NCBI GenBank assembly: GCA_947627565.1 | Contig: CANQWO010000005.1 | Span: 4,220-68,219, forward strand | DNA length: 64,000 nt | Source of the DNA: an uncultured Clostridia bacterium | GTDB lineage: Bacteria > Bacillota > Clostridia > Christensenellales > Borkfalkiaceae | Reading direction: 5' to 3' | In this document: positions 1-64,000 of the stretch, one piece after another | How positions within the stretch are numbered: position 1 is the stretch's first letter | How the letters are laid out: every line of letters starts with the position of its first letter | The notes under the pieces: model-generated | Seen by the model: only the letters and a program-made list of their open reading frames with translations | Databases searched by the model: none | What the model was told of the DNA's origin: nothing | Made by a program: the position numbers and the translations under genes

Positions 1-3000
1 TCTCCGAGGGCGAGCTCGATGTAATCATATTCGCCGTATTCCGCCTCCATGGGCGCGATGCTCGTATTGAGCATGACCTTCGCGGTCACGGAATTGATGT
101 AGTAGGTGAGAGTGAAGGTCGCCGTATTGTGGTTATCCGCTTCGACCGTGATCTCCATCTCCCAAATGCCGACGCTGTGGATGGTCCAAAGATTGCCGAC
201 GTTCTCAACTTCCTGACGGACCTCCGTAGTGTTCGTAGGCTTGGAGTAGGTGATGGTTGCGCGGACGACGCCGTCAACCTCCACGAGGTAGACGAGTTTG
301 GTCTCGTCCGAACGCTCTGCGCTGAACGTGAGTTTTCCGTGCGATGCGCTTGCATAGTCACCCGCATAGACGAGGTAATCCGCCAAAATCTCCATCGCAT
401 ACCATCCGGTATCGGGCGACTTATCGCCGTCCTCCGGCCACATGCGGTAGACGCAGGACTTCGTCCAATTGCTGTCGGGCCGTTGCATGATGTCCGCGGG
501 CTTGATGGTGTAGGTACCCGCTGTCCCATTGTTGGGATCGCCCTTCTCGCTTTCCCAAGCGCCGTAGAACTTCACGTCGTAGCTCTTCATGAAGATCATC
601 GCGTCGTCGTAGTTGAGGCCCCATCTGCCGACAATTGCATGCTTGCCCGCCTGTGCATACAGCGTCTCCGGGTTTGCGGGTTCGGCCTTGCCGAGATAGA
701 AAGTGAGGTAGCCGAGATGTTCTTGCAGGATGGTGTAGTCCGCTTTGTCAAAGTCATACGTCCACTGTGCCTGCGCCGCATTGGTCGGCTGCTTGCTCTC
801 CCCGGAATAGATGGGCGCGGTGAGATTGATCTGCGCGCCGACATGCAGCCCATCGGTGCCGTAGACGGCCTCGGCGGTGCCGATCCGGATGGCGACGGAG
901 CGCTTGGTGATCACATAATCGCCGCCGTCGTGCTCGCCGGGCTCGTTCTTGCCGTCCTCGGTGACCCAATTGCGGAACGTCACGGCATAGTTGGAGTTGC
1001 CGCAACTGCCCTTGATGACGTCGGGATAGACCCCCGCCGCGGCATTCTGGTTGATGACGCCGTCGACGGTGAGCGTGATCTTGAGCGTTGCGCGCGATTC
1101 GCCGCCCGCATACCCCATGTTCTCTGCACCCGTCGTGCCGTAGACTTCCCAATTGTTCGGAAGCCCCGAGAGATCCTTGAGGATGGGCTCGCCGTAGACG
1201 GAGGTCTGGCTGCCGATGAGCACGATGATGGGACGGGGCAGGATGATGTAGTTGCCCGAGCCCTCGACGAAGGTAACGTCGTAATTGTCGCTCGAATAGA
1301 CCGCGGTGAGGCCGCCGACGTAGGTCATGGCGCTCCACCAGTGGCCGCTGAACGTGCCCTGATTCGTGAAGGCTGTGCCGTCGCGCGTGATCACGATGCC
1401 GAGATCCTTCTCGCTGTCGTCGCCGACAAACTGATCCTTCTGAGCGGTGAAGCCCCACGCCCCCTCGCTTCCCTCGAAACCTTCCTCTTTGAGGTCGTCG
1501 CCGTAGTAGCTCGAGTAATCGTGTAGGGTGACGCGCATCGCGCGCTTTGTGACGGTATGTTTCCCGCTCTGGGCGCCGTCGATGTGAAGGATATAGTTTT
1601 TATCGAAGCAGAACTTTCCGTCGCCGAGCGCCCAATCCGCAAGCCCTTCTGCGGTCGTGCCCGCTTCGGAATCGAGTTTGACGATGTAGCTGCCTGCGCC
1701 GGGGTACGGCGTCGTGCTCCGATCGAGTTTGGCGGTCCCATCGCCATTGAAGAGCGCGAGAAGCCCGAGGACAAACTTTCTGAGCTGTTCGGCCTTATCG
1801 CCGCTGCCAAAGTCATTTGTGAGTACGTTGTCGACATACGAGAAGCTGAACGCCTTCGCGCCCTCTTCTCCGTAGACGGCGGCGTCGTCGCCGTAGACGC
1901 TCGAACTCTCCGCAAGGGCGAGCTCCACCGTTCTGCGCTTGATCTCGAAGGCAACATACACACCATTCTCGCCGGCGTAGCGGATAGTCTGGCTGTTCTC
2001 ATCCTTGGTCTCGATCATGTAGTTTCCGCAGTCGCTGCCCAATAGTCCGTTTGTCCCCTCCCCGCTGAACACGTGCACCCAATAGTTGCCGACGTCGACG
2101 ACATCCGTAATGTCGAACACGGAACCGTTGTTGAAGTTCCCGCCCTCCGAGAAGTGTTGCTGTACGCTCGCGAAAAACACGTTGTCTCCATCGAAAAGGT
2201 TGGAGATATACACATAACTTGCGGCTTCGTTGACGAGAGAGTTCCCATTGTAGCGCAGATCTTGGATGCCATCTTTCGTGGCGACCTCGATGGCGAGCGG
2301 CGTCACGGTGAAGACCGTCCCCTCATACTTGGTGCTGTCGCCCTCGACGCCCTTGAATACGACGAAACTGCCGCCACTGAAGCCGCTCACCTTCATCGCG
2401 TCGATCTCAAGACCGTAACCGCCCGCCTTCAGAAGATGCGCGCCCGAGTAATCGCCCGAATCCGTGAGAATGCGAATACCGAATCCGTATTGTTGAAGCG
2501 CCTCTGCCTGCTTTGCGGCATCACCCGAAATTCCTTCCACGAGGATCTTTCCGTCGCGGATGAATTGGAGCACCGTTGCAAGGACGTTTTCGGGCGAATA
2601 CGCTTCCGTCTCGCCGTAGACGGCGTTGAAGTGCGCATCCTGCACCTTCAACGTGATCTGCGTCGCGTCTACCGTGACCTTCAGCTTGATCGCCAACCGC
2701 TCATGGTTCGGCGCGTCTACGGTAATCGAGATCACGTAGTCCCCCGCACCCGTGAGCGTGTATCCGATTGTAAGGCCGTTTCCGTTCGTGAGCGGCACAT
2801 AATCCCCTAAGCCCGCACAGGACGTGTAGGTAAACGTCGCATTCTCAGCGTTGAAGCCATCCGCCTTGTCGATAAATACGAAGTCCTCCGCCGTAACCGT
2901 GATGTCGTTCGTTTGGTTTGGCACATAGACGTACTTCTTCTTGCTTACGAAGGTCGTGCTGCCTTCCGACGCGGTACCGAGCGATTCGGCTGCGCCGATC

Positions 3001-6000
3001 GGAGCATTGGTGATCGTATACGTCCATTCCGCCTCCGCCGTATTTTGTGCAAACGAGAAGTCTGCGCTCACAAGTTTGACGGCGACGGCATAGGCGCCCG
3101 CGTTCTCGGGAATGCCGTCGAACGGCATCGTGTTGAAGCCGGCGTAGTTGGGCGTGAAGGTGACTTTGAGCGTATAGAGCAGCGTTTCATCGTCCGCCGT
3201 GACGTTATATGTCGCGGCAAGGCCGTTGATCGCAGCGTCGCCCTTCTTGCCCACAGGAAGGACGTTGATCCCCGCCTCGAAGTTGCGGAACACGACGTCG
3301 AGCACATGCTTTTTGGCGTCGTACACATTGCTCGTCGTATCTTTTGCGACGTCGTCAATCGTTACCGAAAGCGATCCCGTGATGAGCGCGGGCGTGATCT
3401 TGTAGGCCTCCTGCCCCCAAGTGCCGCCGACTTTATCGAAGGAATACGTCTTCGAATCCTCATGAGCGACAAATGCAAAGTTGTCGAGGTCGAGGTCGGT
3501 GAGCGTCACTTTGACAAGATACGGGATGGGCGTGCGGTTGCCGTTCGTCTTGACGTGCGTCGGCGCCGTATTAAGGCCATCATAGGTGATGACGGTGTCA
3601 TGCTCCGGCAGGACGGTGGCATTCACCGCATTGACAAAGCCGATCTTCGCGGGAAGCGGATCGCCCGTGTAGCTTGCGTCGGAAATGACGTCGAGATAGA
3701 TCTTCGCCTTCGTGATTTCGAAAGTGAAGGTCGCAGTGTAGTCGTCCACCCAGCCGTTAAGGTCCTCGGCGAATTTGAAGTTGGGCTGATTTCCCTCGAT
3801 GCCCGTCGAGTTTTGCAACTTAACGGTAACCGTGTACACGCCCGCGTTGTGCGGCAGCTTGTCGATCGCCGTTCCCCCAAGGGCATATGTAACGATGTAG
3901 TCGGAGACACTTTCGCTGGGGTTGTACGCGGGGAGAACGCCCGTATTGCTCACATTGACGAAGGTGAAGGAGCGGGACTGATCCTGCGCATTATAAGGAA
4001 GCGAAGTTTTATCGATTACCGCAGTCACATTTGCAGGGTCGATATAATACGACAGGTTGACAGTGCCCTGGAAGTTCTGCATGCCGGTGACGATGTTCGT
4101 GACATAGCCGACGTTGATATCCGACGTATTCGAGATGGAATAGTCGCCCTTCTTCAATTCGGCGTCGTACTGCTTGAGCTCCGTCTTCTCTGCGCCTTCG
4201 ACGAGCGCCATTCTGACGACGATGCCGTTGGTCTGCGGCTTGCCGTTGTAAACCTTGTGCTCGTTGTTCTCGATCCCGTAGACGTCATCATCCGTGATGG
4301 TGCGCTGCTGGATGGTGTAGGTGATCGACATCGTGTAGTTATTGTTGCCGAAACTGAAGTTTCCGCCCGGTATCTCCGTACCGAGAATGTAGAAAGTCAG
4401 CGTTACGGTGTAGGCGCCCGCATTCTTGTAGCCCTCGGATTTATCGATCGTCGTTCCGTTCCAGCCGTTGTAGGCCGCCGTCTGAACCTGATGGACGTTC
4501 GCGTCCTCCTTGTGATGGACGTTCGCGTCCTCCTTGAGCTCAACGGCCGCCGCTGTCGACCTGGTGTATATCTTATACTCGTGCGACTGTCTGTCATACG
4601 TCAGCGAGTTCCCTTCCTTGATTTCGCTACCATCTTTATCGCCGAGGTAAGCGGAGAGCACGACGGGCGTAACGCGGAAGTTTTTCGTAGCGCTACGCGT
4701 GCCGTCCTTCGTTTCAAAGACAAAGTTGTTGCTGAGCCCCATTGTAACGGTGTAGGCGCCCGCAAAATACGGCTTGCCGTTCTTGAGTCTCTCGTTGCCC
4801 GTCTTATTCGTGGCATCGATCGTGTATACGAGCGACGAGAAGTCGCTGGAGCCGAGTTCGGGAAGAACTGCGCCCTGTTTGTCTGCGAACGTGAAGCTGA
4901 AGCCCGCATCCTGCGCGTCATCGTTGAATATAACATCGCTGACCTCGCTGAGCTGAACGACGTTGGGCATGATATCGAAGACAAGCGTGATATAGACGTC
5001 GTTTTTCGGATCCGAACTCGTGCGGTAGCCGTCCTTATTCGGCGCAACCGTCGGATCGAGCTTGACGCTGTCGCCCTCGGTGGAGCCGCCCGCATACACA
5101 TTGACGATCGTGTAGTTTTTGTAGTGCTTCGCGTCGGGATAGTGATTCGTAAGCTCGTTGCTCAGACGGAAGGTCACAGCGTATCTGCCGACATCGACGA
5201 TCGTTGTGACGGGCGAGTCGGTCCATTTTTGTGTGCCGTCCACGAGCGTGAGGCTGTAGTACTCGATGGAGAACTGCGAGCCCTGCGGCACGGCGCCCTT
5301 CTCGGCGACGAGATAGATGGACCCGAAGCGGGCCGTCCAGTCGCCGCGATTATAGTAGAACTCGTTGACGAACTCGCCGTTACCCTTGAGGTCGCTCGCG
5401 GAGAAGAACACGTTGATTTTGGCAGGCGTCACCTCGAAGTCGACATAGACCTTGTAATCCGTTTTGCCGCGATACTGGACATTCCCCTTGTCATCCTTAT
5501 CTTTGAGCGATATGTTGGAACCGGTCGTGGAGCCCGCATAGATGTCTCGGAGGACATAGTTTTTGCCCGCCTCGTCCGTGAATTGGAAGAGCAAGGTGTA
5601 TTTGCCGACATCATAGATTCCGACATTCTCCGTTTCATCCCGATGGCCGTCATAATCATAGAAGAAAGTGACGGTGTACGCTTGGGACGCGGGAATGATG
5701 TTGGCGTCGTTTTTGAGTTCGATGGAGCCGAGCTTGATGGACTGGTCGGTACCGTCATAGACGAATTGGTTCGTGAACGCTTCGCCATTCAGGAAGGCAT
5801 TGAGGTAGAGGTCGATTTGCGCCGGCGTGATCGTGAAGGCGACCGAGAGCGAGCGCATGTCATCTCCGCTGTCAAGTTTCTCATAGCCCGTGGCGGAATC
5901 ATTTTTCAATTTGACGGGAGTGGAACCTTCAACGTCGGGAATGCCCGCATACACCGCAATGATGACGAAGTTCTTGCTGACCTCGCCGGTGAGCGAAATG

Positions 6001-9000
6001 ACGAGCTTATAGCTGCCGACGTTCTTCACAGACGTGACGATGGATTCCTTTTCCTCCACGACCGACTTGAAGGAGCGGCTGTACTCTCCGGACTGCGGAA
6101 TGATGCCGTTGCGCAGCTCGTTCTTGAACTGCACAGAGCCGAGCGTAGTCACCCACTCCGTCTTGTTGTAGTAAAAGCTGTTGATAAAGTTTGTGCCACT
6201 TCTGAAATCTTCGGACAGATAGACTTCGATCCGCGCCGGGGTGATCGTGAACATCACGGAGAAGTCTTCCATGCTGCCGCAGTAGCCCTTGCCGTCTTTG
6301 TCGACAGATTCAAGCGCGACAGTCTTATCACTGCCCGCATAGATCCCCGTGACATTGAAGTTATTTGCCGCGCTGAGTTTGAAGACGAGATAATATGTGC
6401 CGACGTTGGTGACATCGGAAAGCGCGCCGGCCTCATCCGCGCCCTTAAAGGTGACCGTATAGTCCGTTGCGGACGACGGCAAAATGTTGTCGTCATTCGT
6501 GATAATGACGTTGGAAAGAGCGGTTCTGCGGTTGGTTCTGTCGTAGACGAAGCTGTTGATGAAGCAGTCCGCGCCCTTTTCATTCTTGCCCTTGAACGGA
6601 TCGGGAAGGTGGAGTTGAATTTCCGCGGGCGTGACAACCACTTTGAACTTATAAGAGAACAGGAACGGCTCATTTTTATCGAACATGCCATTGATGTCTG
6701 TCGCTTTCGGGTCCTCCTTGTAGAACACGAAGTTGCTAAAGTGCTTCCCTCCGCTCACAAAATGGAACCAAACGAAATATTCACCCGCGTCGACCACGCC
6801 GTTAGCAAGAGGCGTTGCATTCTTCTTCGGCTTGTTGTTCTCCGAATCCCAATCGGTTGCATTGTAGTACTCAACAACATAGTCCGCATTGTTGGGCAAT
6901 GGCGCCGTATCCTCGTTCCCCTCCGTGGTACAGAGGTTTTTGAACGTATGCGTCAAGACCTGCGCCGTCTTGTTATAGCTGAAGGCAAGGGAGCCGTTGT
7001 CAAATGTCTTCGCATTCGGATTGAACGTTTCCGAATGCGAATTGCCGTCGCTTGCCGTAATGCTGACGATGGCGGGCAACACATAGAACGTTTCCACCCG
7101 CGTTCCCGTGAAGTTGTTGATACCCGTGAGCGTGGCAGTAGCAGGGCCCGCGTTGACGTTATCGGTATACGCGACCCGCAAGCCGATATTACTTTCATCC
7201 GTCGTTTTCAGCGTGATATTATTATACTTGCTAATATCATTGCTCTTTGCGATCAGTTTGATTGTGATCTCGGGCTGAATTTCCTTCCCCGTGTAGTGGT
7301 ATGCGGCAACATTGTAGTCCTGATGCTCTTTGTCTTGCGTAAACTCAACGGCGCTGAAATTCTCCGCCAAGCTAATGTCCAATGCGACGATCGTGTATTC
7401 GCGCGAAATGGTATAGTTACCATCCGCAAATTGGAAGTCGCCGGTTTCCGGAAGCGTAAGCGTAACGGTGTAGTTGCCGACGTTGGTGAAGCCTGCGTGA
7501 TCTTTCGCCCAGCCGCTGTAGCTGTAGGAGACCGCAACTTCGGTGCATGTCGGAGCTTCGCCGGTCGCAAGTGTGGGAAGAACGCCCTCATTCTGCGTGT
7601 TGGTGAGGTTGATACCGCCATTCTCTATGGTCGGCTTGTGCTCCTCAGCGTTATAATTAAAGGAGGACTCCGCCAGCGAGAATGTGATCTGCGCCGGGTT
7701 GATGAGGAATGGCGCCGTGATGACGGAGGAATCCTTCTCTTTGCCCTTTTCGCCGTAGCGTTGCATGAGGAGATTCTCCGCAGCCGTTATGTTCTTACGT
7801 GTGAAACTGGGCGCGGGAATCGGCTTTGTCCGGAACTCGAAATTCTTCGCGCCCGCTTCGATCAGTTCGATTTTTATAGAGTAGAGCTCGGAATGGTAAG
7901 GGACGCTATTGATGCAAGAATCTGTCTTGGAAATGATATTTTCATCTTTATAAGTGATTGTGTACTCGTTTGCTTCGACCTCCACACCCACGTTGTTTCC
8001 GTCCTTGAGCGTAGGCACCGCCTCGTTGTTGGACTGCGTGTTCGAAAAGGCGGGCGTCTGCGGCTGCGCCGTGCGGTTGTAGACGCTGTCCGCGAACCGA
8101 TCGAGCGTGATGGTCGCCTTATTGATGACAAAAGCACCGGGCGTGAAACTGTCACTGATTTCAGTCGATTCCGTCTCGCTGCCCTTCGTCGCCATGAAGT
8201 TGTAGGTATACGACTGCGCTGTCCCGCTCGTTGCCGAGCCAACGCAGCTATAACCCTCTTGCTTGCCGGTTGTGCCCGTCAAAACCGTCACGGCGAAGCA
8301 ATAGTTCCCACTTGTAAGCTCCACGGTCAACTTGTATGTATTCGCGTCCACGGGTGCGTTTGTAGCCTCTTCTCCATTTGCAGGCTCATAGCTCACCGTA
8401 TAGTTAGACGCTTCGGGTACAACATACTTCAAAGAGCTCGGAACGGTGTAGCTATTTGTCTCCAACCATTGATAGGTCGCGTTGGTGAAACTAAGCGCCG
8501 CGGCATGTTGGGCTCTATTGTAGATTGTGTCGCCTCCAGAATTGGTGACCGCAAACGTCACAACGGCGGGGATGACCGTATGCGTGCCCGTGGCCTGATG
8601 GACATATCCATCTTCGCCGGCGGCGCCGGGCGTAAACGGGCTCTCCGCACCAACCTTTTCTCCTACGAACTGAAAGTCGTTATTGCCGAGGGTGACCTGC
8701 ACGGAATACAGGCCTGCATCAACGGGCGCATTGTCATCGTAGTTGCCAAACGTACTCGAACTGTCTGTCGCTGTGCACTTTGCATACCGTACATAGAGCG
8801 CGCTCGCGTTAGGCACCGGCTCGTCACGCCATGTATCGACGCTTCCTGCCCGCGTGGGCTTAATGAACGCTGTGATCTCATCGCTGTATGTCTCGATGTT
8901 CTCGTATGTCACCGTGACGGCATGCGGATTCGCATCGTACTGCGCGGGGATGCCATCGTAGTCGATATAGATTCTTGCAGGGGTGATCTTGAAGATGAGT

Positions 9001-12000
9001 TGCAACGAGTTCTTGTAGTTGCCTGTGCCCTGCAGGGTGATGAGCGCGTCCGTGGTCGCGTTCGTGTTATTGGTATATTGGATCGAGTAGTCTTTTCCCG
9101 TCGTCAGTGTTAAACGACCGGTTGCGGAAGGATAGTAGAATGTCGTCTCCGTCGTCGTTGTGACGTTCTCGTCATCGACTTCAATCGTCGTCGTAATATT
9201 ACAAATAACACCATTTCGACCGCAGGCAAAGGATTTGACTTCCCTCGTTTCGGGTGTCGGCGCCGATCCGTGTTCCCTCGTCCAATCTGCAACCGTAGTG
9301 GTTACGACGGTTTTTGCCTTGGAGACGGGTTGATAGTTGATGGTCACATCAGGCTCGTATTTCCACGCAGTACCCGCGAACGGATAGGAATTCTCCGTCT
9401 TTCCGTCGCTTGTGATTGTGGTTCCGCTGCCCGACGTGTCGGCATAGTGGTGATAATCCTTCTCGCCGACCTTCGTAATATCGCCGTAGAGCTCGCTGAG
9501 ATCTTTCTGATCGACCGTCACATTAAACCAGCTCTCGGAGGTGATCTTGAAGTTCAAATCGGTGTTGAACTTCTGCACCTGCTTGCCGTCCGCCTGCTCA
9601 TAGGAAATGAGCCACGTCACGCCCTCGGACGGCGCAGTGGTGGTGCCGCCATCGTCGTCGTCTTTCGTATTGCCCTTTTTGTCATATTCAACGGTGCTGA
9701 GGTGATACGTGCCGACATCCGCCTTCCCTGTGTTGAAGGAATAGAGGCCGATTCCGAGCGAGATGTCGTGCTGCTTGAACTCCTCGCTCGAGTAGGTGAC
9801 CGAGACATTCCCGAGCGTATAGCGGCCCTTGTAGAAGGCGGCGTCGTAGTAGATATTGTTGCCGCCCCAAAGATCGCGGAGAGTGCGTGCCTTCGTCTCT
9901 GTTGCACCTGCGTAAGGCGCATACTCCTCCGTCGTATAACTCACAGCATGCTGATTGGTAATAAGTTCATTCGGTGTGGTGATGTTATCCTGTACGAGGA
10001 AGAAAATGGATTCGTACCATGCGTCGTCATCACCCTGACCAACACGCGGCGGGAGATATCTCGCCCGTTCGAAGCTACTGCCGTCGTAGGTATAGGAAAG
10101 GCTGCCCGATACGGTGATCTCGACGGGTTTGATCGTGTAGGTGCCGATGTAGACGCCCTTGAAGTTGGTGACGGGAACATACTTGGTTGCGCTTGCTTCC
10201 GCGCCCTCATTCCCCTCTATGGGCATGACGCCGCGGAAATAGACGAGGATCCAATATTCTCCCGCGTCTATGGGTTGGAACTTGCTCTTGAGGATAGGAT
10301 TGCCGTTTTCGTCCGTTCCCTCATATTTCGTCTCGGTTTCCCAAATTGCCCACTTGGAATTGTCCGGTTGTTCGATCCCGTCGGCCGTGACCTTGATGTC
10401 ATCGGGCGCGGAGCCGTCCGCATTCGCGGGATGATCCTTCTTGGAGAGATAGCGGACCTGCACGACTTTTTCATCGGGCATTTCGGGATAGTTGTAGAGA
10501 CCGCGGTTCGCGCCGCCGGCGGAATACCGCCCTGTGATGTTCGGCTCGGCGTTCGTGGCGTCGTAGGTGCGGTCGTCGAGGTTGATACTGCCCTGGCCCT
10601 CTTCGGGAACTTGCTCATTCGTCCAATGCTCGATCTCAACGGGCGAGATAAAGAAGTAGTAAGCAAATTCGTAAGCGACATCGCGGCCCTGTTCGTCTTT
10701 GGTTACCTTCTCGGCCATGCGCTGGAGGTCTTTCGAGGTAAAGATATAGTCGTTATAGGGCTTACCGCGCTCGGTGAACGGATTGTCCTTATCCGGCGCG
10801 TTTTCGTTCCACATCTTGGTGTTCAGCGAGACGTGCACAACATACTTGCCCGCGTCTTTCACGCCCCAACGTTCGGTGCCGTCGGAGTTATCCTTAATAC
10901 CGACCGCTTCATTCACGTCCAAGTTGTCGCTGTGCGCAACATAGTAATCAAACGTATAGTAATTGACGACGACGTTCTTATCGAGTTCGGGGTCGTTGCC
11001 CGCTTCATCGTTGTTGTTGAAGTAGAGGATCTGCTTGGTCGTGTAGACGCCGTCTTTGAAGGTGTAGCCGTAGACCTTCTTCTCATCGATCTCGCGCACT
11101 GTGGCATTGTCTTCGAGCCATACGGAGACGGAGACGCGCTGAATGGGCAAGTGCATCTCGCTCTGGAAGGCGATGTTGTTCTTCATGTAGTCGACGGAAG
11201 GCGCGGGGCCCTTTCCGACGACCTCGTGCGCGCCGCGCACTTCATAGAAGCCCGCGTGCAGGAAGTAGTTGGTCTTTTCGAGCTCTTTTTGCGTGCTGTC
11301 GCCGAGTTCGCGCCAGTAGTATTCGAGATCGAAATCGACTTTCCCGAAGTCGATCTCCACGTCCGCGCCGAAGAAGTCCTTATTGGCGTAAGTGAACTTC
11401 ATAACCGCGCCGGTGAACTTTTCAGCGCTTACATTGCCCGCGCTATCCTTGACCTTGCCTTTATCAGGGCCCTCTGTTGTTATAAATCTGCTATCCAGCA
11501 CGAAGTCATACGCCGTGCCGCGATAGTAGAGCGCGCCCGCAAGATATTCTTTAATTTTATCTTCGCCCGGAGTGGCGTTGTCTTTGAAGATATTCTCCTT
11601 GTCCTTCCAAGTCGTTTCGCCGTTCTTGACTTCGTATGCGGAAACGCCTACGCCGAGCTGGTTGATGTGGATGGTAAAGGTTGCGTTGGAATAAACGGTT
11701 GCGTTCTTGTCAATTACGCGGAAGGAATAGTCGCCCGCATAGACGAGCCTGCCGTCCGTCGCCTCATTCTCCTCGCCCTGCGCGGCGAGCAGATAGTGGA
11801 GGGTATAATCGACCCCTGCCGTATGAGAACTGCCATCATCTTCGGTCGCTTTCAGTTTGTCGATCGTCCAAGTAGCCTTTGTTTCACCCCCCGCTTTGGC
11901 GACGACCTTCGTGACTTCGAACATCTTGTGGTCGAACAGCATGGTCTTGCCCGTCCACTTGAAGGAATTGATCTCCGCGTCGGGGTTTGAGCCCTTGGGG

Positions 12001-14897
12001 TTATAGCTCGGCGACTGTACACTCCACTTGAAAGTCTTCTCCTCATCTCCCGACGCCTCGATCGTGATCGGCTCATCTTTTTTGCCATACAGATAGCCCG
12101 TGATCTCCCAGGTGAGGTCGGTGGGAGAGGTTGCGGTTCCGAGCTTCGCCTCGGTCTTCGTCCTATCGTTGTCCCAAACTACGCCCTTTCCGTCTGTGGT
12201 GTCGTCGGAAGTGAAATACAGCCAAGGGTTGACCTTTTCGTGCTCATTGTAGTTGCTCGTAAAGTTGCCGCTGCCCGCCATGGTCACGCCGATCTGCGCG
12301 CCGATCCCGTTCCGGAAGAGCGGCCCGTCGATAATGATCGTCGCCCCGTTTTCAAGATAGACGTTGTTTGCAGAACCGTCTTCGGCAATTTCAGTCACGC
12401 TACCGCCATACGTTTTCCTTCCATCAACGTTACTCTTTACGTGCTTCCAAACGACGCCGCCGAGACGGTTATATTCCTTGTTAAAAGCGTCACCCAGCGA
12501 CCACATCGGATAATCGGGGGGCGTATTTGTCTTGCCATCGGGTTCCATTGTCCCAGGTGCATTGTGAACGCCGCCATGCGGACATTTCTCTCCTGGTTTT
12601 TCTGATGTTTTCGTATATCCGGACGTCAAACCATAGCTGTCACTCAGGGTCACATCGTATGTAGATTGATAGTCACCATTGCCATCTGTATTCCAGCCGC
12701 AAGCGCGAACCGGCTCTCCCTTGACGGTTAAGCGAAGAATATACGGAGCTCTTGTATCAAGGCCGTTACCTTTATCGCCCGTACCGCCCGCATTTGACGT
12801 TGTGTATGTTCCGCAATCGCCGTAGTTTTGTGTAACGATGAGTGAACCCGCAAACTTGAACTTTGATTTTGCGTGTACATAAATCCCGCCGCCGTTCGTA
12901 CCCGCAACGTTCTGCGTGATATTGACATTTTCGAGCAGTCCCTCACCGTTTTCGCCAATATAGACACCGCCGCCTTGATTGCCCGCTTGGTTGTGCGTGA
13001 TATAGCCGCCGTGCAGGTTGACATAGGCGTTGTCGCAGAGGAAGACCCCACCGCCCGCGTCGGCGGCACGGTTGTAGGAGATGACCCCGTCGTAGAAGGT
13101 GAACACCGAGCGCGATTTACTCGCAACATAGGTGGCGCCGCCACGTATTGTAGCATAGTTATTGATGAAATAGCCGTTATAGACGAGCACCGCCGCGCGC
13201 GATAACGCATAAAAGGCGCCGCCGTACTGCGCCTGATTGTCCTTAAACGTGCCGCTGTGGACGATGAGCTCGCCGCTCGGGTTGACGTGCACGGCGCCGC
13301 CCTTGCCCTCGTTGGAATTATAGCCGAAAGTGGCGCCGTTTTCGACGCCCAAGTCGTTATCCATGTAGACGTAATATCTTTCGTTGGTACAGCCGCCCGA
13401 GATCGTGCCCTTGTGGTTGGTCTCATAGTGCGTGACCGTTTTATCTACCGTTTCCGCAAGGTCTACATTTTTGTTGTCCTTATTGAGTTTGGTGATACGG
13501 CCGTCGGAGGCGCGCTCGTAAGCGGAGCTATCCACGATCTCGAGGCGGGCCTTGGGCTGCACCGTCATGACGCTCCCGTAATAGCAGAGCTCGTTGCCGT
13601 AGAGGTTGCCGCCGTCGCGGGCGCCGAGCAGCGTCCCGTCGTAGATTTGGACGAGCTTGTTGAGCTCATCCATCGCGCCGAGGTTGTATTCATACTTGCT
13701 CTTTAAGATGCTGCCGTGATAGGAGATCTCTTCGTTGTTCTCCTCGGTGAGACCGCGCGAAATGGTGTGGCCGTTGAGGTCGAGCACGATATAGGCGCCC
13801 GTCGGCACGTTGATGCGCCCGTAGGAGAAGGGCGAGGAGATATTGAAGCCCACTTGGCCTTCCGCGTTGGCCGTTTGATCGGCCATGGTGGCAAGATCAT
13901 AGGAGGCATAGTAGCCCTTATCGTTGGTGTAGCCGTCGCCGTTTCCGGTGAATTTGCTCAATTGCCGATCGTTTGCTGTTCCGTTTTCGCCGGGCACTTG
14001 GAATACCTGCTCGCTCTCGCTGTAATCTTCGCGAATATCTTTGCGGGAAGTATCTTCTTCTGCCCAGTTGTTCGTTCCCAACCAGTAGCTCTCAAAAGTT
14101 TTATAGTCCTTCGCCCAGTTAAAGGTGGTGATCCAACGCTTATCATGCGTGATTACTTGATCTTTCGGAGCCGTTTTAACATTGCCGAGGGCAAAGGCAA
14201 TGTTTGTCTCAATGTCCTTGGCATACCAGTCGCAATTGAGCTTGACGGTGATATACTGCCCCTTGTAGCTCGTTTGCTTGCTACCATTGACATTTTCTAC
14301 GGTATATGAGTCGGCAAAATAGTTGCCGCGCGCAATTCCGCCACCGGGGATCTTTTGCACCTCCCCGCTGATAGGATCTTTGGATTGATCCACTGTGGTC
14401 TTATAGGGAGAATCCTCGCTTTGGCCGAGGGCATATTCCACCGCCTCCGTCCAGACTTTAGCCGCCTCCTCGGGCGAATTGATGATGAAAACTTTATCCG
14501 TGGTGCCCTCTTTGGAAGAGGACGCCTGTACAAGTTTGTGGGGGCGCGCCGAGTTCTGTTTGATCTCCTGTCCATTCTCTTCCACGGTAACATTATCGAG
14601 GCCGAGCTGGGCATACCAACCGGCATAACCGCCCGTGGTATCGTTTTTTGTCACGGGGCTGGAACCGAAACCGTAGTACCATTCACTATGTTTCCCGATA
14701 TTGGAGTTGATCAGGGGATTTGCAGTATCATCTGCATAAGACGTGATCGCCGACGTGAGCGGACAAATCAAAAATAAGCCGACCGCAAGACAGACGGCAA
14801 ATGCCGGGGTGAACAGCCCCAGGAGCCACCGGCGCACCCGCGCAAAGGCCTTCGATTTTCCGTGATGTAACCGAATATATCCTTCCATATATTCCAT
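1..14897 (-). CDS. Giant cell-surface repeat protein (adhesin-like). The 5' end is in the window and the gene runs past position 1, with at least 4,965 codons visible.
   Basis: The gene is missing from the ORF track because there is no stop codon in the window. The minus-strand frame with codon first positions = 2 mod 3 is open from ATG 14897 to position 1 (alternative ATG 14888; GGAGG at 14900-14904). None of the roughly 30 listed minus-strand ORFs in 1-14897 lies in that frame. Hand translation is protein-like at both ends: N-terminus MEYMEGYIRLHHGKSKAFARVRRWLLGLFTPAFAVCLAVGLFLICPLTSAITSYA (signal/anchor), and window edge ...IAPMEAEYGEYDYIELALGE. GGAVHV/GGAFYA/GGATYV/GGGVFL/GGGVYI/GGGIYV parallel beta-helix (PbH1/Pmp-like) repeats lie at about 12830-13315. 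More than 25 Ig-like repeats follow (F.ITPA.I ... NAG.Y.V). MBG (YGX-type)-like units (VYGE, YYGD, VYGT) lie at about 850-2650. Confidence 0.9.
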   Translation of the reverse strand, partial: MEYMEGYIRLHHGKSKAFARVRRWLLGLFTPAFAVCLAVGLFLICPLTSAITSYADDTANPLINSNIGKHSEWYYGFGSSPVTKNDTTGGYAGWYAQLGLDNVTVEENGQEIKQNSARPHKLVQASSSKEGTTDKVFIINSPEEAAKVWTEAVEYALGQSEDSPYKTTVDQSKDPISGEVQKIPGGGIARGNYFADSYTVENVNGSKQTSYKGQYITVKLNCDWYAKDIETNIAFALGNVKTAPKDQVITHDKRWITTFNWAKDYKTFESYWLGTNNWAEEDTSRKDIREDYSESEQVFQVPGENGTANDRQLSKFTGNGDGYTNDKGYYASYDLATMADQTANAEGQVGFNISSPFSYGRINVPTGAYIVLDLNGHTISRGLTEENNEEISYHGSILKSKYEYNLGAMDELNKLVQIYDGTLLGARDGGNLYGNELCYYGSVMTVQPKARLEIVDSSAYERASDGRITKLNKDNKNVDLAETVDKTVTHYETNHKGTISGGCTNERYYVYMDNDLGVENGATFGYNSNEGKGGAVHVNPSGELIVHSGTFKDNQAQYGGAFYALSRAAVLVYNGYFINNYATIRGGATYVASKSRSVFTFYDGVISYNRAADAGGGVFLCDNAYVNLHGGYITHNQAGNQGGGVYIGENGEGLLENVNITQNVAGTNGGGIYVHAKSKFKFAGSLIVTQNYGDCGTYTTSNAGGTGDKGNGLDTRAPYILRLTVKGEPVRACGWNTDGNGDYQSTYDVTLSDSYGLTSGYTKTSEKPGEKCPHGGVHNAPGTMEPDGKTNTPPDYPMWSLGDAFNKEYNRLGGVVWKHVKSNVDGRKTYGGSVTEIAEDGSANNVYLENGATIIIDGPLFRNGIGAQIGVTMAGSGNFTSNYNEHEKVNPWLYFTSDDTTDGKGVVWDNDRTKTEAKLGTATSPTDLTWEITGYLYGKKDEPITIEASGDEEKTFKWSVQSPSYNPKGSNPDAEINSFKWTGKTMLFDHKMFEVTKVVAKAGGETKATWTIDKLKATEDDGSSHTAGVDYTLHYLLAAQGEENEATDGRLVYAGDYSFRVIDKNATVYSNATFTIHINQLGVGVSAYEVKNGETTWKDKENIFKDNATPGEDKIKEYLAGALYYRGTAYDFVLDSRFITTEGPDKGKVKDSAGNVSAEKFTGAVMKFTYANKDFFGADVEIDFGKVDFDLEYYWRELGDSTQKELEKTNYFLHAGFYEVRGAHEVVGKGPAPSVDYMKNNIAFQSEMHLPIQRVSVSVWLEDNATVREIDEKKVYGYTFKDGVYTTKQILYFNNNDEAGNDPELDKNVVVNYYTFDYYVAHSDNLDVNEAVGIKDNSDGTERWGVKDAGKYVVHVSLNTKMWNENAPDKDNPFTERGKPYNDYIFTSKDLQRMAEKVTKDEQGRDVAYEFAYYFFISPVEIEHWTNEQVPEEGQGSINLDDRTYDATNAEPNITGRYSAGGANRGLYNYPEMPDEKVVQVRYLSKKDHPANADGSAPDDIKVTADGIEQPDNSKWAIWETETKYEGTDENGNPILKSKFQPIDAGEYWILVYFRGVMPIEGNEGAEASATKYVPVTNFKGVYIGTYTIKPVEITVSGSLSYTYDGSSFERARYLPPRVGQGDDDAWYESIFFLVQDNITTPNELITNQHAVSYTTEEYAPYAGATETKARTLRDLWGGNNIYYDAAFYKGRYTLGNVSVTYSSEEFKQHDISLGIGLYSFNTGKADVGTYHLSTVEYDKKGNTKDDDDGGTTTAPSEGVTWLISYEQADGKQVQKFNTDLNFKITSESWFNVTVDQKDLSELYGDITKVGEKDYHHYADTSGSGTTITSDGKTENSYPFAGTAWKYEPDVTINYQPVSKAKTVVTTTVADWTREHGSAPTPETREVKSFACGRNGVICNITTTIEVDDENVTTTTETTFYYPSATGRLTLTTGKDYSIQYTNNTNATTDALITLQGTGNYKNSLQLIFKITPARIYIDYDGIPAQYDANPHAVTVTYENIETYSDEITAFIKPTRAGSVDTWRDEPVPNASALYVRYAKCTATDSSSTFGNYDDNAPVDAGLYSVQVTLGNNDFQFVGEKVGAESPFTPGAAGEDGYVHQATGTHTVIPAVVTFAVTNSGGDTIYNRAQHAAALSFTNATYQWLETNSYTVPSSLKYVVPEASNYTVSYEPANGEEATNAPVDANTYKLTVELTSGNYCFAVTVLTGTTGKQEGYSCVGSATSGTAQSYTYNFMATKGSETESTEISDSFTPGAFVINKATITLDRFADSVYNRTAQPQTPAFSNTQSNNEAVPTLKDGNNVGVEVEANEYTITYKDENIISKTDSCINSVPYHSELYSIKIELIEAGAKNFEFRTKPIPAPSFTRKNITAAENLLMQRYGEKGKEKDSSVITAPFLINPAQITFSLAESSFNYNAEEHKPTIENGGINLTNTQNEGVLPTLATGEAPTCTEVAVSYSYSGWAKDHAGFTNVGNYTVTLTLPETGDFQFADGNYTISREYTIVALDISLAENFSAVEFTQDKEHQDYNVAAYHYTGKEIQPEITIKLIAKSNDISKYNNITLKTTDESNIGLRVAYTDNVNAGPATATLTGINNFTGTRVETFYVLPAIVSITASDGNSHSETFNPNAKTFDNGSLAFSYNKTAQVLTHTFKNLCTTEGNEDTAPLPNNADYVVEYYNATDWDSENNKPKKNATPLANGVVDAGEYFVWFHFVSGGKHFSNFVFYKEDPKATDINGMFDKNEPFLFSYKFKVVVTPAEIQLHLPDPFKGKNEKGADCFINSFVYDRTNRRTALSNVIITNDDNILPSSATDYTVTFKGADEAGALSDVTNVGTYYLVFKLSAANNFNVTGIYAGSDKTVALESVDKDGKGYCGSMEDFSVMFTITPARIEVYLSEDFRSGTNFINSFYYNKTEWVTTLGSVQFKNELRNGIIPQSGEYSRSFKSVVEEKESIVTSVKNVGSYKLVISLTGEVSKNFVIIAVYAGIPDVEGSTPVKLKNDSATGYEKLDSGDDMRSLSVAFTITPAQIDLYLNAFLNGEAFTNQFVYDGTDQSIKLGSIELKNDANIIPASQAYTVTFFYDYDGHRDETENVGIYDVGKYTLLFQFTDEAGKNYVLRDIYAGSTTGSNISLKDKDDKGNVQYRGKTDYKVYVDFEVTPAKINVFFSASDLKGNGEFVNEFYYNRGDWTARFGSIYLVAEKGAVPQGSQFSIEYYSLTLVDGTQKWTDSPVTTIVDVGRYAVTFRLSNELTNHYPDAKHYKNYTIVNVYAGGSTEGDSVKLDPTVAPNKDGYRTSSDPKNDVYITLVFDIMPNVVQLSEVSDVIFNDDAQDAGFSFTFADKQGAVLPELGSSDFSSLVYTIDATNKTGNERLKNGKPYFAGAYTVTMGLSNNFVFETKDGTRSATKNFRVTPVVLSAYLGDKDGSEIKEGNSLTYDRQSHEYKIYTRSTAAAVELKEDANVHHKEDANVHQVQTAAYNGWNGTTIDKSEGYKNAGAYTVTLTFYILGTEIPGGNFSFGNNNYTMSITYTIQQRTITDDDVYGIENNEHKVYNGKPQTNGIVVRMALVEGAEKTELKQYDAELKKGDYSISNTSDINVGYVTNIVTGMQNFQGTVNLSYYIDPANVTAVIDKTSLPYNAQDQSRSFTFVNVSNTGVLPAYNPSESVSDYIVTYALGGTAIDKLPHNAGVYTVTVKLQNSTGIEGNQPNFKFAEDLNGWVDDYTATFTFEITKAKIYLDVISDASYTGDPLPAKIGFVNAVNATVLPEHDTVITYDGLNTAPTHVKTNGNRTPIPYLVKVTLTDLDLDNFAFVAHEDSKTYSFDKVGGTWGQEAYKITPALITGSLSVTIDDVAKDTTSNVYDAKKHVLDVVFRNFEAGINVLPVGKKGDAAINGLAATYNVTADDETLLYTLKVTFTPNYAGFNTMPFDGIPENAGAYAVAVKLVSADFSFAQNTAEAEWTYTITNAPIGAAESLGTASEGSTTFVSKKKYVYVPNQTNDITVTAEDFVFIDKADGFNAENATFTYTSCAGLGDYVPLTNGNGLTIGYTLTGAGDYVISITVDAPNHERLAIKLKVTVDATQITLKVQDAHFNAVYGETEAYSPENVLATVLQFIRDGKILVEGISGDAAKQAEALQQYGFGIRILTDSGDYSGAHLLKAGGYGLEIDAMKVSGFSGGSFVVFKGVEGDSTKYEGTVFTVTPLAIEVATKDGIQDLRYNGNSLVNEAASYVYISNLFDGDNVFFASVQQHFSEGGNFNNGSVFDITDVVDVGNYWVHVFSGEGTNGLLGSDCGNYMIETKDENSQTIRYAGENGVYVAFEIKRRTVELALAESSSVYGDDAAVYGEEGAKAFSFSYVDNVLTNDFGSGDKAEQLRKFVLGLLALFNGDGTAKLDRSTTPYPGAGSYIVKLDSEAGTTAEGLADWALGDGKFCFDKNYILHIDGAQSGKHTVTKRAMRVTLHDYSSYYGDDLKEEGFEGSEGAWGFTAQKDQFVGDDSEKDLGIVITRDGTAFTNQGTFSGHWWSAMTYVGGLTAVYSSDNYDVTFVEGSGNYIILPRPIIVLIGSQTSVYGEPILKDLSGLPNNWEVYGTTGAENMGYAGGESRATLKITLTVDGVINQNAAAGVYPDVIKGSCGNSNYAVTFRNWVTEDGKNEPGEHDGGDYVITKRSVAIRIGTAEAVYGTDGLHVGAQINLTAPIYSGESKQPTNAAQAQWTYDFDKADYTILQEHLGYLTFYLGKAEPANPETLYAQAGKHAIVGRWGLNYDDAMIFMKSYDVKFYGAWESEKGDPNNGTAGTYTIKPADIMQRPDSNWTKSCVYRMWPEDGDKSPDTGWYAMEILADYLVYAGDYASASHGKLTFSAERSDETKLVYLVEVDGVVRATITYSKPTNTTEVRQEVENVGNLWTIHSVGIWEMEITVEADNHNTATFTLTYYINSVTAKVMLNTSIAPMEAEYGEYDYIELALG
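4491..4538 (-). repeat. In-frame 24-nt tandem duplication inside the giant gene
   Basis: There are two adjacent copies, atggacgttcgcgtcctccttgtg and atggacgttcgcgtcctccttgag. They duplicate the peptide KEDANVH in the minus-strand protein. Confidence 0.9.
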
Positions 14898-15139
14898 GTC
14901 CTCCGTTCCGATCCTATTTATCGGGTTCGATCGGTTCGATCGCTTTGGATCATTTGATTTCTTTCATCCAATCGGATAAGAGTTTTCCTTTCCCGTGCGG
15001 AACGCACGGGAAAGGGGGCATGCCCCCTTTTGGCCGAGTGTCGGTTGTGAAACCCCACCCCTCTTTGCGGAAAGACGATCTTTCGCTATCCTCCGCAGGG
15101 CGGAGCACACAGACTCCGACATTAGATAATATTATATCA
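14898..15139 (-). promoter_or_regulatory. Long structured 5' leader of the giant gene (candidate cis-regulatory RNA or attenuator, class unassigned)
   Basis: About 230 nt separate the predicted promoter from the start codon. The minus-strand RNA can form a closing helix (GUCGG..UGUG with CACA.CCGAC) around two hairpins, CUCCGC-CCU-GCGGAG and GCGAAAGA-UCG-UCUUUCCGC. A G-rich segment (GAGGGGUGGGG) follows, then two tandem GC hairpins: GGGGGCAUGCCCCC+UUU and CCCGUGCG-UUC-CGCACGGG. Confidence 0.4.
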
Positions 15140-15145
15140 GATATT

Positions 15146-15174
15146 ATTTTATTTCGCTTGAAGCAATTTGTCAA
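15146..15174 (-). promoter_or_regulatory. Sigma-70-type promoter of the giant gene
   Basis: On the minus strand: TTGACA (15169-15174), 17 nt, TAAAAT (15146-15151). An extended -10 (TGATATAAT) lies just downstream. The -35 sits inside the palindrome AATTTGTC-N10-GACAAATT (15165-15190). Confidence 0.55.
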
Positions 15175-15259
15175 CATATTTCGACAAATTTTTTATAGAA
15201 ACTTAAATTTTATAAAGTTCTCACTGAAAAAGAATGAAAATTACAATAATTATCTTTTA

Positions 15260-15268
15260 CCCCCCCCC
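15260..15268. repeat. Homopolymeric C9 (G9 on the coding strand) tract upstream of the giant-gene promoter
   Basis: Read directly: tac + cccccccc + tcg. It lies between the GH51 terminator and the promoter. Confidence 0.95.
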
Positions 15269-15316
15269 TCGTGAACGAAACTCACATTCATTTGTGTAAA
15301 ATTTGACAATTCGCCC

Positions 15317-15356
15317 AAAAAAATCCGACGGCATACATTTCTGCCGTCGGATTTTT
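15317..15356 (-). terminator. Rho-independent terminator of the GH51 gene
   Basis: Stem AAATCCGACGGCA...TGCCGTCGGATTT flanked by A/T runs, immediately after the stop at 15374. Confidence 0.7.
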
Positions 15357-15373
15357 GAATGATTCCGAATCAT

Positions 15374-17977
15374 TCATTCGATCACAAACACGTTGACGCT
15401 GTTGTTTTTCACGGTTGCCCTGAGCGTATCTCCGTCCAGCGGCAGCTCCGAAACGACGGGTTCGATATGGACCGTCTTCCCGGATTTTACGCCGATCTCG
15501 TTGATGACCGTCACGTCCTCATGCCACAAAGTGGTGACGGTCGCCTTCTGTTTTTTGCCGAATCCGGAAAGTTTTGCCGATAGCGTCTCGTCTTTCCCGG
15601 AGACATTCACAACTTTCAGATAGATCTTGCCGTCCGTTCCGACGGTCGCGCTTTCAAAGACGCGCTCGTTGACTTTCCAAATATTCTTGAAAAGCACCTC
15701 ATGCCATGCCCCGTCTTTATAGATGGAGGCGGTGAACGTCTTCTCGGTATATTCAAGCCGCATCACGTTGCCCTCCGGGGAATAGCCGAGAAATTTATCC
15801 TTCCCCATCATTTCACAGACGGTGCGCATGAAGTCTACGCGTTTATCGAATGAGACGTCATATCCCTTATGATTTTTCCCGTACTGACAGCTTATGGAGA
15901 AGCCCGCGCAGTCCATCGTCCCCGCGTCGCGCACGTCCTTCACGCCGACCCCCGCGATAAAGCTCTGTTCGCCCGAGAGACGGCGGAACGCGATCTCGAC
16001 GTTGCAGTTTGAAAAGTCTTGGGCGTCGTAGTAATATCCGTTGAAGGCGTCGCTCTCTTCTATGATGAGCGCATCGCCCTCGAGATGTCCTCCGCGGCAA
16101 TTCGGATAGACTTTCCATGCCCCGAGCCCGTTCTTGAAATCATGCTCATAGAGCAGTTTTCCGGTCTCCCTGTCGCGGACCGTGACCTTTGTAACGGCGC
16201 TTGCCGTCCGATGGCCGCCGATGAGGAGCCCGCCCGCATTGCTGTTGTCGACGGGGGCGACGTCCGTGAGCGCATAGGCGCCCGTGTTGGCGGCAAACAT
16301 CTGTTGGACGTAGTAATTGGGCGTCAACATGACGTCGCGCGCATTGAACCAGATCATATTGGGCGTCCAGCGATAATTATAGGTGGAGGCGAAGAGCGGC
16401 GCATAGCACGTCATTTTGACCACGTCGGAGTTGCGCTCGCAGCCCGTGAGGAATGCGGCCTCCGCAAGTGCCGATTTTAAGTTGTTGTCGCCGTTGAGAC
16501 GTCCGCGCCCGTCCGACATCGTATGCATGGCGTATTCGCCCATAAACACTTTGGCGCCGTCCCGATCGTAGCAATCATAACGCTTGGTGTTGTCGATAAA
16601 CCACTGATAGGAATTGTAGACGTGCTCATCCACGACCATGTCGCGATACTTCTCGTTGATCACCTTCCAGCTCTCGTTGGAATCGGAGGGCCGGATATCC
16701 ACACCGCAAGTCGTGACGACCGTGATGTTGAAATGTTTCAGGAGGTCGGTCATGCGGCCCTTATACATATATTGACGCACGCCGAGAAGGCAGGCGGCAA
16801 AGTTATCGAAGTATTCATACCCCCAGTTCTCATTGCCGATGCCGACATATTTCAAATCAAACGGAGCCGGGTGCCCCATATCCGACCGGATTTTTGCCCA
16901 ATAGGCCTCATTCCGGTCCGTGGAGGCAATGTCTCCCTTGGCGAAGTAGATCAAATCGGCGACATTGTCGATGACCTCTTCCTGGAACTGTTTGGTCCCC
17001 GGGACAATGCGCTGATAGCCCGTTTGTCGCTGTTCGCCCATGCGGATCTGGCAGAGGAGCCCGCAGTGGAGAACGGGAAGCGGCGTAGCGCCGATGTCTT
17101 CGCAGAGCGCAAAGTATTCGTAGAAGCCGATGCCGTAGGACTGCATATACCGCCAAACATTGGGAATCTGCTTCCTTTGCTCGAGCGGGCCGACGGTGTT
17201 GCGCCACTTATATTGATAATTGAACGCAACGTCGCCCTCCACAACGCATCCGCCGGGGAAACGCATGAACGACGGATGGCAATCCTTCAGGACTTGGACG
17301 ATGCGGGGAGAAAGTTTTCCGTTTCTGTATTTATCGGGATCCCCCCAAACGTTTGCGGGAAGCAGAGAGACATAATCGATCCCCACCTTGCCGTTGCCCT
17401 CGAGCGTGATGCAGAGGCGCCCCATAAAGTCCTTCTCGGCGACGACGGAAGTGCGCACTTTGATCCAATCCCCGTCCGTTCCCGCGGGGATCGCGATCTC
17501 GCCGATAGAAGTGTGGCGGCCGTGCGCGCCGCGGAGAAAGATCTTGGCGACGCCCTTAAACCCAAGGCGCTTGATCCACATCGAAAAATGATAGGTCTCC
17601 CCGCGCGTGACCGGCATGCCATAGATATCATAACCGCCGTTCGTATAATAGCCGGGATTCTCCAAGTGATAAACGCCGCCCACATCGAGAGAGAGCCAGG
17701 AGGGATTGTTGGCGTTCATTCCCCCCTTTTTTACGATTCTCTTGGGCCCGGCCCCGTAAATATCCCAGTAGAACCCATTTGCCTTTCTGGATTCCACCGT
17801 GCTTTCGCAATTATAGTCGTCGTAGGAAAAATATTCGAACTCGAACGAATTATTGATCACCATCTCGGCGTTGAGTCCGCCGTCGGCGGCCTGGTTGATA
17901 TCTTCAAAGAACAACCCGTAGAGATGTTCGGAAATATCCACGCCACGTTTTTTGGCATCCAGTTGATAGTTCAGCAT
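15374..17977 (-). CDS. Alpha-L-arabinofuranosidase, GH51 family (long form with extra C-terminal beta-sandwich domains)
   Basis: The start is reset to ATG 17977 (MLNYQLDAKKRG), preceded by GGAGGGTGGGGG. The track's start at 18121 runs into the promoter. Motifs: LYGLFFEDINQAADGGLNAEMVINNSFE, IGNENWG (acid/base region) and VVDEHVY. Confidence 0.8.
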   Translation of the reverse strand: MLNYQLDAKKRGVDISEHLYGLFFEDINQAADGGLNAEMVINNSFEFEYFSYDDYNCESTVESRKANGFYWDIYGAGPKRIVKKGGMNANNPSWLSLDVGGVYHLENPGYYTNGGYDIYGMPVTRGETYHFSMWIKRLGFKGVAKIFLRGAHGRHTSIGEIAIPAGTDGDWIKVRTSVVAEKDFMGRLCITLEGNGKVGIDYVSLLPANVWGDPDKYRNGKLSPRIVQVLKDCHPSFMRFPGGCVVEGDVAFNYQYKWRNTVGPLEQRKQIPNVWRYMQSYGIGFYEYFALCEDIGATPLPVLHCGLLCQIRMGEQRQTGYQRIVPGTKQFQEEVIDNVADLIYFAKGDIASTDRNEAYWAKIRSDMGHPAPFDLKYVGIGNENWGYEYFDNFAACLLGVRQYMYKGRMTDLLKHFNITVVTTCGVDIRPSDSNESWKVINEKYRDMVVDEHVYNSYQWFIDNTKRYDCYDRDGAKVFMGEYAMHTMSDGRGRLNGDNNLKSALAEAAFLTGCERNSDVVKMTCYAPLFASTYNYRWTPNMIWFNARDVMLTPNYYVQQMFAANTGAYALTDVAPVDNSNAGGLLIGGHRTASAVTKVTVRDRETGKLLYEHDFKNGLGAWKVYPNCRGGHLEGDALIIEESDAFNGYYYDAQDFSNCNVEIAFRRLSGEQSFIAGVGVKDVRDAGTMDCAGFSISCQYGKNHKGYDVSFDKRVDFMRTVCEMMGKDKFLGYSPEGNVMRLEYTEKTFTASIYKDGAWHEVLFKNIWKVNERVFESATVGTDGKIYLKVVNVSGKDETLSAKLSGFGKKQKATVTTLWHEDVTVINEIGVKSGKTVHIEPVVSELPLDGDTLRATVKNNSVNVFVIE

Positions 17978-18023
17978 GATATACCCCCACCCTCCACCTT
18001 TCGGTGGCAATTTTCTTACCCAT

Positions 18024-18052
18024 ATTTTAACAACGAAAACTATATTTGTCAA
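18024..18052 (-). promoter_or_regulatory. Promoter of the GH51 gene
   Basis: On the minus strand: TTGACA (18047-18052), 17 nt, TAAAAT (18024-18029). Confidence 0.55.
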
Positions 18053-18132
18053 CATTTTGGTAAAATATTTTATCTCGATTTGAAAGATTTTTTTGGGGAA
18101 AGATTTTCGCCCGGTGCGCATACTTTAATAAA

Positions 18133-18654
18133 ATGAAAGCACGCAAAGCATTCCTCTGGATAGGCGTCGCCGCCCTGCTGCTCCTCTCGCTGTATTTCGC
18201 TGTCCGCGCGGCGTTTCCGTGCCCGCATCGCGAGATTGTTTCCTCGTTGAACGTCGACGCCTCCCTCGTCTATTCGGTTGCCAAAACCGAAAGCGGCTTC
18301 GACGAAAAAGCCGTAAGTCATGCCGGCGCCGTCGGGCTCATGCAGCTTCTGCCCTCGACGGCGAAATTCATTTGCGATCGGGAACATATCGTATACGAAG
18401 AGGCGCGCCTCACCGACGGAGCATATAATCTGAAGCTCGGATGCCTGTACCTCTCCTATCTTCTCGCGAAATTCGGCGCGACCCAAACGGCGCTCGCCGC
18501 CTACAATGCCGGGGAAGGGACCGTTCGGGACTGGCTGTCCGACCCGAGTTGCTCTGATGACGGGGTCCATCTGCGGCGGATCCCCTATCCCGAGACCGAG
18601 CGCTATGTAAAAAAAATCGGGAAAATCCGAAAAATCTATGAATTTTTCTATTGA
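18133..18654 (+). CDS. Lytic transglycosylase (SLT domain), membrane-anchored
   Basis: N-terminal TM segment (FLWIGVAALLLLSLYFAV). Motifs TESGFDEKAVSHAGAVGLMQL and AYNAG. Confidence 0.85.
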   Translation: MKARKAFLWIGVAALLLLSLYFAVRAAFPCPHREIVSSLNVDASLVYSVAKTESGFDEKAVSHAGAVGLMQLLPSTAKFICDREHIVYEEARLTDGAYNLKLGCLYLSYLLAKFGATQTALAAYNAGEGTVRDWLSDPSCSDDGVHLRRIPYPETERYVKKIGKIRKIYEFFY

Positions 18655-18710
18655 ATCTTGTTGACTTTTTTTTCAGAATGCGGTACAATAACAAAGGCTT
18701 TCAGGGAAAT

Positions 18711-18794
18711 GCGGTCGTGGCGGAATTGGCAGACGCGCAAGACTAAGGATCTTGTGGGATGACCGTGCAGGTTCAACTCCTGTCGACCGCACCA
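18711..18794 (+). tRNA. tRNA-Leu, type II (long variable arm), anticodon AAG as read, CCA encoded
   Basis: Acceptor GCGGTCG pairs with CGACCGC. The anticodon stem is CAAGA/TCTTG with loop C-T-AAG-G-A (anticodon at 18745-18747). The variable arm is TGGGATGACCGTGC, the T-loop TTCAACT, and the 3' end ACCA. Confidence 0.85.
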
Positions 18795-18803
18795 AGTCAG
18801 TAT

Positions 18804-18853
18804 AATCCGAACCAAATACTCGTAACGAGTGAATGGTTCGGATTTACTTTTTA
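18804..18853 (+). terminator. Terminator after the tRNA-Leu
   Basis: AATCCGAACCA...TGGTTCGGATT stem with an inner ACTCG-TAA-CGAGT hairpin, followed by TACTTTTTA. Confidence 0.6.
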
Positions 18854-18943
18854 TTGGGGAACGCCACTTGCTGCTTGCGTTTCTCTTGTTTTTATGGTAT
18901 AATCAAAGCAATAAACAAGAATTGATTGCATGTAGGAGCATCC

Positions 18944-19135
18944 ATGAAAAAATTACTTTATCTGATGGGTAGTATTGAAGCAATTATCGGAATTTTACTT
19001 CTCAGCGTCGTTGCATTCATTTACGATTTGGGTAAATATTACTCAATCTCGATTCCACTCGCATCTGTTCTTGCAATTGTTCTGATTTTTACAGGTATCG
19101 TACAGATTGTTTTTGCATTTATCAAGAACCCGTAA
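18944..19135 (+). CDS. Small hypothetical membrane protein (63 aa, two TM helices)
   Basis: AGGAG, 5 nt, ATG 18944. The sequence is MKKLLYLMGSIEAIIGILLLSVVAFIY...ASVLAIVLIFTGIVQIVFAFI. Local GC is lower than in the flanks. No recognisable family. Confidence 0.4.
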   Translation: MKKLLYLMGSIEAIIGILLLSVVAFIYDLGKYYSISIPLASVLAIVLIFTGIVQIVFAFIKNP

Positions 19136-19325
19136 GAACAAATTTCGGTTTCGCCGCACGGACGACAGGCATCTATACCATAGGTATAGCACACTATACT
19201 TATTGCGCTACGCTCCATAAGTTCCGTGTGCCCTGCGGGCCTGTTAGTCCACAAGGAAAGAGAAAGGGTTTTAGGGGAAATCTTCCCCCAACTCTGGTTT
19301 GGTTTATAATTGCCTCGGTGTACCA

Positions 19326-19367
19326 CAAAAAAGGCGGAGAAAATCGCTTGATTTTCTCCGCCTTTTT
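19326..19367. terminator. Bidirectional hairpin terminator
   Basis: AAAAAA-GGCGGAGAAAATC-gctt-GATTTTCTCCGCC-TTTTTT. Confidence 0.65.
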
Positions 19368-19437
19368 TATCTACAAAATTGTTACGGAGAAAGGCTCGGC
19401 ATTGCTACTTGCATAAAATTTTTACAAAAAACAGTGA

Positions 19438-19469
19438 AAGGGCTCGGTTGATACAACCGGGCCCTTTTG
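19438..19469 (-). terminator. Terminator of the fructan-type operon
   Basis: On the minus strand, AAAGGGCCCGGTTG-TATC-AACCGAGCCCTTT is followed by CACTGTTTTTTG. It lies 60 nt after the stop at 19531. Confidence 0.65.
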
Positions 19470-19530
19470 CTTTTTGCACGTTGATTTTTAATCAGGAACG
19501 GAAAGAACTTCCGCGGCGGCGCTTCGGAAA

Positions 19531-21009
19531 TCACACCACGATGTCGTATTTATCGAGGCAGACAAGCCGGGCGGTACCGCCCTCGGCGAAGAACGTGATC
19601 CCGTCCCCGTCCGAATAGACATTGCCCGTCATCGTCCGCTCCCCGCCGTTCAAAAATACCTCGCAGCTCGATACGTCGAGGAAGATGCGCATGGAGAGCA
19701 TGTTGCGCTCGGTGGACACTTTGACGGAACGGATGACGGCATCCTTTTCCTCTGCGTCATGCGTGATCTCGACCCCCATGCGGGAACGGTCGAAAACGAC
19801 CCGATCCCTTTCGCGGTCGTAGTAGATGCGTACATCGTGCTCGCCCTTTTGATAGAGCTTGATCCCCACCCTTTGGGCCGTGCCGAGGTCGAGCGTGAAG
19901 CAGAGCTCGATCCTGGTCCCGTTGACCTTGGTCAGTTCGTTGCGGTTGCCGATCGTCACATTGCCGAAATGCACGGGATTCCAGCGGTAGCGTTCAATCT
20001 CGCGGACGGGATTTTGATAGAGCTTTCCGTCCTTTACGGCAAGCTCACGCGGAAGGATCATCGAGCCCGTCCAACCGTGTTTTGCCGTGGGGAAAAACCG
20101 CTGCCACATCTGCATCCATGCGATCATGACCGTGCGGCCATCCCGCGTTTGAAGGGTCTGCGGCGCATAAAAATCAAATCCGCCGTCGATCTCATCCTCC
20201 ACGGCCGTTTCGAACACTCCGCGCGTTTCGTCGAACTTCCCGAGCAGATAGATGGAGGACTGTACGTTTTCATATCGCCAATCCTCCGTCTTATATCCCT
20301 GCGGGCTGGCGAGAAGGACGTCGTAACCGTCCAGTTCAAAGAAATCGGGGCATTCATAGGTGCCGCGGGTGGTGCGGGCGTCCTTGCGGACAAAGTTGAC
20401 GAAGGTCCAATGGAAGAGATCTTCGGAGCGATACAGCAGGATCGCCCCCTCGTTCTTTTCGGACAGTCCGCCCGCGAGGAGGAAGTAGCTTCCGCCGCGG
20501 CGGAATACCTTCGGGTCGCGGAAATCGGTCTTGGGGCAGCCCTTCGGAAGTTGATCGCTCGGAATGACGACGCCGAGTTTTTCAAAGTGCACGCCGTCCT
20601 CGGAGACGGCAAGCGACTGCGTCTGCCGATCCCCCGCCACGGACGTATAGACGAGATACAGTTTCCCGTCTTTCACGACGGAGGAGCCCGAAAAACAGCC
20701 GTCGCAGTCGTCTGCGCCGTCGGGCGCGAGCGCCGTCGGCTCGAGCTTCCACTTGACAAAATCCTCGGTGGTATAGTGCCCCCAATGCATGGAGTCCCAC
20801 GACGGACCGTAGGGATAGAATTGATAAAACAGGTGATATTTCCCGAATGCCTCGCCGAAGCCGTTGGGATCGTTCATCCACCCCACGGGCGGCATGACAT
20901 GGTAGGTATGGCGGCTGCTTCCGTTGACTGCCGCGAGATTATGCACGATGTAAAGATCTGCGATCTTTGTGCCGTAGGACCCGCCCGAAACAGGCGTCTT
21001 TGTTTTCAT
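19531..21009 (-). CDS. GH32 beta-fructofuranosidase / sucrose-6-phosphate hydrolase-type enzyme (no signal peptide)
   Basis: The start is reset to ATG 21009 (MKTKTPVSGG). Motifs: WMNDPNG, FRDPKVF and ECPDFFEL. Confidence 0.9.
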   Translation of the reverse strand: MKTKTPVSGGSYGTKIADLYIVHNLAAVNGSSRHTYHVMPPVGWMNDPNGFGEAFGKYHLFYQFYPYGPSWDSMHWGHYTTEDFVKWKLEPTALAPDGADDCDGCFSGSSVVKDGKLYLVYTSVAGDRQTQSLAVSEDGVHFEKLGVVIPSDQLPKGCPKTDFRDPKVFRRGGSYFLLAGGLSEKNEGAILLYRSEDLFHWTFVNFVRKDARTTRGTYECPDFFELDGYDVLLASPQGYKTEDWRYENVQSSIYLLGKFDETRGVFETAVEDEIDGGFDFYAPQTLQTRDGRTVMIAWMQMWQRFFPTAKHGWTGSMILPRELAVKDGKLYQNPVREIERYRWNPVHFGNVTIGNRNELTKVNGTRIELCFTLDLGTAQRVGIKLYQKGEHDVRIYYDRERDRVVFDRSRMGVEITHDAEEKDAVIRSVKVSTERNMLSMRIFLDVSSCEVFLNGGERTMTGNVYSDGDGITFFAEGGTARLVCLDKYDIVV

Positions 21010-21025
21010 AGATGTTCCCCAAAAG

Positions 21026-22558
21026 TCAATAAGTATAGGTGTATTGTTTGAGACCGGTGAAGGAAGCCGAGCCGTTCTCCGCCCAGAGCATGACGTTCTT
21101 GCCGCTGACGCCATAGAGGCGCACGGTGAGCGCCGTCTGCCCTTCCACATAGAGCACGCCGACAGAGCCCTCCTGAATGTAGGTAAAGGCGTATTCCTTG
21201 CCCTCTTCGAGCGAAGCGGCGACCGACGTCACCGGATCTTCCCCTTGATTGAGTGCGAAGGAGACGCGCTGTTCCTTGGGCGAAAGGACGATCGTCTTAT
21301 ACTTCTGCGGTCTGCCGTTGTAATCGAAGGCAAAGCCGAACTCGCCCGTGCCGCTGAATTTGCCCGTCACCATATAGCGCTCGAAGCAACGGAATGCCTC
21401 GGTATAGTCGCCCGATTGCACCTCGACCGAGGAGCCCGAAACGAGCACGCGCTCTTCGATATTTTGCATGTAGGCGTCTACGGGGGCGAGCCGGAGGCCG
21501 CCGGCGCCGTCGGATACCACCTTCTGCACTTGCAGATTGCCGCCCCAACCCTTGAGGTGCCCGACCGCCGACGTATCGCTGACGCTCTCCGAACGGCGCG
21601 TCCAGCCGATCAGATAGGTGTTTGTCCCGTCGGAGGCGTGCTTTGCCGCATAGAAGAGGTGGCCGTCGAGGGGCTTGGGCGTGGCGGTGTAGGGCCCGTA
21701 CTGCGTGTCTGCCGAAGTATACCACACGACGCCGTCCTGCGCGGAGAAGGTGAGATACCACTTGTCGCCGAACTTGAAGGTATCCGAGCATTCGAGGTTA
21801 TAGACGCTGCCGACGACGGATGCGTCGTTGGTATAGATGATGCCGCCGCAAGTTGCGTTGAGATTTTCGTCCAGCGTATACTTGACGACGCTCGCCGTGC
21901 CGCTCGTGTTCTGCGCCGTGACCGTGAGCGTGATCTGATGCGCCGCCGCGTCGTAATATGCCTGCGGATCGCGGAAATCGTGCTTTTTGAGCACGGACTC
22001 ATCGGCCTTGATGGCCCAGTCCGCCTTCTTCGTGAACGACGTGGGACTGGTCCCCTCGGCGACCATGATCGCCTCGGCGTTTCCGTTCTCTTTCCATGCC
22101 TCGGAGCCGTTGTTCCCCGTGTAGAAGAAGTAATACTTCTCCCCCACCTTGACGACGGAACCGGTGCCGATCATCATCTCCTGTCCGCTGCCCGCCGCCC
22201 TGAGCACGGGATCCTGCTTCTCCTCCCAATGGACGAAATCCGTGGTCGTCGCAAGATACACGGAATGATTGAAGGAATCGCCCCGGTCTTTCAGATAGTA
22301 GACGTAATACGTCCCGTTCTCATAGTAAGGCATCGTGTCGCCGACATAGCCCTGTTCCCCGTCGTCCTCTTCGGGCAGGAAACCGAACTTGTAGTCGTAG
22401 GTCTTTTCCTGTTTGCTTGCGTTCATGGCGGAAAAATCCTTGTCATACGGCTTGACGTCGTCCTCGTAATTTTTCGCGCCGCCGCCGCAACCCGCGGCAA
22501 ACAACATGACGCCGCACAGCAAGACGGCCGCATACGATGCGTTCTTTGTGATTTTCAT
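21026..22558 (-). CDS. Extracellular lipoprotein, divergent GH32/clan GH-J-like fructan hydrolase
   Basis: Start ATG 22558 (GGAGG plus 6 nt). Lipobox LFAAGC. The RDP motif (HDFRDPQAYY) and EC motif (YNLECSDTF) are present, but the canonical WMNDPNG is replaced by GDTMPYYENGTYYVYYL. Confidence 0.55.
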   Translation of the reverse strand: MKITKNASYAAVLLCGVMLFAAGCGGGAKNYEDDVKPYDKDFSAMNASKQEKTYDYKFGFLPEEDDGEQGYVGDTMPYYENGTYYVYYLKDRGDSFNHSVYLATTTDFVHWEEKQDPVLRAAGSGQEMMIGTGSVVKVGEKYYFFYTGNNGSEAWKENGNAEAIMVAEGTSPTSFTKKADWAIKADESVLKKHDFRDPQAYYDAAAHQITLTVTAQNTSGTASVVKYTLDENLNATCGGIIYTNDASVVGSVYNLECSDTFKFGDKWYLTFSAQDGVVWYTSADTQYGPYTATPKPLDGHLFYAAKHASDGTNTYLIGWTRRSESVSDTSAVGHLKGWGGNLQVQKVVSDGAGGLRLAPVDAYMQNIEERVLVSGSSVEVQSGDYTEAFRCFERYMVTGKFSGTGEFGFAFDYNGRPQKYKTIVLSPKEQRVSFALNQGEDPVTSVAASLEEGKEYAFTYIQEGSVGVLYVEGQTALTVRLYGVSGKNVMLWAENGSASFTGLKQYTYTY

Positions 22559-22570
22559 GATCATCCTCCC

Positions 22571-23509
22571 TTAAAATACTTCTTTTCTCGTCGGCATCGC
22601 GGGGATGGCCCCCTCGCGCGAGACGACGCAAGACGCCGCACGGTTGGCACGGTACAGCATCTCCTTCAATTCTTCTTTGCCGAGCCCTTCGATCCCGCGG
22701 CCGAGCAACTGGTATAGGATCGTGCCGATAAAAGAGTCGCCCGCGCCCGTCGTATCCACGACGTGCACATTCGTATCGGTGGGCTGCCATGCCTCCGTTT
22801 CCCGCGTATAGGCGGAGGCGCCGCCCGCACCCTTCGTGACAAAGACCAGCTTGACTTCCCCCCGAAACAGTTGCAAAACCGCCTCCTTCTCGCAGGAAAT
22901 GCCCGTGATGTCATAGAGCTCCTCATCGCTCACTTTCACGATGTCGGCGAGGGGCAGAAATTCGCGCACCGTGGAGAGCAGCTCCTCGGCGCTCTTCCAG
23001 AGCGAATAGCGGAGATTGGGATCGAAGCTCACGATCGCCCCCGCCCTTCTCGCCCGCTCGATGGCGGCGATGTGCGCCCCTTTCACGGGCGCGTCGCAGA
23101 GATCTACGCTCCCGAAATGCAGAATGTCGCCCTCCCGGAACGGAATGGCCCGCACCTCGCTCGCATCCAGCAGCATATCCGCGGACGGATTGCGGTAGAA
23201 GGAAAAACTTCTCTCGCCTTTTTCGTCGCGCGCGACGAAAGCGAGCGCGGTGTTGGCGGCGTCGGTGCGGAATACAAAATCCGTTCCGACGTTTTCGCGC
23301 ATCAGCGTCTCCGCCAAAAAGTTCCCGAACGCATCGTTGCCGAGTTTGGTGACAACGGCGGCACGTTTTCCGAGTTTTGCCACACAGACGGCGACATTTG
23401 CGGGTGCGCCGCCCGCGTTTTTGCGGAAGGTCGTCGCCGTTTCGAGGACGCCCGCCTCCTGTGCGGTGAAGTCGATGAGCATTTCGCCGATGGCATAGAG
23501 TGTGTTCAT
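22571..23509 (-). CDS. Fructokinase (PfkB/ribokinase family)
   Basis: Motifs GGAPANVA and VDTTGAGDSF. RBS AAGAGG, 7 nt, ATG. Confidence 0.85.
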   Translation of the reverse strand: MNTLYAIGEMLIDFTAQEAGVLETATTFRKNAGGAPANVAVCVAKLGKRAAVVTKLGNDAFGNFLAETLMRENVGTDFVFRTDAANTALAFVARDEKGERSFSFYRNPSADMLLDASEVRAIPFREGDILHFGSVDLCDAPVKGAHIAAIERARRAGAIVSFDPNLRYSLWKSAEELLSTVREFLPLADIVKVSDEELYDITGISCEKEAVLQLFRGEVKLVFVTKGAGGASAYTRETEAWQPTDTNVHVVDTTGAGDSFIGTILYQLLGRGIEGLGKEELKEMLYRANRAASCVVSREGAIPAMPTRKEVF

Positions 23510-23581
23510 AAAATTACCTCTTTTTACGCCTATGCCTCCGCGATAAATGACCGCGGAGGCGTGCGTGGGTGTTTGTGCTAT

Positions 23582-25600
23582 TTACGCCTGAACGGTGCGA
23601 TAGCCGATCTTGAGCTCGGAAATTTCGATCTTCACTTCCTTGTTTGTGCCGAGATGCTTGCCAAATTCAAGGAGAAGTTCGCACTTGTTGTGCGCCACAA
23701 GGGAAGCCATCTGCGTCGAGACCTCGATCGTCGTCTCTTCGGTGCCCGCATGGAGCATCTCGTGTCCGCCGTAGTCGGCGTAACGGATCGGGATGCCGCC
23801 GTCCGCCTCGACAAAGCTCATCTCCATATCGTGCAGAGTGAGCGAGAAATCGAGCGCAACGGACGCCTTGATCTTGAAGGATACGACATAGTACGCATTG
23901 GCGGGAAGAGGCCCGATGGGGTTATCCCAATAGCCGAATGCGAGCTTGTTGTGGCCCCAATCGGAGCCGCTCTGATGGATGAGATAGACGAGTTTGCCGT
24001 TCTCGAAGTACGCCGTGCCCATGGCGGCCGCGTCGAACGCGTCGTCGGACTGGTTGTAGACGGAGATGGGATATTTTTTGTTCGTCTTGTCGTAGGAGGC
24101 GTCGCCGAAGAGGATGAACTTATCCTGGATCTTCGTCGTCTCCTCGTCGCCCTCCACCTTGAAGAAGCGGAAATTCTTGATGTAGATGTTGTTCGACGCC
24201 GCGCTCGGGCTGTTCTCCTGCTTGCCGAGGAAGATGTGGACGGCGATCTCGCTGTACGCTTCCTCGAACTTGAACGTATGGTACAAATGCTTATATGTCG
24301 AATTGATCTCCCCGACGTCCCCGCTGTACATCACGTTGCCCTTGTCGCGGTTGCTTGCGAGCCCGCAGTGGACTTCTGCCTTGCCGTAAGCGTTATCCGC
24401 CTTGATGTCGAACGAATAGCCGTAGGTATCCGTCGTATTGATCGTCTTGCCCGTGACCGGGATGTGCGCGACGATGCTCCAGCAGCCGCCCGTCGTGTTG
24501 TACTGGGAAACTTCGACCTTCGCCGCCTTATCCGTCTCGTCAAAGCCCGTCGAAACATGATTTTCCGCGCCGTCGCCGGCATCGACCGTGAGCCCGAGAT
24601 CGGCAACGGAAGTGACGCCGGATTGATCGAACACGTCCGTCTCCTTGTTCACGCCCGTCGTCTTCCAGATGGTGATCTTCTCGACGTCGAACTTGAAGGC
24701 GTTCGCATTGTCGTTGCCGCCGAGGCAGATGCGGAAGAGCACCTTCGCTTGATCGCTGTTGAGAGCATCGCGCGCGATCTCGAAGTCAAGCGCGAATACC
24801 TTGTATTCCGCGGTGACCTGTTCGCCGTACTTGCCGCCGCCGAGGTTCTGCGCCGCCCATTTTTCATCGCCGTTGCCCTCTTCGCCGCCCACATCGACGA
24901 TCTTGCTCATATCGAGGCTCGTTTCGTCGAGAATGGCGTTCATGTTGATCTTCACATCGGGGGTCGCCTTCGCCCAGACGGCGAACTTGTATTTGCCGGC
25001 GGGCAGATCGTCGAAGCCGCGCACGAGCATGAGCTTATCGTCGCCCACATTGTTGCGGTTGGTGACGTCCACTTCGAGCCTGCCTTCTTTGAGGGTCGCC
25101 GTCGCGGCCGAACCGTCCGCCGCGGTGAGGCTCCACCAGTGGTTGTTGCCCTCGCCTTCGTTGTCCTCCGCCCAATCGTACTTGGGGGTGAGGTCGGAGA
25201 AATCGGCCGTGAACACGTTGACGAGCTCTGCCGCTTTCTGCGTCACATAAAGGGTGCAGAACTGTTCCTCCGCTTCCAATCCGCCCGAATCCTTGACGGT
25301 ATAGCGCACCTGATAGCCGCGCGATTCGTTGGGTTCGGCGGGCGTCGTCTTCCCGTTCTCGAACGTGAGCCCGCGGGCGGAGACTTCGATCTCGGAGGTG
25401 AGGTCGCCGTCCTCCGCGTCGGAGGCGGTCACGCCCTTGAGGGCATCCCACTCCTCGCCCGCCATGACCGTCGCCGATTCGGAGACGCCCGAAATGGTGG
25501 GGGCGGTGTTCTTGCCTGTTTTATCGTCATTCCCGCCGCAGCCGGCAAGCACGGTGAGGGAAAGCGCTGCGGCCAAACCGATTGCTATGATCTTTTTCAT
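23582..25600 (-). CDS. Surface lipoprotein with an N-terminal Ig-like (DUF5011-like) module and three CBM-like beta-sandwich modules; function unknown
   Basis: Lipobox LTVLAGCGG. TISGVSESATVMAGEEWDALKGVTASDAEDGDLTSEIEV resembles Ig-like/DUF5011. The three following modules of about 170-190 aa have a jelly-roll-like pattern. The gene sits between the binding protein and the fructokinase. Confidence 0.5.
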   Translation of the reverse strand: MKKIIAIGLAAALSLTVLAGCGGNDDKTGKNTAPTISGVSESATVMAGEEWDALKGVTASDAEDGDLTSEIEVSARGLTFENGKTTPAEPNESRGYQVRYTVKDSGGLEAEEQFCTLYVTQKAAELVNVFTADFSDLTPKYDWAEDNEGEGNNHWWSLTAADGSAATATLKEGRLEVDVTNRNNVGDDKLMLVRGFDDLPAGKYKFAVWAKATPDVKINMNAILDETSLDMSKIVDVGGEEGNGDEKWAAQNLGGGKYGEQVTAEYKVFALDFEIARDALNSDQAKVLFRICLGGNDNANAFKFDVEKITIWKTTGVNKETDVFDQSGVTSVADLGLTVDAGDGAENHVSTGFDETDKAAKVEVSQYNTTGGCWSIVAHIPVTGKTINTTDTYGYSFDIKADNAYGKAEVHCGLASNRDKGNVMYSGDVGEINSTYKHLYHTFKFEEAYSEIAVHIFLGKQENSPSAASNNIYIKNFRFFKVEGDEETTKIQDKFILFGDASYDKTNKKYPISVYNQSDDAFDAAAMGTAYFENGKLVYLIHQSGSDWGHNKLAFGYWDNPIGPLPANAYYVVSFKIKASVALDFSLTLHDMEMSFVEADGGIPIRYADYGGHEMLHAGTEETTIEVSTQMASLVAHNKCELLLEFGKHLGTNKEVKIEISELKIGYRTVQA

Positions 25601-25615
25601 GATTTCACTCCTTTT

Positions 25616-27382
25616 TTAATTTCCGTTAACGATCCTGTCGTAGGCGGCTTGATAGACTTTCCGGACTTCCTCAATGCCGACGCCCGCGCCGTTCAGCGTG
25701 GCGATGTACTTCGTCCAGTCGCTGTCCGAGACGCCGTTATAGAGGAATTTCGTCAGATTTGCCATCTGGGTTTCGATCGCGGCGCTGTATCTGTCCATCT
25801 TGTCCTGTTCCGCGATCGTGAATTGCAGATTGGGAATGGGCTCTACCTTATATCCGAGCTTTTCCTGCGTGACATAGGGATACACATACTTCTTCAGACG
25901 GTCGAGGCGGAGCTGTGCGCGCTCCTCCATCTGCACCGTGTTCTCCCATTCGGTCTCGGTAAGATAGCAGATGCCGAGCGGCGCGTTCTTCAAACGGATC
26001 TCGTCCGCCGTCTTCCCGCCCGTCTCCTGCTTGGGGACCAGCTTGCCGTTCTCCTTCTCTTCCTCAAAGGCGATGCCGATGGGACCGTAGTTGATCTGCG
26101 CCGAGATCTCGGGCATATAGTACCGGTCGAAGTAGGTGAGGAGCACTTCGATGTTGGGGACTTTCGTGAAGAACACGAGCTCACCCGCGTCAATCTCGGG
26201 CGTGTTGGCGACGCACACCGTCTGGCAGTTGCTGTAATCCTTCCCGTTGAAATTCTTGGGTCCCTTCAGGGGTGCGCAGCAGATGTAGTTATCGGGATCG
26301 GTGACGACCGTCTTGCTCTCCCACCAATAGAAGGCGCCGTATTTTTCGCCCTTGCGGATATCCGCGGCGGCGGTCACACCCTCGCCGCTCTTGCCGTTTG
26401 CGAGGAAGGAATCCTGCGTCTGCTCGAAGGAGACCTTGTCGATGAGGCCGTTTTTGACCCATTCGTAAATGAACTGCACGGCGTCCTTATAGCCCTCTTC
26501 GAGATAGGTATAGGTGACCTGCCCGTTCTTGATGATGCGGTGGTCGGGGTTGTCGTTGATCCCGAACATGCCGAAGAGGTCGCACTGGTTGCCCTGCCAA
26601 TTCTGGGAGACAAAGCTGAGCGGACGCTCGTCGGACGCGTTGCCGTTGCCGTTCATATCGTTGTTTTTGAAGTAGGTGAGCAGGGCCGCCATCTGGTCGG
26701 CGTTGAGCGACAGGCCGTCCACGAGCTTGCTATCTACCTCGCTCTTCGCGATGCCAAGATCGACGTTCCCCTCCTCGATCGCCTTCTTTGTCCATGTCTT
26801 GTTGAGGAACAGAAGGTTGGGATATGGTTTGAGCCCCATCTCCTCCACGCGGGGAAGGGTGTAGATCTTGCCGTCGTCCACGTTGGTGATCTGCCGCTTG
26901 ATGTCGGGGCGGTCGTTGAGGATCTTGGAGAAGTTGGGCATGTATTGGAGATAGTCGCTGATCGGAAGGATCCTTCCGCGGTCGGCGTATTGGGAGATCT
27001 CTTCGGGCGTGAGGCCGGCGTGATAGATGGCGTCGAGCCCATCGGGTTTACTCAGTTTCAGAGTCTTCTGGTCGGTATAAGAGGATTCGGACACGTTCTC
27101 CCACTGCACGTTGACGTTGGTCTGTTCGAAGAGCGTCTCCATGATCTTCATGTCGTTGTAGTCGTCTGCGGACGTGTTTTTGGAAGAATAGACGCTGAAC
27201 GAGATTTTCTTTGCGCCCTCCGCATTGAGGATGGGCTTCGAATTATCCGTCCACTGATAGCCGTATTTTTCCACGAGTTCATCGACGGTATTCTGCTCGC
27301 GATTGCCGCCGCCACCGCCGCACGCGGCGAGCGCAAGTACTGCCGCACAGCCGATGGAACAGATTGCAATTAACTTCTTCAT
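25616..27382 (-). CDS. ABC transporter solute-binding lipoprotein (large LplA/LipO-type, CUT1)
   Basis: Start ATG 27382 (AAGGAG plus 8 nt). Lipobox LALAACGGG. The length, composition and operon position next to two CUT1 permeases support the call. Confidence 0.8.
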   Translation of the reverse strand: MKKLIAICSIGCAAVLALAACGGGGGNREQNTVDELVEKYGYQWTDNSKPILNAEGAKKISFSVYSSKNTSADDYNDMKIMETLFEQTNVNVQWENVSESSYTDQKTLKLSKPDGLDAIYHAGLTPEEISQYADRGRILPISDYLQYMPNFSKILNDRPDIKRQITNVDDGKIYTLPRVEEMGLKPYPNLLFLNKTWTKKAIEEGNVDLGIAKSEVDSKLVDGLSLNADQMAALLTYFKNNDMNGNGNASDERPLSFVSQNWQGNQCDLFGMFGINDNPDHRIIKNGQVTYTYLEEGYKDAVQFIYEWVKNGLIDKVSFEQTQDSFLANGKSGEGVTAAADIRKGEKYGAFYWWESKTVVTDPDNYICCAPLKGPKNFNGKDYSNCQTVCVANTPEIDAGELVFFTKVPNIEVLLTYFDRYYMPEISAQINYGPIGIAFEEEKENGKLVPKQETGGKTADEIRLKNAPLGICYLTETEWENTVQMEERAQLRLDRLKKYVYPYVTQEKLGYKVEPIPNLQFTIAEQDKMDRYSAAIETQMANLTKFLYNGVSDSDWTKYIATLNGAGVGIEEVRKVYQAAYDRIVNGN

Positions 27383-27502
27383 AATTTTCACTCCTTGATT
27401 AGATTTCGTTTTTGTTGTCCCCCCGGGACGCAGGGTAAAACGGCTTATTGGGGGAGGAGCCGCCTACCCTGTCTGTCCCCTTTGAAGGAAAGTGCGGACC
27501 GA

Positions 27503-28462
27503 TTAGTCTTTGAGCGAGCCGACGAGCACGCCCTGTGCGAAGTATTTCTGCACGAACGGATACAGGCAGAATACGGGAAGGCTGGAAATGATGACCGTCA
27601 CGTATTTGAGCTGGTTGGCGAGGAGCATATTCTCATACATCGAATCCCCGCCCGCCGAGGACTCCGCCGCCGTGAGGATGTCCGTCAAAACGACTTGCAG
27701 CGGATACAAGTTGCGATTTGTCAAGAACAGTTTTGCGTTGAAATAGCTGTTCCACTGTCCGATGGCGTAATAGAGCGTCAGCACCGCGATGATGGGAGCG
27801 GAGATGGGCACGATGACGGAGACAAAGAGCCGCAATCTGTTCGCGCCGTCGAGTTCCGCCGCCTCCACGATACTGTCGGGCACGCCAGTCTGGAAGAACG
27901 TCTTCGCCATAAAGAGGTTCCAGGCGGAAACGGTGCCGGGAAGGATGACCGCGAAGGGCGTATTGAGCATGCCGAGGTCGCTCACCACGTTGTAAAACGG
28001 AATGAGGCCGCCGCCGAAGAACATCGTGATCGTGAAGAAGATCATGAAGAACTTGCGGAACGGAAGAGACTTCCGGGAAAGCGCCCATGCCGCCGAGAGC
28101 GTAAACACCACGCTGAGCAAGGTATACGAAGCCGTATACCAGACGGTATTCGCATAGCCGATCCAAATATCCGAGCGCTCAAAGCACTTGGCATAGCCCG
28201 AAAAGTCGATATCGACGGGCCACAGGAACACTTTTCCCGCAAATACCGCTTCCGCGCTCGAGAAGGACGCGACCACGACGAACCAAAGAGGATAGAGCAC
28301 AATCAACGTCAAAAGCCCGAGAAGAATGTAGGTGATGATATAATACGCCCGATCGCCCGGCGTCTCCCGCACTCTTCTGCGCCTCGGCTTGTTCTGCCGC
28401 ATGTCTGCTGCCGGAGCGGGAGGCGTTTGCATGACTTCGTTTTCCAATGCAGGATTTTCCAT
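27503..28462 (-). CDS. Carbohydrate ABC transporter permease (LplC/MalG-like)
   Basis: Multi-TM protein with the EAA loop IVEAAELDGANRLRLF. RBS AGGAGG plus 6 nt. Confidence 0.85.
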   Translation of the reverse strand: MENPALENEVMQTPPAPAADMRQNKPRRRRVRETPGDRAYYIITYILLGLLTLIVLYPLWFVVVASFSSAEAVFAGKVFLWPVDIDFSGYAKCFERSDIWIGYANTVWYTASYTLLSVVFTLSAAWALSRKSLPFRKFFMIFFTITMFFGGGLIPFYNVVSDLGMLNTPFAVILPGTVSAWNLFMAKTFFQTGVPDSIVEAAELDGANRLRLFVSVIVPISAPIIAVLTLYYAIGQWNSYFNAKLFLTNRNLYPLQVVLTDILTAAESSAGGDSMYENMLLANQLKYVTVIISSLPVFCLYPFVQKYFAQGVLVGSLKD

Positions 28463-28473
28463 AGTCTTCCTCC

Positions 28474-29499
28474 TTAAAACAGCGAGTTCTCGGAGAACCG
28501 CTTCGACGCCGTGTTCGCAATGATCAGCAAGACGAGGTTGATGACCGAATTGAAGAGTCCGATCGCCGTCGCATACCCTGCCTTTGCCTTCAGGATGCCC
28601 TGCTTATAGACATACGTCGCGATGATCTCGCTCGTACTGATGTTGCCCTCCGTCTGCATGAGCAGTACCTTCTCATAGCCGACGCCCATGAGCCCGCCGA
28701 TGGACATGATGAGCATGACCGAGATGATCGGCATAATGGCGGGGAGATCGACATGCAGGATCCTCTGCACGCGGGAGGCGCCGTCGATCGTCGCGGCCTC
28801 ATGCTGCGCCTGCTCGACGCCCGAGAGCGCCGCAAGATAGATGATGGAGCTCCAACCGAAGTCCTGCCAGTTGCTCGAGAGGATATACATGGGACGGAAC
28901 ACGCCTTCCGAGAGGAAGAACGAGAACCTCTCCCCTCCCATGCTCTCGATGATGTTGTTCACGAGCCCGTAGCGGCCGAAGAACAGATAGAGCATACCGA
29001 CGAGGACGACGAGCGAGATGAAGTGCGGGCCGTTGAAGATCGTCTGCAAGATCTTGCTGAGTTTCTTGTTCTTGGTCGTGTGGAGCATGACCGCGACGAG
29101 AATGGGAAGCGGGAACCCGATGATGAACCCGAGAATACAGAGAAGGAACGTGTTCCCCATATAGGGCCAAAACATGGGATCCGAGAAAAACTTCGTGAAG
29201 TTCTCAAATCCGATCCACCTACCGTCCCAAATGTTGTCGCCCGGCATGAAGTCCTGGAATGCGATCAAAAGCCCGTACATCGGAACGTAGGCAAAGATGA
29301 TCGTGACGACGACCGCAGGGATGAGAAACAGCAAATACGTCCAGTTCTTGCGGAAATTCCGCGCAAAAAAGCTGTCGCGAATGCGCTTCCCGAGCGGCGT
29401 CTTTTCGTCTGTGGCTACGTCCGGCTTTGCCGGATCGGCTTCCGCGGGGATGGGCGCTGCCTCTGCGGACGGCCCATCTTTGAAAAAGTCTGCCTCCAT
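28474..29499 (-). CDS. Carbohydrate ABC transporter permease (LplB/MalF-like)
   Basis: Multi-TM protein with the EAA-like loop HEAATIDGASRVQRILHVDLP. RBS AAGGAGGG plus 5 nt. Confidence 0.85.
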   Translation of the reverse strand: MEADFFKDGPSAEAAPIPAEADPAKPDVATDEKTPLGKRIRDSFFARNFRKNWTYLLFLIPAVVVTIIFAYVPMYGLLIAFQDFMPGDNIWDGRWIGFENFTKFFSDPMFWPYMGNTFLLCILGFIIGFPLPILVAVMLHTTKNKKLSKILQTIFNGPHFISLVVLVGMLYLFFGRYGLVNNIIESMGGERFSFFLSEGVFRPMYILSSNWQDFGWSSIIYLAALSGVEQAQHEAATIDGASRVQRILHVDLPAIMPIISVMLIMSIGGLMGVGYEKVLLMQTEGNISTSEIIATYVYKQGILKAKAGYATAIGLFNSVINLVLLIIANTASKRFSENSLF

Positions 29500-29560
29500 A
29501 ATGTCCCTCCTTATTGATTAGTGAAAATTTTTCATTTCCTGAAATTTTCGACCAGTTCCT

Positions 29561-29588
29561 ATTATATCCCGGGGTGATTCCGTGTCAA
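29561..29588 (-). promoter_or_regulatory. Promoter of the fructan-type operon
   Basis: On the minus strand: TTGACA (29583-29588), 16 nt, TATAAT (29561-29566), with an A/T-tract upstream. Confidence 0.55.
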
Positions 29589-29659
29589 GAAACATAAAAA
29601 AAGTTCTTTTTTATTTTTACATATGCCCAGACGCGGCAATTTTTTTTGTGCAAAAATAT

Positions 29660-32600
29660 TTATTTATGTCCCGCCTTCAATGCGGCTGTGAACGTGTAAT
29701 TCCCCGCGTTCTTGAACGCGCCGCCCGAGGGAGTTTTCAATGCGACGTCGAGGACGAGCTCCCCGTCTTCACCGAGTCCGTGAACCGTCGCCGCGGGCAT
29801 GGGTAGCGCGGAACCCGTGTAGGCATAGCTTCTCTCTGCCCACGTCGCGGAAACGGTTGCCTGCGCAATCCTGAAGAGGAAAATCAAGTCGTCCGTTTTG
29901 CCGTCCGCCCATTCGTAGTTGGCCTTATCGCTGAGCACAACTTTCACTTCATAGCCCGCCTCGTTGGCGTTGGTCTGCTTGTTGCCGGTCATGGTATAGG
30001 CGGGGTTCTCCGCGACGGCATAGGTCTGCTCCGTGCCCGTGTAGACAAAGGCCGTCTTATCCTCGCTCGGCTTGGTGACTTGCTGTTTGGTAATGGTGAG
30101 CGTGGCCTGCATGGGCGCAATGGGTTCATAGTGCTCCGCATCGCCCGTGAAGATCGCCATCACCTTGTATACGCCGGCATTGGTGCGCTCATTGCCCGCA
30201 TATTCCACGGAAACGTCCCCGGGCAGTTTTCCTCCAATGGCGAGACTGTGCGGCTTTCCGTCATACGGGAAACTCGCGTCCTCAAACGTTATGCCCTTCA
30301 TGTTGTAGGTCGCCCTGGTGATGGTGAGGACGGCCCTCATGGATTTGGGGACTTCATAGTTCTCGTCCACCGTGAAGATTGCCGTTACGGTGTAAACACC
30401 CGGTTCGGTTGCCCCGTCCGTACTGTAACCATTGTCCCCCGAATAGGTCACGGAAACGCCGACGGGCAAATTCCTGACTTCAAGTTTGTGCGCGGAATTG
30501 TCCCATGTGATCGTCTGATCCGCGAACGTCACGCCCGACATATCGTAATTGGCTTTTGTGATCGTGAAGATAAGAATAATCTCCGCTTCATCGCTGGTTG
30601 CCCACTTGTAGTTTTCGGGGTGTTGAAGCGCAAGTTTGACCTCATAATCGTCCGCGCCGATCCCGCCGTTGTTTTCGCTCACGCGGTAGAGCGGGGAATC
30701 ATCGACATCCGCCTTCTGCGTTTTGCCGTTATACACCTTACTTGCAATCGTCGGCGCAGTCACCGTCTGTTTTTCGATGATGTAGGCACGTGTCTCCGTA
30801 CTCTCATTGAGCGTGTAGTTCTTCGTCTTGTCGTCCGCGCTATCGAACGCCGCCTTGAAAACATAGCCCCCTGCGTTCATAAATGTCTGTGCGGAGCCGC
30901 TCAATGCGACCAAAAGCGTAAACGTGCCGTCATTGCCTATCCCTTCTGCCATCGCAGTGGGAAGATCGGTGAACGCCGACCCCGTGTAAGTGTAACGCTT
31001 GTCGCTCCACTTGGCTTCGATCATCTTCTGTCCGACGGTGAGCGTCCCGTTCTCAAACTTGATATCGTAGTTGCCCGAGGAAAGCCCGCTCGGCGTAATG
31101 ACGTATTCGCCGATGTCCTTGAACGCCGCATACCCACCGTAATCAAACGTCAACACGCCTGAAAGATCGCTCTCGCTCTCTCCGTTCACAAAGCCGTTAT
31201 ACGTTACGCCGCCATCGGAAGGCTCATCGCCGTAAGTGATGGCCTTATTCTTCGCCGTCACGGTGAGCGGCGCCTTTGCGATGGTGTACTTCAATTCCGT
31301 TCCGCCTTTCGCGTCTGCAAATTCCACATCGTAGTTCGGGTTAGAGCACGTCGGGACGACGGTATAAGTATCCGCGGGCGTGGTGACGCTCGGTGCATCC
31401 GTCCCTTCCAGAGTATAGGAAAGTCTGAGGATACCAAGATCATCATCCCCATTTGCCTCATTTTGGGCGTACCAAGTTCCCGTCGCACCCACTGTCGCGC
31501 GAGTAGCCGAGTTGACCGTCACCCAATTCGTGTGGGGCTCCCCATAGGTCGCCCCTTTCCCAAAGGTCAGCGTGACATTTATTTTTCTTGCCTTAACTTC
31601 AAAACTCGGGTTGCCGTCCGCCCACGCAAACGTGAGATACTTTGAAGTATCTTTGTCCGCGGCGTCAACGTAGAGATGATAGGTGCCGAGCGGCAGGTTG
31701 TCTACCCTTTTCGATTGCGAGCCGCTTTTGTGCAGAATGCCGTCCTCTTCAACGGTGTAAATATCGTCGTCTGCAATGGTATTGTCCTTGCGAAGATAGA
31801 AAATAAAACTATCGATATTGTCTTTGAAGTCTTTCGTTTTGTCTCTATCGAGTTGCCCCATTACTTTTTGGATGCCGCTGAGGATGTCTTTTTCAAAGGC
31901 ATCTTTCGTATGGGCGACGTCGCCGTACTCCACGCCCTTTTCAAAGCCCGCTTTTGCCGCCTCGTTCAGAGTGATGTTCAGCTTTTCTGCCACAATGTGG
32001 ACGACGAAATAGTCGTAGCGCGTGTTGTGGTTGCCCTCGGTATCCACTGCTTTGAAATACACGACGTAGAACATCGGCTCTTGGGCGATTTTATCGGTGA
32101 GCCTCTCGTAATCCTTCCAATTCCCGGATGATTTCAGCTCGTCAAGATTTCCCTTTATTGTATCTTCTTTATACGCTGTTTCTTCATATTTTTGTACGAT
32201 ATACTGTATCTCAAGTTTGCTTATGGTTCCAGGGTACCACGTAACCCCTTTCCAATTGATGGGGAATTTTTTATCGGTCGGGTCGGGCAGTTTGAGTGCG
32301 ATCGGCTCCATACCCAAACTGTAAACAAACTCCCGCTTCTGTTCAAGCCTCTCGTTATTGAACGCCCCCGGTCGCCCGTTGTTGAACGTCACCGTCATAT
32401 CGGCGGGCACGACGGTATATGTAACGGTGATCTCCTCGTCTGTGCCGTCCTTCCACCGGAAATCCGTTGAGGGCTTGACTCGAATTTGGTATTTGCCTAC
32501 TTTTTTCGCCGTAATGGTATGCTTTGCCGAGTCATACCAACTCGTATCGCCGCCTTCGCCATTTGCAATGGCGGTGATTTCTACCACGTCTGTATTTTCG

Positions 32601-33943
32601 ATCTTCCACGTCACGCCATCGGGGGAGTAGGGCTTTGTGTCACCCTTCCAACGGTCTTTATCGGGCGTCGCACTGCGCATGGCGGCAGACAGATTGAAAT
32701 GAAGCGCAGGACGCACCCCGCAACTGCCCTTGTCAATATTGGCGTTGTTCACAACAAGCTGGTCGCGATTGCCGGAAGCGTTGAGCAGGTACGCGCGCTG
32801 CGCGTCATAGGCACCGCCGGAGCGGAGCCAACAACGGCCCAGCCCGACGCCGCTGTTAGCACTTCGAAGTGCTGCGTCGGTATTCCACATGCCGTCGCCG
32901 ACAAAATCCAGTCCGCTGCCGTAGACATCTTTTACGGTATCATTGGACATGCCCGTCTCCGTAAGAGAGGGGAGCCAAAGGTAGTCGTTTTGCCACGCAC
33001 CGTATGCCGTTTTGTCGGCTCCCTTGCTGGTGTACGCGCTCATATCGATAGAGTTGTATTTATACCAATGTTCGCCCGCTTTGCCTTGGCCCGGCGGCTC
33101 TTCCGTGGCCCCGACCGGGGCTGGCGTACCGTATGCGTCGTTTGGGAGAAAATAGTAGTCCGCGTTGTATCCGTAAAACGACTTCATCGTTCCCTCATCG
33201 AATTCCGTCTCCTGATACACCACTTCGGAGGGCTTGGCGAGGTACTCCGTCAAACTATTATCCACGCTATCCATCGTAAAGCGGGCGTATTGGTTGCCTG
33301 AGTTTTGAGCCTGCGGCTCGGACAATATAATACTTGACGAACGAATATCCTTCTTGGTATATTGCCCGCCCGCGTTCAAAGTCTCCACGCGGATCTTGCT
33401 CGTGGAATACATATTCGAGGGGTAGGTCTGATCGGTGCTTTTGTCGGACCAAAAGCCCGAATAGGTTGCGGCGTCACCCGCCGTAAGCGTATCCGCCGAA
33501 CGCCACAAGTCGAGGATGATATCGCCCTCTTGGGTGTTTGCGCCAGTGCGCTTCGCCGTTGTAAGGTACACGGCATCCCACTTCATGCCGCCGAAATACA
33601 CCGAAACGTTTTTCCCTTCGTTTACCGCACGAAAATCCGCGGAAGTTTTTGAAGTTCGTGTACCTTTCGGAGGTTCTGTAATTCCCACTGCCGTTTTTAG
33701 GGCATTATACGACCGCTCCCCGATGAGCTTCTCGATGAGGTCCATGATCTTGGCGCTGTCAAACGATTGGGTCTCATCGTCATAGATCTCTTCCACGGTG
33801 ACCCACTGATCATCACTGCCGCGCGCGGCATACGCTGTACTTGCAGGCGTCTGCCCGAAAATAAATGCAAGTGAGAGCGTCAGCGACATCAAAAGCGTAA
33901 GAACGCCGATGATGCTTTTCCTTTTCAAAATTTTTGTTTTCAC
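29660..33943 (-). CDS. 1,427-aa secreted adhesin-like protein: DUF6273-like N-terminal domain, Ig-like repeats and one MBG (YGX-type) domain
   Basis: GTG start at 33943 with AGGAGG plus 6 nt. Signal peptide ends ...PASTAYA. CWLRSGG...GVRPALHFNL matches the DUF6273-like motif. LTVTAKNKAITYGDEPSDGGVTYNGFVNGESESDLSGVLTF...GEYVITPSGLSSGNYDIKFENGTLTV matches MBG/YGX. The repeats are of the same type as in the giant protein (NAG.Y.F/V). Confidence 0.85.
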   Translation of the reverse strand: MKTKILKRKSIIGVLTLLMSLTLSLAFIFGQTPASTAYAARGSDDQWVTVEEIYDDETQSFDSAKIMDLIEKLIGERSYNALKTAVGITEPPKGTRTSKTSADFRAVNEGKNVSVYFGGMKWDAVYLTTAKRTGANTQEGDIILDLWRSADTLTAGDAATYSGFWSDKSTDQTYPSNMYSTSKIRVETLNAGGQYTKKDIRSSSIILSEPQAQNSGNQYARFTMDSVDNSLTEYLAKPSEVVYQETEFDEGTMKSFYGYNADYYFLPNDAYGTPAPVGATEEPPGQGKAGEHWYKYNSIDMSAYTSKGADKTAYGAWQNDYLWLPSLTETGMSNDTVKDVYGSGLDFVGDGMWNTDAALRSANSGVGLGRCWLRSGGAYDAQRAYLLNASGNRDQLVVNNANIDKGSCGVRPALHFNLSAAMRSATPDKDRWKGDTKPYSPDGVTWKIENTDVVEITAIANGEGGDTSWYDSAKHTITAKKVGKYQIRVKPSTDFRWKDGTDEEITVTYTVVPADMTVTFNNGRPGAFNNERLEQKREFVYSLGMEPIALKLPDPTDKKFPINWKGVTWYPGTISKLEIQYIVQKYEETAYKEDTIKGNLDELKSSGNWKDYERLTDKIAQEPMFYVVYFKAVDTEGNHNTRYDYFVVHIVAEKLNITLNEAAKAGFEKGVEYGDVAHTKDAFEKDILSGIQKVMGQLDRDKTKDFKDNIDSFIFYLRKDNTIADDDIYTVEEDGILHKSGSQSKRVDNLPLGTYHLYVDAADKDTSKYLTFAWADGNPSFEVKARKINVTLTFGKGATYGEPHTNWVTVNSATRATVGATGTWYAQNEANGDDDLGILRLSYTLEGTDAPSVTTPADTYTVVPTCSNPNYDVEFADAKGGTELKYTIAKAPLTVTAKNKAITYGDEPSDGGVTYNGFVNGESESDLSGVLTFDYGGYAAFKDIGEYVITPSGLSSGNYDIKFENGTLTVGQKMIEAKWSDKRYTYTGSAFTDLPTAMAEGIGNDGTFTLLVALSGSAQTFMNAGGYVFKAAFDSADDKTKNYTLNESTETRAYIIEKQTVTAPTIASKVYNGKTQKADVDDSPLYRVSENNGGIGADDYEVKLALQHPENYKWATSDEAEIILIFTITKANYDMSGVTFADQTITWDNSAHKLEVRNLPVGVSVTYSGDNGYSTDGATEPGVYTVTAIFTVDENYEVPKSMRAVLTITRATYNMKGITFEDASFPYDGKPHSLAIGGKLPGDVSVEYAGNERTNAGVYKVMAIFTGDAEHYEPIAPMQATLTITKQQVTKPSEDKTAFVYTGTEQTYAVAENPAYTMTGNKQTNANEAGYEVKVVLSDKANYEWADGKTDDLIFLFRIAQATVSATWAERSYAYTGSALPMPAATVHGLGEDGELVLDVALKTPSGGAFKNAGNYTFTAALKAGHK

Positions 33944-34018
33944 ATAAAACCTCCTAAAGGTGTGACGTCGTTCCGTGTACTTTCATCACCCATCCCCCGG
34001 CCGCATATCGCTCTTGAG

Positions 34019-34042
34019 CACAGAATAAGTAAATCCATGTAC
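34019..34042. repeat. Left inverted repeat (IR-L) of the candidate invertible promoter
   Basis: cacagaataagtaaatccatgtac. The 20-nt core at 34023-34042 is the exact reverse complement of 34188-34207. Confidence 0.95.
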
Positions 34043-34145
34043 TTTCAGAGAAAATGACAAGAGAAATGAACGGGGTCAACCGCCGCATTTTTCGACCCCA
34101 TGTTGATAATTTGCGAGATATTCTGAGAAAAAAACAAAAAAACTC

Positions 34146-34174
34146 TTGACTTTCGACATACAATAAGATAAAAT
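34146..34174 (+). promoter_or_regulatory. Strong promoter inside the IR-flanked segment, currently facing away from the adhesin gene
   Basis: On the plus strand: TTGACT (34146-34151), 17 nt, TAAAAT (34169-34174), preceded by the A-tract gagaaaaaaacaaaaaaactc. Confidence 0.6.
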
Positions 34175-34187
34175 AATTTTTGTCTAT

Positions 34188-34211
34188 GTACATGGATTTA
34201 CTTATTCCGTG
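34188..34211. repeat. Right inverted repeat (IR-R) of the candidate invertible promoter
   Basis: gtacatggatttacttattccgtg, the reverse complement of IR-L with one mismatch (23/24). Confidence 0.95.
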
Positions 34212-34212
34212 T

Positions 34213-34248
34213 ACAATGAAAACAGCGAGGATCTCACTCCTCGCTGTT
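34213..34248 (-). terminator. Terminator of the SPFH gene (hairpin usable in both directions)
   Basis: On the minus strand, AACAGCGAGGA-GTGAGA-TCCTCGCTGTT is followed by TTCATTG. On the plus strand the same hairpin is followed by TCTCTCTT. Confidence 0.65.
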
Positions 34249-34314
34249 TCTCTCTTACTGAATATGCGACATTATTTTTCGAACGATCCGCATCCCGCGG
34301 ACACCCTTCGCATC

Positions 34315-35481
34315 TCAGGGCGTCGGTACAGTCTCCGTGTCGCCGGACGTCCCGCCGGGGAACGGCAAAATGAAGCTCCCGCCTTCGCTTGCGACCAACG
34401 TATCGGGGAGTTTTCCGTCCCACGCCTCGAGGTATGCGATGTACTTCAAGTAATCCGCAATGAGCGCGACCCGCTCATCCGTTTGGCCCGTGAAGTCGAT
34501 CTCGTATTCGATCCCCGTTTGTATGGAATTTCCCGTGCCGTCTTCTTCGAAGACCGGCGTTTCGAGAATTTTGAACCCGAGCGCGCGGGCGATCTCAACG
34601 GATTTCGCCTTGATGGCATTCGCTTCGGCCTGCGCAATGACGAGCCGTGCCTCCGCGTCGCCTTCGGCTTCCGCGATCCGGGCCTGCGCCTGAAGTTTTG
34701 CGACCTCGAGCTCCTGCTCCGCCTTCACGAGCGCGGTTTCCTTTTCATACTCCGCCTTGAGCTTCTCCTGCTCGGCGATCATCTTGTCTTCGACCGTCTG
34801 CTCGAACGCGTCGGAGAAATCAATATTGGTGAGGACGACTTTTTCGATGTTGACAAAGAACGTGTCGTCGATGACCGATTTCACTTCTGATTCCACTTCC
34901 ACCGAAATGTTTGCACGGTTCTCGATGATCTCCATGGCGGAATAAGCGGAGAGCGTGGACTTTGTGGTCGCCTCCGCGACCGAAGCGATGCGGTTGCCGA
35001 GCGCCTGCAACGTGCCGTACTGTTCCGCAATGCTGAGCGCCTTTTCCTGTTTGATGGAATACTGCACGACCATTGCGATATCCATCGTCTGCGCGTCTTT
35101 GGAATAGGTGTTGGCGTCCATTTCGAGGTTTTGCACCTTGGCGTCGTAGGTCGCATACTCTTCCGTCATCCAAAAATCAAAATATGTACCCGGTGTACGC
35201 ACGAGCGTAGCCTTGCCGAGATGCTTGACGACCGCGACTTCACCCGTATCGACGGTATGAATGCTGAACGGGACGAAGAGAAAGAGAAGCGCAAACACAC
35301 CGGCTACGCCGATCCCGATCCATTGATACGGCCCCCGCTTTCTCTTTTTGTGCGCATAGAGGGCCAGAACTACGCCGCCTGCGGTCACAAGGAAGAAAAC
35401 CAATCCCACAATGACTGCAATAAACATGATAAAAAATGTGACTCCTTGCGGTAAACGTCTTTGCGCGTTTTCAACCGCCAT
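34315..35481 (-). CDS. SPFH/Band-7 (prohibitin/flotillin-like) membrane protein
   Basis: N-terminal TM helices, then VDTGEVAVVKHLGK...TYSKDAQTMDIAMVVQY and a coiled-coil AEQEKLKAEYEKETALVKAEQELEVAKLQAQARIAEAEG. The start is uncertain: ATG 35481, the track's TTG at 35517, or the internal ATG after AAGGAG. Confidence 0.75.
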   Translation of the reverse strand: MAVENAQRRLPQGVTFFIMFIAVIVGLVFFLVTAGGVVLALYAHKKRKRGPYQWIGIGVAGVFALLFLFVPFSIHTVDTGEVAVVKHLGKATLVRTPGTYFDFWMTEEYATYDAKVQNLEMDANTYSKDAQTMDIAMVVQYSIKQEKALSIAEQYGTLQALGNRIASVAEATTKSTLSAYSAMEIIENRANISVEVESEVKSVIDDTFFVNIEKVVLTNIDFSDAFEQTVEDKMIAEQEKLKAEYEKETALVKAEQELEVAKLQAQARIAEAEGDAEARLVIAQAEANAIKAKSVEIARALGFKILETPVFEEDGTGNSIQTGIEYEIDFTGQTDERVALIADYLKYIAYLEAWDGKLPDTLVASEGGSFILPFPGGTSGDTETVPTP

Positions 35482-35550
35482 GAGAATATATACCCCGTTT
35501 TGAATATTTTCAAACAAATTTCGCGGGGATTCCGACCGAATGCGGTCAAC

Positions 35551-37722
35551 TCAGCCGATCGCCTTCAAATGCCACACAAAACTCCCGAAATCCGGCAAAT
35601 TCGGCTTTAAGACGCCCGCATGCATAAGTGTGGATCCGTGCAGTTTCAGCCCGAGTTCGGCGATCTCATAGAGCGCGCCCTCCTCCAATCCCGCGAGGCG
35701 CAGGCGGTGATCGGTGTCCGCGGGAACGGCATGGATCTGCATCCCCACGGCATAGGCCTCCTTTTTGTCCTTGGAGACGACCGCTACGCAAAACAGATTG
35801 CTTTCGAAGGGATTTGAAATGCGGAAGAGGTCTCCGCGTTGAAGGAGCGGTTCCAGTTCACGGTAGGCTTTGATTTGCTGTTTGACGAGCTCCCGCTCCT
35901 TTTCGGAGAGCGCCGCCGGCGAGAGCTCGTAGCCGAAAGCGCCCAAAGAGGCGATGGCGCCGCGCGTTTCGAACGGCGTGGTCCGCCCCGTCTGGTGATT
36001 GGGGCACACGGAGACGTGGCAGCTCATCGCCGAGAGCGGATAGGCATACGAAGTCCCCCACTGGATCTTGGCGCGCTCATAGGCGTCCGTGTCGTCGCTT
36101 GTCCAGAACTGCGGGAAATAATAGAGCATCCCGGCATCGAAACGCCCTCCCCCTCCCGAGCATCCCTCAAAAAAGACGTTCGGAAAGGCCCGTTGCAGAC
36201 GTTCCGCGAGCGCATAGACGCCCAAGATATAGCGGTGACTGAACTCGCCCTGTTGGTCGGCCGGCAATTTGGCGGAATAAAATTCGGAAATATGGCGATT
36301 CATGTCCCATTTGACATAGGAGATCGCATAAGTACTCAAAATATTCGATACTTGTTCGAAGACGCCGTCCACAATTTCCGGGCGGGTCATATCGAGGACG
36401 AGCTGATTGCGCCCCGTACAGCGCGGGACGTCCGCCTTTCCGATGGCCCAGTCGGGATGTGCGCGATAGAGATCGCTGTCCTCCGAGATCATTTCCGGCT
36501 CGAACCACAGGCCGAATTTGAGGCCGAGCCGCTTGCAGTGCTCAATGACGGCGGAGAGCCCGCCCTGCAGCTTATCTTCATTCACAAACCAATCGCCGAG
36601 ACCGGAGGTGTCGTCATTGCGTTTCCCGAACCAACCGTCGTCGAGGACGAGCGTATCGACGCCCAATTCGGCCGCTTCGTCGGCGAGTTTACACAGTTTT
36701 TCATTGTCGAATTGGAAATATGTCGCTTCCCAATTGTTGATAACGATGGGCCGCCTTGCATAAGCGAGCGCGGGCGGCAGGATCGTTTCGCGGATGAAGT
36801 CATGATAGGCGCGGGAAAGGGCGCCGAAGCCCCCATCGCTGTGGCAAAGCGCCACCTGCGGGGTGACAAATTTTTCTCCCGGCGCCATTTTTTTGGAGAA
36901 ATTGAGAGATTGGATCCCGCCGCAGAGCCGAACTCCCCCCGTCTGCGACTTTTCCGCCGAGAGCTCATAGGAGCCGCTGTAAATGAGGAGCGCCGCAAAG
37001 ACCGAACCGTGCGTCTCCGTACAGCCGCGTTCGGCGAGCGCCAAAAAGGGATTCATCTGATGCGAGGAAGCGCCGCGCGTCGAAGAAACGGTGTAGGTGC
37101 CGTGGCCGAGCGGTACGCGTTCGGGCGTGCGCTCGGCGCAGTGCCGCCCATGCAGACACACCGCCTCGTATTCCCCTTCCGGAAGGTCCGCGCAAAACGA
37201 ATGCGCGCGCTTTAAGCAGACGGGCTGCGCGCCGCATTCGATCTCGGCGTTGCGGACCAAGATCCCGAATTGCTCATAGACGGTATAATTGAGTGTGATT
37301 TTCGCGCCCGAAAGGACGTCTCGCAGCACCAAGGCGAGCGTCTGCCCCCCCTTGCGGCAGTGCGGCATCCCCTCGAGCGCGGGAGCTCCGTCATAGATGA
37401 CGTGACGCTCATAGTGAAACCGGCTCGAAGCGTCCCCGTCCTCCCTGCAGAGAATGACGGACGGCGTGCGGAAATCGCCTTGGCCGTATGATCCGTATTC
37501 CTGTCCCGCAATATCCAAAGTAAACCAATGGTCGGCGTCGGGGGGGATGGGCGAAAAGCTGATCGGCCGCGTGCGCATATCGAAATAGGTGAGATCGTCG
37601 CTTTCGATGCGCCCGCCGTAATGCAGGTTGACGAGATAGCCGTTCGGATCGATCCAGATGAGATAGCTGAATGACTTCCCGCTCAAATAGAATATTTTGT
37701 TCGTTTCGTTAAATTCTATCAT
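35551..37722 (-). CDS. Alpha-galactosidase, GH36
   Basis: Start ATG 37722 (GAGG plus 6 nt; MIEFNETNKIF). Motifs LVLDDGWFGKRNDD, EGCSGGGGRFD and WTSDDTDA. Confidence 0.9.
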   Translation of the reverse strand: MIEFNETNKIFYLSGKSFSYLIWIDPNGYLVNLHYGGRIESDDLTYFDMRTRPISFSPIPPDADHWFTLDIAGQEYGSYGQGDFRTPSVILCREDGDASSRFHYERHVIYDGAPALEGMPHCRKGGQTLALVLRDVLSGAKITLNYTVYEQFGILVRNAEIECGAQPVCLKRAHSFCADLPEGEYEAVCLHGRHCAERTPERVPLGHGTYTVSSTRGASSHQMNPFLALAERGCTETHGSVFAALLIYSGSYELSAEKSQTGGVRLCGGIQSLNFSKKMAPGEKFVTPQVALCHSDGGFGALSRAYHDFIRETILPPALAYARRPIVINNWEATYFQFDNEKLCKLADEAAELGVDTLVLDDGWFGKRNDDTSGLGDWFVNEDKLQGGLSAVIEHCKRLGLKFGLWFEPEMISEDSDLYRAHPDWAIGKADVPRCTGRNQLVLDMTRPEIVDGVFEQVSNILSTYAISYVKWDMNRHISEFYSAKLPADQQGEFSHRYILGVYALAERLQRAFPNVFFEGCSGGGGRFDAGMLYYFPQFWTSDDTDAYERAKIQWGTSYAYPLSAMSCHVSVCPNHQTGRTTPFETRGAIASLGAFGYELSPAALSEKERELVKQQIKAYRELEPLLQRGDLFRISNPFESNLFCVAVVSKDKKEAYAVGMQIHAVPADTDHRLRLAGLEEGALYEIAELGLKLHGSTLMHAGVLKPNLPDFGSFVWHLKAIG

Positions 37723-37739
37723 AGTTACCTCACACAATC

Positions 37740-37768
37740 AGTATACACGAATCGGGCGCACAAGTCAA
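37740..37768 (-). promoter_or_regulatory. Promoter of the alpha-galactosidase/SPFH unit
   Basis: On the minus strand: TTGACT (37763-37768), 17 nt, TATACT (37740-37745). Confidence 0.5.
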
Positions 37769-37770
37769 GA

Positions 37771-37800
37771 AAAAGCCTCCGAAATGGGCCGGAGGCTTTT
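37771..37800 (-). terminator. Terminator after nanE (end of the long lipoprotein/ABC operon)
   Basis: AAAAGCCTCCGG-CCCATTT-CGGAGGCTTTTT on the minus strand. Confidence 0.7.
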
Positions 37801-37814
37801 CAATTCGAGGGACG

Positions 37815-38531
37815 CTATGCCTGGATTCGCTCCTCTCCGCCAAAGGCGGGACTTTGATTGAAAATGTCTACAAAATAACTCGTGATGTTCTGCGGCCGCG
37901 TGATCGCGCCGCCGATGATCACATGTTCGATCCCCGCGTCTAAGATGCTCTTCAGCTCCATGAACGAGTGGATCCCGCCCTCCGCGACCACCGTCGCCGA
38001 CGCGATCTCCTCCTTCAGCCGCCGGCAGAATCCCACATCGGGGATCGCGATCCCCCGGGTCTCCTCCGTGTAGCTCCGCAGGGTCGTCGATATATAGTCG
38101 AAGCCGAGCCGCTCCGCGTTCTTCGCCTCCTCAAACGTCGCAATGTCCGCCATCAGCGCCTTGTCCGTATGCGCACGCGCATACCGGACCAGCTCCTCCA
38201 GCGTCTCCCCGTTCGGACGCGGACGCAGCGTCGCGTCCATCGCGATCACCGCGCACGACGCACCGATCAACGCCTTCACTTCCTTCCGCGTCGGCGTGAT
38301 GTATACCGCCGAATCCGCATAGTCCCGCTTGATCAGCCCGATGATCGGCAGTTTCCCTTCGATCCGTCGGTTGATCGCATTGATGTCCCGCACCGTGTTC
38401 GCGCGGATCCCCACGGCGCCGCCCTGCCGCGCCGCTTCCGCCATCTTTGCGATCGTGCTCCCGCCGTACAGCGGCTCATGCTTCAATGCCTGACACGATA
38501 CTACCAATCCCCGCGGGATCACTTCTTTCAT
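37815..38531 (-). CDS. nanE: N-acetylmannosamine-6-phosphate 2-epimerase
   Basis: MKEVIPRGLVVSCQALKHEPLYG..., GLIKRDY and IIGGAITRP are typical NanE blocks. ATG 38531 has GGAGAAGGA upstream, whereas the track's ATG at 38546 has no RBS. Confidence 0.8.
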   Translation of the reverse strand: MKEVIPRGLVVSCQALKHEPLYGGSTIAKMAEAARQGGAVGIRANTVRDINAINRRIEGKLPIIGLIKRDYADSAVYITPTRKEVKALIGASCAVIAMDATLRPRPNGETLEELVRYARAHTDKALMADIATFEEAKNAERLGFDYISTTLRSYTEETRGIAIPDVGFCRRLKEEIASATVVAEGGIHSFMELKSILDAGIEHVIIGGAITRPQNITSYFVDIFNQSPAFGGEERIQA

Positions 38532-38564
38532 ACTGTCCTTCTCCATGTTTTTAATTCAGACGGA

Positions 38565-40574
38565 TCATTTCCCGTTGGCTTTCGCAAATCCATTCCGGAA
38601 TGCCGCATGTGTGGCGGCGAGATCATCATATCCGCCGTTGGGATTGGCAAATTGCAGACGGTTGAAAATCCCGTCGTCGTCAACGTCGTTGCAGTTGAAC
38701 CAAATCAATCCCTTGATTTGTTTGGCATAGGGCGCGGGATCGTCCGCATAGAGCTCTTCGAACATTCCCTCGACCCACGCGGCCTGCGCCGCCGCGTTTC
38801 TGCCGAGTTCCATGCCTGTGCTGTCGCCGGAATTTCCGCCCGAGCCGCAGGCAAATTCTCCGATGATCATGCCCCACTTTTCAAAATACGGCTGATTTTT
38901 GATATAGAGATTGCCGTAGTGGGCCGCAAACGTCGTCATGCGCGATTCCGCATTCTCGGCGTAATTATTCATTTCATAGCTCGTTCCACCGAGAAGCTGC
39001 GCATATTCCCTGCCGGGGAAATAACACAGATCTTCGCTCCACCCGGAATACGGACAGGAAGTCGCAATGGGATTCCAAATCCAGATGACGTTGTCGACTC
39101 CGTTGGCCTCGAAAATATCGTAGAGTCTTCGCCACGTCATGATGAAAATGTCGGGGTCGAGCAGATTCATGATCCCGGAATAGCTGGTCCAGTCCGTGTT
39201 CATCTCATTGTTGAGACGGAACATGAGGGGCGCTCCGTATTCCTTGATGTCCAATGCAAGCCGCCGGAAATATTCGTCATATTTCCCGCGCATGATATCG
39301 AACATCGGCGAGATCTCTTCATTGACGCCATTGTTGTTGGTCGTATATTGGAAAGTAAATTCCAGCGTTTGACGCGTCCCGTCTCCGTTGCCGCCCGCAA
39401 GTTCTTTGGCCATGGACGTCGGGAAATAGTGCGAAATATGATCGGGATCATCGGCGGCTCCCCATCCGAGATGGGTATACGTCATGTAGATGTCGTATTT
39501 TCTGCCCCAGATCTCGTTTTCGATATAGGTCTGCATCGCTTTGCTCTTACTGAGGAAGGCGTCGTAGTCTCCGCCTCCCGGGACAAGCGATTTTTCATCT
39601 CCCGGCATCGAATAGCTGAACACGCCCCAATTCTTCCGATCTTCCGTCATCAATTGACGGAAATAGGCGCGCGTCTCGTCGTTCCAATTGGGGTTCTCCA
39701 AGGGGTCGGCGGCGTCGAAATAGTTGCGCTGCATGCCTTTGGAGGAAAATCTGCTCCAGCTCATGACGAGCGTATCCATGATCTCGGCCTGATTGGCCTT
39801 GGATTTCATCACGAAGAGGCCGAAATTGCGGATATCGTCGGCTTCCCGCACGATGCCGATATTGTAATACGGCCGTTCGATGTTCTCGCTGTCCTCGATG
39901 ACAATATCGAAGCGGTAGATATCATAGCCCTCTCTCCGCTCGAGATTGCCGTGTTGGACCGTCGGATAGGCACGCGTTCCGTCGGACGTCCCCTCGCTGT
40001 CCACCGGCGTCACTTCGAAATCAAGCTCGTTGAGAAGGCGCAGGTTTTGATTGGTATAGTAGGCGGGATTGACGAGATGACGGATCAGCCATTCGTTCAA
40101 ATAGATATACCAGCCGTCGGCTCCCGCATAGGGATTGGAATGTTCCGCGCTGTATGTCAAGACGCTGTCGTCGAAGGTAAACTGAGAGCGATAGGCCCCG
40201 ATGCTGTAATCGGCCGTAAAATCCTTGGCGGGCAGTGTGAACGCCGTCCCCGTAGAGACCTGAACGATCCGGCTGGCATTTTCCCCGAAGAGTTCCAGAG
40301 TGACATCCTGGCGGCTCCCCACATGGGAAAACGTATCCACATAGTTCCCGTTGACGAAGAATCTCGCGGCTTTCACATCGCCGACGTTATTGAATCCGTG
40401 CGCGGGATCCGCAACTTCGCCGTTTGGATATAGCTCCCGGAACGCGTATTCCAAAGATTGGCTGTCCGTGACTGCGCCCTCGGGCAAGCTGCTCTTCCCG
40501 CCTCCGTCGCCGCACGACGCAAGCAGCCCGGCCGTCATGGTGAGTCCGAGAATGGTCGCCATAATTTTCTTCAT
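38565..40574 (-). CDS. Lipoprotein with a C-terminal GH26-like (clan GH-A) glycoside hydrolase domain; the N-terminal roughly 330 aa are unknown
   Basis: Lipobox LLASCGDG. FRLNNEMNTDW, VIWIWNP and IIGEFACGS resemble the GH26 blocks (HEMNG.W / W.W.P / E.G). The assignment is tentative. Confidence 0.45.
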   Translation of the reverse strand: MKKIMATILGLTMTAGLLASCGDGGGKSSLPEGAVTDSQSLEYAFRELYPNGEVADPAHGFNNVGDVKAARFFVNGNYVDTFSHVGSRQDVTLELFGENASRIVQVSTGTAFTLPAKDFTADYSIGAYRSQFTFDDSVLTYSAEHSNPYAGADGWYIYLNEWLIRHLVNPAYYTNQNLRLLNELDFEVTPVDSEGTSDGTRAYPTVQHGNLERREGYDIYRFDIVIEDSENIERPYYNIGIVREADDIRNFGLFVMKSKANQAEIMDTLVMSWSRFSSKGMQRNYFDAADPLENPNWNDETRAYFRQLMTEDRKNWGVFSYSMPGDEKSLVPGGGDYDAFLSKSKAMQTYIENEIWGRKYDIYMTYTHLGWGAADDPDHISHYFPTSMAKELAGGNGDGTRQTLEFTFQYTTNNNGVNEEISPMFDIMRGKYDEYFRRLALDIKEYGAPLMFRLNNEMNTDWTSYSGIMNLLDPDIFIMTWRRLYDIFEANGVDNVIWIWNPIATSCPYSGWSEDLCYFPGREYAQLLGGTSYEMNNYAENAESRMTTFAAHYGNLYIKNQPYFEKWGMIIGEFACGSGGNSGDSTGMELGRNAAAQAAWVEGMFEELYADDPAPYAKQIKGLIWFNCNDVDDDGIFNRLQFANPNGGYDDLAATHAAFRNGFAKANGK

Positions 40575-40583
40575 ATCCTCTCC

Positions 40584-42404
40584 TTACGCAACGGTCACTT
40601 CCGCGAGATTGCTGTAGAGCCCGAACGTCACGTCCTTCCCGTCCTCGGATCTCTGTTCAAGATAGAAGAGCACTTTTGCCTTGTTCCCCTCGCGGACGAC
40701 CTCGACGATCTCGCATTCCTTCTCCACTTTCCAACCGTTATAGGTATAGCAAGTGAGCGTCTTTTTCCCTGCGGTGAGTTCCGCCTCCGTCACGGACTGC
40801 GGCGCGACGAGATTCTTGACAATCATGGCGCAGCCCTCTGCCGCGTTCGTCGTCGCGACATTGCAGCGGATCGTGAAATGACGGAGGTCCTCAAACGTCC
40901 ACGTGTTCTGCGCATAGCCGCGCGCCATCCAGCTCGCATACTTCTGATTGGTCACGGCGCTCATCCGGTCGTTCGCATTGTCATACGTCATCTCATCGAG
41001 CGAGACATTGAATTTGCGCGTGATATTCTTCATGCAACTCGGAAGATTGCTCCGCTCGACATAGACGCCGCCCCAAGCGGTCGGGTACGGATTTTCGGTG
41101 CCTTTGGTATCATTCGTCTTGCCGGAAGTTGCGGCGCCGAGGAATCCGACCGGGATTTCCGGGCAAACCTCGCGCATCCGCTCCGCATAGACGGAGTAGA
41201 ATGTGATGGTAAACCAACGCCCCTTCATCTCGGGATACTTATCGATGATCTTCTTCATCGTCCCGATGGCGTCCAACCGATCGGCGTCGGCCGCCTTCGC
41301 GGAGCCTCCGTCGAATTTCAGCTCGAAGATGAAGATGACGTCGGTATCAAGAAGCAATTCGATCGTCTCATCCAGCGTCGGGAACGTATCCGCATACTTT
41401 TTGCTGTAATCGGTGAGATAGGCGGAACGGATCGCGTCCGATGTCGCCTCGGAGAAATAGAGATTGGTATCGGAAGTCGGCGAACTGTTGGAATTATGGC
41501 AAATAAAGATCTCCTTGTCCGATGAAATCTGAAGATCGAGCTCGATATGCGTCGCGCCTTCGTTGGCCGTAGCCGCGATCGCCGTCTTGGACTGCTCGTT
41601 GCAGTAATCGGTGATGCCGCGGTGCGCCGCGACGAACTGCGCCCGTGCGTAGCCGCTCTTTTCAAATACGCCGAGAGCGTCCTTCATATCCGCGAAGTTT
41701 TCGGACACCACGCCGTAGCATCCGGCCGCCATTGCCCTGACGGCCTCCTCCTTGCTCTCGGTAACCGCCCAACAGACTTTCGTCATGGCTTCGACGTATT
41801 CTGCGGCGACGGAAAGATTGGGAGCCGAGCCGTCATACATCAAAATGTTGCAACCGGCCTTATTGGCGGCGCCGACGTGGTCCCATTCATCATAACGCCC
41901 CGCGCCGATCTCCGCCTTTGTCAAGTCGTACACGGTATTGACGAGATATGCCTTCTCATCCGCATACAATTGTTCGATCACGGCGATGTCGTCTGAGACG
42001 GCCATCATGTCCGTGATAGAGTAGGTATTCTTTAACCAATTGAGGAACGGGCCCACGGTCGTCGCGTCGAGACGCACGATGGGAAGCAGTTTCCCCTTGA
42101 TGAATTGGTCAAACGTATCGGCCAACGATTTTTTCTCCGCGCCCAATGTGATGTCCATTTTGGCGTCGGGCGTGATGATGACGGAGGCCGCCTTCACCTT
42201 CCCCGCCGTTGCCTCTTCGATGCCCGCGAAGGACGTCGCCTCAAGCACCAAAGTCGGCTCCAACATGATGCCGCTTCCGTTATCCGAAATGTCAATATAG
42301 GTTTCGTAGGTCTGCGGGACAGCCCGCGCCTCGATGCCGGGCGCAACGGCTCCCCCGACCAAAACCAATGCCAATGCCGCTGCCAAGATCGCTTTTCTAT
42401 TCAT
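40584..42404 (-). CDS. Secreted protein with a glycerophosphodiester-phosphodiesterase (GDPD)-like domain
   Basis: Signal peptide present. AAHRGITDYCNEQSKTAIAATANEGATHIELDLQISSDKEIFICHN follows the GDPD HRG...EN...G...E.D...D....H pattern. RBS GAGGAGG plus 6 nt. Confidence 0.55.
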   Translation of the reverse strand: MNRKAILAAALALVLVGGAVAPGIEARAVPQTYETYIDISDNGSGIMLEPTLVLEATSFAGIEEATAGKVKAASVIITPDAKMDITLGAEKKSLADTFDQFIKGKLLPIVRLDATTVGPFLNWLKNTYSITDMMAVSDDIAVIEQLYADEKAYLVNTVYDLTKAEIGAGRYDEWDHVGAANKAGCNILMYDGSAPNLSVAAEYVEAMTKVCWAVTESKEEAVRAMAAGCYGVVSENFADMKDALGVFEKSGYARAQFVAAHRGITDYCNEQSKTAIAATANEGATHIELDLQISSDKEIFICHNSNSSPTSDTNLYFSEATSDAIRSAYLTDYSKKYADTFPTLDETIELLLDTDVIFIFELKFDGGSAKAADADRLDAIGTMKKIIDKYPEMKGRWFTITFYSVYAERMREVCPEIPVGFLGAATSGKTNDTKGTENPYPTAWGGVYVERSNLPSCMKNITRKFNVSLDEMTYDNANDRMSAVTNQKYASWMARGYAQNTWTFEDLRHFTIRCNVATTNAAEGCAMIVKNLVAPQSVTEAELTAGKKTLTCYTYNGWKVEKECEIVEVVREGNKAKVLFYLEQRSEDGKDVTFGLYSNLAEVTVA

Positions 42405-42415
42405 TGTCGTCCTCC

Positions 42416-43009
42416 TCAGGTGAGCCCAACGATCAGCTCAAAGCTCGTCGTATAGTTGCCGCAATACACAGTGATGGTACAGCTTCCCCGACTGTTGGCC
42501 TTCACGCGGCCGATCGGGCCTTGATTTTCGACCGTACCGATCCCCTCGTCCGAACTCTCCCACCGGAAATCTTCGTCGGAGGCGCCCTTGCACTTTGCGC
42601 GCACCGTAACGATCGTCCCCTTGCGCAGGACCAAACGGCCCTCGGGGACCGTGACGGTGAGCGGCGACGCATTGACCGTCACATTGCAACTTCCGATCTC
42701 CGTCTCCCCGTCGGAAACGGTGATCACGGCGGTCCCCACCGTGAGGGCGGTGACGGTCGCCTGCGTGCCTTCGGCGGAGACGGTCGCGACCGCCTCGTTC
42801 GTACTGCTCCAAGTGTATTCGACGCCCGTCTCCGAAGCGGCATTGTCCGGAAGCTGTAATGTAAGCGACCCGCTTTCGCCGACGGTAAGCGTAAGTTCCG
42901 TTTCGCTGAGTTTCGGCTGTTCGGGTTCGCCGCCGGGCGTGTGCGTGCAGGCTGCAAAACACAGCATAGCGGCCGCGACGATCAGGATCGTCGATAGTAT
43001 TTTTTTCAT
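42416..43009 (-). CDS. Lipoprotein with two bacterial Ig-like (Big_2) domains
   Basis: Lipobox LCFAAC. LTLTVGESGSLTLQL...TWSSTNEAVATVSAEGTQATVTALTVGTAVITV matches Big_2, and a second copy follows. Confidence 0.75.
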   Translation of the reverse strand: MKKILSTILIVAAAMLCFAACTHTPGGEPEQPKLSETELTLTVGESGSLTLQLPDNAASETGVEYTWSSTNEAVATVSAEGTQATVTALTVGTAVITVSDGETEIGSCNVTVNASPLTVTVPEGRLVLRKGTIVTVRAKCKGASDEDFRWESSDEGIGTVENQGPIGRVKANSRGSCTITVYCGNYTTSFELIVGLT

Positions 43010-43012
43010 GAT

Positions 43013-44533
43013 TCACTCCTTAGATCGATGTGATTTTAATTTCAGGCAGATCCCCATTTCGAACGTGCGGTTCCACGGGGACCACATGGCAAGGTCTTCA
43101 ACATGTTCCGCGAGTGACGGAAATTCTTTTTTCATATAGGAAAGCAATTCGGCTTTCCCCTCTTCGACGCACTTGCCGCGCACGCCGTCGAGCTCAAAAA
43201 CCGTGAGACCGTATTTCGGCACGGGCACCGTATCCACAAAATAGCGCGTATGCGAACAGTACCCGACGTCATCGTAGTAGCGGTGGAGCAAAAAAGCACG
43301 GTTGCCGGCCTCGTCTTTGCCGATCGCATACAGACAGCTCTCGCAGAGCACCGTCCCGATCGTGTTGGAAGAAGTGTTCCAGCCCGCATAGGCATGGATC
43401 TTCAAAAGCAGGTCTTCATCCCGAAGGAGACGGACGAGTTCGAGGTCGCTGTTGGTCGGCTCGGCAATGTCGGCTACGGCGACGGTCTTGCCCTCTTCCA
43501 AGGCATACTTCAGAAAGTCGAGATACTCCGGAAGACTGCGCTCGATATCATACGGAATGGTCCGCTCCTCCGCTTTGGGCAGATACAGCATCTCGGAACC
43601 GACATTGACGGCAAGCGCGATGTCGCACTCCGGGAGACTATATACCCTTCTGCACCCCGCCGCGAGGATCTGGTTCTTGACCGTTGCGTCGACCGTTCTG
43701 TCTTCAAACGACGGCGTAACGAACGGACCCTGCGCGGATGCGTAGTAAACGTAAATTTTCGGACGAATGCCGTGCGCTTCGTTGACAGCGCGGGCGAGCA
43801 ACGTCATGCCGACGTCGTCCGCGGCGGGATAGACGGGAACGCGGCTGCGCAGCCCGAGCGCTTTGATCCGGTCCGTCACGCTCGCCTGATCGAGCGCCGT
43901 AAACCCATAGGGCGCGCTGTCATCCTGCGGGACCAGAAACGTGTCGATGACCCCGTCCCGCACCCATTGCAGCGCAAGCATGAGGACTTGCAGATTGGTT
44001 TGGCGGCGCGCGGTATAATCGGCAAGCGCCTCGGGAGGGATCTTTGCTTTGATCTTGGCAAGATCCGCGCTCTCGGCCTCCGTCAGGATCCCAAGCCGCT
44101 CCTTGTACGTATAGACGCCGTAGCGATGGATCTCCGCGCCGCAGTCCCAATAGTAATCCGGTTCTTCGTCTCCGTTGGAAAACCGCGGACAGCGCATGAT
44201 CGTCTGAAATGCATAGATCCGAAGGTTCGGATCGCGCGCTTTGAGCGTCTTTACGATCTGCATGCGCGCGGCCAGCGTCTCTTCCGGATCATGGTGCAGG
44301 CGGGATGGGATCAAGCCGCCGTAGACGAGCGTATCCATGGATAAGATACATGCGTCTGCCCCCTCGGAAGCGGATAAAAGCCATGCGGAGAGAAGCGACC
44401 GATCCGCAGGTTTCCGCTTGTGTCCCAAGCACTGCGGCGGAGGCACAAGCAGCTCGTAGCCCGCCTTGGGCATGAGCGTCGGAAACTGCGCATTGCAGGG
44501 CCGTTCGTCGAGCGGCACCAATACGATTTTCAT
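43013..44533 (-). CDS. DUF4127 family protein (function unknown)
   Basis: Start ATG 44533 (MKIVLVPLDERPCN, the characteristic DUF4127 N-terminus). It overlaps the upstream stop region (TGA-T-ATG), with AAGGGG 5 nt upstream. Confidence 0.65.
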   Translation of the reverse strand: MKIVLVPLDERPCNAQFPTLMPKAGYELLVPPPQCLGHKRKPADRSLLSAWLLSASEGADACILSMDTLVYGGLIPSRLHHDPEETLAARMQIVKTLKARDPNLRIYAFQTIMRCPRFSNGDEEPDYYWDCGAEIHRYGVYTYKERLGILTEAESADLAKIKAKIPPEALADYTARRQTNLQVLMLALQWVRDGVIDTFLVPQDDSAPYGFTALDQASVTDRIKALGLRSRVPVYPAADDVGMTLLARAVNEAHGIRPKIYVYYASAQGPFVTPSFEDRTVDATVKNQILAAGCRRVYSLPECDIALAVNVGSEMLYLPKAEERTIPYDIERSLPEYLDFLKYALEEGKTVAVADIAEPTNSDLELVRLLRDEDLLLKIHAYAGWNTSSNTIGTVLCESCLYAIGKDEAGNRAFLLHRYYDDVGYCSHTRYFVDTVPVPKYGLTVFELDGVRGKCVEEGKAELLSYMKKEFPSLAEHVEDLAMWSPWNRTFEMGICLKLKSHRSKE

Positions 44534-44534
44534 A

Positions 44535-45830
44535 TCACCCCTTGACGGAGCCAAGCTGCAGGCCGCTCTTGATATACTTCACGACATAGGGATATATCAG
44601 GATGATGGGCACGATACTTGCGAGCATGGCGGCCGCTTCGACGTTTTTATGGTTGATGATCCACCAGCTATCCCCTCTCGTTTCGCGTTGAAGCATCAGA
44701 TAGAGGTGATATGCAAGCGGACGCGCTTCCCGGGCGCTGGACCTGATGAACAGAAGCGCCGTGCCATAGCCGTTCCAGCAGCCCACGATGGTGAAGAAGC
44801 AACACGTTCCGATAATGGGGAGCGACATCGGAACGACGATCAGGAAGAAGAGCTGAAGGTCGCTCGCGCCGTCGAGCCGCGCCGCCTCCTCGATATCCGT
44901 GGAGATCCCCTCAAAGAACGTCTTGAAATAAAGCATGTTGGCGACGTTGCTCAGCGAGATCAGGATCACCGACCAAATCGTATTGAGCAAGTGCATGAAT
45001 TGCATCAACAGATAGACGGGGACGATCCCGGCGGAGAACAGCATCGTGATGACAAAGAACATGAGGATGCCGCTGCGGAACGGGAAATCGCGCTTGGAGA
45101 GCGGATAGGCCGCGAGCGCCATCATGAGATTGGACCCCAGCGTCACGATCACGGTGATGATGACGGAATTTCCAAAGGAGCGCCAGAACAGGTAGGCGTC
45201 GTCCCCGACGAGCACATATTCGAGCGATTTGAGCGTCGGTGCGACCGGGAAGATGACCACCTGAAGGTTTCTCGTGCCGTCGTTGAAAGCCAGGGAGAAA
45301 TAGTTGAGCAACGGGATGCAGACGATGACGATCCCGGCGATCAGCGCCGTAATGTTGATGACGTTGAGCACAAGGTCCCCGCGGCTCTCGCGGATGCGGT
45401 TGGGATGGCGCGTGGAACGGCGCCTGCGTTCGGCATTTTTTTCCGCAGCCGACCGGATGCGCGCATCATTCTTCGCGATAAATCTTTCGTGGCCGATCTC
45501 TACGATTTCGTCTAAATCGGCGCCCCGAACGCCCAATTCCCACGCGTTGACATACGCAAATTGCTTGAAGTCGATGGCCTCGCCAAGCCCCAAAATCAAA
45601 AAGAGCGCGATGAGCAGGATCCCAAGCCAAGCGAGCGAAAAAATCGTGACAACGACGCCGATCCCGATGCCGAGCGTTAAACTGAGCAACGTGATCAAAG
45701 TTTTGGTGAGGGCGGGTTTGAAGACATTTTTGGAGTTCTTCGACCAATAGGCGTAGTGTTTGAACGAATAGTTGCCGAAGAACAATTTCACATCTTCCTT
45801 GAAGTTTCGGAGAAGCAGACTGCATTTCAT
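44535..45830 (-). CDS. Carbohydrate ABC transporter permease (LplC/MalG-like) with an N-terminal extension of about 150 aa
   Basis: EAA loop IEEAARLDGASDLQLF. The extension carries an extra TM hairpin (LITLLSLTLGIGIGVVVTIFSLAWLGILLIALFLILGL) and an Arg-rich segment (AEKNAERRRRSTRHPNRIRESR). The start is supported by AGGAGG plus 8 nt. Confidence 0.8.
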   Translation of the reverse strand: MKCSLLLRNFKEDVKLFFGNYSFKHYAYWSKNSKNVFKPALTKTLITLLSLTLGIGIGVVVTIFSLAWLGILLIALFLILGLGEAIDFKQFAYVNAWELGVRGADLDEIVEIGHERFIAKNDARIRSAAEKNAERRRRSTRHPNRIRESRGDLVLNVINITALIAGIVIVCIPLLNYFSLAFNDGTRNLQVVIFPVAPTLKSLEYVLVGDDAYLFWRSFGNSVIITVIVTLGSNLMMALAAYPLSKRDFPFRSGILMFFVITMLFSAGIVPVYLLMQFMHLLNTIWSVILISLSNVANMLYFKTFFEGISTDIEEAARLDGASDLQLFFLIVVPMSLPIIGTCCFFTIVGCWNGYGTALLFIRSSAREARPLAYHLYLMLQRETRGDSWWIINHKNVEAAAMLASIVPIILIYPYVVKYIKSGLQLGSVKG

Positions 45831-45843
45831 ATTCCGTTCCTCC

Positions 45844-46899
45844 TTACCATAAGCCGCGTTTCAGCGTCTTCGATGTGATATAGTTGCCGCCGACCATGAG
45901 AATGAGCCCGATGAGTCCGTTGAAGACGCCGAGCGCAGTCGCGAACGGGACGTTGGTCGGCGTGTTGACGACGGAAATGTTATAGATATAAGTATCGAGC
46001 ACGATCTGGGCTTCGGTAAGCGTACCGGGGTCGACCTGCATCATCGTATAGACGAGTTCGAAGCCCGTCGCCATCATGCCGCTGATGTTGAGCACCAACG
46101 TGAGGGCGATCGTGGGCAAGATGGAGGGAATGGTCAGGTACCACATCTTCTGCAACTTGTTTGCGCCCTCGAGCGTGGCGGATTCATAATACGTCTTATC
46201 AATGGCCATGATCGCGGAGTAATAGAGAATACATCCCCATCCTCCGCTCTTCCACGCCGAGAAGAAAATGACGAGCGGCTTAAACCAGGCATTTTCCGCC
46301 ATGATATTGCCCGTATATCTCCCCAAAAGGCCGATCGTCGGGTCGAGGAAGCCCTGCCAGATACCGATAACGATCGCCCACGAGAGGAAGTTGGGAATAC
46401 TGAGAATGATCAGGATCGCCTTCGCGAGCCCTTGGTTCTTCAAGTCGGAAAGCTGTACGGCGATGAGAATGGAGAGCGGGAAACAGATCAAGAGGCGGAT
46501 CACGCTGATGAGCAATGTGTTTCCGACCGCCCTGCCGAAGGAATCGTCGTAGAAAATGTCGATAAAGTTTTGGAAAGTCCAGCTTGCGTGCGTCAGATTG
46601 TAGAGGAGATCGGCCTTTTGCAGGTTGAAATCCGAGCCACGGAACGCAAATATGACGCCGCACATCGGGACATAGCCGAAGATCAGCGTAATCATGACGG
46701 CAGGCAGGAGAAACGCGATCAGATTGCGATGCTTCTTGATGCGTTTCCATTCCACTTTCCAAAATCCGGGGTCGGGATCATAGGCGAACTTCGGCGCAGA
46801 CGGCGCCGTCTCCGCCATTTCGACCGTTCCCGGAAGTGTAGGATCCCCCACCGCCTCGGCGGCGGGGGATTCGCTTGTCAGGTTCAAATCACCGTTCAT
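45844..46899 (-). CDS. Carbohydrate ABC transporter permease (LplB/MalF-like)
   Basis: Multi-TM protein with the loop YESATLEGANKLQKMWYLTIP. RBS GAGGTG plus 4 nt. Confidence 0.85.
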   Translation of the reverse strand: MNGDLNLTSESPAAEAVGDPTLPGTVEMAETAPSAPKFAYDPDPGFWKVEWKRIKKHRNLIAFLLPAVMITLIFGYVPMCGVIFAFRGSDFNLQKADLLYNLTHASWTFQNFIDIFYDDSFGRAVGNTLLISVIRLLICFPLSILIAVQLSDLKNQGLAKAILIILSIPNFLSWAIVIGIWQGFLDPTIGLLGRYTGNIMAENAWFKPLVIFFSAWKSGGWGCILYYSAIMAIDKTYYESATLEGANKLQKMWYLTIPSILPTIALTLVLNISGMMATGFELVYTMMQVDPGTLTEAQIVLDTYIYNISVVNTPTNVPFATALGVFNGLIGLILMVGGNYITSKTLKRGLW

Positions 46900-46923
46900 G
46901 TATCACCTCAAAAGGGACTTCGC

Positions 46924-48891
46924 TCAACCGTTTTTCTGCGTTTGAGATTGAATATAGGAGTTATACCAATTCGTCATTTCCTCGGAGATCGCGTCCGACC
47001 AATAATAATATTTGGTACCGGAGATCTTGACGGATGTCGCAAGCGCGCCGTCCAAATAGATCTGATAGTCCTTGAGCGGATCACTCGACTTGATCGAAGT
47101 CTCCACGCCCGTGAGCAGGTAGCTGCGGGACGTGATATTGACGGGCGACCAAAGTTTGAAGGGCGGAGCCATGGCGAGCGGATTGGGAATCCACTCCTCG
47201 GGATCGGCAAAGTAATCGCAGTAATACCAAGCCTTGAAGCCGAGCTCGTGCAGGTGGCAGTAGACCTTGGCCGCAATGGCGTTGGTCCCGGTGCAATATT
47301 GCGAGTTGTCGGCGATGTAGTCCACATAGCGCTCGGTGATCTTGATCCAACGGCCGGGCTCGTCGACGACGACCGTCACGGGCGAACCGTCTTCGCTGAA
47401 TCCGCCGACGTCCTTCGTGCGGGTATCGACGTATTCATAGTGCATGGGACGGACGAAGCAGATGCCCTCTTCGAAGTCCTCGTATGCGGTATACTTGTCG
47501 TCGGTCGCCTTGTCCGATTTGTAATCCGCCGCGGCGGGCGCACCCGTCGGCGTAGGGATCTCATACCAGTGCGTTTCTGTGGGGAATTTCGCGGGATCGT
47601 TGCCGTATTGTTCCTGGTCGGCGAGGAGCAATCCGTTGCCGCCGAAGAAATCGGCGAAGCATTCCATCTTCTTTGCGAGATAGTCGATGACGTAGCGGGC
47701 ATTCTTCGCCATGTAGTTGGGAATGACCGTGAAATACGAGCTGCCGCCGGAACTTCCGGGGAGTTTGGATTTCGTCTGATTCTTGCAGGAGACGGGATTT
47801 CCCTGCGGGTCATTGAACGTATAGCCGTCGCCGCGGAGCCGCGTGCCCCACTTGATGGCCTTGTCGTGGATCTCTTGGACCGTATTCGCATAGCCGTTGT
47901 TGCTCGCAAAATTTTTATTGCCGACGATGGTATCGATAAACGGCGTGAGATTCCAATACGTCACGTAAGCGACGGAGTGATTCTCCTCCGCAAACATCTG
48001 GGCGACGGTATTGCTGCTGGAAGTGTTCCAGTTGTCGGCAAGGACATGATCGTTATACAGCTTGTTCATGTACAGAATATAATCCTGCATGTTGGGGCTG
48101 TAATTCTTGATCTGGATTTTGCCGTCGCCGTCCACATAGAAGTTATACGGCACTTCGAAGCAACCCGTGATCGGGTCGATCTCCGCCGAGGCCGCGCCGG
48201 GAACACCGAACGCGTTATAGGACTTCTTGGAGCCGAACGTCTTCTGAAGTTCTTCGACGGCCCAGGTAAATTCCCCGAGCGTTTCGGGAATGTCGTGATT
48301 ATATTGCTTTGAGAAGCCGATCTTCTCCAAATGCTTCACGTTCCAGACAAGCGCGGAGCCCGTCATGTTGACGTAGCCGAAGTCGGGAATGGCATAGATG
48401 TGCTGTACGCCCTTGCTGTCGGTATATTTCACCGATTCCCAGCCGTAATCCATGAGATCGACGAGCTGATAGAGCACCTTCCCTTCCGGCGTATTCTCGA
48501 GAAGTTCCGTGAGATCGAGGAAGGAACCGCCCTCATAGCCGTCCGCTTCGAGATACGGCGTATAGCAGCCGTCGTTGAGCTTCATGAAGTCATACGGCTC
48601 CTGGTTCATGAGCGCATTCGAAATTTCGCCTTCTACACTCGCACCGGTCAATTCTTCATATTTGACCTTGTAACCCGTCTTCGCCTCGATGATGCGCGAT
48701 GTATCGTCGTTGCCGAAAGTTTTCATGCCCGAATCGGGGAAGAGCCCGGTGAGTTCAATGGGTTTGGAAAGATCGACGTCCCAGTCGATGTCCGCCGTCT
48801 GGTAGAGCGTACCCCCGCCGCAACCGACGAGCGCGGCGGCCGCGGTGGCGAGCATCGAGACGGCCAGCGTGATGCTGAGAAACTTCTTCAT
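46924..48891 (-). CDS. ABC transporter solute-binding lipoprotein (large LplA-type)
   Basis: Start ATG 48891 (AGGAGG plus 5 nt). Lipobox ALVGCGGG. It precedes two CUT1 permeases. Confidence 0.8.
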   Translation of the reverse strand: MKKFLSITLAVSMLATAAAALVGCGGGTLYQTADIDWDVDLSKPIELTGLFPDSGMKTFGNDDTSRIIEAKTGYKVKYEELTGASVEGEISNALMNQEPYDFMKLNDGCYTPYLEADGYEGGSFLDLTELLENTPEGKVLYQLVDLMDYGWESVKYTDSKGVQHIYAIPDFGYVNMTGSALVWNVKHLEKIGFSKQYNHDIPETLGEFTWAVEELQKTFGSKKSYNAFGVPGAASAEIDPITGCFEVPYNFYVDGDGKIQIKNYSPNMQDYILYMNKLYNDHVLADNWNTSSSNTVAQMFAEENHSVAYVTYWNLTPFIDTIVGNKNFASNNGYANTVQEIHDKAIKWGTRLRGDGYTFNDPQGNPVSCKNQTKSKLPGSSGGSSYFTVIPNYMAKNARYVIDYLAKKMECFADFFGGNGLLLADQEQYGNDPAKFPTETHWYEIPTPTGAPAAADYKSDKATDDKYTAYEDFEEGICFVRPMHYEYVDTRTKDVGGFSEDGSPVTVVVDEPGRWIKITERYVDYIADNSQYCTGTNAIAAKVYCHLHELGFKAWYYCDYFADPEEWIPNPLAMAPPFKLWSPVNITSRSYLLTGVETSIKSSDPLKDYQIYLDGALATSVKISGTKYYYWSDAISEEMTNWYNSYIQSQTQKNG

Positions 48892-49130
48892 TTTTTCCTC
48901 CTTATACAAACTGAAAAACTCAGATTTTTTACGAATTGAAACTTGCGCGGATCACGCGGAATGTGATCGATGTTTGGAACGATGTTACAAAAATTTTCCC
49001 CCCCGACCCCATTCCCGCAAAGCGGAAACGGGGTGGGATGGAGGAAAAAATACTTGCGCGATCTCCGTTCGCCCTACCCCGCCGAAGCGGGGCGGACGAA
49101 ATGAAGATCAAAGGAGTAAATTATGAAACG

Positions 49131-52100
49131 TTATGCGCCCTGAGGGCCGGTCTGTGCCGTAATGGCGGATTCGACGACCATGGGAACGCGCGTCGAGCCG
49201 TCATCAGGAGCAACCAACTTGCCGCCCGCAGCTTCGATCAGGGGATTGAGATAGGTCTCGAGCAGTTCGCCCCACCACATGATCTCCTTGTCAGCCTTTT
49301 TCACGATGAGGTCTTCGTCGATGTAGTAAAGCCACTCGTAGTGGACCATGGTATGGAGGTCTTTGCCATTGTAGAACGCCCAAGCGAAGGAGCCGTTGTA
49401 GAAGGAATTGTGATTCCCGTAACGGTGTCCGGTTTCCGGAGTCTTCAGCATATACTTGTTGATGACTGCCGCCATTTCAGCGTCCACATAGTTGACTTCT
49501 TTGTTGATGATACGAGCGATCTGTTTGCCGACATTCCAGAGATACTCAAGGTCTCTCCAGGTGCCCTCGCCGCGCGTGAGACCGGTAGCTTTGTCTTCAC
49601 CGCCGCCGGCACGGATCATGTCGACCACTTCTTCCATGTAGTCGACTTCGATTTCGAGCTCATGGGCATATTGATAGAGGTAGAATGCTCTCCATGCGTT
49701 GGCAATGCATTCATTTGTTCCATAGTGCTCGAAGCAGAGGAACATGGTGGCATCGCCGGCGCAATTTAAGCTGTTGTGCAGAAGAACTTGGTTCATGAAC
49801 CCGCCGAATACCGCGGTATAGGCGACCGTGAAAGTCGATGTGGAGCCGCCCGTGGAGGTGTTGAGCATCTTGACGGTGACATTCTGTTCCACAGGTACCG
49901 CTTCGACGACCGCATACTGCGTATCAAGGGTAGCCCAACGTTCCCAAGCCTCTTCGCCGGCAAGTTCCTTTATGCGCGCCTGTTTGGTCGCATCGAGTTC
50001 CGCAACGGATTCCTTCAGAACACGGAAGGAGGCAAGAGAATCAAGCATGAGTTTGCCATCGACCGGCTTGCCATCTGCGCCGTTGGGACGATTGTTCCAA
50101 GCGACCCAAGCAGTGAGATCGGTGAGGTCACCGAGCGCTCTGAACTGACGGACAAAATTGGCGACATCGGCCTCTTCGTCTGCGAGATCGTCCACGATTG
50201 CAGGAGCGGGGATTGCATGCACAGTCGTCTTCACGAGCATGGGCTCGCCGTTACCATTGGAAGGAGCAAGCAGAAGCCCTTCATAGCCCGCGCTCTTGAG
50301 GAGATCGTTGACTTTCTTGATCGCGGCCGCCCAGTTGTTGCCTTTCGTCAAAGACGAGAGATTGGTATCGATGCAGTTCATCCAATTTGCATTGAACGAC
50401 TTGATGTTGCCGACGGTTCCCGCATAGTAAGCATAGGCGAAGGTGCCATTGTACCAGCACTGATTCGTGCCGTATTTGGTCGAGCTGTTTTCATGATTGG
50501 CAACCATGTAGTGATTGACGTAGTAAGCAAGTTCGGCATCGAGATAGGTGCATTCGCCGCGAAGGATACGGCCGATCTGCTTGCCCATATACCACATGTA
50601 ATCGAAGTCGATCATGAGGCCCGCGCCCGCGTCAAGACCCGTATATTCGGGGTTGGAGGAGCCGGTGTGCGCGATCATATCGTGGATGTCGATGATGTAG
50701 TCGATAGCGACATTGTACTGTGCAAGCGCCTTTTCGAGATAGAGCGCATACATGGAGTTCTTCCAGCAATCCTGGTGCTCGACGCAGAGATAGCCCTGGC
50801 CGGCCTTGCCGGCCCCGTCGGTGCAGGTTTGGGCGGCGCTGTTCTTCCAGAACATGTGGTCGACGTAGCGGGCGAAGATCACATTCCGGCTGACTTGCTC
50901 GGTGGCGCTGAAATCGTCCTTCCAAATTTCGACCTGCGTCTCATCGGATTGAACAGCGTACCAATCGTTATAGAGTTTCAGCCAATCGCCGAAGACGGTA
51001 TCCGCAAGCGCTTCGCGAACGAGCGTCTGCTGGTCGCCTTCAAGCTCTGCATACTGCGCATAGACGGCATTGAACATGGAGAGCTCATCATAGAGATAGC
51101 CCGCGGTCTGCCCGCCATCGGTGGAGAAGCCCTTCCAAGCGGTGACATCATAGAGATCGGAAAGTTTCAGCGCTTTGAACGCCGTCACGACTTCCGTCGC
51201 TTCCGTGCTGAGGGTTCCGGGCGCCTTATCAAGCGCGGTGACGTCTTCGGCCACTGCAACGCCGTTATCCGCGATCTTGACGTCCGCCTTCGCGGCCTTC
51301 ACGATCTTAAGAACGGTTTCCTCAATGACCTTTTGGAAAGTTCTGCCATTGAAGCTGAATCCGAAGTAGATACCCCAATTCGCTTCGCCGCTCAATGACA
51401 TGCTGCCGTTCTTTTGGTCGATATTCCAATTAAAGTTGGGTTCCTTGAAATCAAAATTCTTCGTCGCGTTGACGACGGCCGCAAGTTCGGCGTCGAGATA
51501 GGTGCATTCGCCGTTTTCAATGCGAGCGACCTGCGTGAAGACGGGTTTGATGTAGTTTTCCCAGTCGTTGAGCATGCCTGCGCCGTTATACTGATTTTCG
51601 CTGTCCGAAGCCGCCATGAGGTTGATCAGGACTTCGAGATAATCCAGTTCAACATCGTTCTCATTGAGAATGTCGCGGATGTTGAGCACGCGGAACGTCT
51701 TGTTTGCGCCCTCAACCGTACCCGCGAACAGAAGCCTGTTCTCTTCATCTGTGTGTTCCGGGTTTTTCATCGCGCAAGGGAAGCGCATCGAAGCGGCCGT
51801 ATCGAAGAGCGTCGCAACGAGTTCTCTGCCGCTGAGCGTTTCGAGGCCGCTCATGTCGAGCTTGGGCACCGTGAACATCTTGGAGCCGAACGTACCAAAT
51901 TCGATCTCGGTGAGCTGTTCGTAGAGCGCGACCCAACGGGTCCACGTCGTGCCGCCAAGGTCCGTTACACCTCTCTGATCGGCGGTCGGAAGCTGATTGA
52001 ATTTCGCATAGAGTTCGCCGAAGACTTCCACCGCTTCGCTATAGAGATAGCCGGTCTTGGAAGGAGCTTCCGCGGGAGCCTTGTAGCCTTTCCACGTGTT

Positions 52101-53837
52101 GACGTCGAGATTGGTGAGCGTTTTCAATGCGTCAACGATCGCCTGCCCCTCTTCGCTGATCGACACGTTGTCTTCATAGACTTTCTGCGCCGCGAGGTAA
52201 GGTGCGAAATCGACTGCATTGTAGACGTAGCCCGCAAGCGAGGAAGCGGCCGCATCGCCGTTTCCATACAGCTTGCCGACTTCGTCGAGCTCATCGGTAT
52301 ACTCGGAAGCAGTCTCGGCAGTGATCGCGGAGAGCGCGTCGATTTGAGCCTGCACCGTCTTGAGTTCGCCAGAGAGATCGGCGGGCGTGTAGGCCTCATA
52401 CGAGAAGCTGAACGTCTCGTGTTCGTCGAGCGAATAGTCGATATAGGTCTGATTCTGGAAGAGCGTATAGTTGTAGATGCCCTTCGTGATGTCTTCGTAA
52501 CCGACTTTCGTGGACCACCACTTGCCGCGATAAGCGTCCTGAATGGGCTTTTTGTATTCCACGTTGGTCATCTCATCTGCGGCCGGGAAGTAGATCTCGC
52601 TGTTTTCGAAGACGATATTTTCGAACTTCGCGCCGTTGGTGTAGTCCGTCGCGCCGATGGTATCCTTGAGCTTGGCGTCTTTTTCGACGACGTCGAGCCC
52701 GACGGAGAAGAAGAAACCGTTGGTCGGGTCGAACGACTGACCGCTGTTGTCCTTATTGATGAACTCATCGTCGATCTTGACGTTGAGCAAGGTCTCCGTG
52801 CCGGACGTGACGGTGAGGGAATCGTAGAAATACTTATCGCCGTCTTCATCTTCGTCGCTGACTTCCTTGATCTCGAACGTGAGGGTATCCTTATCGGGCG
52901 TGAAATAGCCGCCCGTTTCGTCCCACGTGGAGGTCATGAGTTTGTCGCCGAGATAATACTCGTTTTCGACGATGGCATTGGAGCTGGGCGCATGTCCGAT
53001 ATATTCATACCAGACGCCCGTCGCCGTATCGCACGCGATACCGATCTCGTTGGTGTACTTACCGGCGCCGATGTAGAAGCCGAGGAACGCATAGACCTTG
53101 TCCTCAACGCCGTCGTAGGGAGGCGTGATCTTGGTTTCGCTCAGATCGAGGGTGTATCTGCCGCCCGTCGCACCGGAATCGCGCACGGGGATGCACTTGA
53201 TGGAAGCGTCCATCGAGGGATTGTGTTCCCAAGCGCGGCCGCCGTCCTGGAGCGGAGACTTCGCAAGATCCTGGCCGAGACCGTCTTTCGTCGCATAGCC
53301 GTTGACCGCCTGCGCCGTCTCGACGCCCTTGCTGACCTGATAGGTCGTCCACTTCTGATTCAGGATGCGGGTGAACGGAACGCCCGTCGACCAAGGCTCA
53401 TAGCCGAGAAGGCCGCCGTTTTCGTCGTAGTAATAGTAAACGTCGCCTGCATTTTCGCCGAAGCCCTTCCTGTTCTGGAAGACTTTGTGCGTCGAGCCCT
53501 TCATCAGGACATAGGAGCCGATCGTGTTATACGCCGTCTCCTTCGCCTCGAACTCGTCTACGTCGTTGTCCACCGCGGCTCTGATCGCGTCCACGAGGTT
53601 GCTGTGGTCGCTGACCTTCGTGCCGTCTTTGCCGTAGACCGAATATTGGTCGGCCACGCGGGGGTCGCTCTTCCCTTTCTTGACCTCGTCATCGACCACT
53701 ACGGGACCGGGATCGGGACCGGGGCCGGGATCAGGGCCGGGACCGGGATTCGGCTTCTTCTTGCCGCAAGCCGCGAGGCCGGCGACAGTAGAAAGAACCA
53801 TCGCCGAGCTGAGCAATAGTGCTACATACTTTTTCAT
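49131..53837 (-). CDS. 1,568-aa surface lipoprotein of unknown family, with three tandem Cys-containing helical modules of about 310-355 aa
   Basis: AGGAGG plus 5 nt, then ATG. Lipobox GLAACGKK followed by a PNPGPGPDPGPGPDPGP linker. The three modules lie at nt about 52154-51216, 51215-50202 and 50201-49134. They share W.G...G.LY, C.EH, DY...MI, GKQI.RI, EC.Y.DAE.A..VN.YM and L.AP..G...PM.V. I recognise no known catalytic or binding motif. Confidence 0.8.
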   Translation of the reverse strand: MKKYVALLLSSAMVLSTVAGLAACGKKKPNPGPGPDPGPGPDPGPVVVDDEVKKGKSDPRVADQYSVYGKDGTKVSDHSNLVDAIRAAVDNDVDEFEAKETAYNTIGSYVLMKGSTHKVFQNRKGFGENAGDVYYYYDENGGLLGYEPWSTGVPFTRILNQKWTTYQVSKGVETAQAVNGYATKDGLGQDLAKSPLQDGGRAWEHNPSMDASIKCIPVRDSGATGGRYTLDLSETKITPPYDGVEDKVYAFLGFYIGAGKYTNEIGIACDTATGVWYEYIGHAPSSNAIVENEYYLGDKLMTSTWDETGGYFTPDKDTLTFEIKEVSDEDEDGDKYFYDSLTVTSGTETLLNVKIDDEFINKDNSGQSFDPTNGFFFSVGLDVVEKDAKLKDTIGATDYTNGAKFENIVFENSEIYFPAADEMTNVEYKKPIQDAYRGKWWSTKVGYEDITKGIYNYTLFQNQTYIDYSLDEHETFSFSYEAYTPADLSGELKTVQAQIDALSAITAETASEYTDELDEVGKLYGNGDAAASSLAGYVYNAVDFAPYLAAQKVYEDNVSISEEGQAIVDALKTLTNLDVNTWKGYKAPAEAPSKTGYLYSEAVEVFGELYAKFNQLPTADQRGVTDLGGTTWTRWVALYEQLTEIEFGTFGSKMFTVPKLDMSGLETLSGRELVATLFDTAASMRFPCAMKNPEHTDEENRLLFAGTVEGANKTFRVLNIRDILNENDVELDYLEVLINLMAASDSENQYNGAGMLNDWENYIKPVFTQVARIENGECTYLDAELAAVVNATKNFDFKEPNFNWNIDQKNGSMSLSGEANWGIYFGFSFNGRTFQKVIEETVLKIVKAAKADVKIADNGVAVAEDVTALDKAPGTLSTEATEVVTAFKALKLSDLYDVTAWKGFSTDGGQTAGYLYDELSMFNAVYAQYAELEGDQQTLVREALADTVFGDWLKLYNDWYAVQSDETQVEIWKDDFSATEQVSRNVIFARYVDHMFWKNSAAQTCTDGAGKAGQGYLCVEHQDCWKNSMYALYLEKALAQYNVAIDYIIDIHDMIAHTGSSNPEYTGLDAGAGLMIDFDYMWYMGKQIGRILRGECTYLDAELAYYVNHYMVANHENSSTKYGTNQCWYNGTFAYAYYAGTVGNIKSFNANWMNCIDTNLSSLTKGNNWAAAIKKVNDLLKSAGYEGLLLAPSNGNGEPMLVKTTVHAIPAPAIVDDLADEEADVANFVRQFRALGDLTDLTAWVAWNNRPNGADGKPVDGKLMLDSLASFRVLKESVAELDATKQARIKELAGEEAWERWATLDTQYAVVEAVPVEQNVTVKMLNTSTGGSTSTFTVAYTAVFGGFMNQVLLHNSLNCAGDATMFLCFEHYGTNECIANAWRAFYLYQYAHELEIEVDYMEEVVDMIRAGGGEDKATGLTRGEGTWRDLEYLWNVGKQIARIINKEVNYVDAEMAAVINKYMLKTPETGHRYGNHNSFYNGSFAWAFYNGKDLHTMVHYEWLYYIDEDLIVKKADKEIMWWGELLETYLNPLIEAAGGKLVAPDDGSTRVPMVVESAITAQTGPQGA

Positions 53838-53889
53838 AATTTCCTCCTATTATCCTCGTTTTGAACATAAGGATAGAATTTGTATTTTC

Positions 53890-53918
53890 ATTTTAACCCA
53901 CAAATGCAGTTTTGTCAA
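53890..53918 (-). promoter_or_regulatory. Promoter of the 1,568-aa lipoprotein / ABC operon
   Basis: On the minus strand: TTGACA (53913-53918), 17 nt, TAAAAT (53890-53895). The box AAAAATTTTTTTCATAA lies upstream at 53923-53939. Confidence 0.6.
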
Positions 53919-54046
53919 TATCTTATGAAAAAAATTTTTATTATTTCTGAAAAAATATTTTCGTTACGTTCAGTATATTTTCAGAATTTGCATGCATCGA
54001 AAAAAATTTTTCATTTTTATTTTCTTCTTGAACTTTTTTTGACATG

Positions 54047-54074
54047 CAAAAAAAGCCCTCCCGAACGGGAGGGC
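54047..54074 (-). terminator. Terminator of the GH31 operon
   Basis: On the minus strand: GCCCTCCC-GTTC-GGGAGGGC followed by TTTTTTTG. Confidence 0.75.
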
Positions 54075-54095
54075 AAGGCTGAAATTTTGATTCCG

Positions 54096-56093
54096 TTAAG
54101 GTTCGACCGTGACTTCGACGAGGCCCTCGGCGATGCCGGATCTCGTGAATCCGTCGTCCGTCGCCAACTCATAGACCGTCGGCGCGTCGATAAATTTGAG
54201 CCAGGTGAGGTGCGTTTCGTCGAGCGAGGCGACGTTCGGGGCGGGCTTTGCGAGCGGCACGACGGTCCCCTCCCGCACGAAGAAGATAATTTCGTTGAGT
54301 GCGACCTCGATGTAATACTCCCCTTTCTCCAAGACGCGTTCGGTGTAGCGGTCCCCCGCTCTCATACGGATCATCTTCATGCGCGCAGGCAGATAGACGT
54401 ATCTCCCCGCTGCGTTCTGTTCGCAGACGGGCGCGATCATGATGCTGTTTCCTACAAACAACTGATCCTCCACCGTCTTGGCGCGTTTATCGTCGGGATA
54501 TTCGAAGCAGAGCGGCTTAAAAAGCATCTCGCCCCGAAGCGCGGCCTTCACAAATTCGCTGTACAAATACGGCAAGAGCGCATACCGCATGCCGAGAATG
54601 TTTTTGAACGCCCGTTTCTCTTTGAAGAGATAGGGCTCCTGTTCGCGCGAGCCGTTGGTTGCATGATTGCGCATGAGCGGCGTGAATACGCCGAATGCGA
54701 GCCAGCGGAGCAAGAGGTCCTCCGTCGTGTTGTAGCAGTGCCCGCCGAGATCGGCGCCCGCGTAGAGGAATCCGCACATGTCCATACCGGGCATCTGCGC
54801 GATATTGTGGCGCAGATGGGTCCACCACGAGGAATTGTCGCCCGTCCAGATGCCGCCGTAGCGGTGCGCGCCGATATAGGAAGCGCGCGAGAAGAGCAGA
54901 TAGCGCCTGTCGGGGCAATATTGTTCGAAATATTCCGCTGCGCCGCGCGTCATGTTGTAGCCATAGAGGTTATGCACCTCGGCGTGCGAAATGCGCTTGC
55001 CGTCCACGTTGTGATGCAGAGCAGCGTAATCCTCCGGGCTGTTTTGAAGGGAATTGATGGCGTAGGAGACCTTATTGAAGGCGTGCGTATCGAGATTGCG
55101 GTCTTCGATGGAGGCGATGTAATCGAGCGCCTCCGCGAGACGGCCCGTGCTGTAGAAGATGGCGGGCTCGTTCATGTCGTTCCAGAAGCCCTCGATGCCC
55201 TGATCGAGCAGCGCCTTATACTGCGAACCGAACCAATTCCGCGCTTCGGGATTGAGCACGTCGGGGAGCAAGCTCTCGCCCGGCCAGACGGCCACGACGT
55301 AGGGTTTCCCCTCGCTGTCCGTGCAAAAATAGCCGTTTGCAAGGCCCTCTTCGCAGACGGAATACCCCTCCTGCACTTTGACGGCGGCGTCGATAATGGG
55401 AACGAGATAGACGCCCTCGGCCTTTAAGTCTGCGGCGAGCTTCGAAAGATCGGGGAACCGCTCGGGGTGAACGGTGAAATCCTTGTAATCGAGCATGTAA
55501 TCAATGTCCATATAGATCATGTCGATCGGGAAGTCGTTCTTGCGGAAGCCCTCGAAGACGGTGCGGATATCCGCTTCGTTCTTGTAGCCCCAGCGCGATT
55601 GGCCGTAGCCGAACGCCCACTTGGGCGGGATATAGCTCTGCCCGATCAGCATCCGAAATTCATGCACGATGGCGAGAATGCTCTCGGCCTCGATGATGTA
55701 GACGTCGACGTTTTTCGCCGTGACGGCGAGCTCGTCGGGATCGGTGTAGCCGATATCGAAGGTCACCTTATCGGCGCTGTCGAAGAAGACGCCGAATGTT
55801 TTTCGGCCGTTCACGACGATAAAGTTGTGTGCGCCGTAAAGAGAGACGCGCGCCTCGTTGATGTTGGGATCGTCGGCGTTGTAGTTCTCGTAGATCCAGC
55901 CGCGCTTATTGATGCCGCGGACCTGCTCGCCCAACCCGAAAACTGCGTCTTCCTTCCCGAGCGGATAGCGGAAAACCGCAGCGCCGTCTTTCTCGCTCTG
56001 CGTGAAGTATGCGTCGGGCGCGGGCGTCACGGGATATTCCTGAACAGTGGCCTCAGTGGGAAAAGGGCTTCCGTAGCGATATTTCTTGATCAT
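54096..56093 (-). CDS. GH31 alpha-glucosidase/alpha-xylosidase family enzyme
   Basis: Motifs KWAFGYGQSRWGY, GFWNDMNEP and GIWTGDNSSWW. RBS GGAGG plus 6 nt. Confidence 0.85.
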   Translation of the reverse strand: MIKKYRYGSPFPTEATVQEYPVTPAPDAYFTQSEKDGAAVFRYPLGKEDAVFGLGEQVRGINKRGWIYENYNADDPNINEARVSLYGAHNFIVVNGRKTFGVFFDSADKVTFDIGYTDPDELAVTAKNVDVYIIEAESILAIVHEFRMLIGQSYIPPKWAFGYGQSRWGYKNEADIRTVFEGFRKNDFPIDMIYMDIDYMLDYKDFTVHPERFPDLSKLAADLKAEGVYLVPIIDAAVKVQEGYSVCEEGLANGYFCTDSEGKPYVVAVWPGESLLPDVLNPEARNWFGSQYKALLDQGIEGFWNDMNEPAIFYSTGRLAEALDYIASIEDRNLDTHAFNKVSYAINSLQNSPEDYAALHHNVDGKRISHAEVHNLYGYNMTRGAAEYFEQYCPDRRYLLFSRASYIGAHRYGGIWTGDNSSWWTHLRHNIAQMPGMDMCGFLYAGADLGGHCYNTTEDLLLRWLAFGVFTPLMRNHATNGSREQEPYLFKEKRAFKNILGMRYALLPYLYSEFVKAALRGEMLFKPLCFEYPDDKRAKTVEDQLFVGNSIMIAPVCEQNAAGRYVYLPARMKMIRMRAGDRYTERVLEKGEYYIEVALNEIIFFVREGTVVPLAKPAPNVASLDETHLTWLKFIDAPTVYELATDDGFTRSGIAEGLVEVTVEP

Positions 56094-56108
56094 GGTGATC
56101 CTCCCCTT

Positions 56109-57950
56109 TTATTCGTTGACGTTGACGGAGGTCATTCTTCTCCACCGCCATTCGCATTGATCCAGATCGACTTGATAGGTTTCCCCGCCCGCCATGTGGT
56201 CGAGGAGATGTTCTTCGAGCTCGGGAATGCTGTCTGCCGTTCCGTCGAGATAGGCGGTCACTTTCTCGATGGCGACATAGATGCGCTGTTTCAACGCGCC
56301 GACGCGGATATCCTGCACGTCGAATCCGTTGGAACGGTTTTCGAGATGCCACTGCGCCGAGAGCGCGCGGTAGAAGCATTCTACAAGCCGCGGCAGCTCT
56401 TTCAGATCGCCGAGGAGTTCGCCGAGCCGCTTCCTGTCCCCCGCCTGATAGGCCTTCCGGAGTTTGATCCCCAATTCCGCCTTGACGGAGAGCACGCGGG
56501 CGAGACGGAACTGCGTCTCGAAGAGATAGGAAAACGCCTGCGCGCGATCCCGGACGGAGGCAAGTTTGCGCGCGTGTTTCACATAGAGCGCGCCGACGCC
56601 CTCGGGGATCGTCGTATCCAACGTCCCCAAGAGAATGTCGTTAAAGAGCAGATATTTATTCGCCGTGTTTCTGCCCTCGATGCCGTCGTTGGGCGTGAGG
56701 CGGTTGCAGAGATCGACGGACATGAAATCGTCCAAAGATAGGCCGGTCAGCGTCTCGAACCCGTCCTCCGTCCCCTCGGGCAGGCCGTAGGTGATGGAAG
56801 CGCACTCGAAGAGCGTCGGCAAAATGGAAAATTGCGAGCTCTCTCCGCCGTTGTCGCCCCATCCCGTGACGATAAACCGGGGGATCCCCGCGTCGATACA
56901 GGCCTCGGCCGCCGCACGGCAGGCGCGGAAAGAGTTGCGATTGTCGGGCGTATACCCATGCCACTTGCATGCGCCGCCCGCAAACCCGATGCGGTTGCCG
57001 ATGCTCGCATGCCGCCGAAGATTTTCCGCATAGTGCGCCTTATTCGTTTCGCCATAGTCCCAATAGATCAATTCGACGTCCTTGGGAATGCGCGCGGCGA
57101 TTTCCGCGGGAAGTTCATTCTTGTATTGTTGCGTGGCAAACGTCTGCGTAAAGAACATATCCGACCACATCATCGGCGTGGAATAGCCGTACTTTTTGCA
57201 GATTTCGAGCACGCGGACAAGGTGCTCCGTCATGATGTCGAACCGAGGGCGCAGGCCGTGCTTATCCAAATAGCGCCCGCGGCCGAGCATGTAGGCCTCG
57301 TCCATGCCGATGTTGATGTCCCGTGAGGAGAACGTTTTGGCGCAGGTCGCAATGATCGCCTCGATAAACCGATACGTCTCCTCCTCGCCCGTAAACAGAA
57401 TATCTCCCGTGTCGAAGAGCGATTCCATGGCGTAGTGCCGGGTGAGCGTGTTGAAGTGCGCCAGCGTTTGGATATAGGGCACAAGGGCGATGCCGAAGCG
57501 TGCGCAATAGGCGTCGAGCCGCTTTAAGTCCTGTACGGAATAGGGCGTCCGAAGATAGCCGAAATACGGATACCCCTCCAATTCGAACGTGTCCTCCATA
57601 TACAGTCCGAGGGAGGTATATCCCATTACGGCGAGATAGCGGACGAGAGCCTCGACCGTCTCCGGCTTCGCGACGGCGTTGCGCGAGCAATCCATCATAT
57701 AGGTCAGATCCTCGAAGTGCGGCGCAAACGTCGCGTCCGTGCCGCCGTCCGCCAAATGTTTCAGCGCGCGGAAAATCTGAACGCGATGCGTATACTCGAT
57801 CAAGATGCGCGCACCGCATGTGATTTTGAACGTCTTCCCCTCTTTCACGGCGACCGGGCGGCCGCCTTCGCAGATCTCGATGCCGAAATCACGCAACTCT
57901 TTCGCTGCGGAGACGATCTCCTTCGCGCCTGTCAATTGAAATTTCATCAT
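56109..57950 (-). CDS. GH20-family beta-N-acetylhexosaminidase-like enzyme
   Basis: The start is reset to ATGATG at 57950 (AAGAGG plus 6 nt; MMKFQLTG). It has an N-terminal GH20 zincin-like fold pattern, MDCSRNAV, and NIGMDEAYMLG in place of the H.GGDE catalytic block. Confidence 0.65.
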   Translation of the reverse strand: MMKFQLTGAKEIVSAAKELRDFGIEICEGGRPVAVKEGKTFKITCGARILIEYTHRVQIFRALKHLADGGTDATFAPHFEDLTYMMDCSRNAVAKPETVEALVRYLAVMGYTSLGLYMEDTFELEGYPYFGYLRTPYSVQDLKRLDAYCARFGIALVPYIQTLAHFNTLTRHYAMESLFDTGDILFTGEEETYRFIEAIIATCAKTFSSRDINIGMDEAYMLGRGRYLDKHGLRPRFDIMTEHLVRVLEICKKYGYSTPMMWSDMFFTQTFATQQYKNELPAEIAARIPKDVELIYWDYGETNKAHYAENLRRHASIGNRIGFAGGACKWHGYTPDNRNSFRACRAAAEACIDAGIPRFIVTGWGDNGGESSQFSILPTLFECASITYGLPEGTEDGFETLTGLSLDDFMSVDLCNRLTPNDGIEGRNTANKYLLFNDILLGTLDTTIPEGVGALYVKHARKLASVRDRAQAFSYLFETQFRLARVLSVKAELGIKLRKAYQAGDRKRLGELLGDLKELPRLVECFYRALSAQWHLENRSNGFDVQDIRVGALKQRIYVAIEKVTAYLDGTADSIPELEEHLLDHMAGGETYQVDLDQCEWRWRRMTSVNVNE

Positions 57951-58005
57951 AGAATACCTCTTTGCATGAAGAGATACCCTCTCCCGAGGGCATCTCCTTG
58001 ATTTT

Positions 58006-59100
58006 TTATTGGATGACGCGGCGGATCGCCCGCTCGTAGGAATCCGCAAGCGCGACCATGCCGACATCGTTCGGATGGATGCCATCCGTTGTGAACTCCG
58101 TGTAGTTCCCCTTGAAGATCTTCGAGCCGTCTTCAAAGCGGATGCGAAAGCCCCTCTTTCGGTACTTTTTGGCGAGATTCCTCAAAAAGGCGCGATAATA
58201 ATCCGCCATTTTTACCCGGTACTCGTCGAAAAGGTCGAGCGAAAACAAGATGCGCGAATACAGGATCACAGGCGCGGACGGATTTCTCTCGAAGAAGGCG
58301 TCGAGGAAGGGCTCGGCGTTGTCGCGCAGGCGTTCGTCGCATCCCGCGTTGGGCTCGACGTCGACGAGGAGCAGATCGAGTTTGCGGTCTCCGATGATCT
58401 CCCCCATCTCTTTCTCCATCATGGCGCATCCGGAGAATCCGAAATTCAACACTTCGCAGTCCAATCTGCGCGACAGGATATTGGTCGTCGCCATGCCGGG
58501 CCGCGAAGCGCTGCACCCGTGAACGATGCTCGTGCCGTAGACGCCGATGCGCATCTCGTTCCCGAACGGCACGGGCCGCACCGCGGCGTCGCGGTCGAGG
58601 CCGATCTTCATCTCGTCCACGGCCATATAGAGGGGCAGATTGAAGATATATTTGCGCATCTTCCGGGGCAGCTTTTCCATGCGATTCATGGAAAGCTCAT
58701 ACTCGTCGGCATCGAATTGATAGCGCGCCACTTCGATCATGCCGTATCCCCCGATCCGCTCGTCATAGACATAGAGATCCATGCCGCACTGTCCGATCTG
58801 GGTCATATTGGTCATGTCGAACTTACTGCGCAGTTTGACGTGAATGAAGATCTGCCGGGAATCCGTCTCGAACTTGATCTGGATCCCCGCGGAGTGCTGG
58901 CCGAGCCAACCCTCGCCGTCGTTGACGGGCCAAATCAATTGCTGCTCCGCCTTCGTCAGCCGCTGAATGCCCGCTTCCCCGCGCGGGACATCGGTATTGT
59001 AGATCCCGAATCTCTCGTCTTTCGCGTCCCGCCATACGACATCGTGCGGCGTTCTGTCTTCCATCGCGAGATTTTTATCGAAATCAAAGACGCTCTTCAT
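58006..59100 (-). CDS. SGNH/GDSL-family hydrolase (carbohydrate esterase-like) with an N-terminal beta-sandwich
   Basis: Block I is GVYGTSIVHG and block V is DGIHPND. RBS GGAGG plus 6 nt. Confidence 0.7.
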   Translation of the reverse strand: MKSVFDFDKNLAMEDRTPHDVVWRDAKDERFGIYNTDVPRGEAGIQRLTKAEQQLIWPVNDGEGWLGQHSAGIQIKFETDSRQIFIHVKLRSKFDMTNMTQIGQCGMDLYVYDERIGGYGMIEVARYQFDADEYELSMNRMEKLPRKMRKYIFNLPLYMAVDEMKIGLDRDAAVRPVPFGNEMRIGVYGTSIVHGCSASRPGMATTNILSRRLDCEVLNFGFSGCAMMEKEMGEIIGDRKLDLLLVDVEPNAGCDERLRDNAEPFLDAFFERNPSAPVILYSRILFSLDLFDEYRVKMADYYRAFLRNLAKKYRKRGFRIRFEDGSKIFKGNYTEFTTDGIHPNDVGMVALADSYERAIRRVIQ

Positions 59101-59112
59101 CGAAGGCCTCCG

Positions 59113-60693
59113 TTATTTCTTTTTCTTGGAAGTGATGAGGAACCCGTTCATGACGACGCGGGTCTTTGCAACGTCTGTACTGCCGGTGTCGCTCGAGCGG
59201 ACAAGCACGCGCGGCGTCGTCTCCCCCTCTCCGCGGACAGTGAGCTGCGTCGAACCGCCTCCGTCGAAGTTGGCGGCCTGCTTGCAGCCGTAATAGTAGA
59301 CGAACTCCGCAAGTTCGGGAAGATTCATCCCGTGCGTATCGTCGTCGACGCGGACGTCTTTCGTCTTATCCTTGCCGTACCAGAGCGATTCGACGGCGAA
59401 GAGGACGACGGTGCCGTCGGGCTTGATGCCGACCGCCGTGCGCGGGATGTCGCGGTCTTGGGCGCCGTTGGAGTTTTCAAGGGTGACGGTGGCGGCCACG
59501 GCGTCGTCGATGACGAGCGCCTGACGGCAGCCGAGGATGGTATCGAAGCCGTTCCATGCGCCGTCGGGAGAGGTCACGGTGAAGGAGATCTCGTCGCCAA
59601 CCTTGAGGGAATTCAAATAGGCGGCGAGCTCGTTCGTCGAGGAGTTGGTGATGAGCCAGCCGTAGCCCTCACCGCCGCCGCAGAAGAGCGAGGCGCTCCC
59701 CTTCGCGACTTCGAGCACCTTCAAAATGTTGCCCTGCGTGTTATCTACCTTGACGGCGACGCCGCGGCGGACGTTGACCGCCGTCTTCTTGGTCTGATAG
59801 GTGATATAGCCTTTATCCAAACCGGCGTTTTCGCGGACTTCATACGTCTTTCCGTCGTGGACGAGGCTATAGGAGAGCTTGGCCTTGACGAATTGCTCCT
59901 TGACGGCGGGATCCGTCGGATCGCCCTTCACCGAGATGATGGGCGCGATCTGCGCGGTGCTCCCCTTCACGCCGAAGAGCATGGGCGCGGAAGCGGGCAC
60001 GTCGGCAATCGGATTGCCCTTTTCGTCGAGTAGGGAATAGTCGTAATTTCCGTTGTCATTGTGGCCGTCTTTGATGATCACGCCGTCCTTCACAAAGGCA
60101 TTGACGCACATTCCGCCGAAGAAATCGGCGTTGATGGAGGCGTAGACCTGTCCGCCCGTCGCCTGTTCCCATGCCTGCGCCATCGCATACGGCGTCGTTT
60201 TATCAAACTTGAAATCCGTCGTGGCGTTGTCCTTGGTCCCGGCGACGATATCGGCCTGCTTGAGATCGATCTCGATCGCATACACCACGGAAACCTTGTC
60301 GTCCTCCGACAGCTTCATCGTGTTTTTCACGAGATGCACGCCCTCGGCGAGTTTGGTGACCTCGTTGGTCACATCCTTGAATTTGGCGGGCTCGTAGCCG
60401 CTGCGGTATGAGACCGTATACGGGATCTCGGCCTGATACTTGCAAACGGTGCAGACATATTTGTCGTTCAGCGTATGCGGCCCCTTACCCGACACTTCCG
60501 AGTGTCCGCAGGTCGCCTTATGCCAATGTTCCGTATCGTTCCACGACCACTCCGCGGCATAGGCATGTTGATGCGGCGGCTCCTGCGGCGGCCCTTCCGG
60601 CGTTTCGCCGTGCGCACAGGCGCCGAGCAAGGTCGTGAACATCATAGCAACGCCCAGCGCGCCCGCAAGAAATTTGATCGATCCCTTCTTCAT
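59113..60693 (-). CDS. Phosphodiester glycosidase family lipoprotein (NAGPA / uncovering-enzyme-like domain, DUF2233)
   Basis: Start ATG 60693 (AAGGAG plus 6 nt). Lipobox LLGAC. Motifs SINADFFGG, PRTAVGIKPDGTVVLFAV and NFDGGGSTQL. A His/Cys-rich N-terminal mini-module precedes the domain. Confidence 0.7.
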   Translation of the reverse strand: MKKGSIKFLAGALGVAMMFTTLLGACAHGETPEGPPQEPPHQHAYAAEWSWNDTEHWHKATCGHSEVSGKGPHTLNDKYVCTVCKYQAEIPYTVSYRSGYEPAKFKDVTNEVTKLAEGVHLVKNTMKLSEDDKVSVVYAIEIDLKQADIVAGTKDNATTDFKFDKTTPYAMAQAWEQATGGQVYASINADFFGGMCVNAFVKDGVIIKDGHNDNGNYDYSLLDEKGNPIADVPASAPMLFGVKGSTAQIAPIISVKGDPTDPAVKEQFVKAKLSYSLVHDGKTYEVRENAGLDKGYITYQTKKTAVNVRRGVAVKVDNTQGNILKVLEVAKGSASLFCGGGEGYGWLITNSSTNELAAYLNSLKVGDEISFTVTSPDGAWNGFDTILGCRQALVIDDAVAATVTLENSNGAQDRDIPRTAVGIKPDGTVVLFAVESLWYGKDKTKDVRVDDDTHGMNLPELAEFVYYYGCKQAANFDGGGSTQLTVRGEGETTPRVLVRSSDTGSTDVAKTRVVMNGFLITSKKKK

Positions 60694-60742
60694 AAAAATC
60701 TCCTTATCATATTCGTTTTCCATCGCTATTCTATCATTACGA

Positions 60743-60771
60743 ATTGTAATACAGAATCATTTTTTTGTCAA
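60743..60771 (-). promoter_or_regulatory. Promoter of the NAGPA-SGNH-GH20-GH31 operon
   Basis: On the minus strand: TTGACA (60766-60771), 17 nt, TACAAT (60743-60748), with AAAAAATTTTTTCAAA upstream. Confidence 0.55.
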
Positions 60772-60883
60772 CGGGTTTGAAAAAATTTTTTATTTATTTT
60801 TGGATATATTTACGTATACTAAATATATTATACAAAAGTTCTATTTTTTGAAAATTTATTGCACTTTCATTTCCAAAGTTTAG

Positions 60884-60915
60884 GAAAAGGAGCGGGCCCA
60901 CACAAGGACCCGCCC
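60884..60915 (-). terminator. Terminator of the 648-aa unknown gene
   Basis: On the minus strand: GGGCGGGTCC-TTGTGT-GGGCCCGCTCC followed by TTTTCC. Confidence 0.55.
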
Positions 60916-60922
60916 TTTCCTT

Positions 60923-60931
60923 GGGGGGGGG
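60923..60931. repeat. Homopolymeric G9 (C9 on the coding strand) tract between stop codon and terminator
   Basis: Read directly: tt + gggggggg + g + aatg. Confidence 0.95.
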
Positions 60932-60946
60932 AATGATAAAGAATGA

Positions 60947-62893
60947 TCACTTCAAATCCACGCTGTGGCGGACATAGCCCGTGGAGTTGGCCATCAGGTT
61001 GTATTCGACCACAAACTGCACCTTGCTGTGCGCGGGGATCTCGACCTTATAGGCAAACGGCTTGGAGAATCCGTCGCCATGTTGGTCGCTCTGCGTGCGC
61101 ACCATGGAGTAGGTCCAGGAATCCGGGACGCGTTTGCCATCCATATCCCGAACGAGCACGACCGTCGCACCGGTGCAGACGAGATTGATCGTCACTTCGC
61201 GCGCATTGTCGCCCTGGTTGACAAAGGTGAAGAGGTCCTGATAGTCCTTCATCCAGTTGCCGATGTTCGGGAACAGGCCGCGCGTATCGTAGTAATTGCA
61301 CCCGACGACGATGTCCTCGCCGTTCTTATTGACGGTATGGAAGGCGGTCATATCCGTTCCGACGGCTTCGGGCGTGCCTGTCGGCCTGCCCTGTACGTCG
61401 ATGTGCGTGACCCATTCGTTCCGCGTCTGCGTATGTTCGACCGTCCCGGGGATCTCCGTGTTGGGTGTCCCGCTCGCGGGCGCGTTGTCGCTGTAATAGT
61501 TCTTATAAGTGACGGGGAGCTTTTGCGCGGGCGTTGCGTCGTTGAAGACCCACGTCGCGCTGTTGTCGACGACATAGCCGACGTCGTCGCCCGTGTGCAC
61601 CACGCCGTATTTTTCCGGATCCGTGATGCCCATGTGCGTATCGTATCCCTCGCCGCCGGGCATGACCTTGGAGATGTCGTTATAGACGTAATACGCCCCT
61701 TCCGCCTTTCCGACGACGTCGAAGAGTACGGCGCCGTTGGCACAGGTGCTGTTCGTGGAGAGGTTGTTGGCCGTATCGTCCACATTGAATCCGCCGAATG
61801 CGTCGGCCGTCGTGCCGCCCATGACATACATGTATTTCCCCGCGGGGATGCGATATGTCGTCGGCTGGAAGTCGTGCATGATATATTGGCCGAAGAAATC
61901 ATAGTAGGCCTTATACAAAGCTTCCTGGCGCTCCGTCATATCCGAGAAATCGGGCAGTTCGAAGTGGGTATTATAAAAATTGATCCACTCCAATTCACCG
62001 AGGTAGGCGCCCTGTCCGTCGAGCTGCCAACCGATATTGCGCACCGTGATGTAGAGGTCGTCCGTTCCCGTGTTGGTGACGCGGTAGCCGTAGAAGACGC
62101 CGTTGCTCTGGAAATCCCACGGATCCCCGAGATCGACGAGGCCGTCCGTCTGCTGTTCGAAGGTAAAATAGACGCTTTGATCGGAGACGTCCTGCCGCGT
62201 GATGCAGGTATTGACGACCTGAGGGCCGGATTTGATGTCCTCGGGAGCATTGCAGTAGACATAGAGCGTGTCTGCCCGCTTGACATATTTGATCTCGGCC
62301 GGTTGTAAGGGATCTACGTTGGGGTTCTCCGAGGTCAGCGGGATATCCGAGGTATCGGGCGCTTCGGCGATCTCGAACGGAAGCGGCGACTCCGTCTCGG
62401 TCCCTCTGACGTTGAGGCGGACGGAGGTCTTGACGGGCACGAGCTTGGCATAGACGATCTGCCCTTTCGTCAAGCTCAAATTGAAGTTTTCCGTCGTATT
62501 GGCGAGCTCATTCCCCGTCTCGTCATACAATTCAACCTTGGCCATCGCCTTGCTCGAGAACGTGAATTTATAGGTATCGTTCGCGGGAACGACAAACTTC
62601 ATCTTGCAATAACCGTTCTCCTCCACCGCATAGAGCGACGAGAGCCGCACTTCCGGCAACGTTTCGTAATCCGAAAGTCGGAACGGTTCATCGGTGCCGG
62701 TCGGATCTCCGGGGCCGGTCGGGTCCCCCGGTTTGTTCGGATCCTCCGGCGTGACAGTGACTTTGTCTCCGCACTCATCGCAGATGCCGTCGTGATCCGC
62801 ATCCACATGCGGCGAATGTCCGCCCCCGCCGCACGCACAGCAAGCCATGAGCGCAAACATTGCAGCACAGGTCAGCGCGATTTTTTGTTTCAA
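60947..62893 (-). CDS. Uncharacterised secreted lipoprotein (648 aa), paralogue A of an unrecognised family
   Basis: The start is reset to TTG 62893 (AAGGAGG plus 8 nt). The track's start at 62953 lies in the -35 box. Lipobox ALMACCAC is followed by HSPHVDADHDGICDECGD and a Pro/Gly/Asp linker, a beta-sandwich-like domain, and a C-terminal domain of about 450 aa with no motif I can assign. Confidence 0.75.
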   Translation of the reverse strand: MKQKIALTCAAMFALMACCACGGGGHSPHVDADHDGICDECGDKVTVTPEDPNKPGDPTGPGDPTGTDEPFRLSDYETLPEVRLSSLYAVEENGYCKMKFVVPANDTYKFTFSSKAMAKVELYDETGNELANTTENFNLSLTKGQIVYAKLVPVKTSVRLNVRGTETESPLPFEIAEAPDTSDIPLTSENPNVDPLQPAEIKYVKRADTLYVYCNAPEDIKSGPQVVNTCITRQDVSDQSVYFTFEQQTDGLVDLGDPWDFQSNGVFYGYRVTNTGTDDLYITVRNIGWQLDGQGAYLGELEWINFYNTHFELPDFSDMTERQEALYKAYYDFFGQYIMHDFQPTTYRIPAGKYMYVMGGTTADAFGGFNVDDTANNLSTNSTCANGAVLFDVVGKAEGAYYVYNDISKVMPGGEGYDTHMGITDPEKYGVVHTGDDVGYVVDNSATWVFNDATPAQKLPVTYKNYYSDNAPASGTPNTEIPGTVEHTQTRNEWVTHIDVQGRPTGTPEAVGTDMTAFHTVNKNGEDIVVGCNYYDTRGLFPNIGNWMKDYQDLFTFVNQGDNAREVTINLVCTGATVVLVRDMDGKRVPDSWTYSMVRTQSDQHGDGFSKPFAYKVEIPAHSKVQFVVEYNLMANSTGYVRHSVDLK

Positions 62894-62924
62894 AACAACT
62901 TCCTCCTTATCGGTAACTGCGTCT

Positions 62925-62953
62925 ATTATAATCCCCAAATGAAAATTTGTCAA
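62925..62953 (-). promoter_or_regulatory. Consensus promoter of paralogue A
   Basis: On the minus strand: TTGACA (62948-62953), 17 nt, TATAAT (62925-62930). The box AAAAAAATTTTTTTCATAA lies upstream at 62958-62976. Confidence 0.65.
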
Positions 62954-63053
62954 TGGTTTATGAAAAAAATTTTTTTATATCATGACAAAAAATCCAAATT
63001 TTTTTGAAAAATTCCCCAAAAATCGAACAATATTAAAAAATTTTTCTCTATAT

Positions 63054-63088
63054 GAAAACGGCGGAGCTTTCTTTTGAAAGCTCCGCCG
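63054..63088 (-). terminator. Terminator of paralogue B
   Basis: On the minus strand: CGGCGGAGCTTTC-AAAA-GAAAGCTCCGCCG followed by TTTTCAT. Confidence 0.75.
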
Positions 63089-63102
63089 CATATGAAATCC
63101 GA

Positions 63103-64000
63103 TCAAATCAGATCGACGCTGTGGCGAACATTGCCGTTGGAATTTGCCATGAGGTTGTATTCGACGGCATACTGCACCACGGTATGGGCGGGAACGGTGA
63201 TCTCATAGTGGCAGGCGAGATCGAATCCGTTGCCGTGTTCCGAAGAACCGTGCTGCATCATAAAGAACGGGGCAAGGCCCTCCGTCATGACGCGCGTACC
63301 GTCCATATTGCGGAGCATGCAGGGCATTCCGCCGCTCGGTATGATGTTGATCCGTACCTTGCGCTCTCTTGCCCCTTGATTGACGAAGGTGAAGACATCG
63401 ATGAACCCCTTCATCCAGTTGCCCATATTGGGAAGTTTTCCGACGCTGTCGAAATAGTTGCAGCCGTAGACGATCTCGTTGCCGTTTTGATCGACGGTAT
63501 GGAACGTCGTCACGTCTGTTCCGATGGCCAACTGAACTTGTTGCACGTCGATGTGGGTGAACCATTCCAACTTGTTTTCCTGTCGGTGCGCCTTGGTCCC
63601 GGGGATCTTGGTGTTGGGAGTCCCCGTCGTGCCGCCCTCGCCCTCAACGCGCGTGGAGCCGACCTCGTCGCTGTAATAATTGGTATAATTGACGGGCAAT
63701 TTTCTGGAGGGCGTCACGTCGTTGAAAGTCCAGGTCGCACTGTTATCGACGACATAGCCGACGTCCCATCCGCAGGAAGCGGCCGGCTGGATCGTTCCGC
63801 CGAGGTGCGTATCGATCCCCTCTCCGCCCGGCATGACTTTGGAGACGTCGTTGTAAATATAGAATGCGCCCTCCGCCTCGCCGACGACGTCGAACAGCAC
63901 TGCGCCGTTCTCCACAACAGCATTCGTGGACTTGCAATTGGCCGTGCCGTCCACGTTGATCCCGTCGAAGGCGTCGACCGTCGTTCCGCCCATCACATAC
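63103..64000 (-). CDS. Uncharacterised secreted protein, paralogue B (C-terminal 299 codons; the 5' part lies beyond the window)
   Basis: The frame stays open to position 64000 (..YVMGGTT). It aligns by eye with paralogue A through blocks NGAVLFDVVG, SKVMPGGEG, VGYVVDNSATW, FTFVNQG, VEYNLMANS and VRHSVDL. Confidence 0.8.
   Translation of the reverse strand, partial: YVMGGTTVDAFDGINVDGTANCKSTNAVVENGAVLFDVVGEAEGAFYIYNDVSKVMPGGEGIDTHLGGTIQPAASCGWDVGYVVDNSATWTFNDVTPSRKLPVNYTNYYSDEVGSTRVEGEGGTTGTPNTKIPGTKAHRQENKLEWFTHIDVQQVQLAIGTDVTTFHTVDQNGNEIVYGCNYFDSVGKLPNMGNWMKGFIDVFTFVNQGARERKVRINIIPSGGMPCMLRNMDGTRVMTEGLAPFFMMQHGSSEHGNGFDLACHYEITVPAHTVVQYAVEYNLMANSNGNVRHSVDLI

Follow-up and report, generated by a model that had tools for sequence, protein, structure and literature searches.

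In the fibrillar adhesins of Gram-positive bacteria, the adhesive domains are N-terminal and the anchors C-terminal, and for nearly half of the fibrillar-adhesin-like proteins detected no anchor is known (PMC8286594). MBG has been named as a stalk domain (PMC9210967). Periscope proteins are surface proteins of variable length (PMC9704523). Here we describe a giant gene that occupies nearly a quarter of the window, i.e., of the whole stretch of 64,000 nucleotides that was analysed (Table 1). It is a real gene of an undescribed family, yet of a familiar kind, and its class is no surprise, giant adhesin-like proteins being common in gut Firmicutes.

The preliminary description of this DNA had claimed that one minus-strand frame, absent from the accompanying list of open reading frames (ORFs), stays open from ATG 14897 to the window edge. 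This is indeed the case: the reverse complement of positions 3-14897 translates into 4,965 residues with no stop in frame, and the upstream in-frame stop lies 22 codons before ATG 14897. The frame is missing from the list because the list omits ORFs running off the sequence ends. Its GC content at the three codon positions (GC1/GC2/GC3 = 0.52/0.41/0.72) is similar in ten neighbouring genes, and its codon log-likelihood is +0.54 per codon, as compared with about -0.2 in the ORFs of the plus strand and with -0.87 and -0.93 when the frame is shifted. The minus-strand frame is coding, not open by chance.

The list does show, as described, three long ORFs on the plus strand and short ones on the minus strand. 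All three lie in the codon-aligned antisense frame of the giant gene, where stops are possible only opposite the sense codons TTA, CTA and TCA. The gene holds just 15 of these among its 4,965 codons (about 20 would be expected from neighbour usage), and this is why the plus-strand shadow ORFs are so long; the limits of the largest, of 2,066 aa, correspond to sense TTA codons at 9113 (its exact end) and 2810. The plus-strand ORFs have a GC1 of 0.72-0.81 and a composition rich in Arg, Val and Leu.

Relatives of the encoded protein were found in 16 of 185,579 species genomes, all of them 'Lapin' Clostridia MAGs; the family is unnamed and is so far known almost only from uncultured rabbit-gut Clostridia. 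Its proteins measure 3,600-6,500 aa. One of them is the 6,509-aa orthologue P0005, which is co-linear with the giant protein: identity amounts to 33%, 27% and 36% in successive blocks and to 51% at aa 2701-4961. A truncated gene in what is probably a metagenome assembly would be compatible with an artefact (a pseudogene in decay, a frame open by chance or a chimera of repeats joined in error), but this reading is effectively refuted already by 4,965 stop-free codons with native codon usage, by independent assemblies that are co-linear at 44-67% identity over ~1,900 aa, by frames that are open up to the end of the available DNA in 16 of 16 relatives, and by the absence of long DNA repeats from the gene. 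Collapse or chimerism of repeats had been raised as what could overturn the claim; no direct DNA repeat exceeds 34 nt, and orthologues are co-linear end to end. Among tandem repeats, only one stands out, a perfect in-frame duplication of 24 nt, which is a recent slippage event. Open frame, codon statistics and orthologue co-linearity together bear out a single, real giant gene, cut by the window edge.

Table 1. Features of the giant gene and its surroundings (window positions; aa numbered from ATG 14897)
Feature	Residues (aa)	Window position	Strand	Remarks
Partial CDS, giant surface protein	1-4965	3..14897	-	4,965 codons; 5' end complete, 3' end past window base 1
Start region		14888..14904	-	GGAGG 14904-14900; first ATG 14897; second ATG 14888
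Promoter-like site		15146..15174	-	TTGACA-17-TAAAAT; 11/12 consensus matches; ~250 nt upstream of start codon; putative function
Terminator-like hairpin		15317..15350	-	ccgacggca...tgccgtcgg + T run; directly after stop of upstream GH51 gene
Signal peptide or signal anchor	1-55	14733..14897	-	basic n-region, hydrophobic core aa 25-47, SYA/DD
Conserved head domain	56-345	13863..14732	-	motifs NxNIGxH..W, VVFxI..AAxVW, GQYITVxLxxDWxAK, TTFN
Right-handed parallel beta-helix	346-930	12108..13862	-	PMP-type repeats
Insertion within beta-helix region	700-850	12348..12800	-	~150 aa; A2 columns ~1060-1220
Divergent beta-rich modules	931-1575	10173..12107	-	unclassified; ~26-27% identity to equivalent region of relatives
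Central conserved region	1576-1870	9288..10172	-	invariant LSYTYDG, WYESIFFLVQD, DLWGG, GIGLYSFxT
Stalk array, 15 MBG-like modules	1967-4303	1989..8999	-	~100 aa each; iterative internal profile; alignment A1
Four tandem YAG units	2750-3300	4998..6650	-	~135 aa each; (V/I)YAG extension
C-terminal part inside window	4079-4965	3..2663	-
Five long YGX-like modules	4079-4200, 4320-4451, 4450-4551, 4554-4665, 4664-4800		-
MBG-like module among YGX-like modules	4194-4303		-
Unclassified module	4800-4940		-
Start of further YGX module	4940-4965		-	cut by window edge
24-nt tandem duplication		4489-4536	-	perfect, in frame; KEDANVHH twice, inside stalk module
Shadow ORF, 2,066 aa, not a gene		2913..9113	+	GC1 0.72, codon score -0.23, Arg 14.6%
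Shadow ORF, 465 aa		129-1526	+	codon-aligned antisense frame
Shadow ORF, 906 aa		9270-11990	+	codon-aligned antisense frame

The N-terminal part of the protein agrees with what had been proposed, namely a signal or anchor, a distinct domain of about 300 aa and a Pmp-like beta-helix. On the Kyte-Doolittle scale, the hydrophobic segment at aa 25-47 peaks at 2.37 (aa 26-33); its core, TPAFAVCLAVGLFL, is conserved among relatives, as is a YA-A site; cleavage would occur after SYA. The head that follows is conserved across the family, with 50 invariant columns in the family alignments A2 and A5. It has no Pfam match when scanned in pieces and no PDB relative when the family profile is compared with PDB sequences; an AlphaFold2 (AF2) model of head plus beta-helix, built from 6 sequences, has an overall pLDDT of 43 and does not resolve the head.

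The beta-helix is entered by an invariant FSYGRINVPxGxYIVLDLNGHxIxR motif and contains five FxxN...GGG[IV][YF] rungs. At aa ~657-675 it passes the cutoffs of both Pfam Chlam_PMP (PF02415; 24.4 bits vs 20.6) and NCBIfam TIGR01376 (19.1 bits vs 15). The rung strands reach a pLDDT of 70-80 within the same AF2 model, whose Foldseek matches were all beta-helix proteins, pectate lyases and tailspike depolymerases among them, and all non-significant. An exhaustive search gave 7,147 beta-helix hits, and one weak sequence match carries the Pfam domains Beta_helix and NosD. Across the family, head and beta-helix together have ~60 invariant positions; the ~150-aa insertion is missing from the five relatives in alignment A2 that are more distant.

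Beyond the beta-helix, the divergent modules (aa 931-1575) gave no Pfam match when scanned in pieces. They are followed by the best-conserved part of the protein among distant relatives, the central region, which shares 43-60% identity with ten relatives (the head, ~30%) and shows a mean column identity of 51% in alignment A6. For this region, too, neither a Pfam match nor a PDB relative (family profile against PDB sequences) was found; as judged from these searches, head and central region are ~600 aa of conserved sequence without known relative. That the central region and not the tip is best conserved would be unusual if binding were the sole selected function.

Most of the remaining length consists of stalk modules. 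The MBG-like modules have the consensus FTITPA..YN/YDG..Y.V.Y..aGxYtVtv..NFxF and are recognised by the internal profile with E values of 1e-15 to 1e-33 per module, the array being broken by a few other Ig-like modules, e.g., at aa 2505-2602 and 3531-3615. The best score against MBG (PF17883) in the window, 22.6 bits for the module at aa 3531-3618, is below the gathering cutoff of 23.3; 600-aa pieces gave 19.9 and 16 bits, and the repeat consensus 14.3 bits. A weak profile match links the MBG-like modules to PDB 4ng0, the adhesin repeat of Lactobacillus reuteri LAR_0958. Within the array, the YAG motifs are found at window positions 6344, 5954, 5543 and 5099. The block of ~135-aa YAG repeats noticed from the sequence is thus present, with four units, at 4998-6650 rather than at about 5400-6700; P0005 has nine copies of the unit and the relative P0008 has two. 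The repeat units are mutually only 29-36% identical in protein, with no similarity at the DNA level, and a BLASTP self-comparison of the protein returned the identity match only.

Towards the window edge, YGX-like modules prevail, for which the best MBG_2 (PF18676) score in the window, 17.6 bits at aa 4450-4556, is again below the gathering cutoff (25). The cutoff is met in a C-terminal piece of P0005 (60.2 bits) and in the 1,427-aa protein encoded at 29660-33943 (58.7 bits); a YGX module aligns at 30% to the validated MBG_2 domain of the latter, with an hhalign probability of 56% for the profile comparison, and an iterated profile of the window's YGX modules did not reach that domain. No kinship between the MBG-like and YGX-like profiles was detectable with hhalign. 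MBG and YGX, the assignments originally made, remain the best Pfam families and have indirect support from P0005 and the 1,427-aa protein, with scores in the window always below gathering. The 'dozens' of repeats were overstated: profiles delimit ~21 modules, to which ~1,000 aa of unclassified beta-rich sequence are added. PbH1, Big and DUF6273, also suggested, gave no match in Pfam scans of the giant protein. Moreover, the claim that it and the 1,427-aa protein are of one type does not hold beyond the generic MBG/YGX module class that the two share, since the latter has no match to the head, beta-helix or central-region profiles and no C-terminal hydrophobic anchor.

A single repeat unit, modelled by AF2 from an alignment of the internal copies, reached a pLDDT of 65, and Foldseek found no match. 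With both structure predictions weak and no significant result from the fold searches, an Ig-like fold is assigned to the modules from sequence patterns and from matches below threshold. When scanned at full length with Pfam and NCBIfam, the giant protein gave 0 families, as did P0008 and a further relative, P0006; this is an artefact of long queries, a 1,509-aa piece of P0005 matching MBG_2 at 60 bits. Domain scans were done in pieces, and internal repeats were searched with phmmer on fragments. The protein is acidic (pI 4.7), rich in Thr, Gly, Asn and Tyr and poor in Cys, a composition typical of extracellular stalk proteins.

Full size and C-terminal anchor, which had been left open, can be answered in part from the orthologues. 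In the full-length ones, additional YGX/MBG_2 modules lead up to a terminal module that is conserved, after which come one hydrophobic helix and a tail of RRRK type; a transmembrane (TM) helix plus basic tail forms the C-terminus in 4 of 4. The LPXTG_anchor model matches these C-termini at its positions 8-34 only, the TM and basic part, and the LPXTG motif is absent. The giant protein would measure about 5,500-6,400 aa, the window holding the 5' ~85% of the gene, and the missing part, which lies beyond the window and is extrapolated from orthologues just 30-51% identical, would comprise ~500-1,500 residues of YGX modules and then a TM helix and RRRK tail, with no LPXTG. Continuations of the 3' end were searched with the last 600 aa against genome and metagenome contigs, and with the last 865 aa in a word-indexed search; neither gave a match, nor did a family-alignment scan of metagenomes. 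Downstream of the giant gene in 3 of 4 full-length relatives there is a homologous gene for a protein with a TM helix, Big_3 repeats and the motif FEGGxLRYDRSFTAR, in which a 170-aa domain is conserved at 64% identity; it is not present after P0006. The host is, by its sequence signatures, a monoderm Clostridia bacterium: the window encodes solute-binding proteins with a lipobox (LAACG), the relatives are Clostridia, and Spo0A adjoins one relative.

At the 5' end, ATG 14888, three codons downstream of ATG 14897, corresponds to the annotated start (MEGYI...) of P0005 and may be the true start. The promoter-like site came from a consensus scan and is a consensus match only; the hairpin further upstream was read from the sequence by eye, the automatic scan not having listed it, and would be a putative boundary splitting the GH51 gene and the giant gene into two transcription units. 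For the 250-nt leader, no credible Rfam family was found. The window is densely packed with GH51, GH32, GH36, GH26, GH31 and GH20 genes and sugar ABC transporters. This sugar-gene context is not conserved, since GH51 lies upstream of the family gene in 0 of 16 relatives and the P0005 gene is surrounded by housekeeping genes.

Altogether, these features point to what is probably a membrane-anchored fibrillar adhesin with a stalk of variable length on the surface of the monoderm cell. The protein would be exported by Sec and kept in the cytoplasmic membrane by its C-terminal helix, with the basic tail inside the cell, and 25-30 tandem beta-sandwich modules would build a stalk of the order of 100 nm. 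This stalk would cross the wall and display the beta-helix and head at its far end for ligand binding, plausible targets in the herbivore caecum being host mucus, plant fibre or other microbes. Between species, its length would be tuned by gain or loss of the ~135-aa YAG units (4, 9 or 2 copies). Pfam and NCBIfam scans of the giant protein showed no recognised adhesive domain, and no binding partner was identified.

It is quite unlikely that the beta-helix, perhaps with the head, would rather be a tethered carbohydrate-active enzyme, i.e., a stalk-held polysaccharide lyase or glycosidase acting on glycans of mucin or of the plant cell wall. Pfam and NCBIfam scans gave no match to a CAZyme or lyase family, whatever the threshold, and PMP/FxxN-GGA repeats such as these typically occur in adhesin passengers, although pectate lyases and tailspike depolymerases are themselves parallel beta-helices and appear among the non-significant fold matches, next to the weak match with Beta_helix and NosD. 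Likewise, the GH genes and sugar transporters that crowd the window would suit an enzyme, but the lack of conservation of this context, the promoter-like site of the giant gene itself and the terminator-like hairpin between it and the GH51 gene argue against this reading.

Rather unlikely, too, is a structural or spacing protein of the envelope, which, as a giant surface fibre, would serve in a coat, a capsule-like layer or cell aggregation with the downstream-encoded membrane protein. Conservation that peaks in an internal region rather than at the tip, the TM/Big_3 homologue in 3 of 4 full-length relatives and a lineage restriction as expected of an envelope component are consistent with it; the ~60 invariant positions in head and beta-helix speak instead for a distal function that is specific, P0006 lacks the partner gene downstream, and no SLH, CWB2 or other wall-binding domain was found in Pfam and NCBIfam scans. 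A more far-reaching proposal, which we hold doubtful, is that of a two-gene, lineage-specific surface apparatus of rabbit-gut Clostridia, in which the giant would have two new domains, the head and the WYESIFFLVQD central region, the latter better conserved than the tip. A novel C-terminal signal, made up of the conserved SFL...DI motif, the helix and the RRRK tail, would act together with the conserved downstream TM/Big_3 protein to sort or hold it, which would amount to a new system of anchoring or processing and not to a simple adhesin tethered in the membrane. We also considered, and rejected, a contact-dependent effector or polymorphic toxin: there is no toxin domain, and the orthologue C-terminus is a membrane anchor.

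The gene illustrates how standard tracks miss such a locus, which drops off ORF lists for lack of a stop in the window and leaves whole-length HMM scans empty, and how shadow ORFs, the longest of 2,066 aa, might be taken for genes there instead. If the fibrillar adhesin proposed here does attach to fibre, mucus or partner microbes, it would be a candidate determinant of niche or host specificity in the herbivore hindgut, and the head and the central region would each merit structural study as a new domain family.

With the fibrillar adhesins (Monzon, Lafita and Bateman; PMC8286594, PMC9210967), the giant protein shares a very long secreted chain, a tandem Ig-like stalk and a stalk length that varies between orthologues. 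It differs from them in having no recognised adhesive domain, the tip being a PMP-type beta-helix and a head of no known fold; in the plain TM helix and basic tail predicted from its orthologues in place of LPXTG, SLH or choline-binding domains; and in its additional central region, which is strongly conserved; furthermore, Pfam does not see most of the protein. Like the proteins with MBG (PF17883) and YGX-type MBG_2 (PF18676) domains, LAR_0958 for example, it has ~100-aa modules with the pattern TITPA...YDG/YN...Y.V.Y...aGxYtvtv...NY/NF, whereas its modules in the window score below the Pfam gathering thresholds and its YGX-like modules span 105-135 aa, the Pfam model covering 72 aa.

The FxxN and GGA(I/L/V) motifs and the predicted parallel beta-helix are, in turn, those of chlamydial Pmp proteins and of beta-helical autotransporter passengers such as Ag43. 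In contrast to these, the host is a monoderm Clostridia bacterium and the C-terminus of the orthologues is one TM helix, with no autotransporter beta-barrel; moreover, the beta-helix would not be the whole passenger, and would sit on a 5,000-aa stalk, at its distal (N-terminal) end. With periscope proteins, the giant protein has in common that orthologues carry different numbers of tandem stalk units (4, 9 or 2 YAG units). Periscope repeats are highly identical in DNA and recombine within a species, whereas the units of the giant protein are 29-36% identical in protein and have no DNA-level similarity, so that their copy-number variation would be old and between species.

The reverse complement of window positions 3-14897 translates into 4,965 residues with 0 stops, an in-frame stop lying 22 codons upstream of ATG 14897, and thus bears out the preliminary description, in which one minus-strand frame had been seen to run open from this ATG to the window edge. 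The ORF listing also reproduces the accompanying picture, i.e., three long plus-strand ORFs together with short minus-strand ones across the region, the giant frame being missing because ORFs running off the source are omitted. The coding frame is the minus-strand one and not the plus-strand ORFs. Indeed, its GC1/GC2/GC3 (0.52/0.41/0.72) is the same as that of ten neighbouring genes, and its score in a codon model trained on these genes is +0.54 bits per codon; when the frame is shifted, the score falls to -0.87 or -0.93, and the plus-strand ORFs, Arg/Val/Leu-rich and with a GC1 of 0.72-0.81, stay at about -0.2. All these long ORFs share one frame, antisense to the giant gene and codon-aligned with it, where a stop arises only if the sense strand has TTA, CTA or TCA. 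Such codons number 15 out of 4,965 (about 20 expected from neighbour usage), and TTA codons at 9113 and 2810 bound the ORF of 2,066 aa; the "masking" is therefore a by-product of codon usage. A further shadow ORF at 22763-27373 (+; 1,536 aa, GC1 0.79, codon score -0.06) is antisense to the real minus-strand genes 23582-25600 and 25616-27391, which makes shadow ORFs a general feature of this genome.

The collapse or chimerism of repeats, raised earlier as a possible weakness of the assembly, was also considered. Direct DNA repeats in the giant gene are all of 34 nt or less, with none longer, and the protein is co-linear with independently assembled relatives; that the gene is an artefact is extremely improbable. 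The sole clean tandem repeat, a perfect in-frame duplication of 24 nt at 4489-4536 that reads KEDANVHH twice inside a stalk module, is a recent slippage event. A GGAGG is followed after 2 nt by ATG 14897 and after 11 nt by ATG 14888. P0005, the co-linear orthologue, uses the counterpart of the second ATG; the start here is uncertain by three codons, with no effect on the conclusions. No credible Rfam match was found in the leader of about 250 nt.

The architecture (see table) was mapped through scans in pieces, internal profiles and alignment of family members. Whole-length Pfam and NCBIfam scans return 0 families for the giant protein, and also for two relatives scanned whole (P0006 and P0008, of 3,638 and 4,997 aa); a 1,509-aa piece of P0005 gives MBG_2 at 60 bits. 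These empty results are an artefact of very long queries, and whole-length scans of giant proteins are not trustworthy as negatives. More broadly, hmmscan returned zero families on proteins above about 3,600 aa, and pieces of these proteins pass the Chlam_PMP, POMP_repeat and MBG_2 cutoffs.

Features of the giant gene, its product and neighbouring loci (aa, giant protein residues; other positions refer to the window unless a relative's locus is named)
Feature	Position	Strand	Basis or remark
Terminator-like hairpin	15317-15350	-	After stop of upstream GH51 gene
Promoter-like site, TTGACA-17-TAAAAT	15174-15146	-	Near-consensus match
Signal sequence	aa 1-55	-	Hydrophobic core aa 25-47; TPAFAVCLAVGLFL conserved in relatives
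Head	aa 56-345	-	Some 50 positions invariant among 13 species
Parallel beta-helix	aa 346-930	-	Entry via invariant FSYGRINVPxGxYIVLDLNGHxIxR motif
Divergent beta-rich sequence	aa 931-1575	-	Unclassified
Central conserved region	aa 1576-1870 (9288-10172)	-	Invariant LSYTYDG, WYESIFFLVQD, DLWGG, GIGLYSFxT
MBG-like modules, n=15, ~100 aa each	aa 1967-4303	-	Iterated internal profile, E 1e-15 to 1e-33
Four ~135-aa units with (V/I)YAG extension	aa 2750-3300 (4998-6650)	-	Among the 15 modules
Long YGX-like modules, n=5	aa 4079-4800	-	Internal profiles
Further YGX-like module, cut by window edge	from aa 4940	-	Internal profiles
Shadow ORF, 465 aa	129-1526	+	ORF listing
Shadow ORF, 2,066 aa	2913-9113	+	ORF listing
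Shadow ORF, 906 aa	9270-11990	+	ORF listing
Downstream partner gene of relatives	L001:29554-31932, L019:15246-17003, L020:15988-17055	same as giant gene	Outside window, expected beyond window base 1
Predicted lipoproteins, n=4, 590-670 aa	23582-25600, 25616-27391, 46924-48909, 60947-62953	-	Lipobox-like N-termini

The head, with its motifs NxNIGxH..W, VVFxI..AAxVW, GQYITVxLxxDWxAK and TTFN, finds no match in Pfam and no relative in the PDB. The beta-helix, with five FxxN...GGG[IV][YF] rungs, passes Pfam Chlam_PMP (24.4 bits vs a cutoff of 20.6) and NCBIfam POMP_repeat (19.1 vs 15) when scanned in pieces, and AF2 gives regular rung strands at aa ~530-690 (pLDDT 70-80), the rest of the model being poor (mean pLDDT 43). 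It is mostly via this helix that an exhaustive HMMER search with aa 40-1000 reaches 7,147 proteins. An insertion of ~150 aa within it (aa 700-850) is missing from the five more distant relatives in the alignment covering head and helix. The best-conserved part of the family is the central region with WYESIFFLVQD: ten relatives with a head identity of ~30% have 43-60% there, an eleventh (L014) only 22%. The region has no Pfam or PDB relative.

In the stalk, the MBG-like consensus reads FTITPA..(Y)N/YDG..Y.V.Y..aGxYtVtv..NFxF. For single modules and for pieces of the giant protein, the top Pfam family is time and again MBG or MBG_2, whose best scores in the window lie below the gathering cutoffs (22.6 vs 23.3 and 17.6 vs 25, respectively). 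Indirect support comes from a YGX-like module, 30% identical to the validated MBG_2 domain of the 1,427-aa protein encoded elsewhere in the window (hhalign of the module profile, 56% probability, E = 1e-4), and from a weak match of the MBG-like profile to the LAR_0958 adhesin repeat (PDB 4ng0, E = 0.055). The AF2 model of one unit is moderately confident and mostly beta (pLDDT 65), and Foldseek found no match to it. The modules are therefore named MBG-like and YGX-like rather than family members. Most of the architecture proposed in the preliminary description stands, its MBG (YGX) assignments holding at a sub-threshold level only. The YAG block, described at first as three to four repeats at ~5400-6700, has four units at 4998-6650. 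Stalk length differs between species, P0005 having 9 such units and P0008 only 2, against the 4 of the giant protein.

A word-indexed search with the N-terminal 950 aa brought one true relative only (28% identity), and with the last 865 aa none. The exhaustive search yielded four full-length co-linear relatives, P0005 (6,509 aa), P0012 (5,080), P0008 (4,997) and P0006 (3,638), with no name or Pfam record in their source entries. Identity to P0005 is 33% over aa 4-691, 27% over 843-1317, 36% over 1583-2433 and 51% over 2701-4961 (P0005 residues 3377-5648). Beyond residue 4961, equivalent to P0005 residue 5648, 861 residues remain in P0005, 521 in P0008 and 1,469 in P0012, which would probably place the full giant protein at ~5,500-6,400 aa. 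All four relatives end alike. Their YGX modules are followed by a terminal module of ~110 aa, which is conserved, then by a helix of hydrophobic residues (DITLYVxIFASQF...LIF), and the chain closes with the basic tail RRRKxK; NCBIfam LPXTG_anchor matches only its TM/basic part there (model positions 8-34), and neither LPXTG nor another known C-terminal sorting motif occurs in these C-termini.

When the head-plus-helix alignment was scanned against one genome per species (185,579 species), 16 loci were found, all titled "MAG: uncultured Clostridia bacterium isolate Lapin-..."; we read this label as a rabbit host ("lapin" is French for rabbit). Over the first ~1,900 residues the nearest share 67%, 63%, 50% and 44% identity with the giant protein and the rest ~30%, and the frame is open to the end of the available DNA in all 16. 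Three relatives come from elsewhere, one from ENA (P0001) and two from Logan runs (P0006, P0012); among 241 million JGI metagenome records, scanned twice, no relative turned up. The family is undescribed and apparently lineage-restricted.

Concerning the neighbourhood, the gene directly after the giant one is homologous in three of the four full-length relatives, on the same strand after a gap of 24-134 nt. It does not follow the giant gene of P0006, and a tblastn search of the window gave no copy. Its product has a TM helix at the N-terminus, between 0 and 4 Big_3 repeats and, at the C-terminus, a conserved domain of ~170 aa (FEGGxLRYDRSFTARxIQ...), without a Pfam match, that keeps 64% identity where the giants have only ~30%. 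The 1,427-aa protein (29660-33943, -), formerly taken for the same type, has a signal peptide, the MBG_2 domain (58.7 bits) and several MBG-like modules; it shares the module class and not the architecture, since profiles of head, helix and central region do not match it, and it has no C-terminal hydrophobic segment. It also shows a weak DUF6273 match, and its gene lies directly upstream of two ABC permease genes. At 49131-53837 (-) lies the gene of a predicted lipoprotein of 1,568 aa, with GH31, GH20 and ABC transporter genes as neighbours; after the LAACG lipobox comes a PGPGPDPGPGPDPGP linker, and at E <= 0.001 the protein matches no Pfam family. The four smaller predicted lipoproteins, with little or no Pfam signal and three of them adjoining ABC permease genes, may be solute-binding proteins of unusual size or divergence.

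The giant protein is probably a membrane-anchored fibrillar adhesin. It would be exported by Sec and held in the membrane by the C-terminal helix and basic tail. At roughly 4 nm each, a typical value for an Ig-like domain, its 25-30 tandem modules would make up a stalk of some 100 nm in order of magnitude, which would reach through the wall and offer beta-helix and head to a ligand. A tethered polysaccharide-active enzyme is unlikely: the beta-helix fold and the sugar-utilisation genes of the window (GH51, GH32 twice, PfkB, GH36, NanE, GH26, GH31, GH20 and ABC permeases) would suit it, but it lacks any CAZyme signature and this setting is not conserved beside the relatives. Somewhat less doubtful, though still improbable, is a structural or spacing fibre of the envelope acting with the downstream partner; in its favour are the unusual conservation of the central region and the conservation of the neighbour gene.

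Altogether, about 600 aa of conserved giant-protein sequence have no known relative and the partner gene is conserved in relatives; giant adhesin-like proteins on the surface of gut Firmicutes are, as an overall kind, familiar. In Gram-positive fibrillar adhesins the adhesive end is N-terminal and the anchor C-terminal, many members have no known anchor, and MBG is a stalk domain (PMC8286594, PMC9210967); the adhesin layout proposed here matches the reported one.

Follow-up and report, generated by a model that had tools for sequence, protein, structure and literature searches.

Upstream of the gene for a 1,427-aa secreted or surface protein, the 64-kb stretch of clostridial DNA analyzed here in full (the window) carries an element that, very probably, turns the gene on and off by inversion and was sequenced in its OFF state. 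This judgment is drawn from sequence comparison and is made because the sole promoter of the region lies reversed between inverted recombinase-type sites, and because dozens of related genes are arranged alike. The element is likely to be an invertible promoter switch (inverton) that controls the surface-protein gene (hereafter the adhesin gene), and it is about equally likely to be a functional or recently functional invertible promoter. An invertible promoter in the OFF orientation had been proposed in the initial annotation of this DNA, and comparative evidence that is strong but indirect supports the proposal: the architecture is recurrent, spacers are matched within site pairs, both orientations occur among paralogs, and recombinase genes adjoin the switch in four MAGs, while the window and two further contigs share a single orientation. 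Promoter activity within the segment, the class of recombinase acting at the window, and switching at the window locus are inferred.

Sites, promoter, and hairpins of the window element

The features of the element and its surroundings are as follows.

29660..33943, minus strand: controlled gene for the 1,427-aa secreted or surface protein, with a GTG start at 33943
33971..33985, minus strand: isolated extra half-site, GAAAGTACACGGAA, about 15 nt upstream of the ribosome-binding site (RBS)
34016..34042: gene-proximal recombination site (the left repeat, IR-L), GAGCACAGAAT-AAGTA-AATCCATGTAC, given reverse-complemented, toward the adhesin gene
34043..34187, no strand: putative invertible segment, 145 bp and AT-rich, with comparable interiors in 40 related loci
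34070..34101, minus strand: weak hairpin within the segment, followed by a U-rich stretch and oriented toward the adhesin gene as sequenced
34124..34143, plus strand: A-tract, GAGAAAAAAACAAAAAAACT, just 5' of the -35 hexamer; the L027 promoter has a similar A-tract
34146..34174, plus strand: promoter-like site, TTGACT-17-TAAAAT, directed out of the segment across the distal site, with the adhesin gene behind it
34188..34214: gene-distal recombination site (the right repeat, IR-R), GTACATGGATT-TACTT-ATTCCGTGTAC, composed of an 11-nt arm, a 5-nt spacer, and an 11-nt arm
34220..34249: GC-rich hairpin of 12 bp flanked on each side by T-runs; it terminates the SPFH gene and is the putative sink for an OFF-state plus-strand transcript
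34315..35481, minus strand: SPFH/Band-7 gene, co-directional with the adhesin gene and outside the switch
35551-37737, minus strand: GH36 melibiase, a neighboring gene

Read directly from the sequence, 34019-34042 (CACAGAATAAGTAAATCCATGTAC) agrees with the reverse complement of 34188-34211 at 23 of 24 positions, and the two form the top-listed and longest-armed spaced inverted repeat of the entire window. Their perfect 20-nt core, GAATAAGTAAATCCATGTAC, occurs exactly twice in the 64 kb even when up to three mismatches are tolerated, and it is absent from 100 dinucleotide-preserving shuffles (chance expectation 0). The 24-nt repeat bracketing the segment that had been described earlier is thus confirmed by both reading and shuffling, and it provides the inverted pair around a short segment by which invertons are recognized. 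The repeats are better described, nevertheless, as two 27-nt dyad sites at 34016-34042 and 34188-34214. The distal site has no mismatches to the family motif GTWCAYRGAWT-N5-AWTCYRTGWAC and shows dyad symmetry at 9 of 11 positions; read toward the adhesin gene (34214-34188), it is GTACACGGAAT-AAGTA-AATCCATGTAC. The proximal site has a degenerate outer arm (dyad 6/11, with three mismatches to the distal outer arm), and its inner arm and spacer are identical to those of the distal partner, together making up the 20-nt core. Degenerate proximal outer arms are common in the family (e.g., L057 and L019).

The spacers of the two window sites, AAGTA and TACTT, are asymmetric and exact reverse complements, and the sites are mutually inverted. 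Two inverted arms around a short asymmetric spacer, the form taken by tyrosine-recombinase core sites, are therefore found in the window together with the identical spacer and inverted partners; dyad symmetry among family sites reaches 11/11. To judge by its sequence, the 11-5-11 arrangement is that of a recombinase core site. Because the partner sites are inverted, the predicted outcome of recombination is inversion and not deletion. The half-site 9-mer TCCRTGTAC is present in four copies in the window, against 0.48 expected, and all four lie within 243 bp (33972-34214). A 10-nt direct repeat noted in the initial annotation does exist (TTCCGTGTAC at 33971 and 34205), but it is not a target-site duplication or an insertion footprint; its two copies are the outer arm of the distal site and the isolated half-site, i.e., two of the four TCCRTGTAC half-sites. 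An isolated half-site is found at a similar distance before the RBS in L019 and L029 as well.

A scan of both strands of 33800-34400 returned TTGACT-17-TAAAAT at 34146-34174 as the sole sigma-70-like match. The earlier claims that the segment contains the only strong promoter of the intergenic region, and that no -35/-10 candidate lies between the left repeat and the GTG at 33943, hold accordingly, with nothing comparable in the latter interval. It is also correct that the promoter lies on the plus strand and points away from the adhesin gene into a hairpin, and this terminator is strong. Across the window, 19 promoter-like sites score at least 10/12, nine of them within about 2.9 kb of intergenic DNA. 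Seven of these nine lie on the minus strand, each just ahead of a gene on that strand, and the site at 34146 is one of the two plus-strand exceptions. Several of the intergenic sites share the form TTGAC(A/T)-17-TAAAAT, and the hexamers and geometry of the segment promoter are the same as in related switches. By consensus prediction, the segment therefore contains an internal promoter able to face the gene once flipped, as expected of an inverton. The A-tract at 34124-34143 is a possible UP element.

The product of the adhesin gene carries a signal peptide, is DUF6273-like in its N-terminal domain, and includes an MBG (YGX-type) domain; the RBS of the gene, AGGAGG, is at 33950-33955. All genes neighboring the switch are on the minus strand, so the plus-strand promoter fires into the 3' end of the SPFH gene without a gene to serve. 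The SPFH gene had been called convergent, which is accurate relative to the plus-strand promoter but not relative to the adhesin gene, with which it shares a strand. On the minus strand, the 34220-34249 hairpin has a fold z of -5.5, and the plus-strand stretch that includes both the site hairpin and this hairpin has a fold z of -8.0. The hairpin at 34070-34101 was considered as a terminator within the segment that would face the adhesin gene while the switch is OFF; it is present but not significant (z = -0.66), and a role in blocking read-through toward the gene is speculative. A clearer analogue of this hairpin occurs in L016. Rfam matches to PrrB/RsmZ and ncr1015 were below threshold, fell mostly over the terminator and over the end of the neighboring gene or the promoter region, and were rejected as an identity for the element. 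In agreement with the initial annotation, no recombinase domain was detected by Pfam in the approximately 30 likely genes scanned in the window.

Related switches upstream of homologous adhesin genes

Alignment of the adhesin N-terminal domain (A2) defined a set of 80 loci in uncultured Clostridia/Christensenella MAGs from rabbit (“Lapin”) and mouse (MGBC) gut, some of which hold at least 20 adhesin paralogs. The 700 nt upstream of each gene were scanned in Python for repeat pairs of at least 17 nt. Such pairs were found just upstream of 40 of 68 homologous adhesin genes, versus 12 of 813 control tiles from the same loci. The 40 pairs bracket 89-185 nt (383 nt in one case) and end 6-180 nt before the start codon. 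Several of the 12 positive control tiles resemble further switches (e.g., L074 1582-1755 and L040 4464-5043), and the L040 pair directly follows a recombinase gene. The close orthologs L017, L021, and L022 have no such repeats upstream; the switch is thus not obligatory for the adhesin family. Likewise, no repeats are present upstream of a P0122-type homolog in a low-GC organism, and P0139 was found in one place, without repeats. Apart from the promoter motif, the interior of the window segment resembles the interiors of related switches no better than shuffled sequences do, and switch orientation was therefore assigned from the promoter and not from homology.

Twenty-eight of the pairs resolve into a common 11-5-11 layout. 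The sites of MGBC101980 are GTTCATGGAAT-N5-ATTCCATGAAC and GTACATGGAAT-N5-ATTCCATGTAC, those of MGBC120929 and CAMWNK are (GT)GGACCTATT-N5-AATAGGTCC, and that of L018 is GTACACGGAATAAGATATTCCATGTAT. The closest ortholog, L016 (74% amino-acid identity), has the site GTACGTAGATT-ATGTA-AATCTATGTAC. The window sites belong to the GTWCAYGGAAT class. Among the loci of one genome the arms are nearly invariant and the spacer is the most variable part; the 12 loci of MGBC101980, for example, have 11 different spacers. Within the 28 pairs, mismatches occur at 1 of 140 spacer positions versus 78 of 616 arm positions, a contrast that arises partly by construction, as the repeat finder extends seeds from the arm center and is biased toward matched centers. 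Despite this centered seeding, the arm positions adjoining the spacer carry 20 mismatches in 280. Tyrosine recombinases such as lambda Int, Cre, and Flp require spacer identity between partners for strand exchange. Spacers that vary between loci and covary within pairs are, at the level of sequence, the pattern expected of a crossover region selected for partner identity.

In related switches, the TTGAC(A/T)-16/18-TA(A/T)AAT promoter always lies at one end of the segment, 7-13 nt from a site and directed outward. This promoter points away from the gene in about 27-29 related loci, with L045 and L079 added to the promoter-based count of about 27 by homology with L066, and L016 by an extended -10; it points toward the gene in about six (L055, L070, L093, L047, L088, and L027). 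By a crude choice of ORF, the ORF preceding the switch runs in the direction of the adhesin gene in roughly half of the OFF loci, as it does in the window; the promoter is therefore not explicable as serving a divergent gene. In the MAG MGBC101980, the whole L070 element aligns to the L045, L066, L079, and L084 elements on the opposite strand, with 74-81% identity over about 210 nt (E 1e-32 to 1e-52), and the interiors of L070 and L090 likewise match on opposite strands. The single coding-region match recovered (L070 versus L045) is co-linear, on the plus strand, at 71% over 170 nt. Because L070 is inverted relative to its paralogs and the coding match is co-linear, there are homologous elements facing either way with respect to their genes. 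Such paired orientations, a further mark of invertons, are thus found in L070 versus L045, L066, L079, L084, and L090, with L027 in the ON geometry. As sequenced, L027 has the arrangement predicted for the ON state of the window: an A-tract, TCTTGACTTT, the -10 hexamer, TGTCTAT, and the proximal site, in that order.

Candidate recombinases in relatives were pre-filtered by motif and then identified with Pfam. In L019, L027, L029, and L040, the gene directly upstream of the switch encodes a tyrosine recombinase of about 300 aa with a Phage_integrase domain and, at its N terminus, a SAM-like domain. The four are orthologous (51-55% identical) and retain the catalytic R/HxLRH/GH/Y residues; none reaches an NCBIfam equivalog cut-off, and the “tyrosine-type DNA invertase” models score far below their cut-offs. 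The sites adjoining these four genes fit the same motif as the window sites, and on account of this homology the window switch is assigned to the tyrosine class, with its enzyme in trans. An Xer-like tyrosine recombinase encoded elsewhere in the genome thus presumably acts on the window sites. Three loci, L041, L044, and L093, encode serine recombinases of about 200 aa (Resolvase) next to the adhesin gene or not far from it, and in L041 and L093 the accompanying repeats are of another class (AAAGTAGAC... and AAAGTATAC...). A serine recombinase is the less likely candidate for the window switch. The motif filter, which could have missed one, picked up no recombinase in the 6 kb flanking the MGBC101980 loci; action in trans is apparently usual in the MAGs with many switches.

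The flipped form of the window element was not found among the window and two independent ENA contigs (L001 and L002), whose intergenic regions are identical to that of the window; these are low-coverage consensus contigs. The near-identical contig L015 stops short of the switch. An exact scan for the 20-nt core gave no matches in 185,579 species-representative genomes, and in JGI metagenome contigs it gave two single-copy chance matches in unrelated DNA and no flipped copy. Hypothetical ORFs spanning the ON or OFF junctions, looked up exactly in a collection of 15 billion proteins, were absent in either orientation. Relatives retrieved by way of the SPFH gene have it in a PolA-CoaE-SPFH context with no adhesin gene downstream, and for that reason this synteny is uninformative. 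At the related locus with P0138, five contigs from different assemblies are identical and all OFF. The proteins that could be retrieved map to no ON locus, and the L027 adhesin was not returned by the homology search.

Proposed switching mechanism and alternative explanations

In the OFF orientation, the segment promoter would transcribe through the distal site into the bidirectional hairpin at 34220-34249, so that any RNA made would be short, about 75 nt. This state would leave the adhesin gene without a promoter and shielded from SPFH read-through by the same terminator, with the hairpin at 34070-34101 (not significant) perhaps acting as an additional shield. An Xer-like tyrosine recombinase would bring the two sites together, and strand exchange inside their identical spacers would invert 34043-34187. 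The resulting ON orientation would put the end of the -10 hexamer near 34056 (minus strand), and transcription of the adhesin gene would begin inside the proximal site or shortly ahead of it, about 100 nt from the RBS at 33950-33955. The flipped model thus agrees with the earlier estimate that inversion would place the promoter approximately 105 nt before the adhesin RBS.

A locked or fossil switch, descended from a functional inverton and no longer flipping after loss of the recombinase or decay of the proximal site, is unlikely but is the alternative to be taken most seriously; the gene would then be silent for good or expressed by read-through. All three assemblies of the locus are in the same orientation, the window has no recombinase, the proximal outer arm differs from the distal one at three positions, and L029 indicates that such loci can collapse to a single site. 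Yet the 20-nt core of spacer and inner arm remains perfect, and in the family at large proximal outer arms are commonly degenerate (L057, L019), OFF is the majority state in consensus assemblies, and trans action appears usual in many-switch MAGs whose 6-kb flanks gave no recombinase with the motif filter.

Fixed regulation is improbable. Here the dyad sites would be operators of a dimeric regulator, possibly with looping, and the promoter would make a non-coding RNA of about 75 nt ending at 34220-34249. The dyad symmetry of each site would suit operators; the plus-strand transcript would form two strong hairpins (z = -8.0), and Rfam gives a Bacillus sRNA as a weak match below threshold (E = 0.079). 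Operators, however, need neither identical, inverted, non-palindromic spacers nor spacers that are private to a locus and matched within its pair. This reading also leaves the adhesin gene without a promoter, and it sits poorly with homologous elements in both orientations relative to the gene and with the genes adjoining the sites in relatives, which encode recombinases and not regulators. A MITE-like element with terminal inverted repeats, inserted by chance between two genes, is very improbable. The size of the window element (about 200 bp) and its terminal inverted repeats fit, and a 10-nt direct repeat lies nearby, but that repeat does not abut the element ends. In place of the dispersed copies with abutting target-site duplications that characterize MITEs, the element is single-copy in the window, and public scans gave two single-copy chance matches in unrelated DNA. 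Comparable elements with locus-private spacers lie at the same position by homologous genes in many genomes, which scattered insertion does not fit.

The window element and its relatives raise the prospect of genome-wide combinatorial surface variation in gut Christensenellales-like Clostridia, a proposal that is tentative and stands slightly short of an even chance. In this proposal, dozens of MBG/DUF6273 paralogs would have private switches, of which the window element would be one, one trans-acting Xer-like recombinase would serve the shared-arm class, spacers of their own would insulate the loci, and a parallel set would be served by serine recombinases. One such recombinase could serve a whole class of switches because the recombinase-binding arms are shared. 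Private crossover spacers, if truly such, would insulate loci and prevent chromosome-scrambling recombination between switches.

Comparison with known switches

Invertible promoters are a classic route of surface variation in gut bacteria and have been documented mostly in Bacteroidales, Enterobacteria, and C. difficile. The mode of action proposed here is that of known invertons; this one comes from a poorly studied clade, and its more interesting side is the family-level pattern of many adhesin paralogs, shared arms, private spacers, and parallel tyrosine and serine classes. Full-text searches, and a term search within the DeepInverton survey (PMC11602134), found no paper on invertible promoters in Christensenellales. 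The window locus and its relatives indicate that an uncultured, host-associated clade of Clostridia controls a very large adhesin family by promoter switches. The combination of shared arms and locus-private spacers suggests how many switches can coexist in one genome without cross-recombination, and the 27-nt motif and the adjoining recombinase family offer a direct means of detecting phase variation from reads in metagenomes of rabbit and mouse gut.

In Clostridioides difficile, the switches that depend on RecV include cwpV, flgB, and cmrRST, of which cwpV acts via a leader-RNA terminator. These resemble the window element in occurring in Clostridia, in having segments of about 150-200 bp and repeats of about 20-30 nt, in preceding surface-protein or motility genes, and in the service of several loci in trans by a tyrosine recombinase, as is proposed here. 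In contrast to cwpV, the segment in the window carries the promoter, and the repeat sequences are unrelated. The RecV set also differs from the present one, in which dozens of adhesin paralogs of one family have their own switches with shared arms and private spacers. In Escherichia coli, the 314-bp fimS element has 9-bp repeats, depends on IHF and Lrp, and is acted on by the FimB and FimE recombinases. Like the switch proposed for the window, fimS is an invertible segment with an outward promoter for a surface adhesin gene (fimbrial in E. coli) and tyrosine-type recombinases, and like fimB and fimE, the recombinase genes of L019, L027, L029, and L040 lie directly upstream of the switch. Unlike fimS, the window segment is 145 bp, has 27-nt dyad sites, and has no adjoining recombinase.

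The invertible promoters of Bacteroides fragilis are served by the master invertase Mpi (cited in PMC11602134, refs 9 and 26). Like the Mpi system, the switches described here are numerous within a genome, share a repeat consensus, are apparently served in trans, control surface proteins, and are mostly OFF. Mpi, however, is a serine recombinase from another phylum, whereas the site class of the window is linked to a tyrosine recombinase and has locus-private crossover spacers. A subset of the related loci (L041, L044, and L093) does adjoin serine recombinases, as in the Mpi type.

The Xer/dif, Cre/loxP, and Flp/FRT systems resolve, excise, or integrate DNA and have spacers of 6-8 bp. Their sites share with those described here the two inverted arms and a short asymmetric spacer that sets orientation and is matched between partners. 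The outcome proposed here differs in being promoter inversion, and the variable core is shorter, at 4-5 nt; counting the flanking conserved A/T positions possibly gives a 7-nt overlap.

Site arrangements at related loci

Two related loci in gut Clostridia, L019 and L029, encode a tyrosine recombinase next to sites of the switch type. Three sites of L019 (2571-2798) have a common spacer, which appears as ATTCT in the distal site and as AGAAT in the two downstream sites. Because the distal spacer is shared with both downstream sites, the distal site could invert with either one, in a nested or an alternative manner. Relative to each other, the two downstream AGAAT sites are direct repeats and would be a substrate for deletion. 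At about 2835-2860, L019 has a fourth site-like sequence, whose spacer (AGCTT) matches that of the single site in L029. In L029 (4945-6000), the tyrosine recombinase gene and a terminator are followed by just one full site (GTACATAGATT-AGCTT-ATTCTACGGTC) and then by the half-site (one arm motif alone). This region of L029 lacks both an invertible segment and an obvious promoter, and it looks like a collapsed or ancestral form of the switch.

An isolated recombinase half-site is found a short way 5' of the RBS in three related loci (the window, L019, and L029):

Isolated half-sites
Window 33971-33985: half-site (GAAAGTACACGGAA...), about 15 nt upstream of the RBS
L019 2877-2895 and L029 5953-5972: half-site, 11-14 nt upstream of the RBS

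The isolated half-site may be an accessory binding site, a remnant, or a 5'-UTR element.

The contig of L018 (1-85), an ortholog at 66% identity, starts 56 nt before the proximal site, within the presumptive invertible segment; this assembly break could stem from a mixture of orientations among the sampled cells. The sole pair with a spacer mismatch is that of L071 (4314-4487; distal ATAGT vs. proximal ATTGT), and both of its spacers also occur elsewhere among related genomes (at L050; at L058 and L073). The L071 pair may be a hybrid produced by recombination between loci, or it may be a locked switch. A second repeat pair in L074 (1582-1755; 27-nt arms and a 120-nt interior) lies upstream of a further long ORF (1741-5544), which suggests tandem adhesin genes with one switch each.

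Further switch and repeat classes in the adhesin family

A second class of switch, with different repeats (AAAAGTAGACTTTTTCT and AAAGTATAC...), is present upstream of the same adhesin family:

Serine recombinases near adhesin genes
L041 1317-2256 and L093 2289-3096: second-class switch with an adjoining small serine recombinase (Resolvase domain)
L044 4853-5506: serine recombinase near an adhesin gene

Two related MAGs, MGBC120929 and CAMWNK, have a third repeat class (ATTAATATAATTGATGATCA), near which no recombinase was detected.

Predicted OFF-state RNA and other features of the window

With the switch promoter pointing away from the adhesin gene, the predicted OFF-state RNA (34175-34262, plus strand) is about 75 nt long and contains two strong hairpins (z = -8.0), one at the recombination site and one at the terminator. 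The same interval has a weak, sub-threshold Rfam match to the Bacillus sRNA ncr1015 (E = 0.079). This predicted RNA could be either a by-product or a functional sRNA.

Other promoters and promoter-like sites of the window
18661-18689, plus: promoter-like site TTGACT-17-TACAAT, the only other plus-strand intergenic one besides the switch promoter
15146-15174: fixed promoter TTGACA-17-TAAAAT, before ORF 3-14897
53890-53918: fixed promoter TTGACA-17-TAAAAT, directed at ORF 49131-53837

The promoter-like site lies directly 3' of an SLT-domain gene and points into about 800 nt (18700-19530) that lack a long ORF and include two strong hairpins (18804-18844 and 19327-19368). The minus-strand ORF at 3-14897 (at least 4,965 codons) extends past the left end of the window, and its GC content by codon position (0.52/0.41/0.72) is gene-like. 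No Pfam matches were found in its first 1,500 residues, and a search upstream of the ORF found no inverted repeat; its product is probably a giant surface protein. The minus-strand ORF at 49131-53837 (1,568 aa), also lacking a Pfam match, encodes another large protein, possibly located at the surface, and has no switch. A low-complexity, AT-rich 19-nt inverted repeat (62962-63048; 89% complementary, arms 49 nt apart) in the gap that separates gene 60947-62953 from gene 63103-63999 is probably unrelated to recombination.

Follow-up and report, generated by a model that had tools for sequence, protein, structure and literature searches.

The 64,000-nt stretch of DNA analysed here (the window) comes from an uncultured gut Clostridia bacterium and contains a conserved, ~25-kb locus. 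In this locus a gene for a 1568-aa lipoprotein is accompanied by a solute-binding protein (SBP), two ABC permeases and NAGPA, SGNH, DUF4127, GH20C, GH31, GDPD, GH26-like and GH36 proteins (Table 1). The conserved block downstream of the ABC genes as a whole spans 38565-44554 (-), and the one upstream of the lipoprotein gene spans 54096-62953 (-). Export signals were found on seven of the locus proteins and on none of another five. By these signals GDPD, NAGPA and the GH26-like protein are the exported enzymes, and GH31, GH20C, GH36, SGNH and DUF4127 are cytoplasmic, a division that fits extracellular capture and trimming of a substrate followed by its breakdown in the cytoplasm.

Table 1. Features of the locus in window coordinates, listed in the direction of transcription.
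Feature	Position	Strand	Basis
668-aa lipoprotein without assigned family	60947-62953	(-)	synteny, N-terminus
NAGPA-type phosphodiester glycosidase lipoprotein	59113-~60693	(-)	Pfam/PDB, synteny, N-terminus
GxDLY/SGNH esterase	58006-59100	(-)	Pfam/PDB, synteny
GH20C	56109-~57950	(-)	Pfam/PDB, synteny
GH31 alpha-glucosidase	54096-56093	(-)	Pfam/PDB, synteny
Sigma-70-like promoter match, TTGACA-17-TAAAAT, 11/12 positions	53890-53918	(-)	consensus match only
Ribosome-binding site AGGAGG, 5 nt before ATG	53843-53848	(-)	sequence, consensus match only
CDS of 1568-aa lipoprotein, ATG start, stop codon included	49131-53837	(-)	ORF list
Predicted type II signal peptide with lipobox LAAC, aa 1-24, lipidated Cys24	53766-53837	(-)	sequence
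Pro/Gly/Asp-rich tether, aa 25-48	53694-53765	(-)	sequence
Beta-rich region, aa 49-489: small alpha/beta subdomain and ConA-like beta-sandwich with insertions	52371-53693	(-)	AF2
Helical bundle joining beta region to modules, aa 490-558	52164-52370	(-)	AF2 helices 445-512
Helical module 1 (M1), aa 559-874	51216-52163	(-)	BLASTP, alignment, HMM; orthologous to relatives' first modules
Helical module 2 (M2), aa 875-1212	50202-51215	(-)	BLASTP, alignment, HMM; AF2
Helical module 3 (M3), aa 1213-1568	49134-50201	(-)	BLASTP, alignment, HMM; positional orthology
Structured 239-nt spacer, two GC-rich hairpins with UUUUU behind the second	48892-49130	(-)	folding
Divergent family-1 extracellular solute-binding lipoprotein (SBP), 655 aa from ATG at 48891	46924-48891	(-)	profile A4
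ABC permease (BPD_transp_1)	45844-46899	(-)	Pfam, NCBIfam
ABC permease (BPD_transp_1, MalG/UgpE-like), N-terminal extension of ~130 aa	44535-45830	(-)	Pfam, NCBIfam
DUF4127	43013-44554	(-)	Pfam, synteny
Big_2 lipoprotein	42416-43009	(-)	Pfam, synteny, signal peptide
Secreted GDPD	40584-42404	(-)	Pfam, synteny, signal peptide
GH26-like lipoprotein	38565-40574	(-)	Pfam, synteny, signal peptide

The 1568-aa protein begins with MKKYVALLLSSAMVLSTVAGLAAC, which holds the classical lipobox; GKKK follows it directly, and KKKPNPGPGPDPGPGPDPGP is the sequence after the lipobox. The signal peptide has the positive n-region, the hydrophobic h-region and the L-[ASV]-[GA]-C pattern with Cys at +1 that are typical of type II signals. 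All full-length relatives carry a lipobox, and their tethers are alike in being rich in Pro, Gly, Asp and Glu. Judged by its N-terminus, the protein is a conserved bacterial lipoprotein, as the preliminary description had proposed from the lipobox and a PGPD-type linker. For the strong promoter claimed for the gene the evidence consists of consensus matches to a promoter and a ribosome-binding site; the promoter match sits in an AT-rich spacer, behind the terminator (54055-54074) of the upstream GH31 gene.

The gene was also said to lie directly upstream of a binding protein and two permeases, and it does so on the same strand. Both permeases match BPD_transp_1 (PF00528 at E values of 1.5e-11 and 7e-9), and in NCBIfam they come closest to UgpA/UgpE/MalG/GlcU, in each case with a score under the cut-off of the model. 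No ATPase gene is present in the locus. The identity of the binding protein could be upheld by profile but not by Pfam: as a single sequence it has no match in Pfam, NCBIfam or the PDB, whereas profile A4, built from distant relatives, reaches 3omb_A at 1.5e-10 and 6fth_A at 2e-8, and distant relatives of the protein carry PF13416/PF01547. By this profile evidence the 655-aa neighbour is a very divergent family-1 solute-binding protein. It resembles the large, LplA-like members of that family (3omb, 6fth) in the profile match over its N-terminal ~300 positions, in its lipobox and in adjoining two BPD_transp_1 permeases; it differs from the matched proteins in being ~100 aa longer and in being missed by the single-sequence searches. 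In 32 of the 33 related loci with enough downstream DNA, the big gene is followed on its own strand by SBP, permB and permC in that order, although the big protein is only 27-48% identical across them. The survey of co-occurrence with the transporter proposed earlier thus shows the lipoprotein gene to be co-conserved with the binding protein and permeases.

The 239-nt spacer between the lipoprotein and SBP genes is predicted to be strongly folded (MFE -94.4 kcal/mol, z = -6.7), and the equivalent spacers of related loci, 64-565 nt long, are mostly strongly structured. An Rfam search of 40-56.5 kb of the window gave no match, which means that the spacer, structured as it is, belongs to no known class of RNA element, and no consensus promoter was found in it on the gene strand. 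Given its hairpins, the spacer could be a terminator, and for that reason the lipoprotein gene is no more than a putative member of an operon with the ABC genes.

The ~500 aa that follow the tether had been described simply as beta-rich. The AF2 model (pLDDT 88.2, pTM 0.87) bears this out for aa ~65-480, which are followed by a four-helix stretch, but the region is not featureless: its core models as a ConA-like two-sheet jelly-roll, nearest to G1 peptidases, YncM and PL28 lyase. Foldseek matched the model to 4hfs (B. subtilis YncM), to the eqolisin entries 2ifw and 1s2b (scytalidoglutamic peptidase) and to 8xai (protease CPAVM1), each with probability 1.0 and a target-normalised TM of 0.45-0.57. 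The PL28 entry 6d3u was also matched (probability 0.95), and LG-domain matches are on the same list. The modelled core thus has the jelly-roll of eqolisins, YncM, PL28 ulvan lyase and LamG/LG domains, but it differs from these ConA-like proteins in its identity of 10-13%, in ~80 extra alignment columns of insertions, in having no sequence-profile relationship to them and in being fused to a lipid anchor and orphan helical modules. The region is kept in 46 of 60 family sequences, and its conserved residues include D165, D186, C224, W231, W260, D337, D353, E361 and N362 (numbered as in the model, 45 less than in the protein). It has no match in Pfam or among PDB sequences, a PDB profile search was also empty, 14 N-terminal regions scanned one by one against Pfam-A gave singleton noise only, and an N-terminal profile search for homologs returned just two proteins and nothing new.

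The remainder of the protein consists of three tandem homologous helical modules of ~330 aa, as the preliminary description had recognised. Self-comparison of the whole protein by BLAST yielded the identity match alone, and the repeats became visible only once the protein was split, with BLASTP E values of 1.5e-38 for M2-M3 over the full 330 aa, 3.5e-16 for M1-M2 and 4e-12 for M1-M3. Pairwise identities are 24-29%, and the HMM-defined boundaries (aa 559-872, 875-1212 and 1220-1565) lie within a few residues of those of the preliminary description. Most of the shared motif blocks listed earlier are invariant in the three-way alignment (W21, G35/L37, E133-H134, D171-Y172 and Q208...R211-I212...E216..Y219.D221-A222-E223.A225...N229), but the block L.AP..G...PM.V is common to M2 and M3 only, and the paired cysteines are not conserved across the wider family, so a metal or disulfide role for them was dropped.

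In that wider family no module residue is strictly invariant, and the conserved ones are mostly aromatic (W30, Y40, W78 and Y206 among them) with a few acidic or amide residues. Whether a module stands first, in the middle or last, E44 (76%), D203 (77%), E228 (73%) and N234 (93%) are conserved (residues are numbered as in M2, 874 less than in the whole protein), and the full polar quartet is retained in 48 of 97 non-redundant modules. The modules are rich in aromatic residues (12-13%) and strongly acidic (pI ~4.5, net charge -18 to -22). In the three-module proteins 50 of 54 best hits between genomes fall on the module of the same rank; this positional orthology suggests that three distinct specificities have been retained.

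AF2 modelled M2 with good confidence (pLDDT 87.7, pTM 0.89) as a mostly helical domain of ~13 helices. The model had no Foldseek match at E<=0.001 in the PDB or BFVD (best PDB E 0.098) and no significant structural similarity to helical glycan folds such as the (alpha/alpha)6 barrels, for example GH76, or the SusD-like TPR fold. Kinship with GH76 was considered and set aside, the recurring matches being weak (E >=0.14, TM 0.13-0.17, rmsd >20 Å), as were matches to SLH and S-layer proteins (E>3). By sequence, neither the whole 1568-aa protein nor any of its domains matched Pfam, NCBIfam or the PDB, which includes the CAZy catalytic and CBM families covered by Pfam-A and NCBIfam, and 33 family modules scanned singly gave singleton noise only. 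In the genome collection, relatives came to light when the scan was based on an alignment but not when the protein was used alone. Among 1.84 billion representative proteins, all scanned with HMMER, there were only 40 carriers, with 1-7 modules each, some of them with a single module. Module and N-terminal HMMs run against a six-frame translation of the window matched nothing outside the 1568-aa protein, so the giant ORF and the 668-aa proteins of the window are unrelated to it. The family is a real, narrowly distributed orphan family. The HMMER and AlphaFold/Foldseek check suggested earlier, carried out on M2, therefore matched no characterised family, and the statement that the modules carry no known signature holds, whereas for the protein as a whole it gives way to the ConA-like model of the N-terminal region.

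The lack of a known family, together with the place of the gene before a sugar importer, makes the 1568-aa protein probably a new glycan-capturing or glycan-processing protein. We put the probability that it is a lipid-anchored surface protein of this kind, at the front of a Gram-positive glycan-utilisation locus, at about 0.45, the glycan role being drawn from context. In this model Cys24 and the flexible Pro/Gly/Asp linker would tether the protein to the membrane, and each of the three diverged modules would recognise one feature of a polymeric substrate through candidate contact residues (K-G-W, G-Y-L..E, W78, D203, Y206, E228 and N234). The polymer would be bound or cleaved by the membrane-proximal ConA-like domain, a fold found in many lectins, CBMs and GH and PL families. 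The exported GDPD, NAGPA and GH26-like proteins may then trim the fragments, which the neighbouring SBP would pass on for import, and cytoplasmic alpha-glucosidase, hexosaminidase, alpha-galactosidase and esterase would complete the breakdown. The enzyme set suggests a phosphodiester-linked glycan decorated with alpha-Glc, alpha-Gal and HexNAc as the substrate, for which a teichoic-acid-like polymer is our leading guess. Copy number typically varies in modules that serve binding or avidity, and such variation would be atypical for catalytic domains, so the range of 1-7 modules per protein favours a binding role. Several points count against this model: no homology links the protein to any glycan-binding or glycan-active family, the N-terminal domain is closest in structure to peptidases and not to glycan-active proteins, the 239-nt spacer could be a terminator and the locus has no ATPase gene. 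Teichoic acid being a polyanion, the acidity of the modules speaks against its capture by simple electrostatics, and a plain charge-based mode of binding is weakened accordingly.

Almost all known CBMs are small beta-sandwiches, and the compact 330-aa alpha-helical module resembles helical enzyme domains more than CBMs, which speaks against capture and raises the alternative that the modules are themselves enzymes. They would then form a new glycoside hydrolase, lyase or phosphodiesterase family of paralogs with differing specificities, with the ConA-like domain as the binding part. A mostly helical domain of this size is common among glycan-active catalytic domains and rare among CBMs; E44, D203, E228 and N234 are conserved at first, middle and last positions; the positional orthology implies three maintained, distinct functions; and no enzyme of the locus apart from GDPD and the GH26-like protein is an obvious candidate for endo-acting attack on the backbone. 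We nevertheless consider this unlikely, since no residue is invariant across modules, about half of the non-redundant modules lack part of the polar quartet, up to seven tandem copies would be unusual for catalytic domains, and Foldseek gave no link to any helical GH or PL fold, the GH76 matches being as weak as described above. A mainly structural role, in which the modules form a wall-spanning stalk or docking scaffold that groups the SBP, NAGPA, GH26-like, Big_2 and 668-aa lipoproteins, appears improbable. Tandem modules distal to an N-terminal lipid anchor, their variable copy number, the co-conservation of at least six other exported proteins in the locus and the lack of a catalytic or binding signature recognised by Pfam, NCBIfam or Foldseek are what such a scaffold would show. 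Stalk domains, however, are usually small, recently duplicated and near-identical, whereas these copies share just 24-29% identity and are positionally orthologous across genomes; single-module family members exist; and an aromatic and acidic residue set is kept at every module position, which points to ligand contact.

In another reading the N-terminal domain would have the activity of a G1 (eqolisin-like) glutamic peptidase, making the protein a surface protease directed at something other than glycan; this is very improbable, although its top Foldseek matches would place it there. With a cut-off as loose as E<=1, Peptidase_G1 (Pfam) was detected in none of 14 family members, the PDB profile search had no match, and identity to the matched structures is as low as given above. 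The fold is also generic, being shared with lectins, GH and PL proteins, with PL28 and an LG domain in the same list, and G1 peptidases are active at acid pH. The whole conserved neighbourhood, moreover, consists of carbohydrate and phosphodiester enzymes with a sugar-type ABC importer.

With its lipid-anchored extracellular protein right upstream of an SBP and two permeases and with glycoside hydrolases around it, the locus resembles Gram-positive polysaccharide utilisation loci (gpPULs) with CUT1/LplABC-type importers and a surface-anchored multimodular protein at their head, and tandem accessory modules and an ATPase encoded elsewhere are further features in common with those systems and their surface proteins. 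Unlike gpPUL proteins, the 1568-aa protein has no match, in its N-terminal region or in its modules, to the CAZy-type catalytic and CBM families that Pfam or the PDB cover, and what it repeats is a helical domain of 330 aa in place of a small beta-sandwich CBM. We propose, tentatively, that the ~330-aa module has an undescribed fold and either recognises phosphodiester-linked glycans, such as teichoic-acid-like polymers of other gut bacteria, or cleaves them, and that with its ConA-like partner it forms a new class of surface glycan-capture protein specific to this ~25 kb locus in Christensenellales-like Clostridia that live in the guts of herbivores and rodents. Literature searches on DUF4127, phosphodiester glycosidase, CPAVM1, YncM, teichoic-acid utilisation and GP-PDE/ORF58 returned nothing functional or relevant.

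Christensenellales-type gut Clostridia are abundant, linked to host health and almost uncultured, and to our knowledge their nutrient-acquisition systems are largely undescribed. The orphan family escapes all standard annotation, yet its gene comes first, in the key place, in a strongly conserved locus that joins a sugar importer to unusual enzymes (NAGPA-type phosphodiester glycosidase, secreted GDPD, DUF4127 and GH20C). Should glycan prove to be bound or cut by the modules, the known carbohydrate-binding or carbohydrate-active modules would gain a new fold, and the modules would offer a way to the substrate that the locus serves, maybe polymers from the cell walls of other bacteria. Constructs for expression and crystallography can readily be designed from the confident AF2 models.

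Elsewhere in the window lies a second ABC locus. Its 591-aa protein without a Pfam match was considered as a paralog of the SBP and is not one. This locus has a large surface protein first, followed by ABC genes and GH32 enzymes, and was counted as a same-genome analogy for a glycan role.

The lipoprotein gene opens with ATG and runs for 1568 codons, and its product begins with a textbook type II signal peptide (MKKYVALLLSSAMVLSTVAGLAAC, lipobox LAAC) followed directly by a flexible Pro/Gly/Asp tether, KKKPNPGPGPDPGPGPDPGP; both the lipobox and the linker had been read from the DNA in the preliminary description, and a lipobox is present in all full-length relatives of the protein. Three homologous helical modules of ~330 aa each (M1, M2 and M3) had also been proposed, and they are well founded. 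When the protein was split at the boundaries first proposed and the modules were compared pairwise by BLASTP, M2 matched M3 over the whole 330 aa (E 1.5e-38) and M1 gave partial matches to M2 (E 3.5e-16) and M3 (E 4e-12), a resemblance far beyond chance that was absent from two other pieces of the split protein, the N-terminal 500 aa and the 480–570 segment. Mutual identity of the three modules is only 24–29%. The motif blocks put forward as shared correspond to invariant columns of the three-way alignment, except that L.AP..G...PM.V is common to M2 and M3 only, and the paired Cys residues are not conserved across the wider module family.

No known signature had been recognised in the protein, and for sequence searches this holds throughout. 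Neither the whole protein at E≤0.1 nor four separate pieces of it at E≤10 matched Pfam-A or NCBIfam, scans of 33 modules and 14 N-terminal regions member by member returned unrelated singleton matches only, and phmmer and profile searches against all PDB sequences gave no credible match. A word-indexed search of 5.8 billion proteins found only 27 relatives, the best 42% identical, all lacking a Pfam domain and originating from metagenomes or Clostridia MAGs; exhaustive HMMER profile searching of 1.84 billion cluster representatives recovered only 40 module-bearing proteins, with 1 to 7 copies each (mode 3). In three-module proteins 50 of 54 modules have a best foreign match of their own rank; the triplication is therefore old, with each position retained as a distinct paralog. 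No column is invariant across 97 non-redundant modules; the best-conserved positions (M2 numbering) are G29 (91%), W30 (72%), G39 (88%), Y40 (89%), E44 (76%), W78 (93%), D203 (77%), Y206 (70%), E228 (73%) and N234 (93%), retained equally in first, middle and last modules, and all four polar residues are present in only 48 of the 97. The modules are rich in aromatic residues (12–13%) and acidic (pI about 4.5).

From an alignment of 33 modules AF2 modelled M2 with confidence (pLDDT 87.7, pTM 0.89), predicting a single compact, mostly helical domain of ~13 helices and a few short strands. Foldseek returned no match to it at E≤0.001 in the PDB (best E 0.098, TM 0.16) or BFVD, so that the HMMER and AlphaFold/Foldseek comparison to which the preliminary description had looked for a known family yielded none. 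Recurring Foldseek matches to GH76 (E 0.14–6) were rejected as a sign of kinship, with TM of 0.13–0.17 and rmsd >20 Å. By the tests applied, the module is an orphan in sequence and in predicted structure.

The absence of a recognisable signature does not extend to the fold of the N-terminal region. The AF2 model of aa 46–560 (pLDDT 88.2, pTM 0.87; 14-sequence alignment) comprises a small α/β subdomain, a large β-sandwich and a four-helix bundle leading to M1, and Foldseek places the β-sandwich in the concanavalin-A-like (ConA-like) jelly-roll class. The closest structures are Bacillus subtilis YncM (4hfs, E 9e-6), the scytalidoglutamic peptidases 2ifw (E 2e-5) and 1s2b (E 1.6e-4) and protease CPAVM1 (8xai, E 5.6e-5), all at probability 1.0 with target-normalised TM of 0.45–0.57 and identity of 10–13%, followed by the PL28 ulvan lyase 6d3u (E 1.7e-3, probability 0.95, TM 0.35, identity 7%). 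Lectins, CBMs and G1 peptidases as well as several GH and PL families adopt the ConA-like fold, so the assignment limits the range of functions but does not single one out. Conservation within the family is highest in this N-terminal region: 14 diverse members share 38 invariant columns, some of them in the motifs GIACDTxTGxWY, AGLD and DYxNGAKFEN. Of 60 family sequences 46 carry the region, and the others are mostly fragments; P0042, a related lipoprotein, consists of modules only. The lipid anchor is at the N-terminus, which puts the ConA-like domain next to the membrane and the modules farther out.

Positions of the features in the window, with amino acid ranges for the modules
Feature	Position	Strand	Description
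Long ORF	3-14897	-	at least 4,965 codons; runs off window end
Second surface-protein and ABC locus	19531-33943	-	
GDPD	40584-42404	-	secreted, 606 aa
DUF4127	43013-44554	-	Pfam E 5e-146
Second permease	44535-45830	-	431 aa
SBP gene	ATG at 48891	-	655-aa lipoprotein
Spacer	48892-49130	-	239 nt, lipoprotein gene stop to SBP gene ATG
Lipoprotein gene	49131-53837	-	1568 codons
M1	aa 559-872		boundaries by HMM of family modules
M2	aa 875-1212		boundaries by HMM of family modules
M3	aa 1220-1565		boundaries by HMM of family modules
Promoter match	53918-53890	-	TTGACA-17-TAAAAT
GC hairpin and T-run	54074-54055		
Exported protein	60947-62953	-	~670 aa, no Pfam match
Exported protein, paralogous	63103-63996	-	~670 aa, no Pfam match
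Post-lipobox Cys motif	62771-62809	-	in 668-aa protein

The next gene downstream had been taken to encode a binding protein. Its product matched nothing in Pfam, NCBIfam or single-sequence PDB searches; among its 68 relatives a few have SBP_bac_1 or SBP_bac_8 matches and one is named extracellular solute-binding protein, and a profile of 23 relatives matches the large family-1 solute-binding proteins (SBPs) 3omb_A (1.5e-10) and 6fth_A (2e-8). On these profile matches it is a very divergent SBP, which agrees with the earlier guess. Two BPD_transp_1 permeases follow, completing the gene order previously described. The locus contains no ATPase gene; an ATPase gene outside the locus is usual for CUT1 systems of Firmicutes. 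The second permease is longer than its counterparts in related loci L001 and L003 (303–320 aa), and its extra ~130 N-terminal residues contain hydrophobic stretches; gene spacing in L006 suggests that the closest relative shares this extension.

A degenerate-pattern scan with the N-terminal profile identified 34 loci in 185,579 species-representative genomes, nearly all of them in gut MAGs (rabbit, rumen, chicken and mouse) assigned to uncultured Clostridia, Christensenellaceae or Christensenella. Synteny was assessed by tblastn searches with the window proteins, which covered these loci plus three contigs taken from the protein collection. Of 33 loci that extend far enough downstream, 32 have the lipoprotein gene, SBP gene and both permease genes next to one another on a single strand, at lipoprotein identities of only 27–48%, so the gene is clearly co-conserved with the ABC genes; in the exception, L037, the order is kept and the SBP gene lies ~2.7 kb past the lipoprotein gene stop. 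Four loci fall outside this count, L004 and L020 ending too early and L028 and L031 running out before the second permease. Some genomes carry two paralogous copies of the lipoprotein locus, which suggests diversification for different substrates. Such pairs are L005/L006 (Lapin-002__bin92) and L015/L020 (Lapin-032__bin10); the second copy at L005 has its own SBP gene before the contig end, and L020 ends too early.

Recurring downstream genes encode DUF4127, a second GH31, a Big_2 protein, GDPD and a GH26-like protein, and recurring upstream genes NAGPA, a GxDLY/SGNH esterase, DUF4127, a ROK kinase, GH20C and GH31, with GH36, a GNAT or an RpiR-type regulator also upstream in some loci; the same set lies between ~35.5 and 63 kb of the window. 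Export signals were found on the large lipoprotein, SBP, GH26-like protein, GDPD, Big_2 protein, NAGPA and a 668-aa protein, and none on GH31, GH20C, GH36, DUF4127 or SGNH. The locus GH31 is close to the Ruminococcus/Blautia α-glucosidase 3n04 (E 5e-240). DUF4127, which lacks a signal peptide and a PDB relative, is among the most constant members, often in two copies (322-1845 and 18465-19985 in L001), and is the obvious second orphan of the locus for characterisation.

Upstream of the lipoprotein gene lie, in order, the GH31 stop, a GC hairpin with T-run and an AT-rich spacer that contains the best promoter match in the 16.5 kb scanned; since the total of such matches equals the shuffled expectation, this element is a consensus match only. 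AGGAGG stands 5 nt before the ATG. The spacer to the SBP gene folds as two long GC-rich hairpins (MFE −94.4 kcal/mol, z = −6.7), the second followed by UUUUU, and has no consensus promoter on the gene strand and no Rfam match. Related loci have spacers of 64–565 nt at the same place, mostly strongly structured. The spacer may work as a terminator that allows some read-through, or may stabilise or help to process the mRNA.

From the anchor, domain anatomy, synteny, SBP and permease identities and export signals, all observed, we infer a ligand and activity and tentatively propose that the lipoprotein is a surface protein for glycan capture or processing (probability about 0.45). Tethered to the membrane, it would present three diverged modules, each with an aromatic and acidic site that contacts one feature of a polymeric substrate, and its ConA-like domain would bind or cleave the polymer beside the SBP and permeases. 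Trimming of the polymer would fall to three exported enzymes, GDPD, the NAGPA-type phosphodiester glycosidase and the GH26-like enzyme, and imported fragments would be finished by cytoplasmic α-glucosidase, hexosaminidase, α-galactosidase and esterase. Because the locus combines a secreted glycerophosphodiesterase, a GlcNAc-1-phosphodiester-type glycosidase, α-Glc/α-Gal/HexNAc exo-enzymes and an esterase, its composition suggests a phosphodiester-linked glycosylated polymer, e.g. teichoic acid, as a candidate substrate. The teichoic-acid reading builds on the chemistry of GlpQ-type teichoicases and NAGPA, which we take as our premise; the acidity of the modules speaks against their binding such a polymer simply by charge. 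Weak PDB matches of the GDPD include "GP-PDE domain-containing protein | ORF58" of ~840 aa (9euf and others), and these may bear on a teichoic-acid-type substrate.

That the modules are themselves new catalytic domains would fit their size and helical class, yet their copy number varies and they have no invariant residues, and we consider this unlikely. A structural or docking scaffold is less probable still, and a G1-type surface peptidase, a class that shares the ConA-like fold, seems very improbable. Read instead as a glycan capture or processing protein, the lipoprotein is closest in kind to the large anchored multimodular proteins that head many Gram-positive polysaccharide utilisation loci with LplABC/CUT1-type importers. 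The layout agrees, but neither building block is recognised: a fold class, though no family, is known for the N-terminal region, and for the module neither. Large unannotated surface proteins are common in gut Firmicutes, and the lipoprotein is not categorically new, since the type of system is familiar and no new mechanism has been demonstrated. It does represent a real, rare orphan family whose role can be tested (34 in 185,579 species representatives), a good lead to a new glycan-binding or glycan-active fold and, through its locus, to an unexplored nutrient niche of Christensenellales-like bacteria. A search of the available literature library found no paper on the family, DUF4127 or such a locus, which is not proof of absence.

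The second surface-protein and ABC locus of the same genome shares this layout, a surface protein heading what looks like a GH32 fructan utilisation locus. It encodes a 1427-aa protein (MBG_2, weak DUF6273), two permeases, a 672-aa Ig-like protein, a PfkB kinase, two GH32 enzymes and a 591-aa protein lacking a Pfam match, possibly another divergent SBP, which was found not to be a paralog of the 655-aa SBP. The long ORF at the window end, scanned in three pieces, gave no Pfam match bar one noise match and contains neither the module nor the N-terminal domain of the lipoprotein. Homologs of the paralogous exported pair adjoin the lipoprotein locus in related MAGs (L005, L006, L010). A rubredoxin Pfam match occurs in two SBP relatives (P0089, P0094). 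Several exported lipoproteins carry H-V-D-A-[DN]-x-[DN]-G-x-C-D-x-C directly after the lipobox, among them the 668-aa protein of the window and three relatives of the large lipoprotein (P0001 at aa 38, P0030 at aa 30, P0033 at aa 39); the motif may form a small Cys-knuckle or metal site common to surface lipoproteins of the clade.
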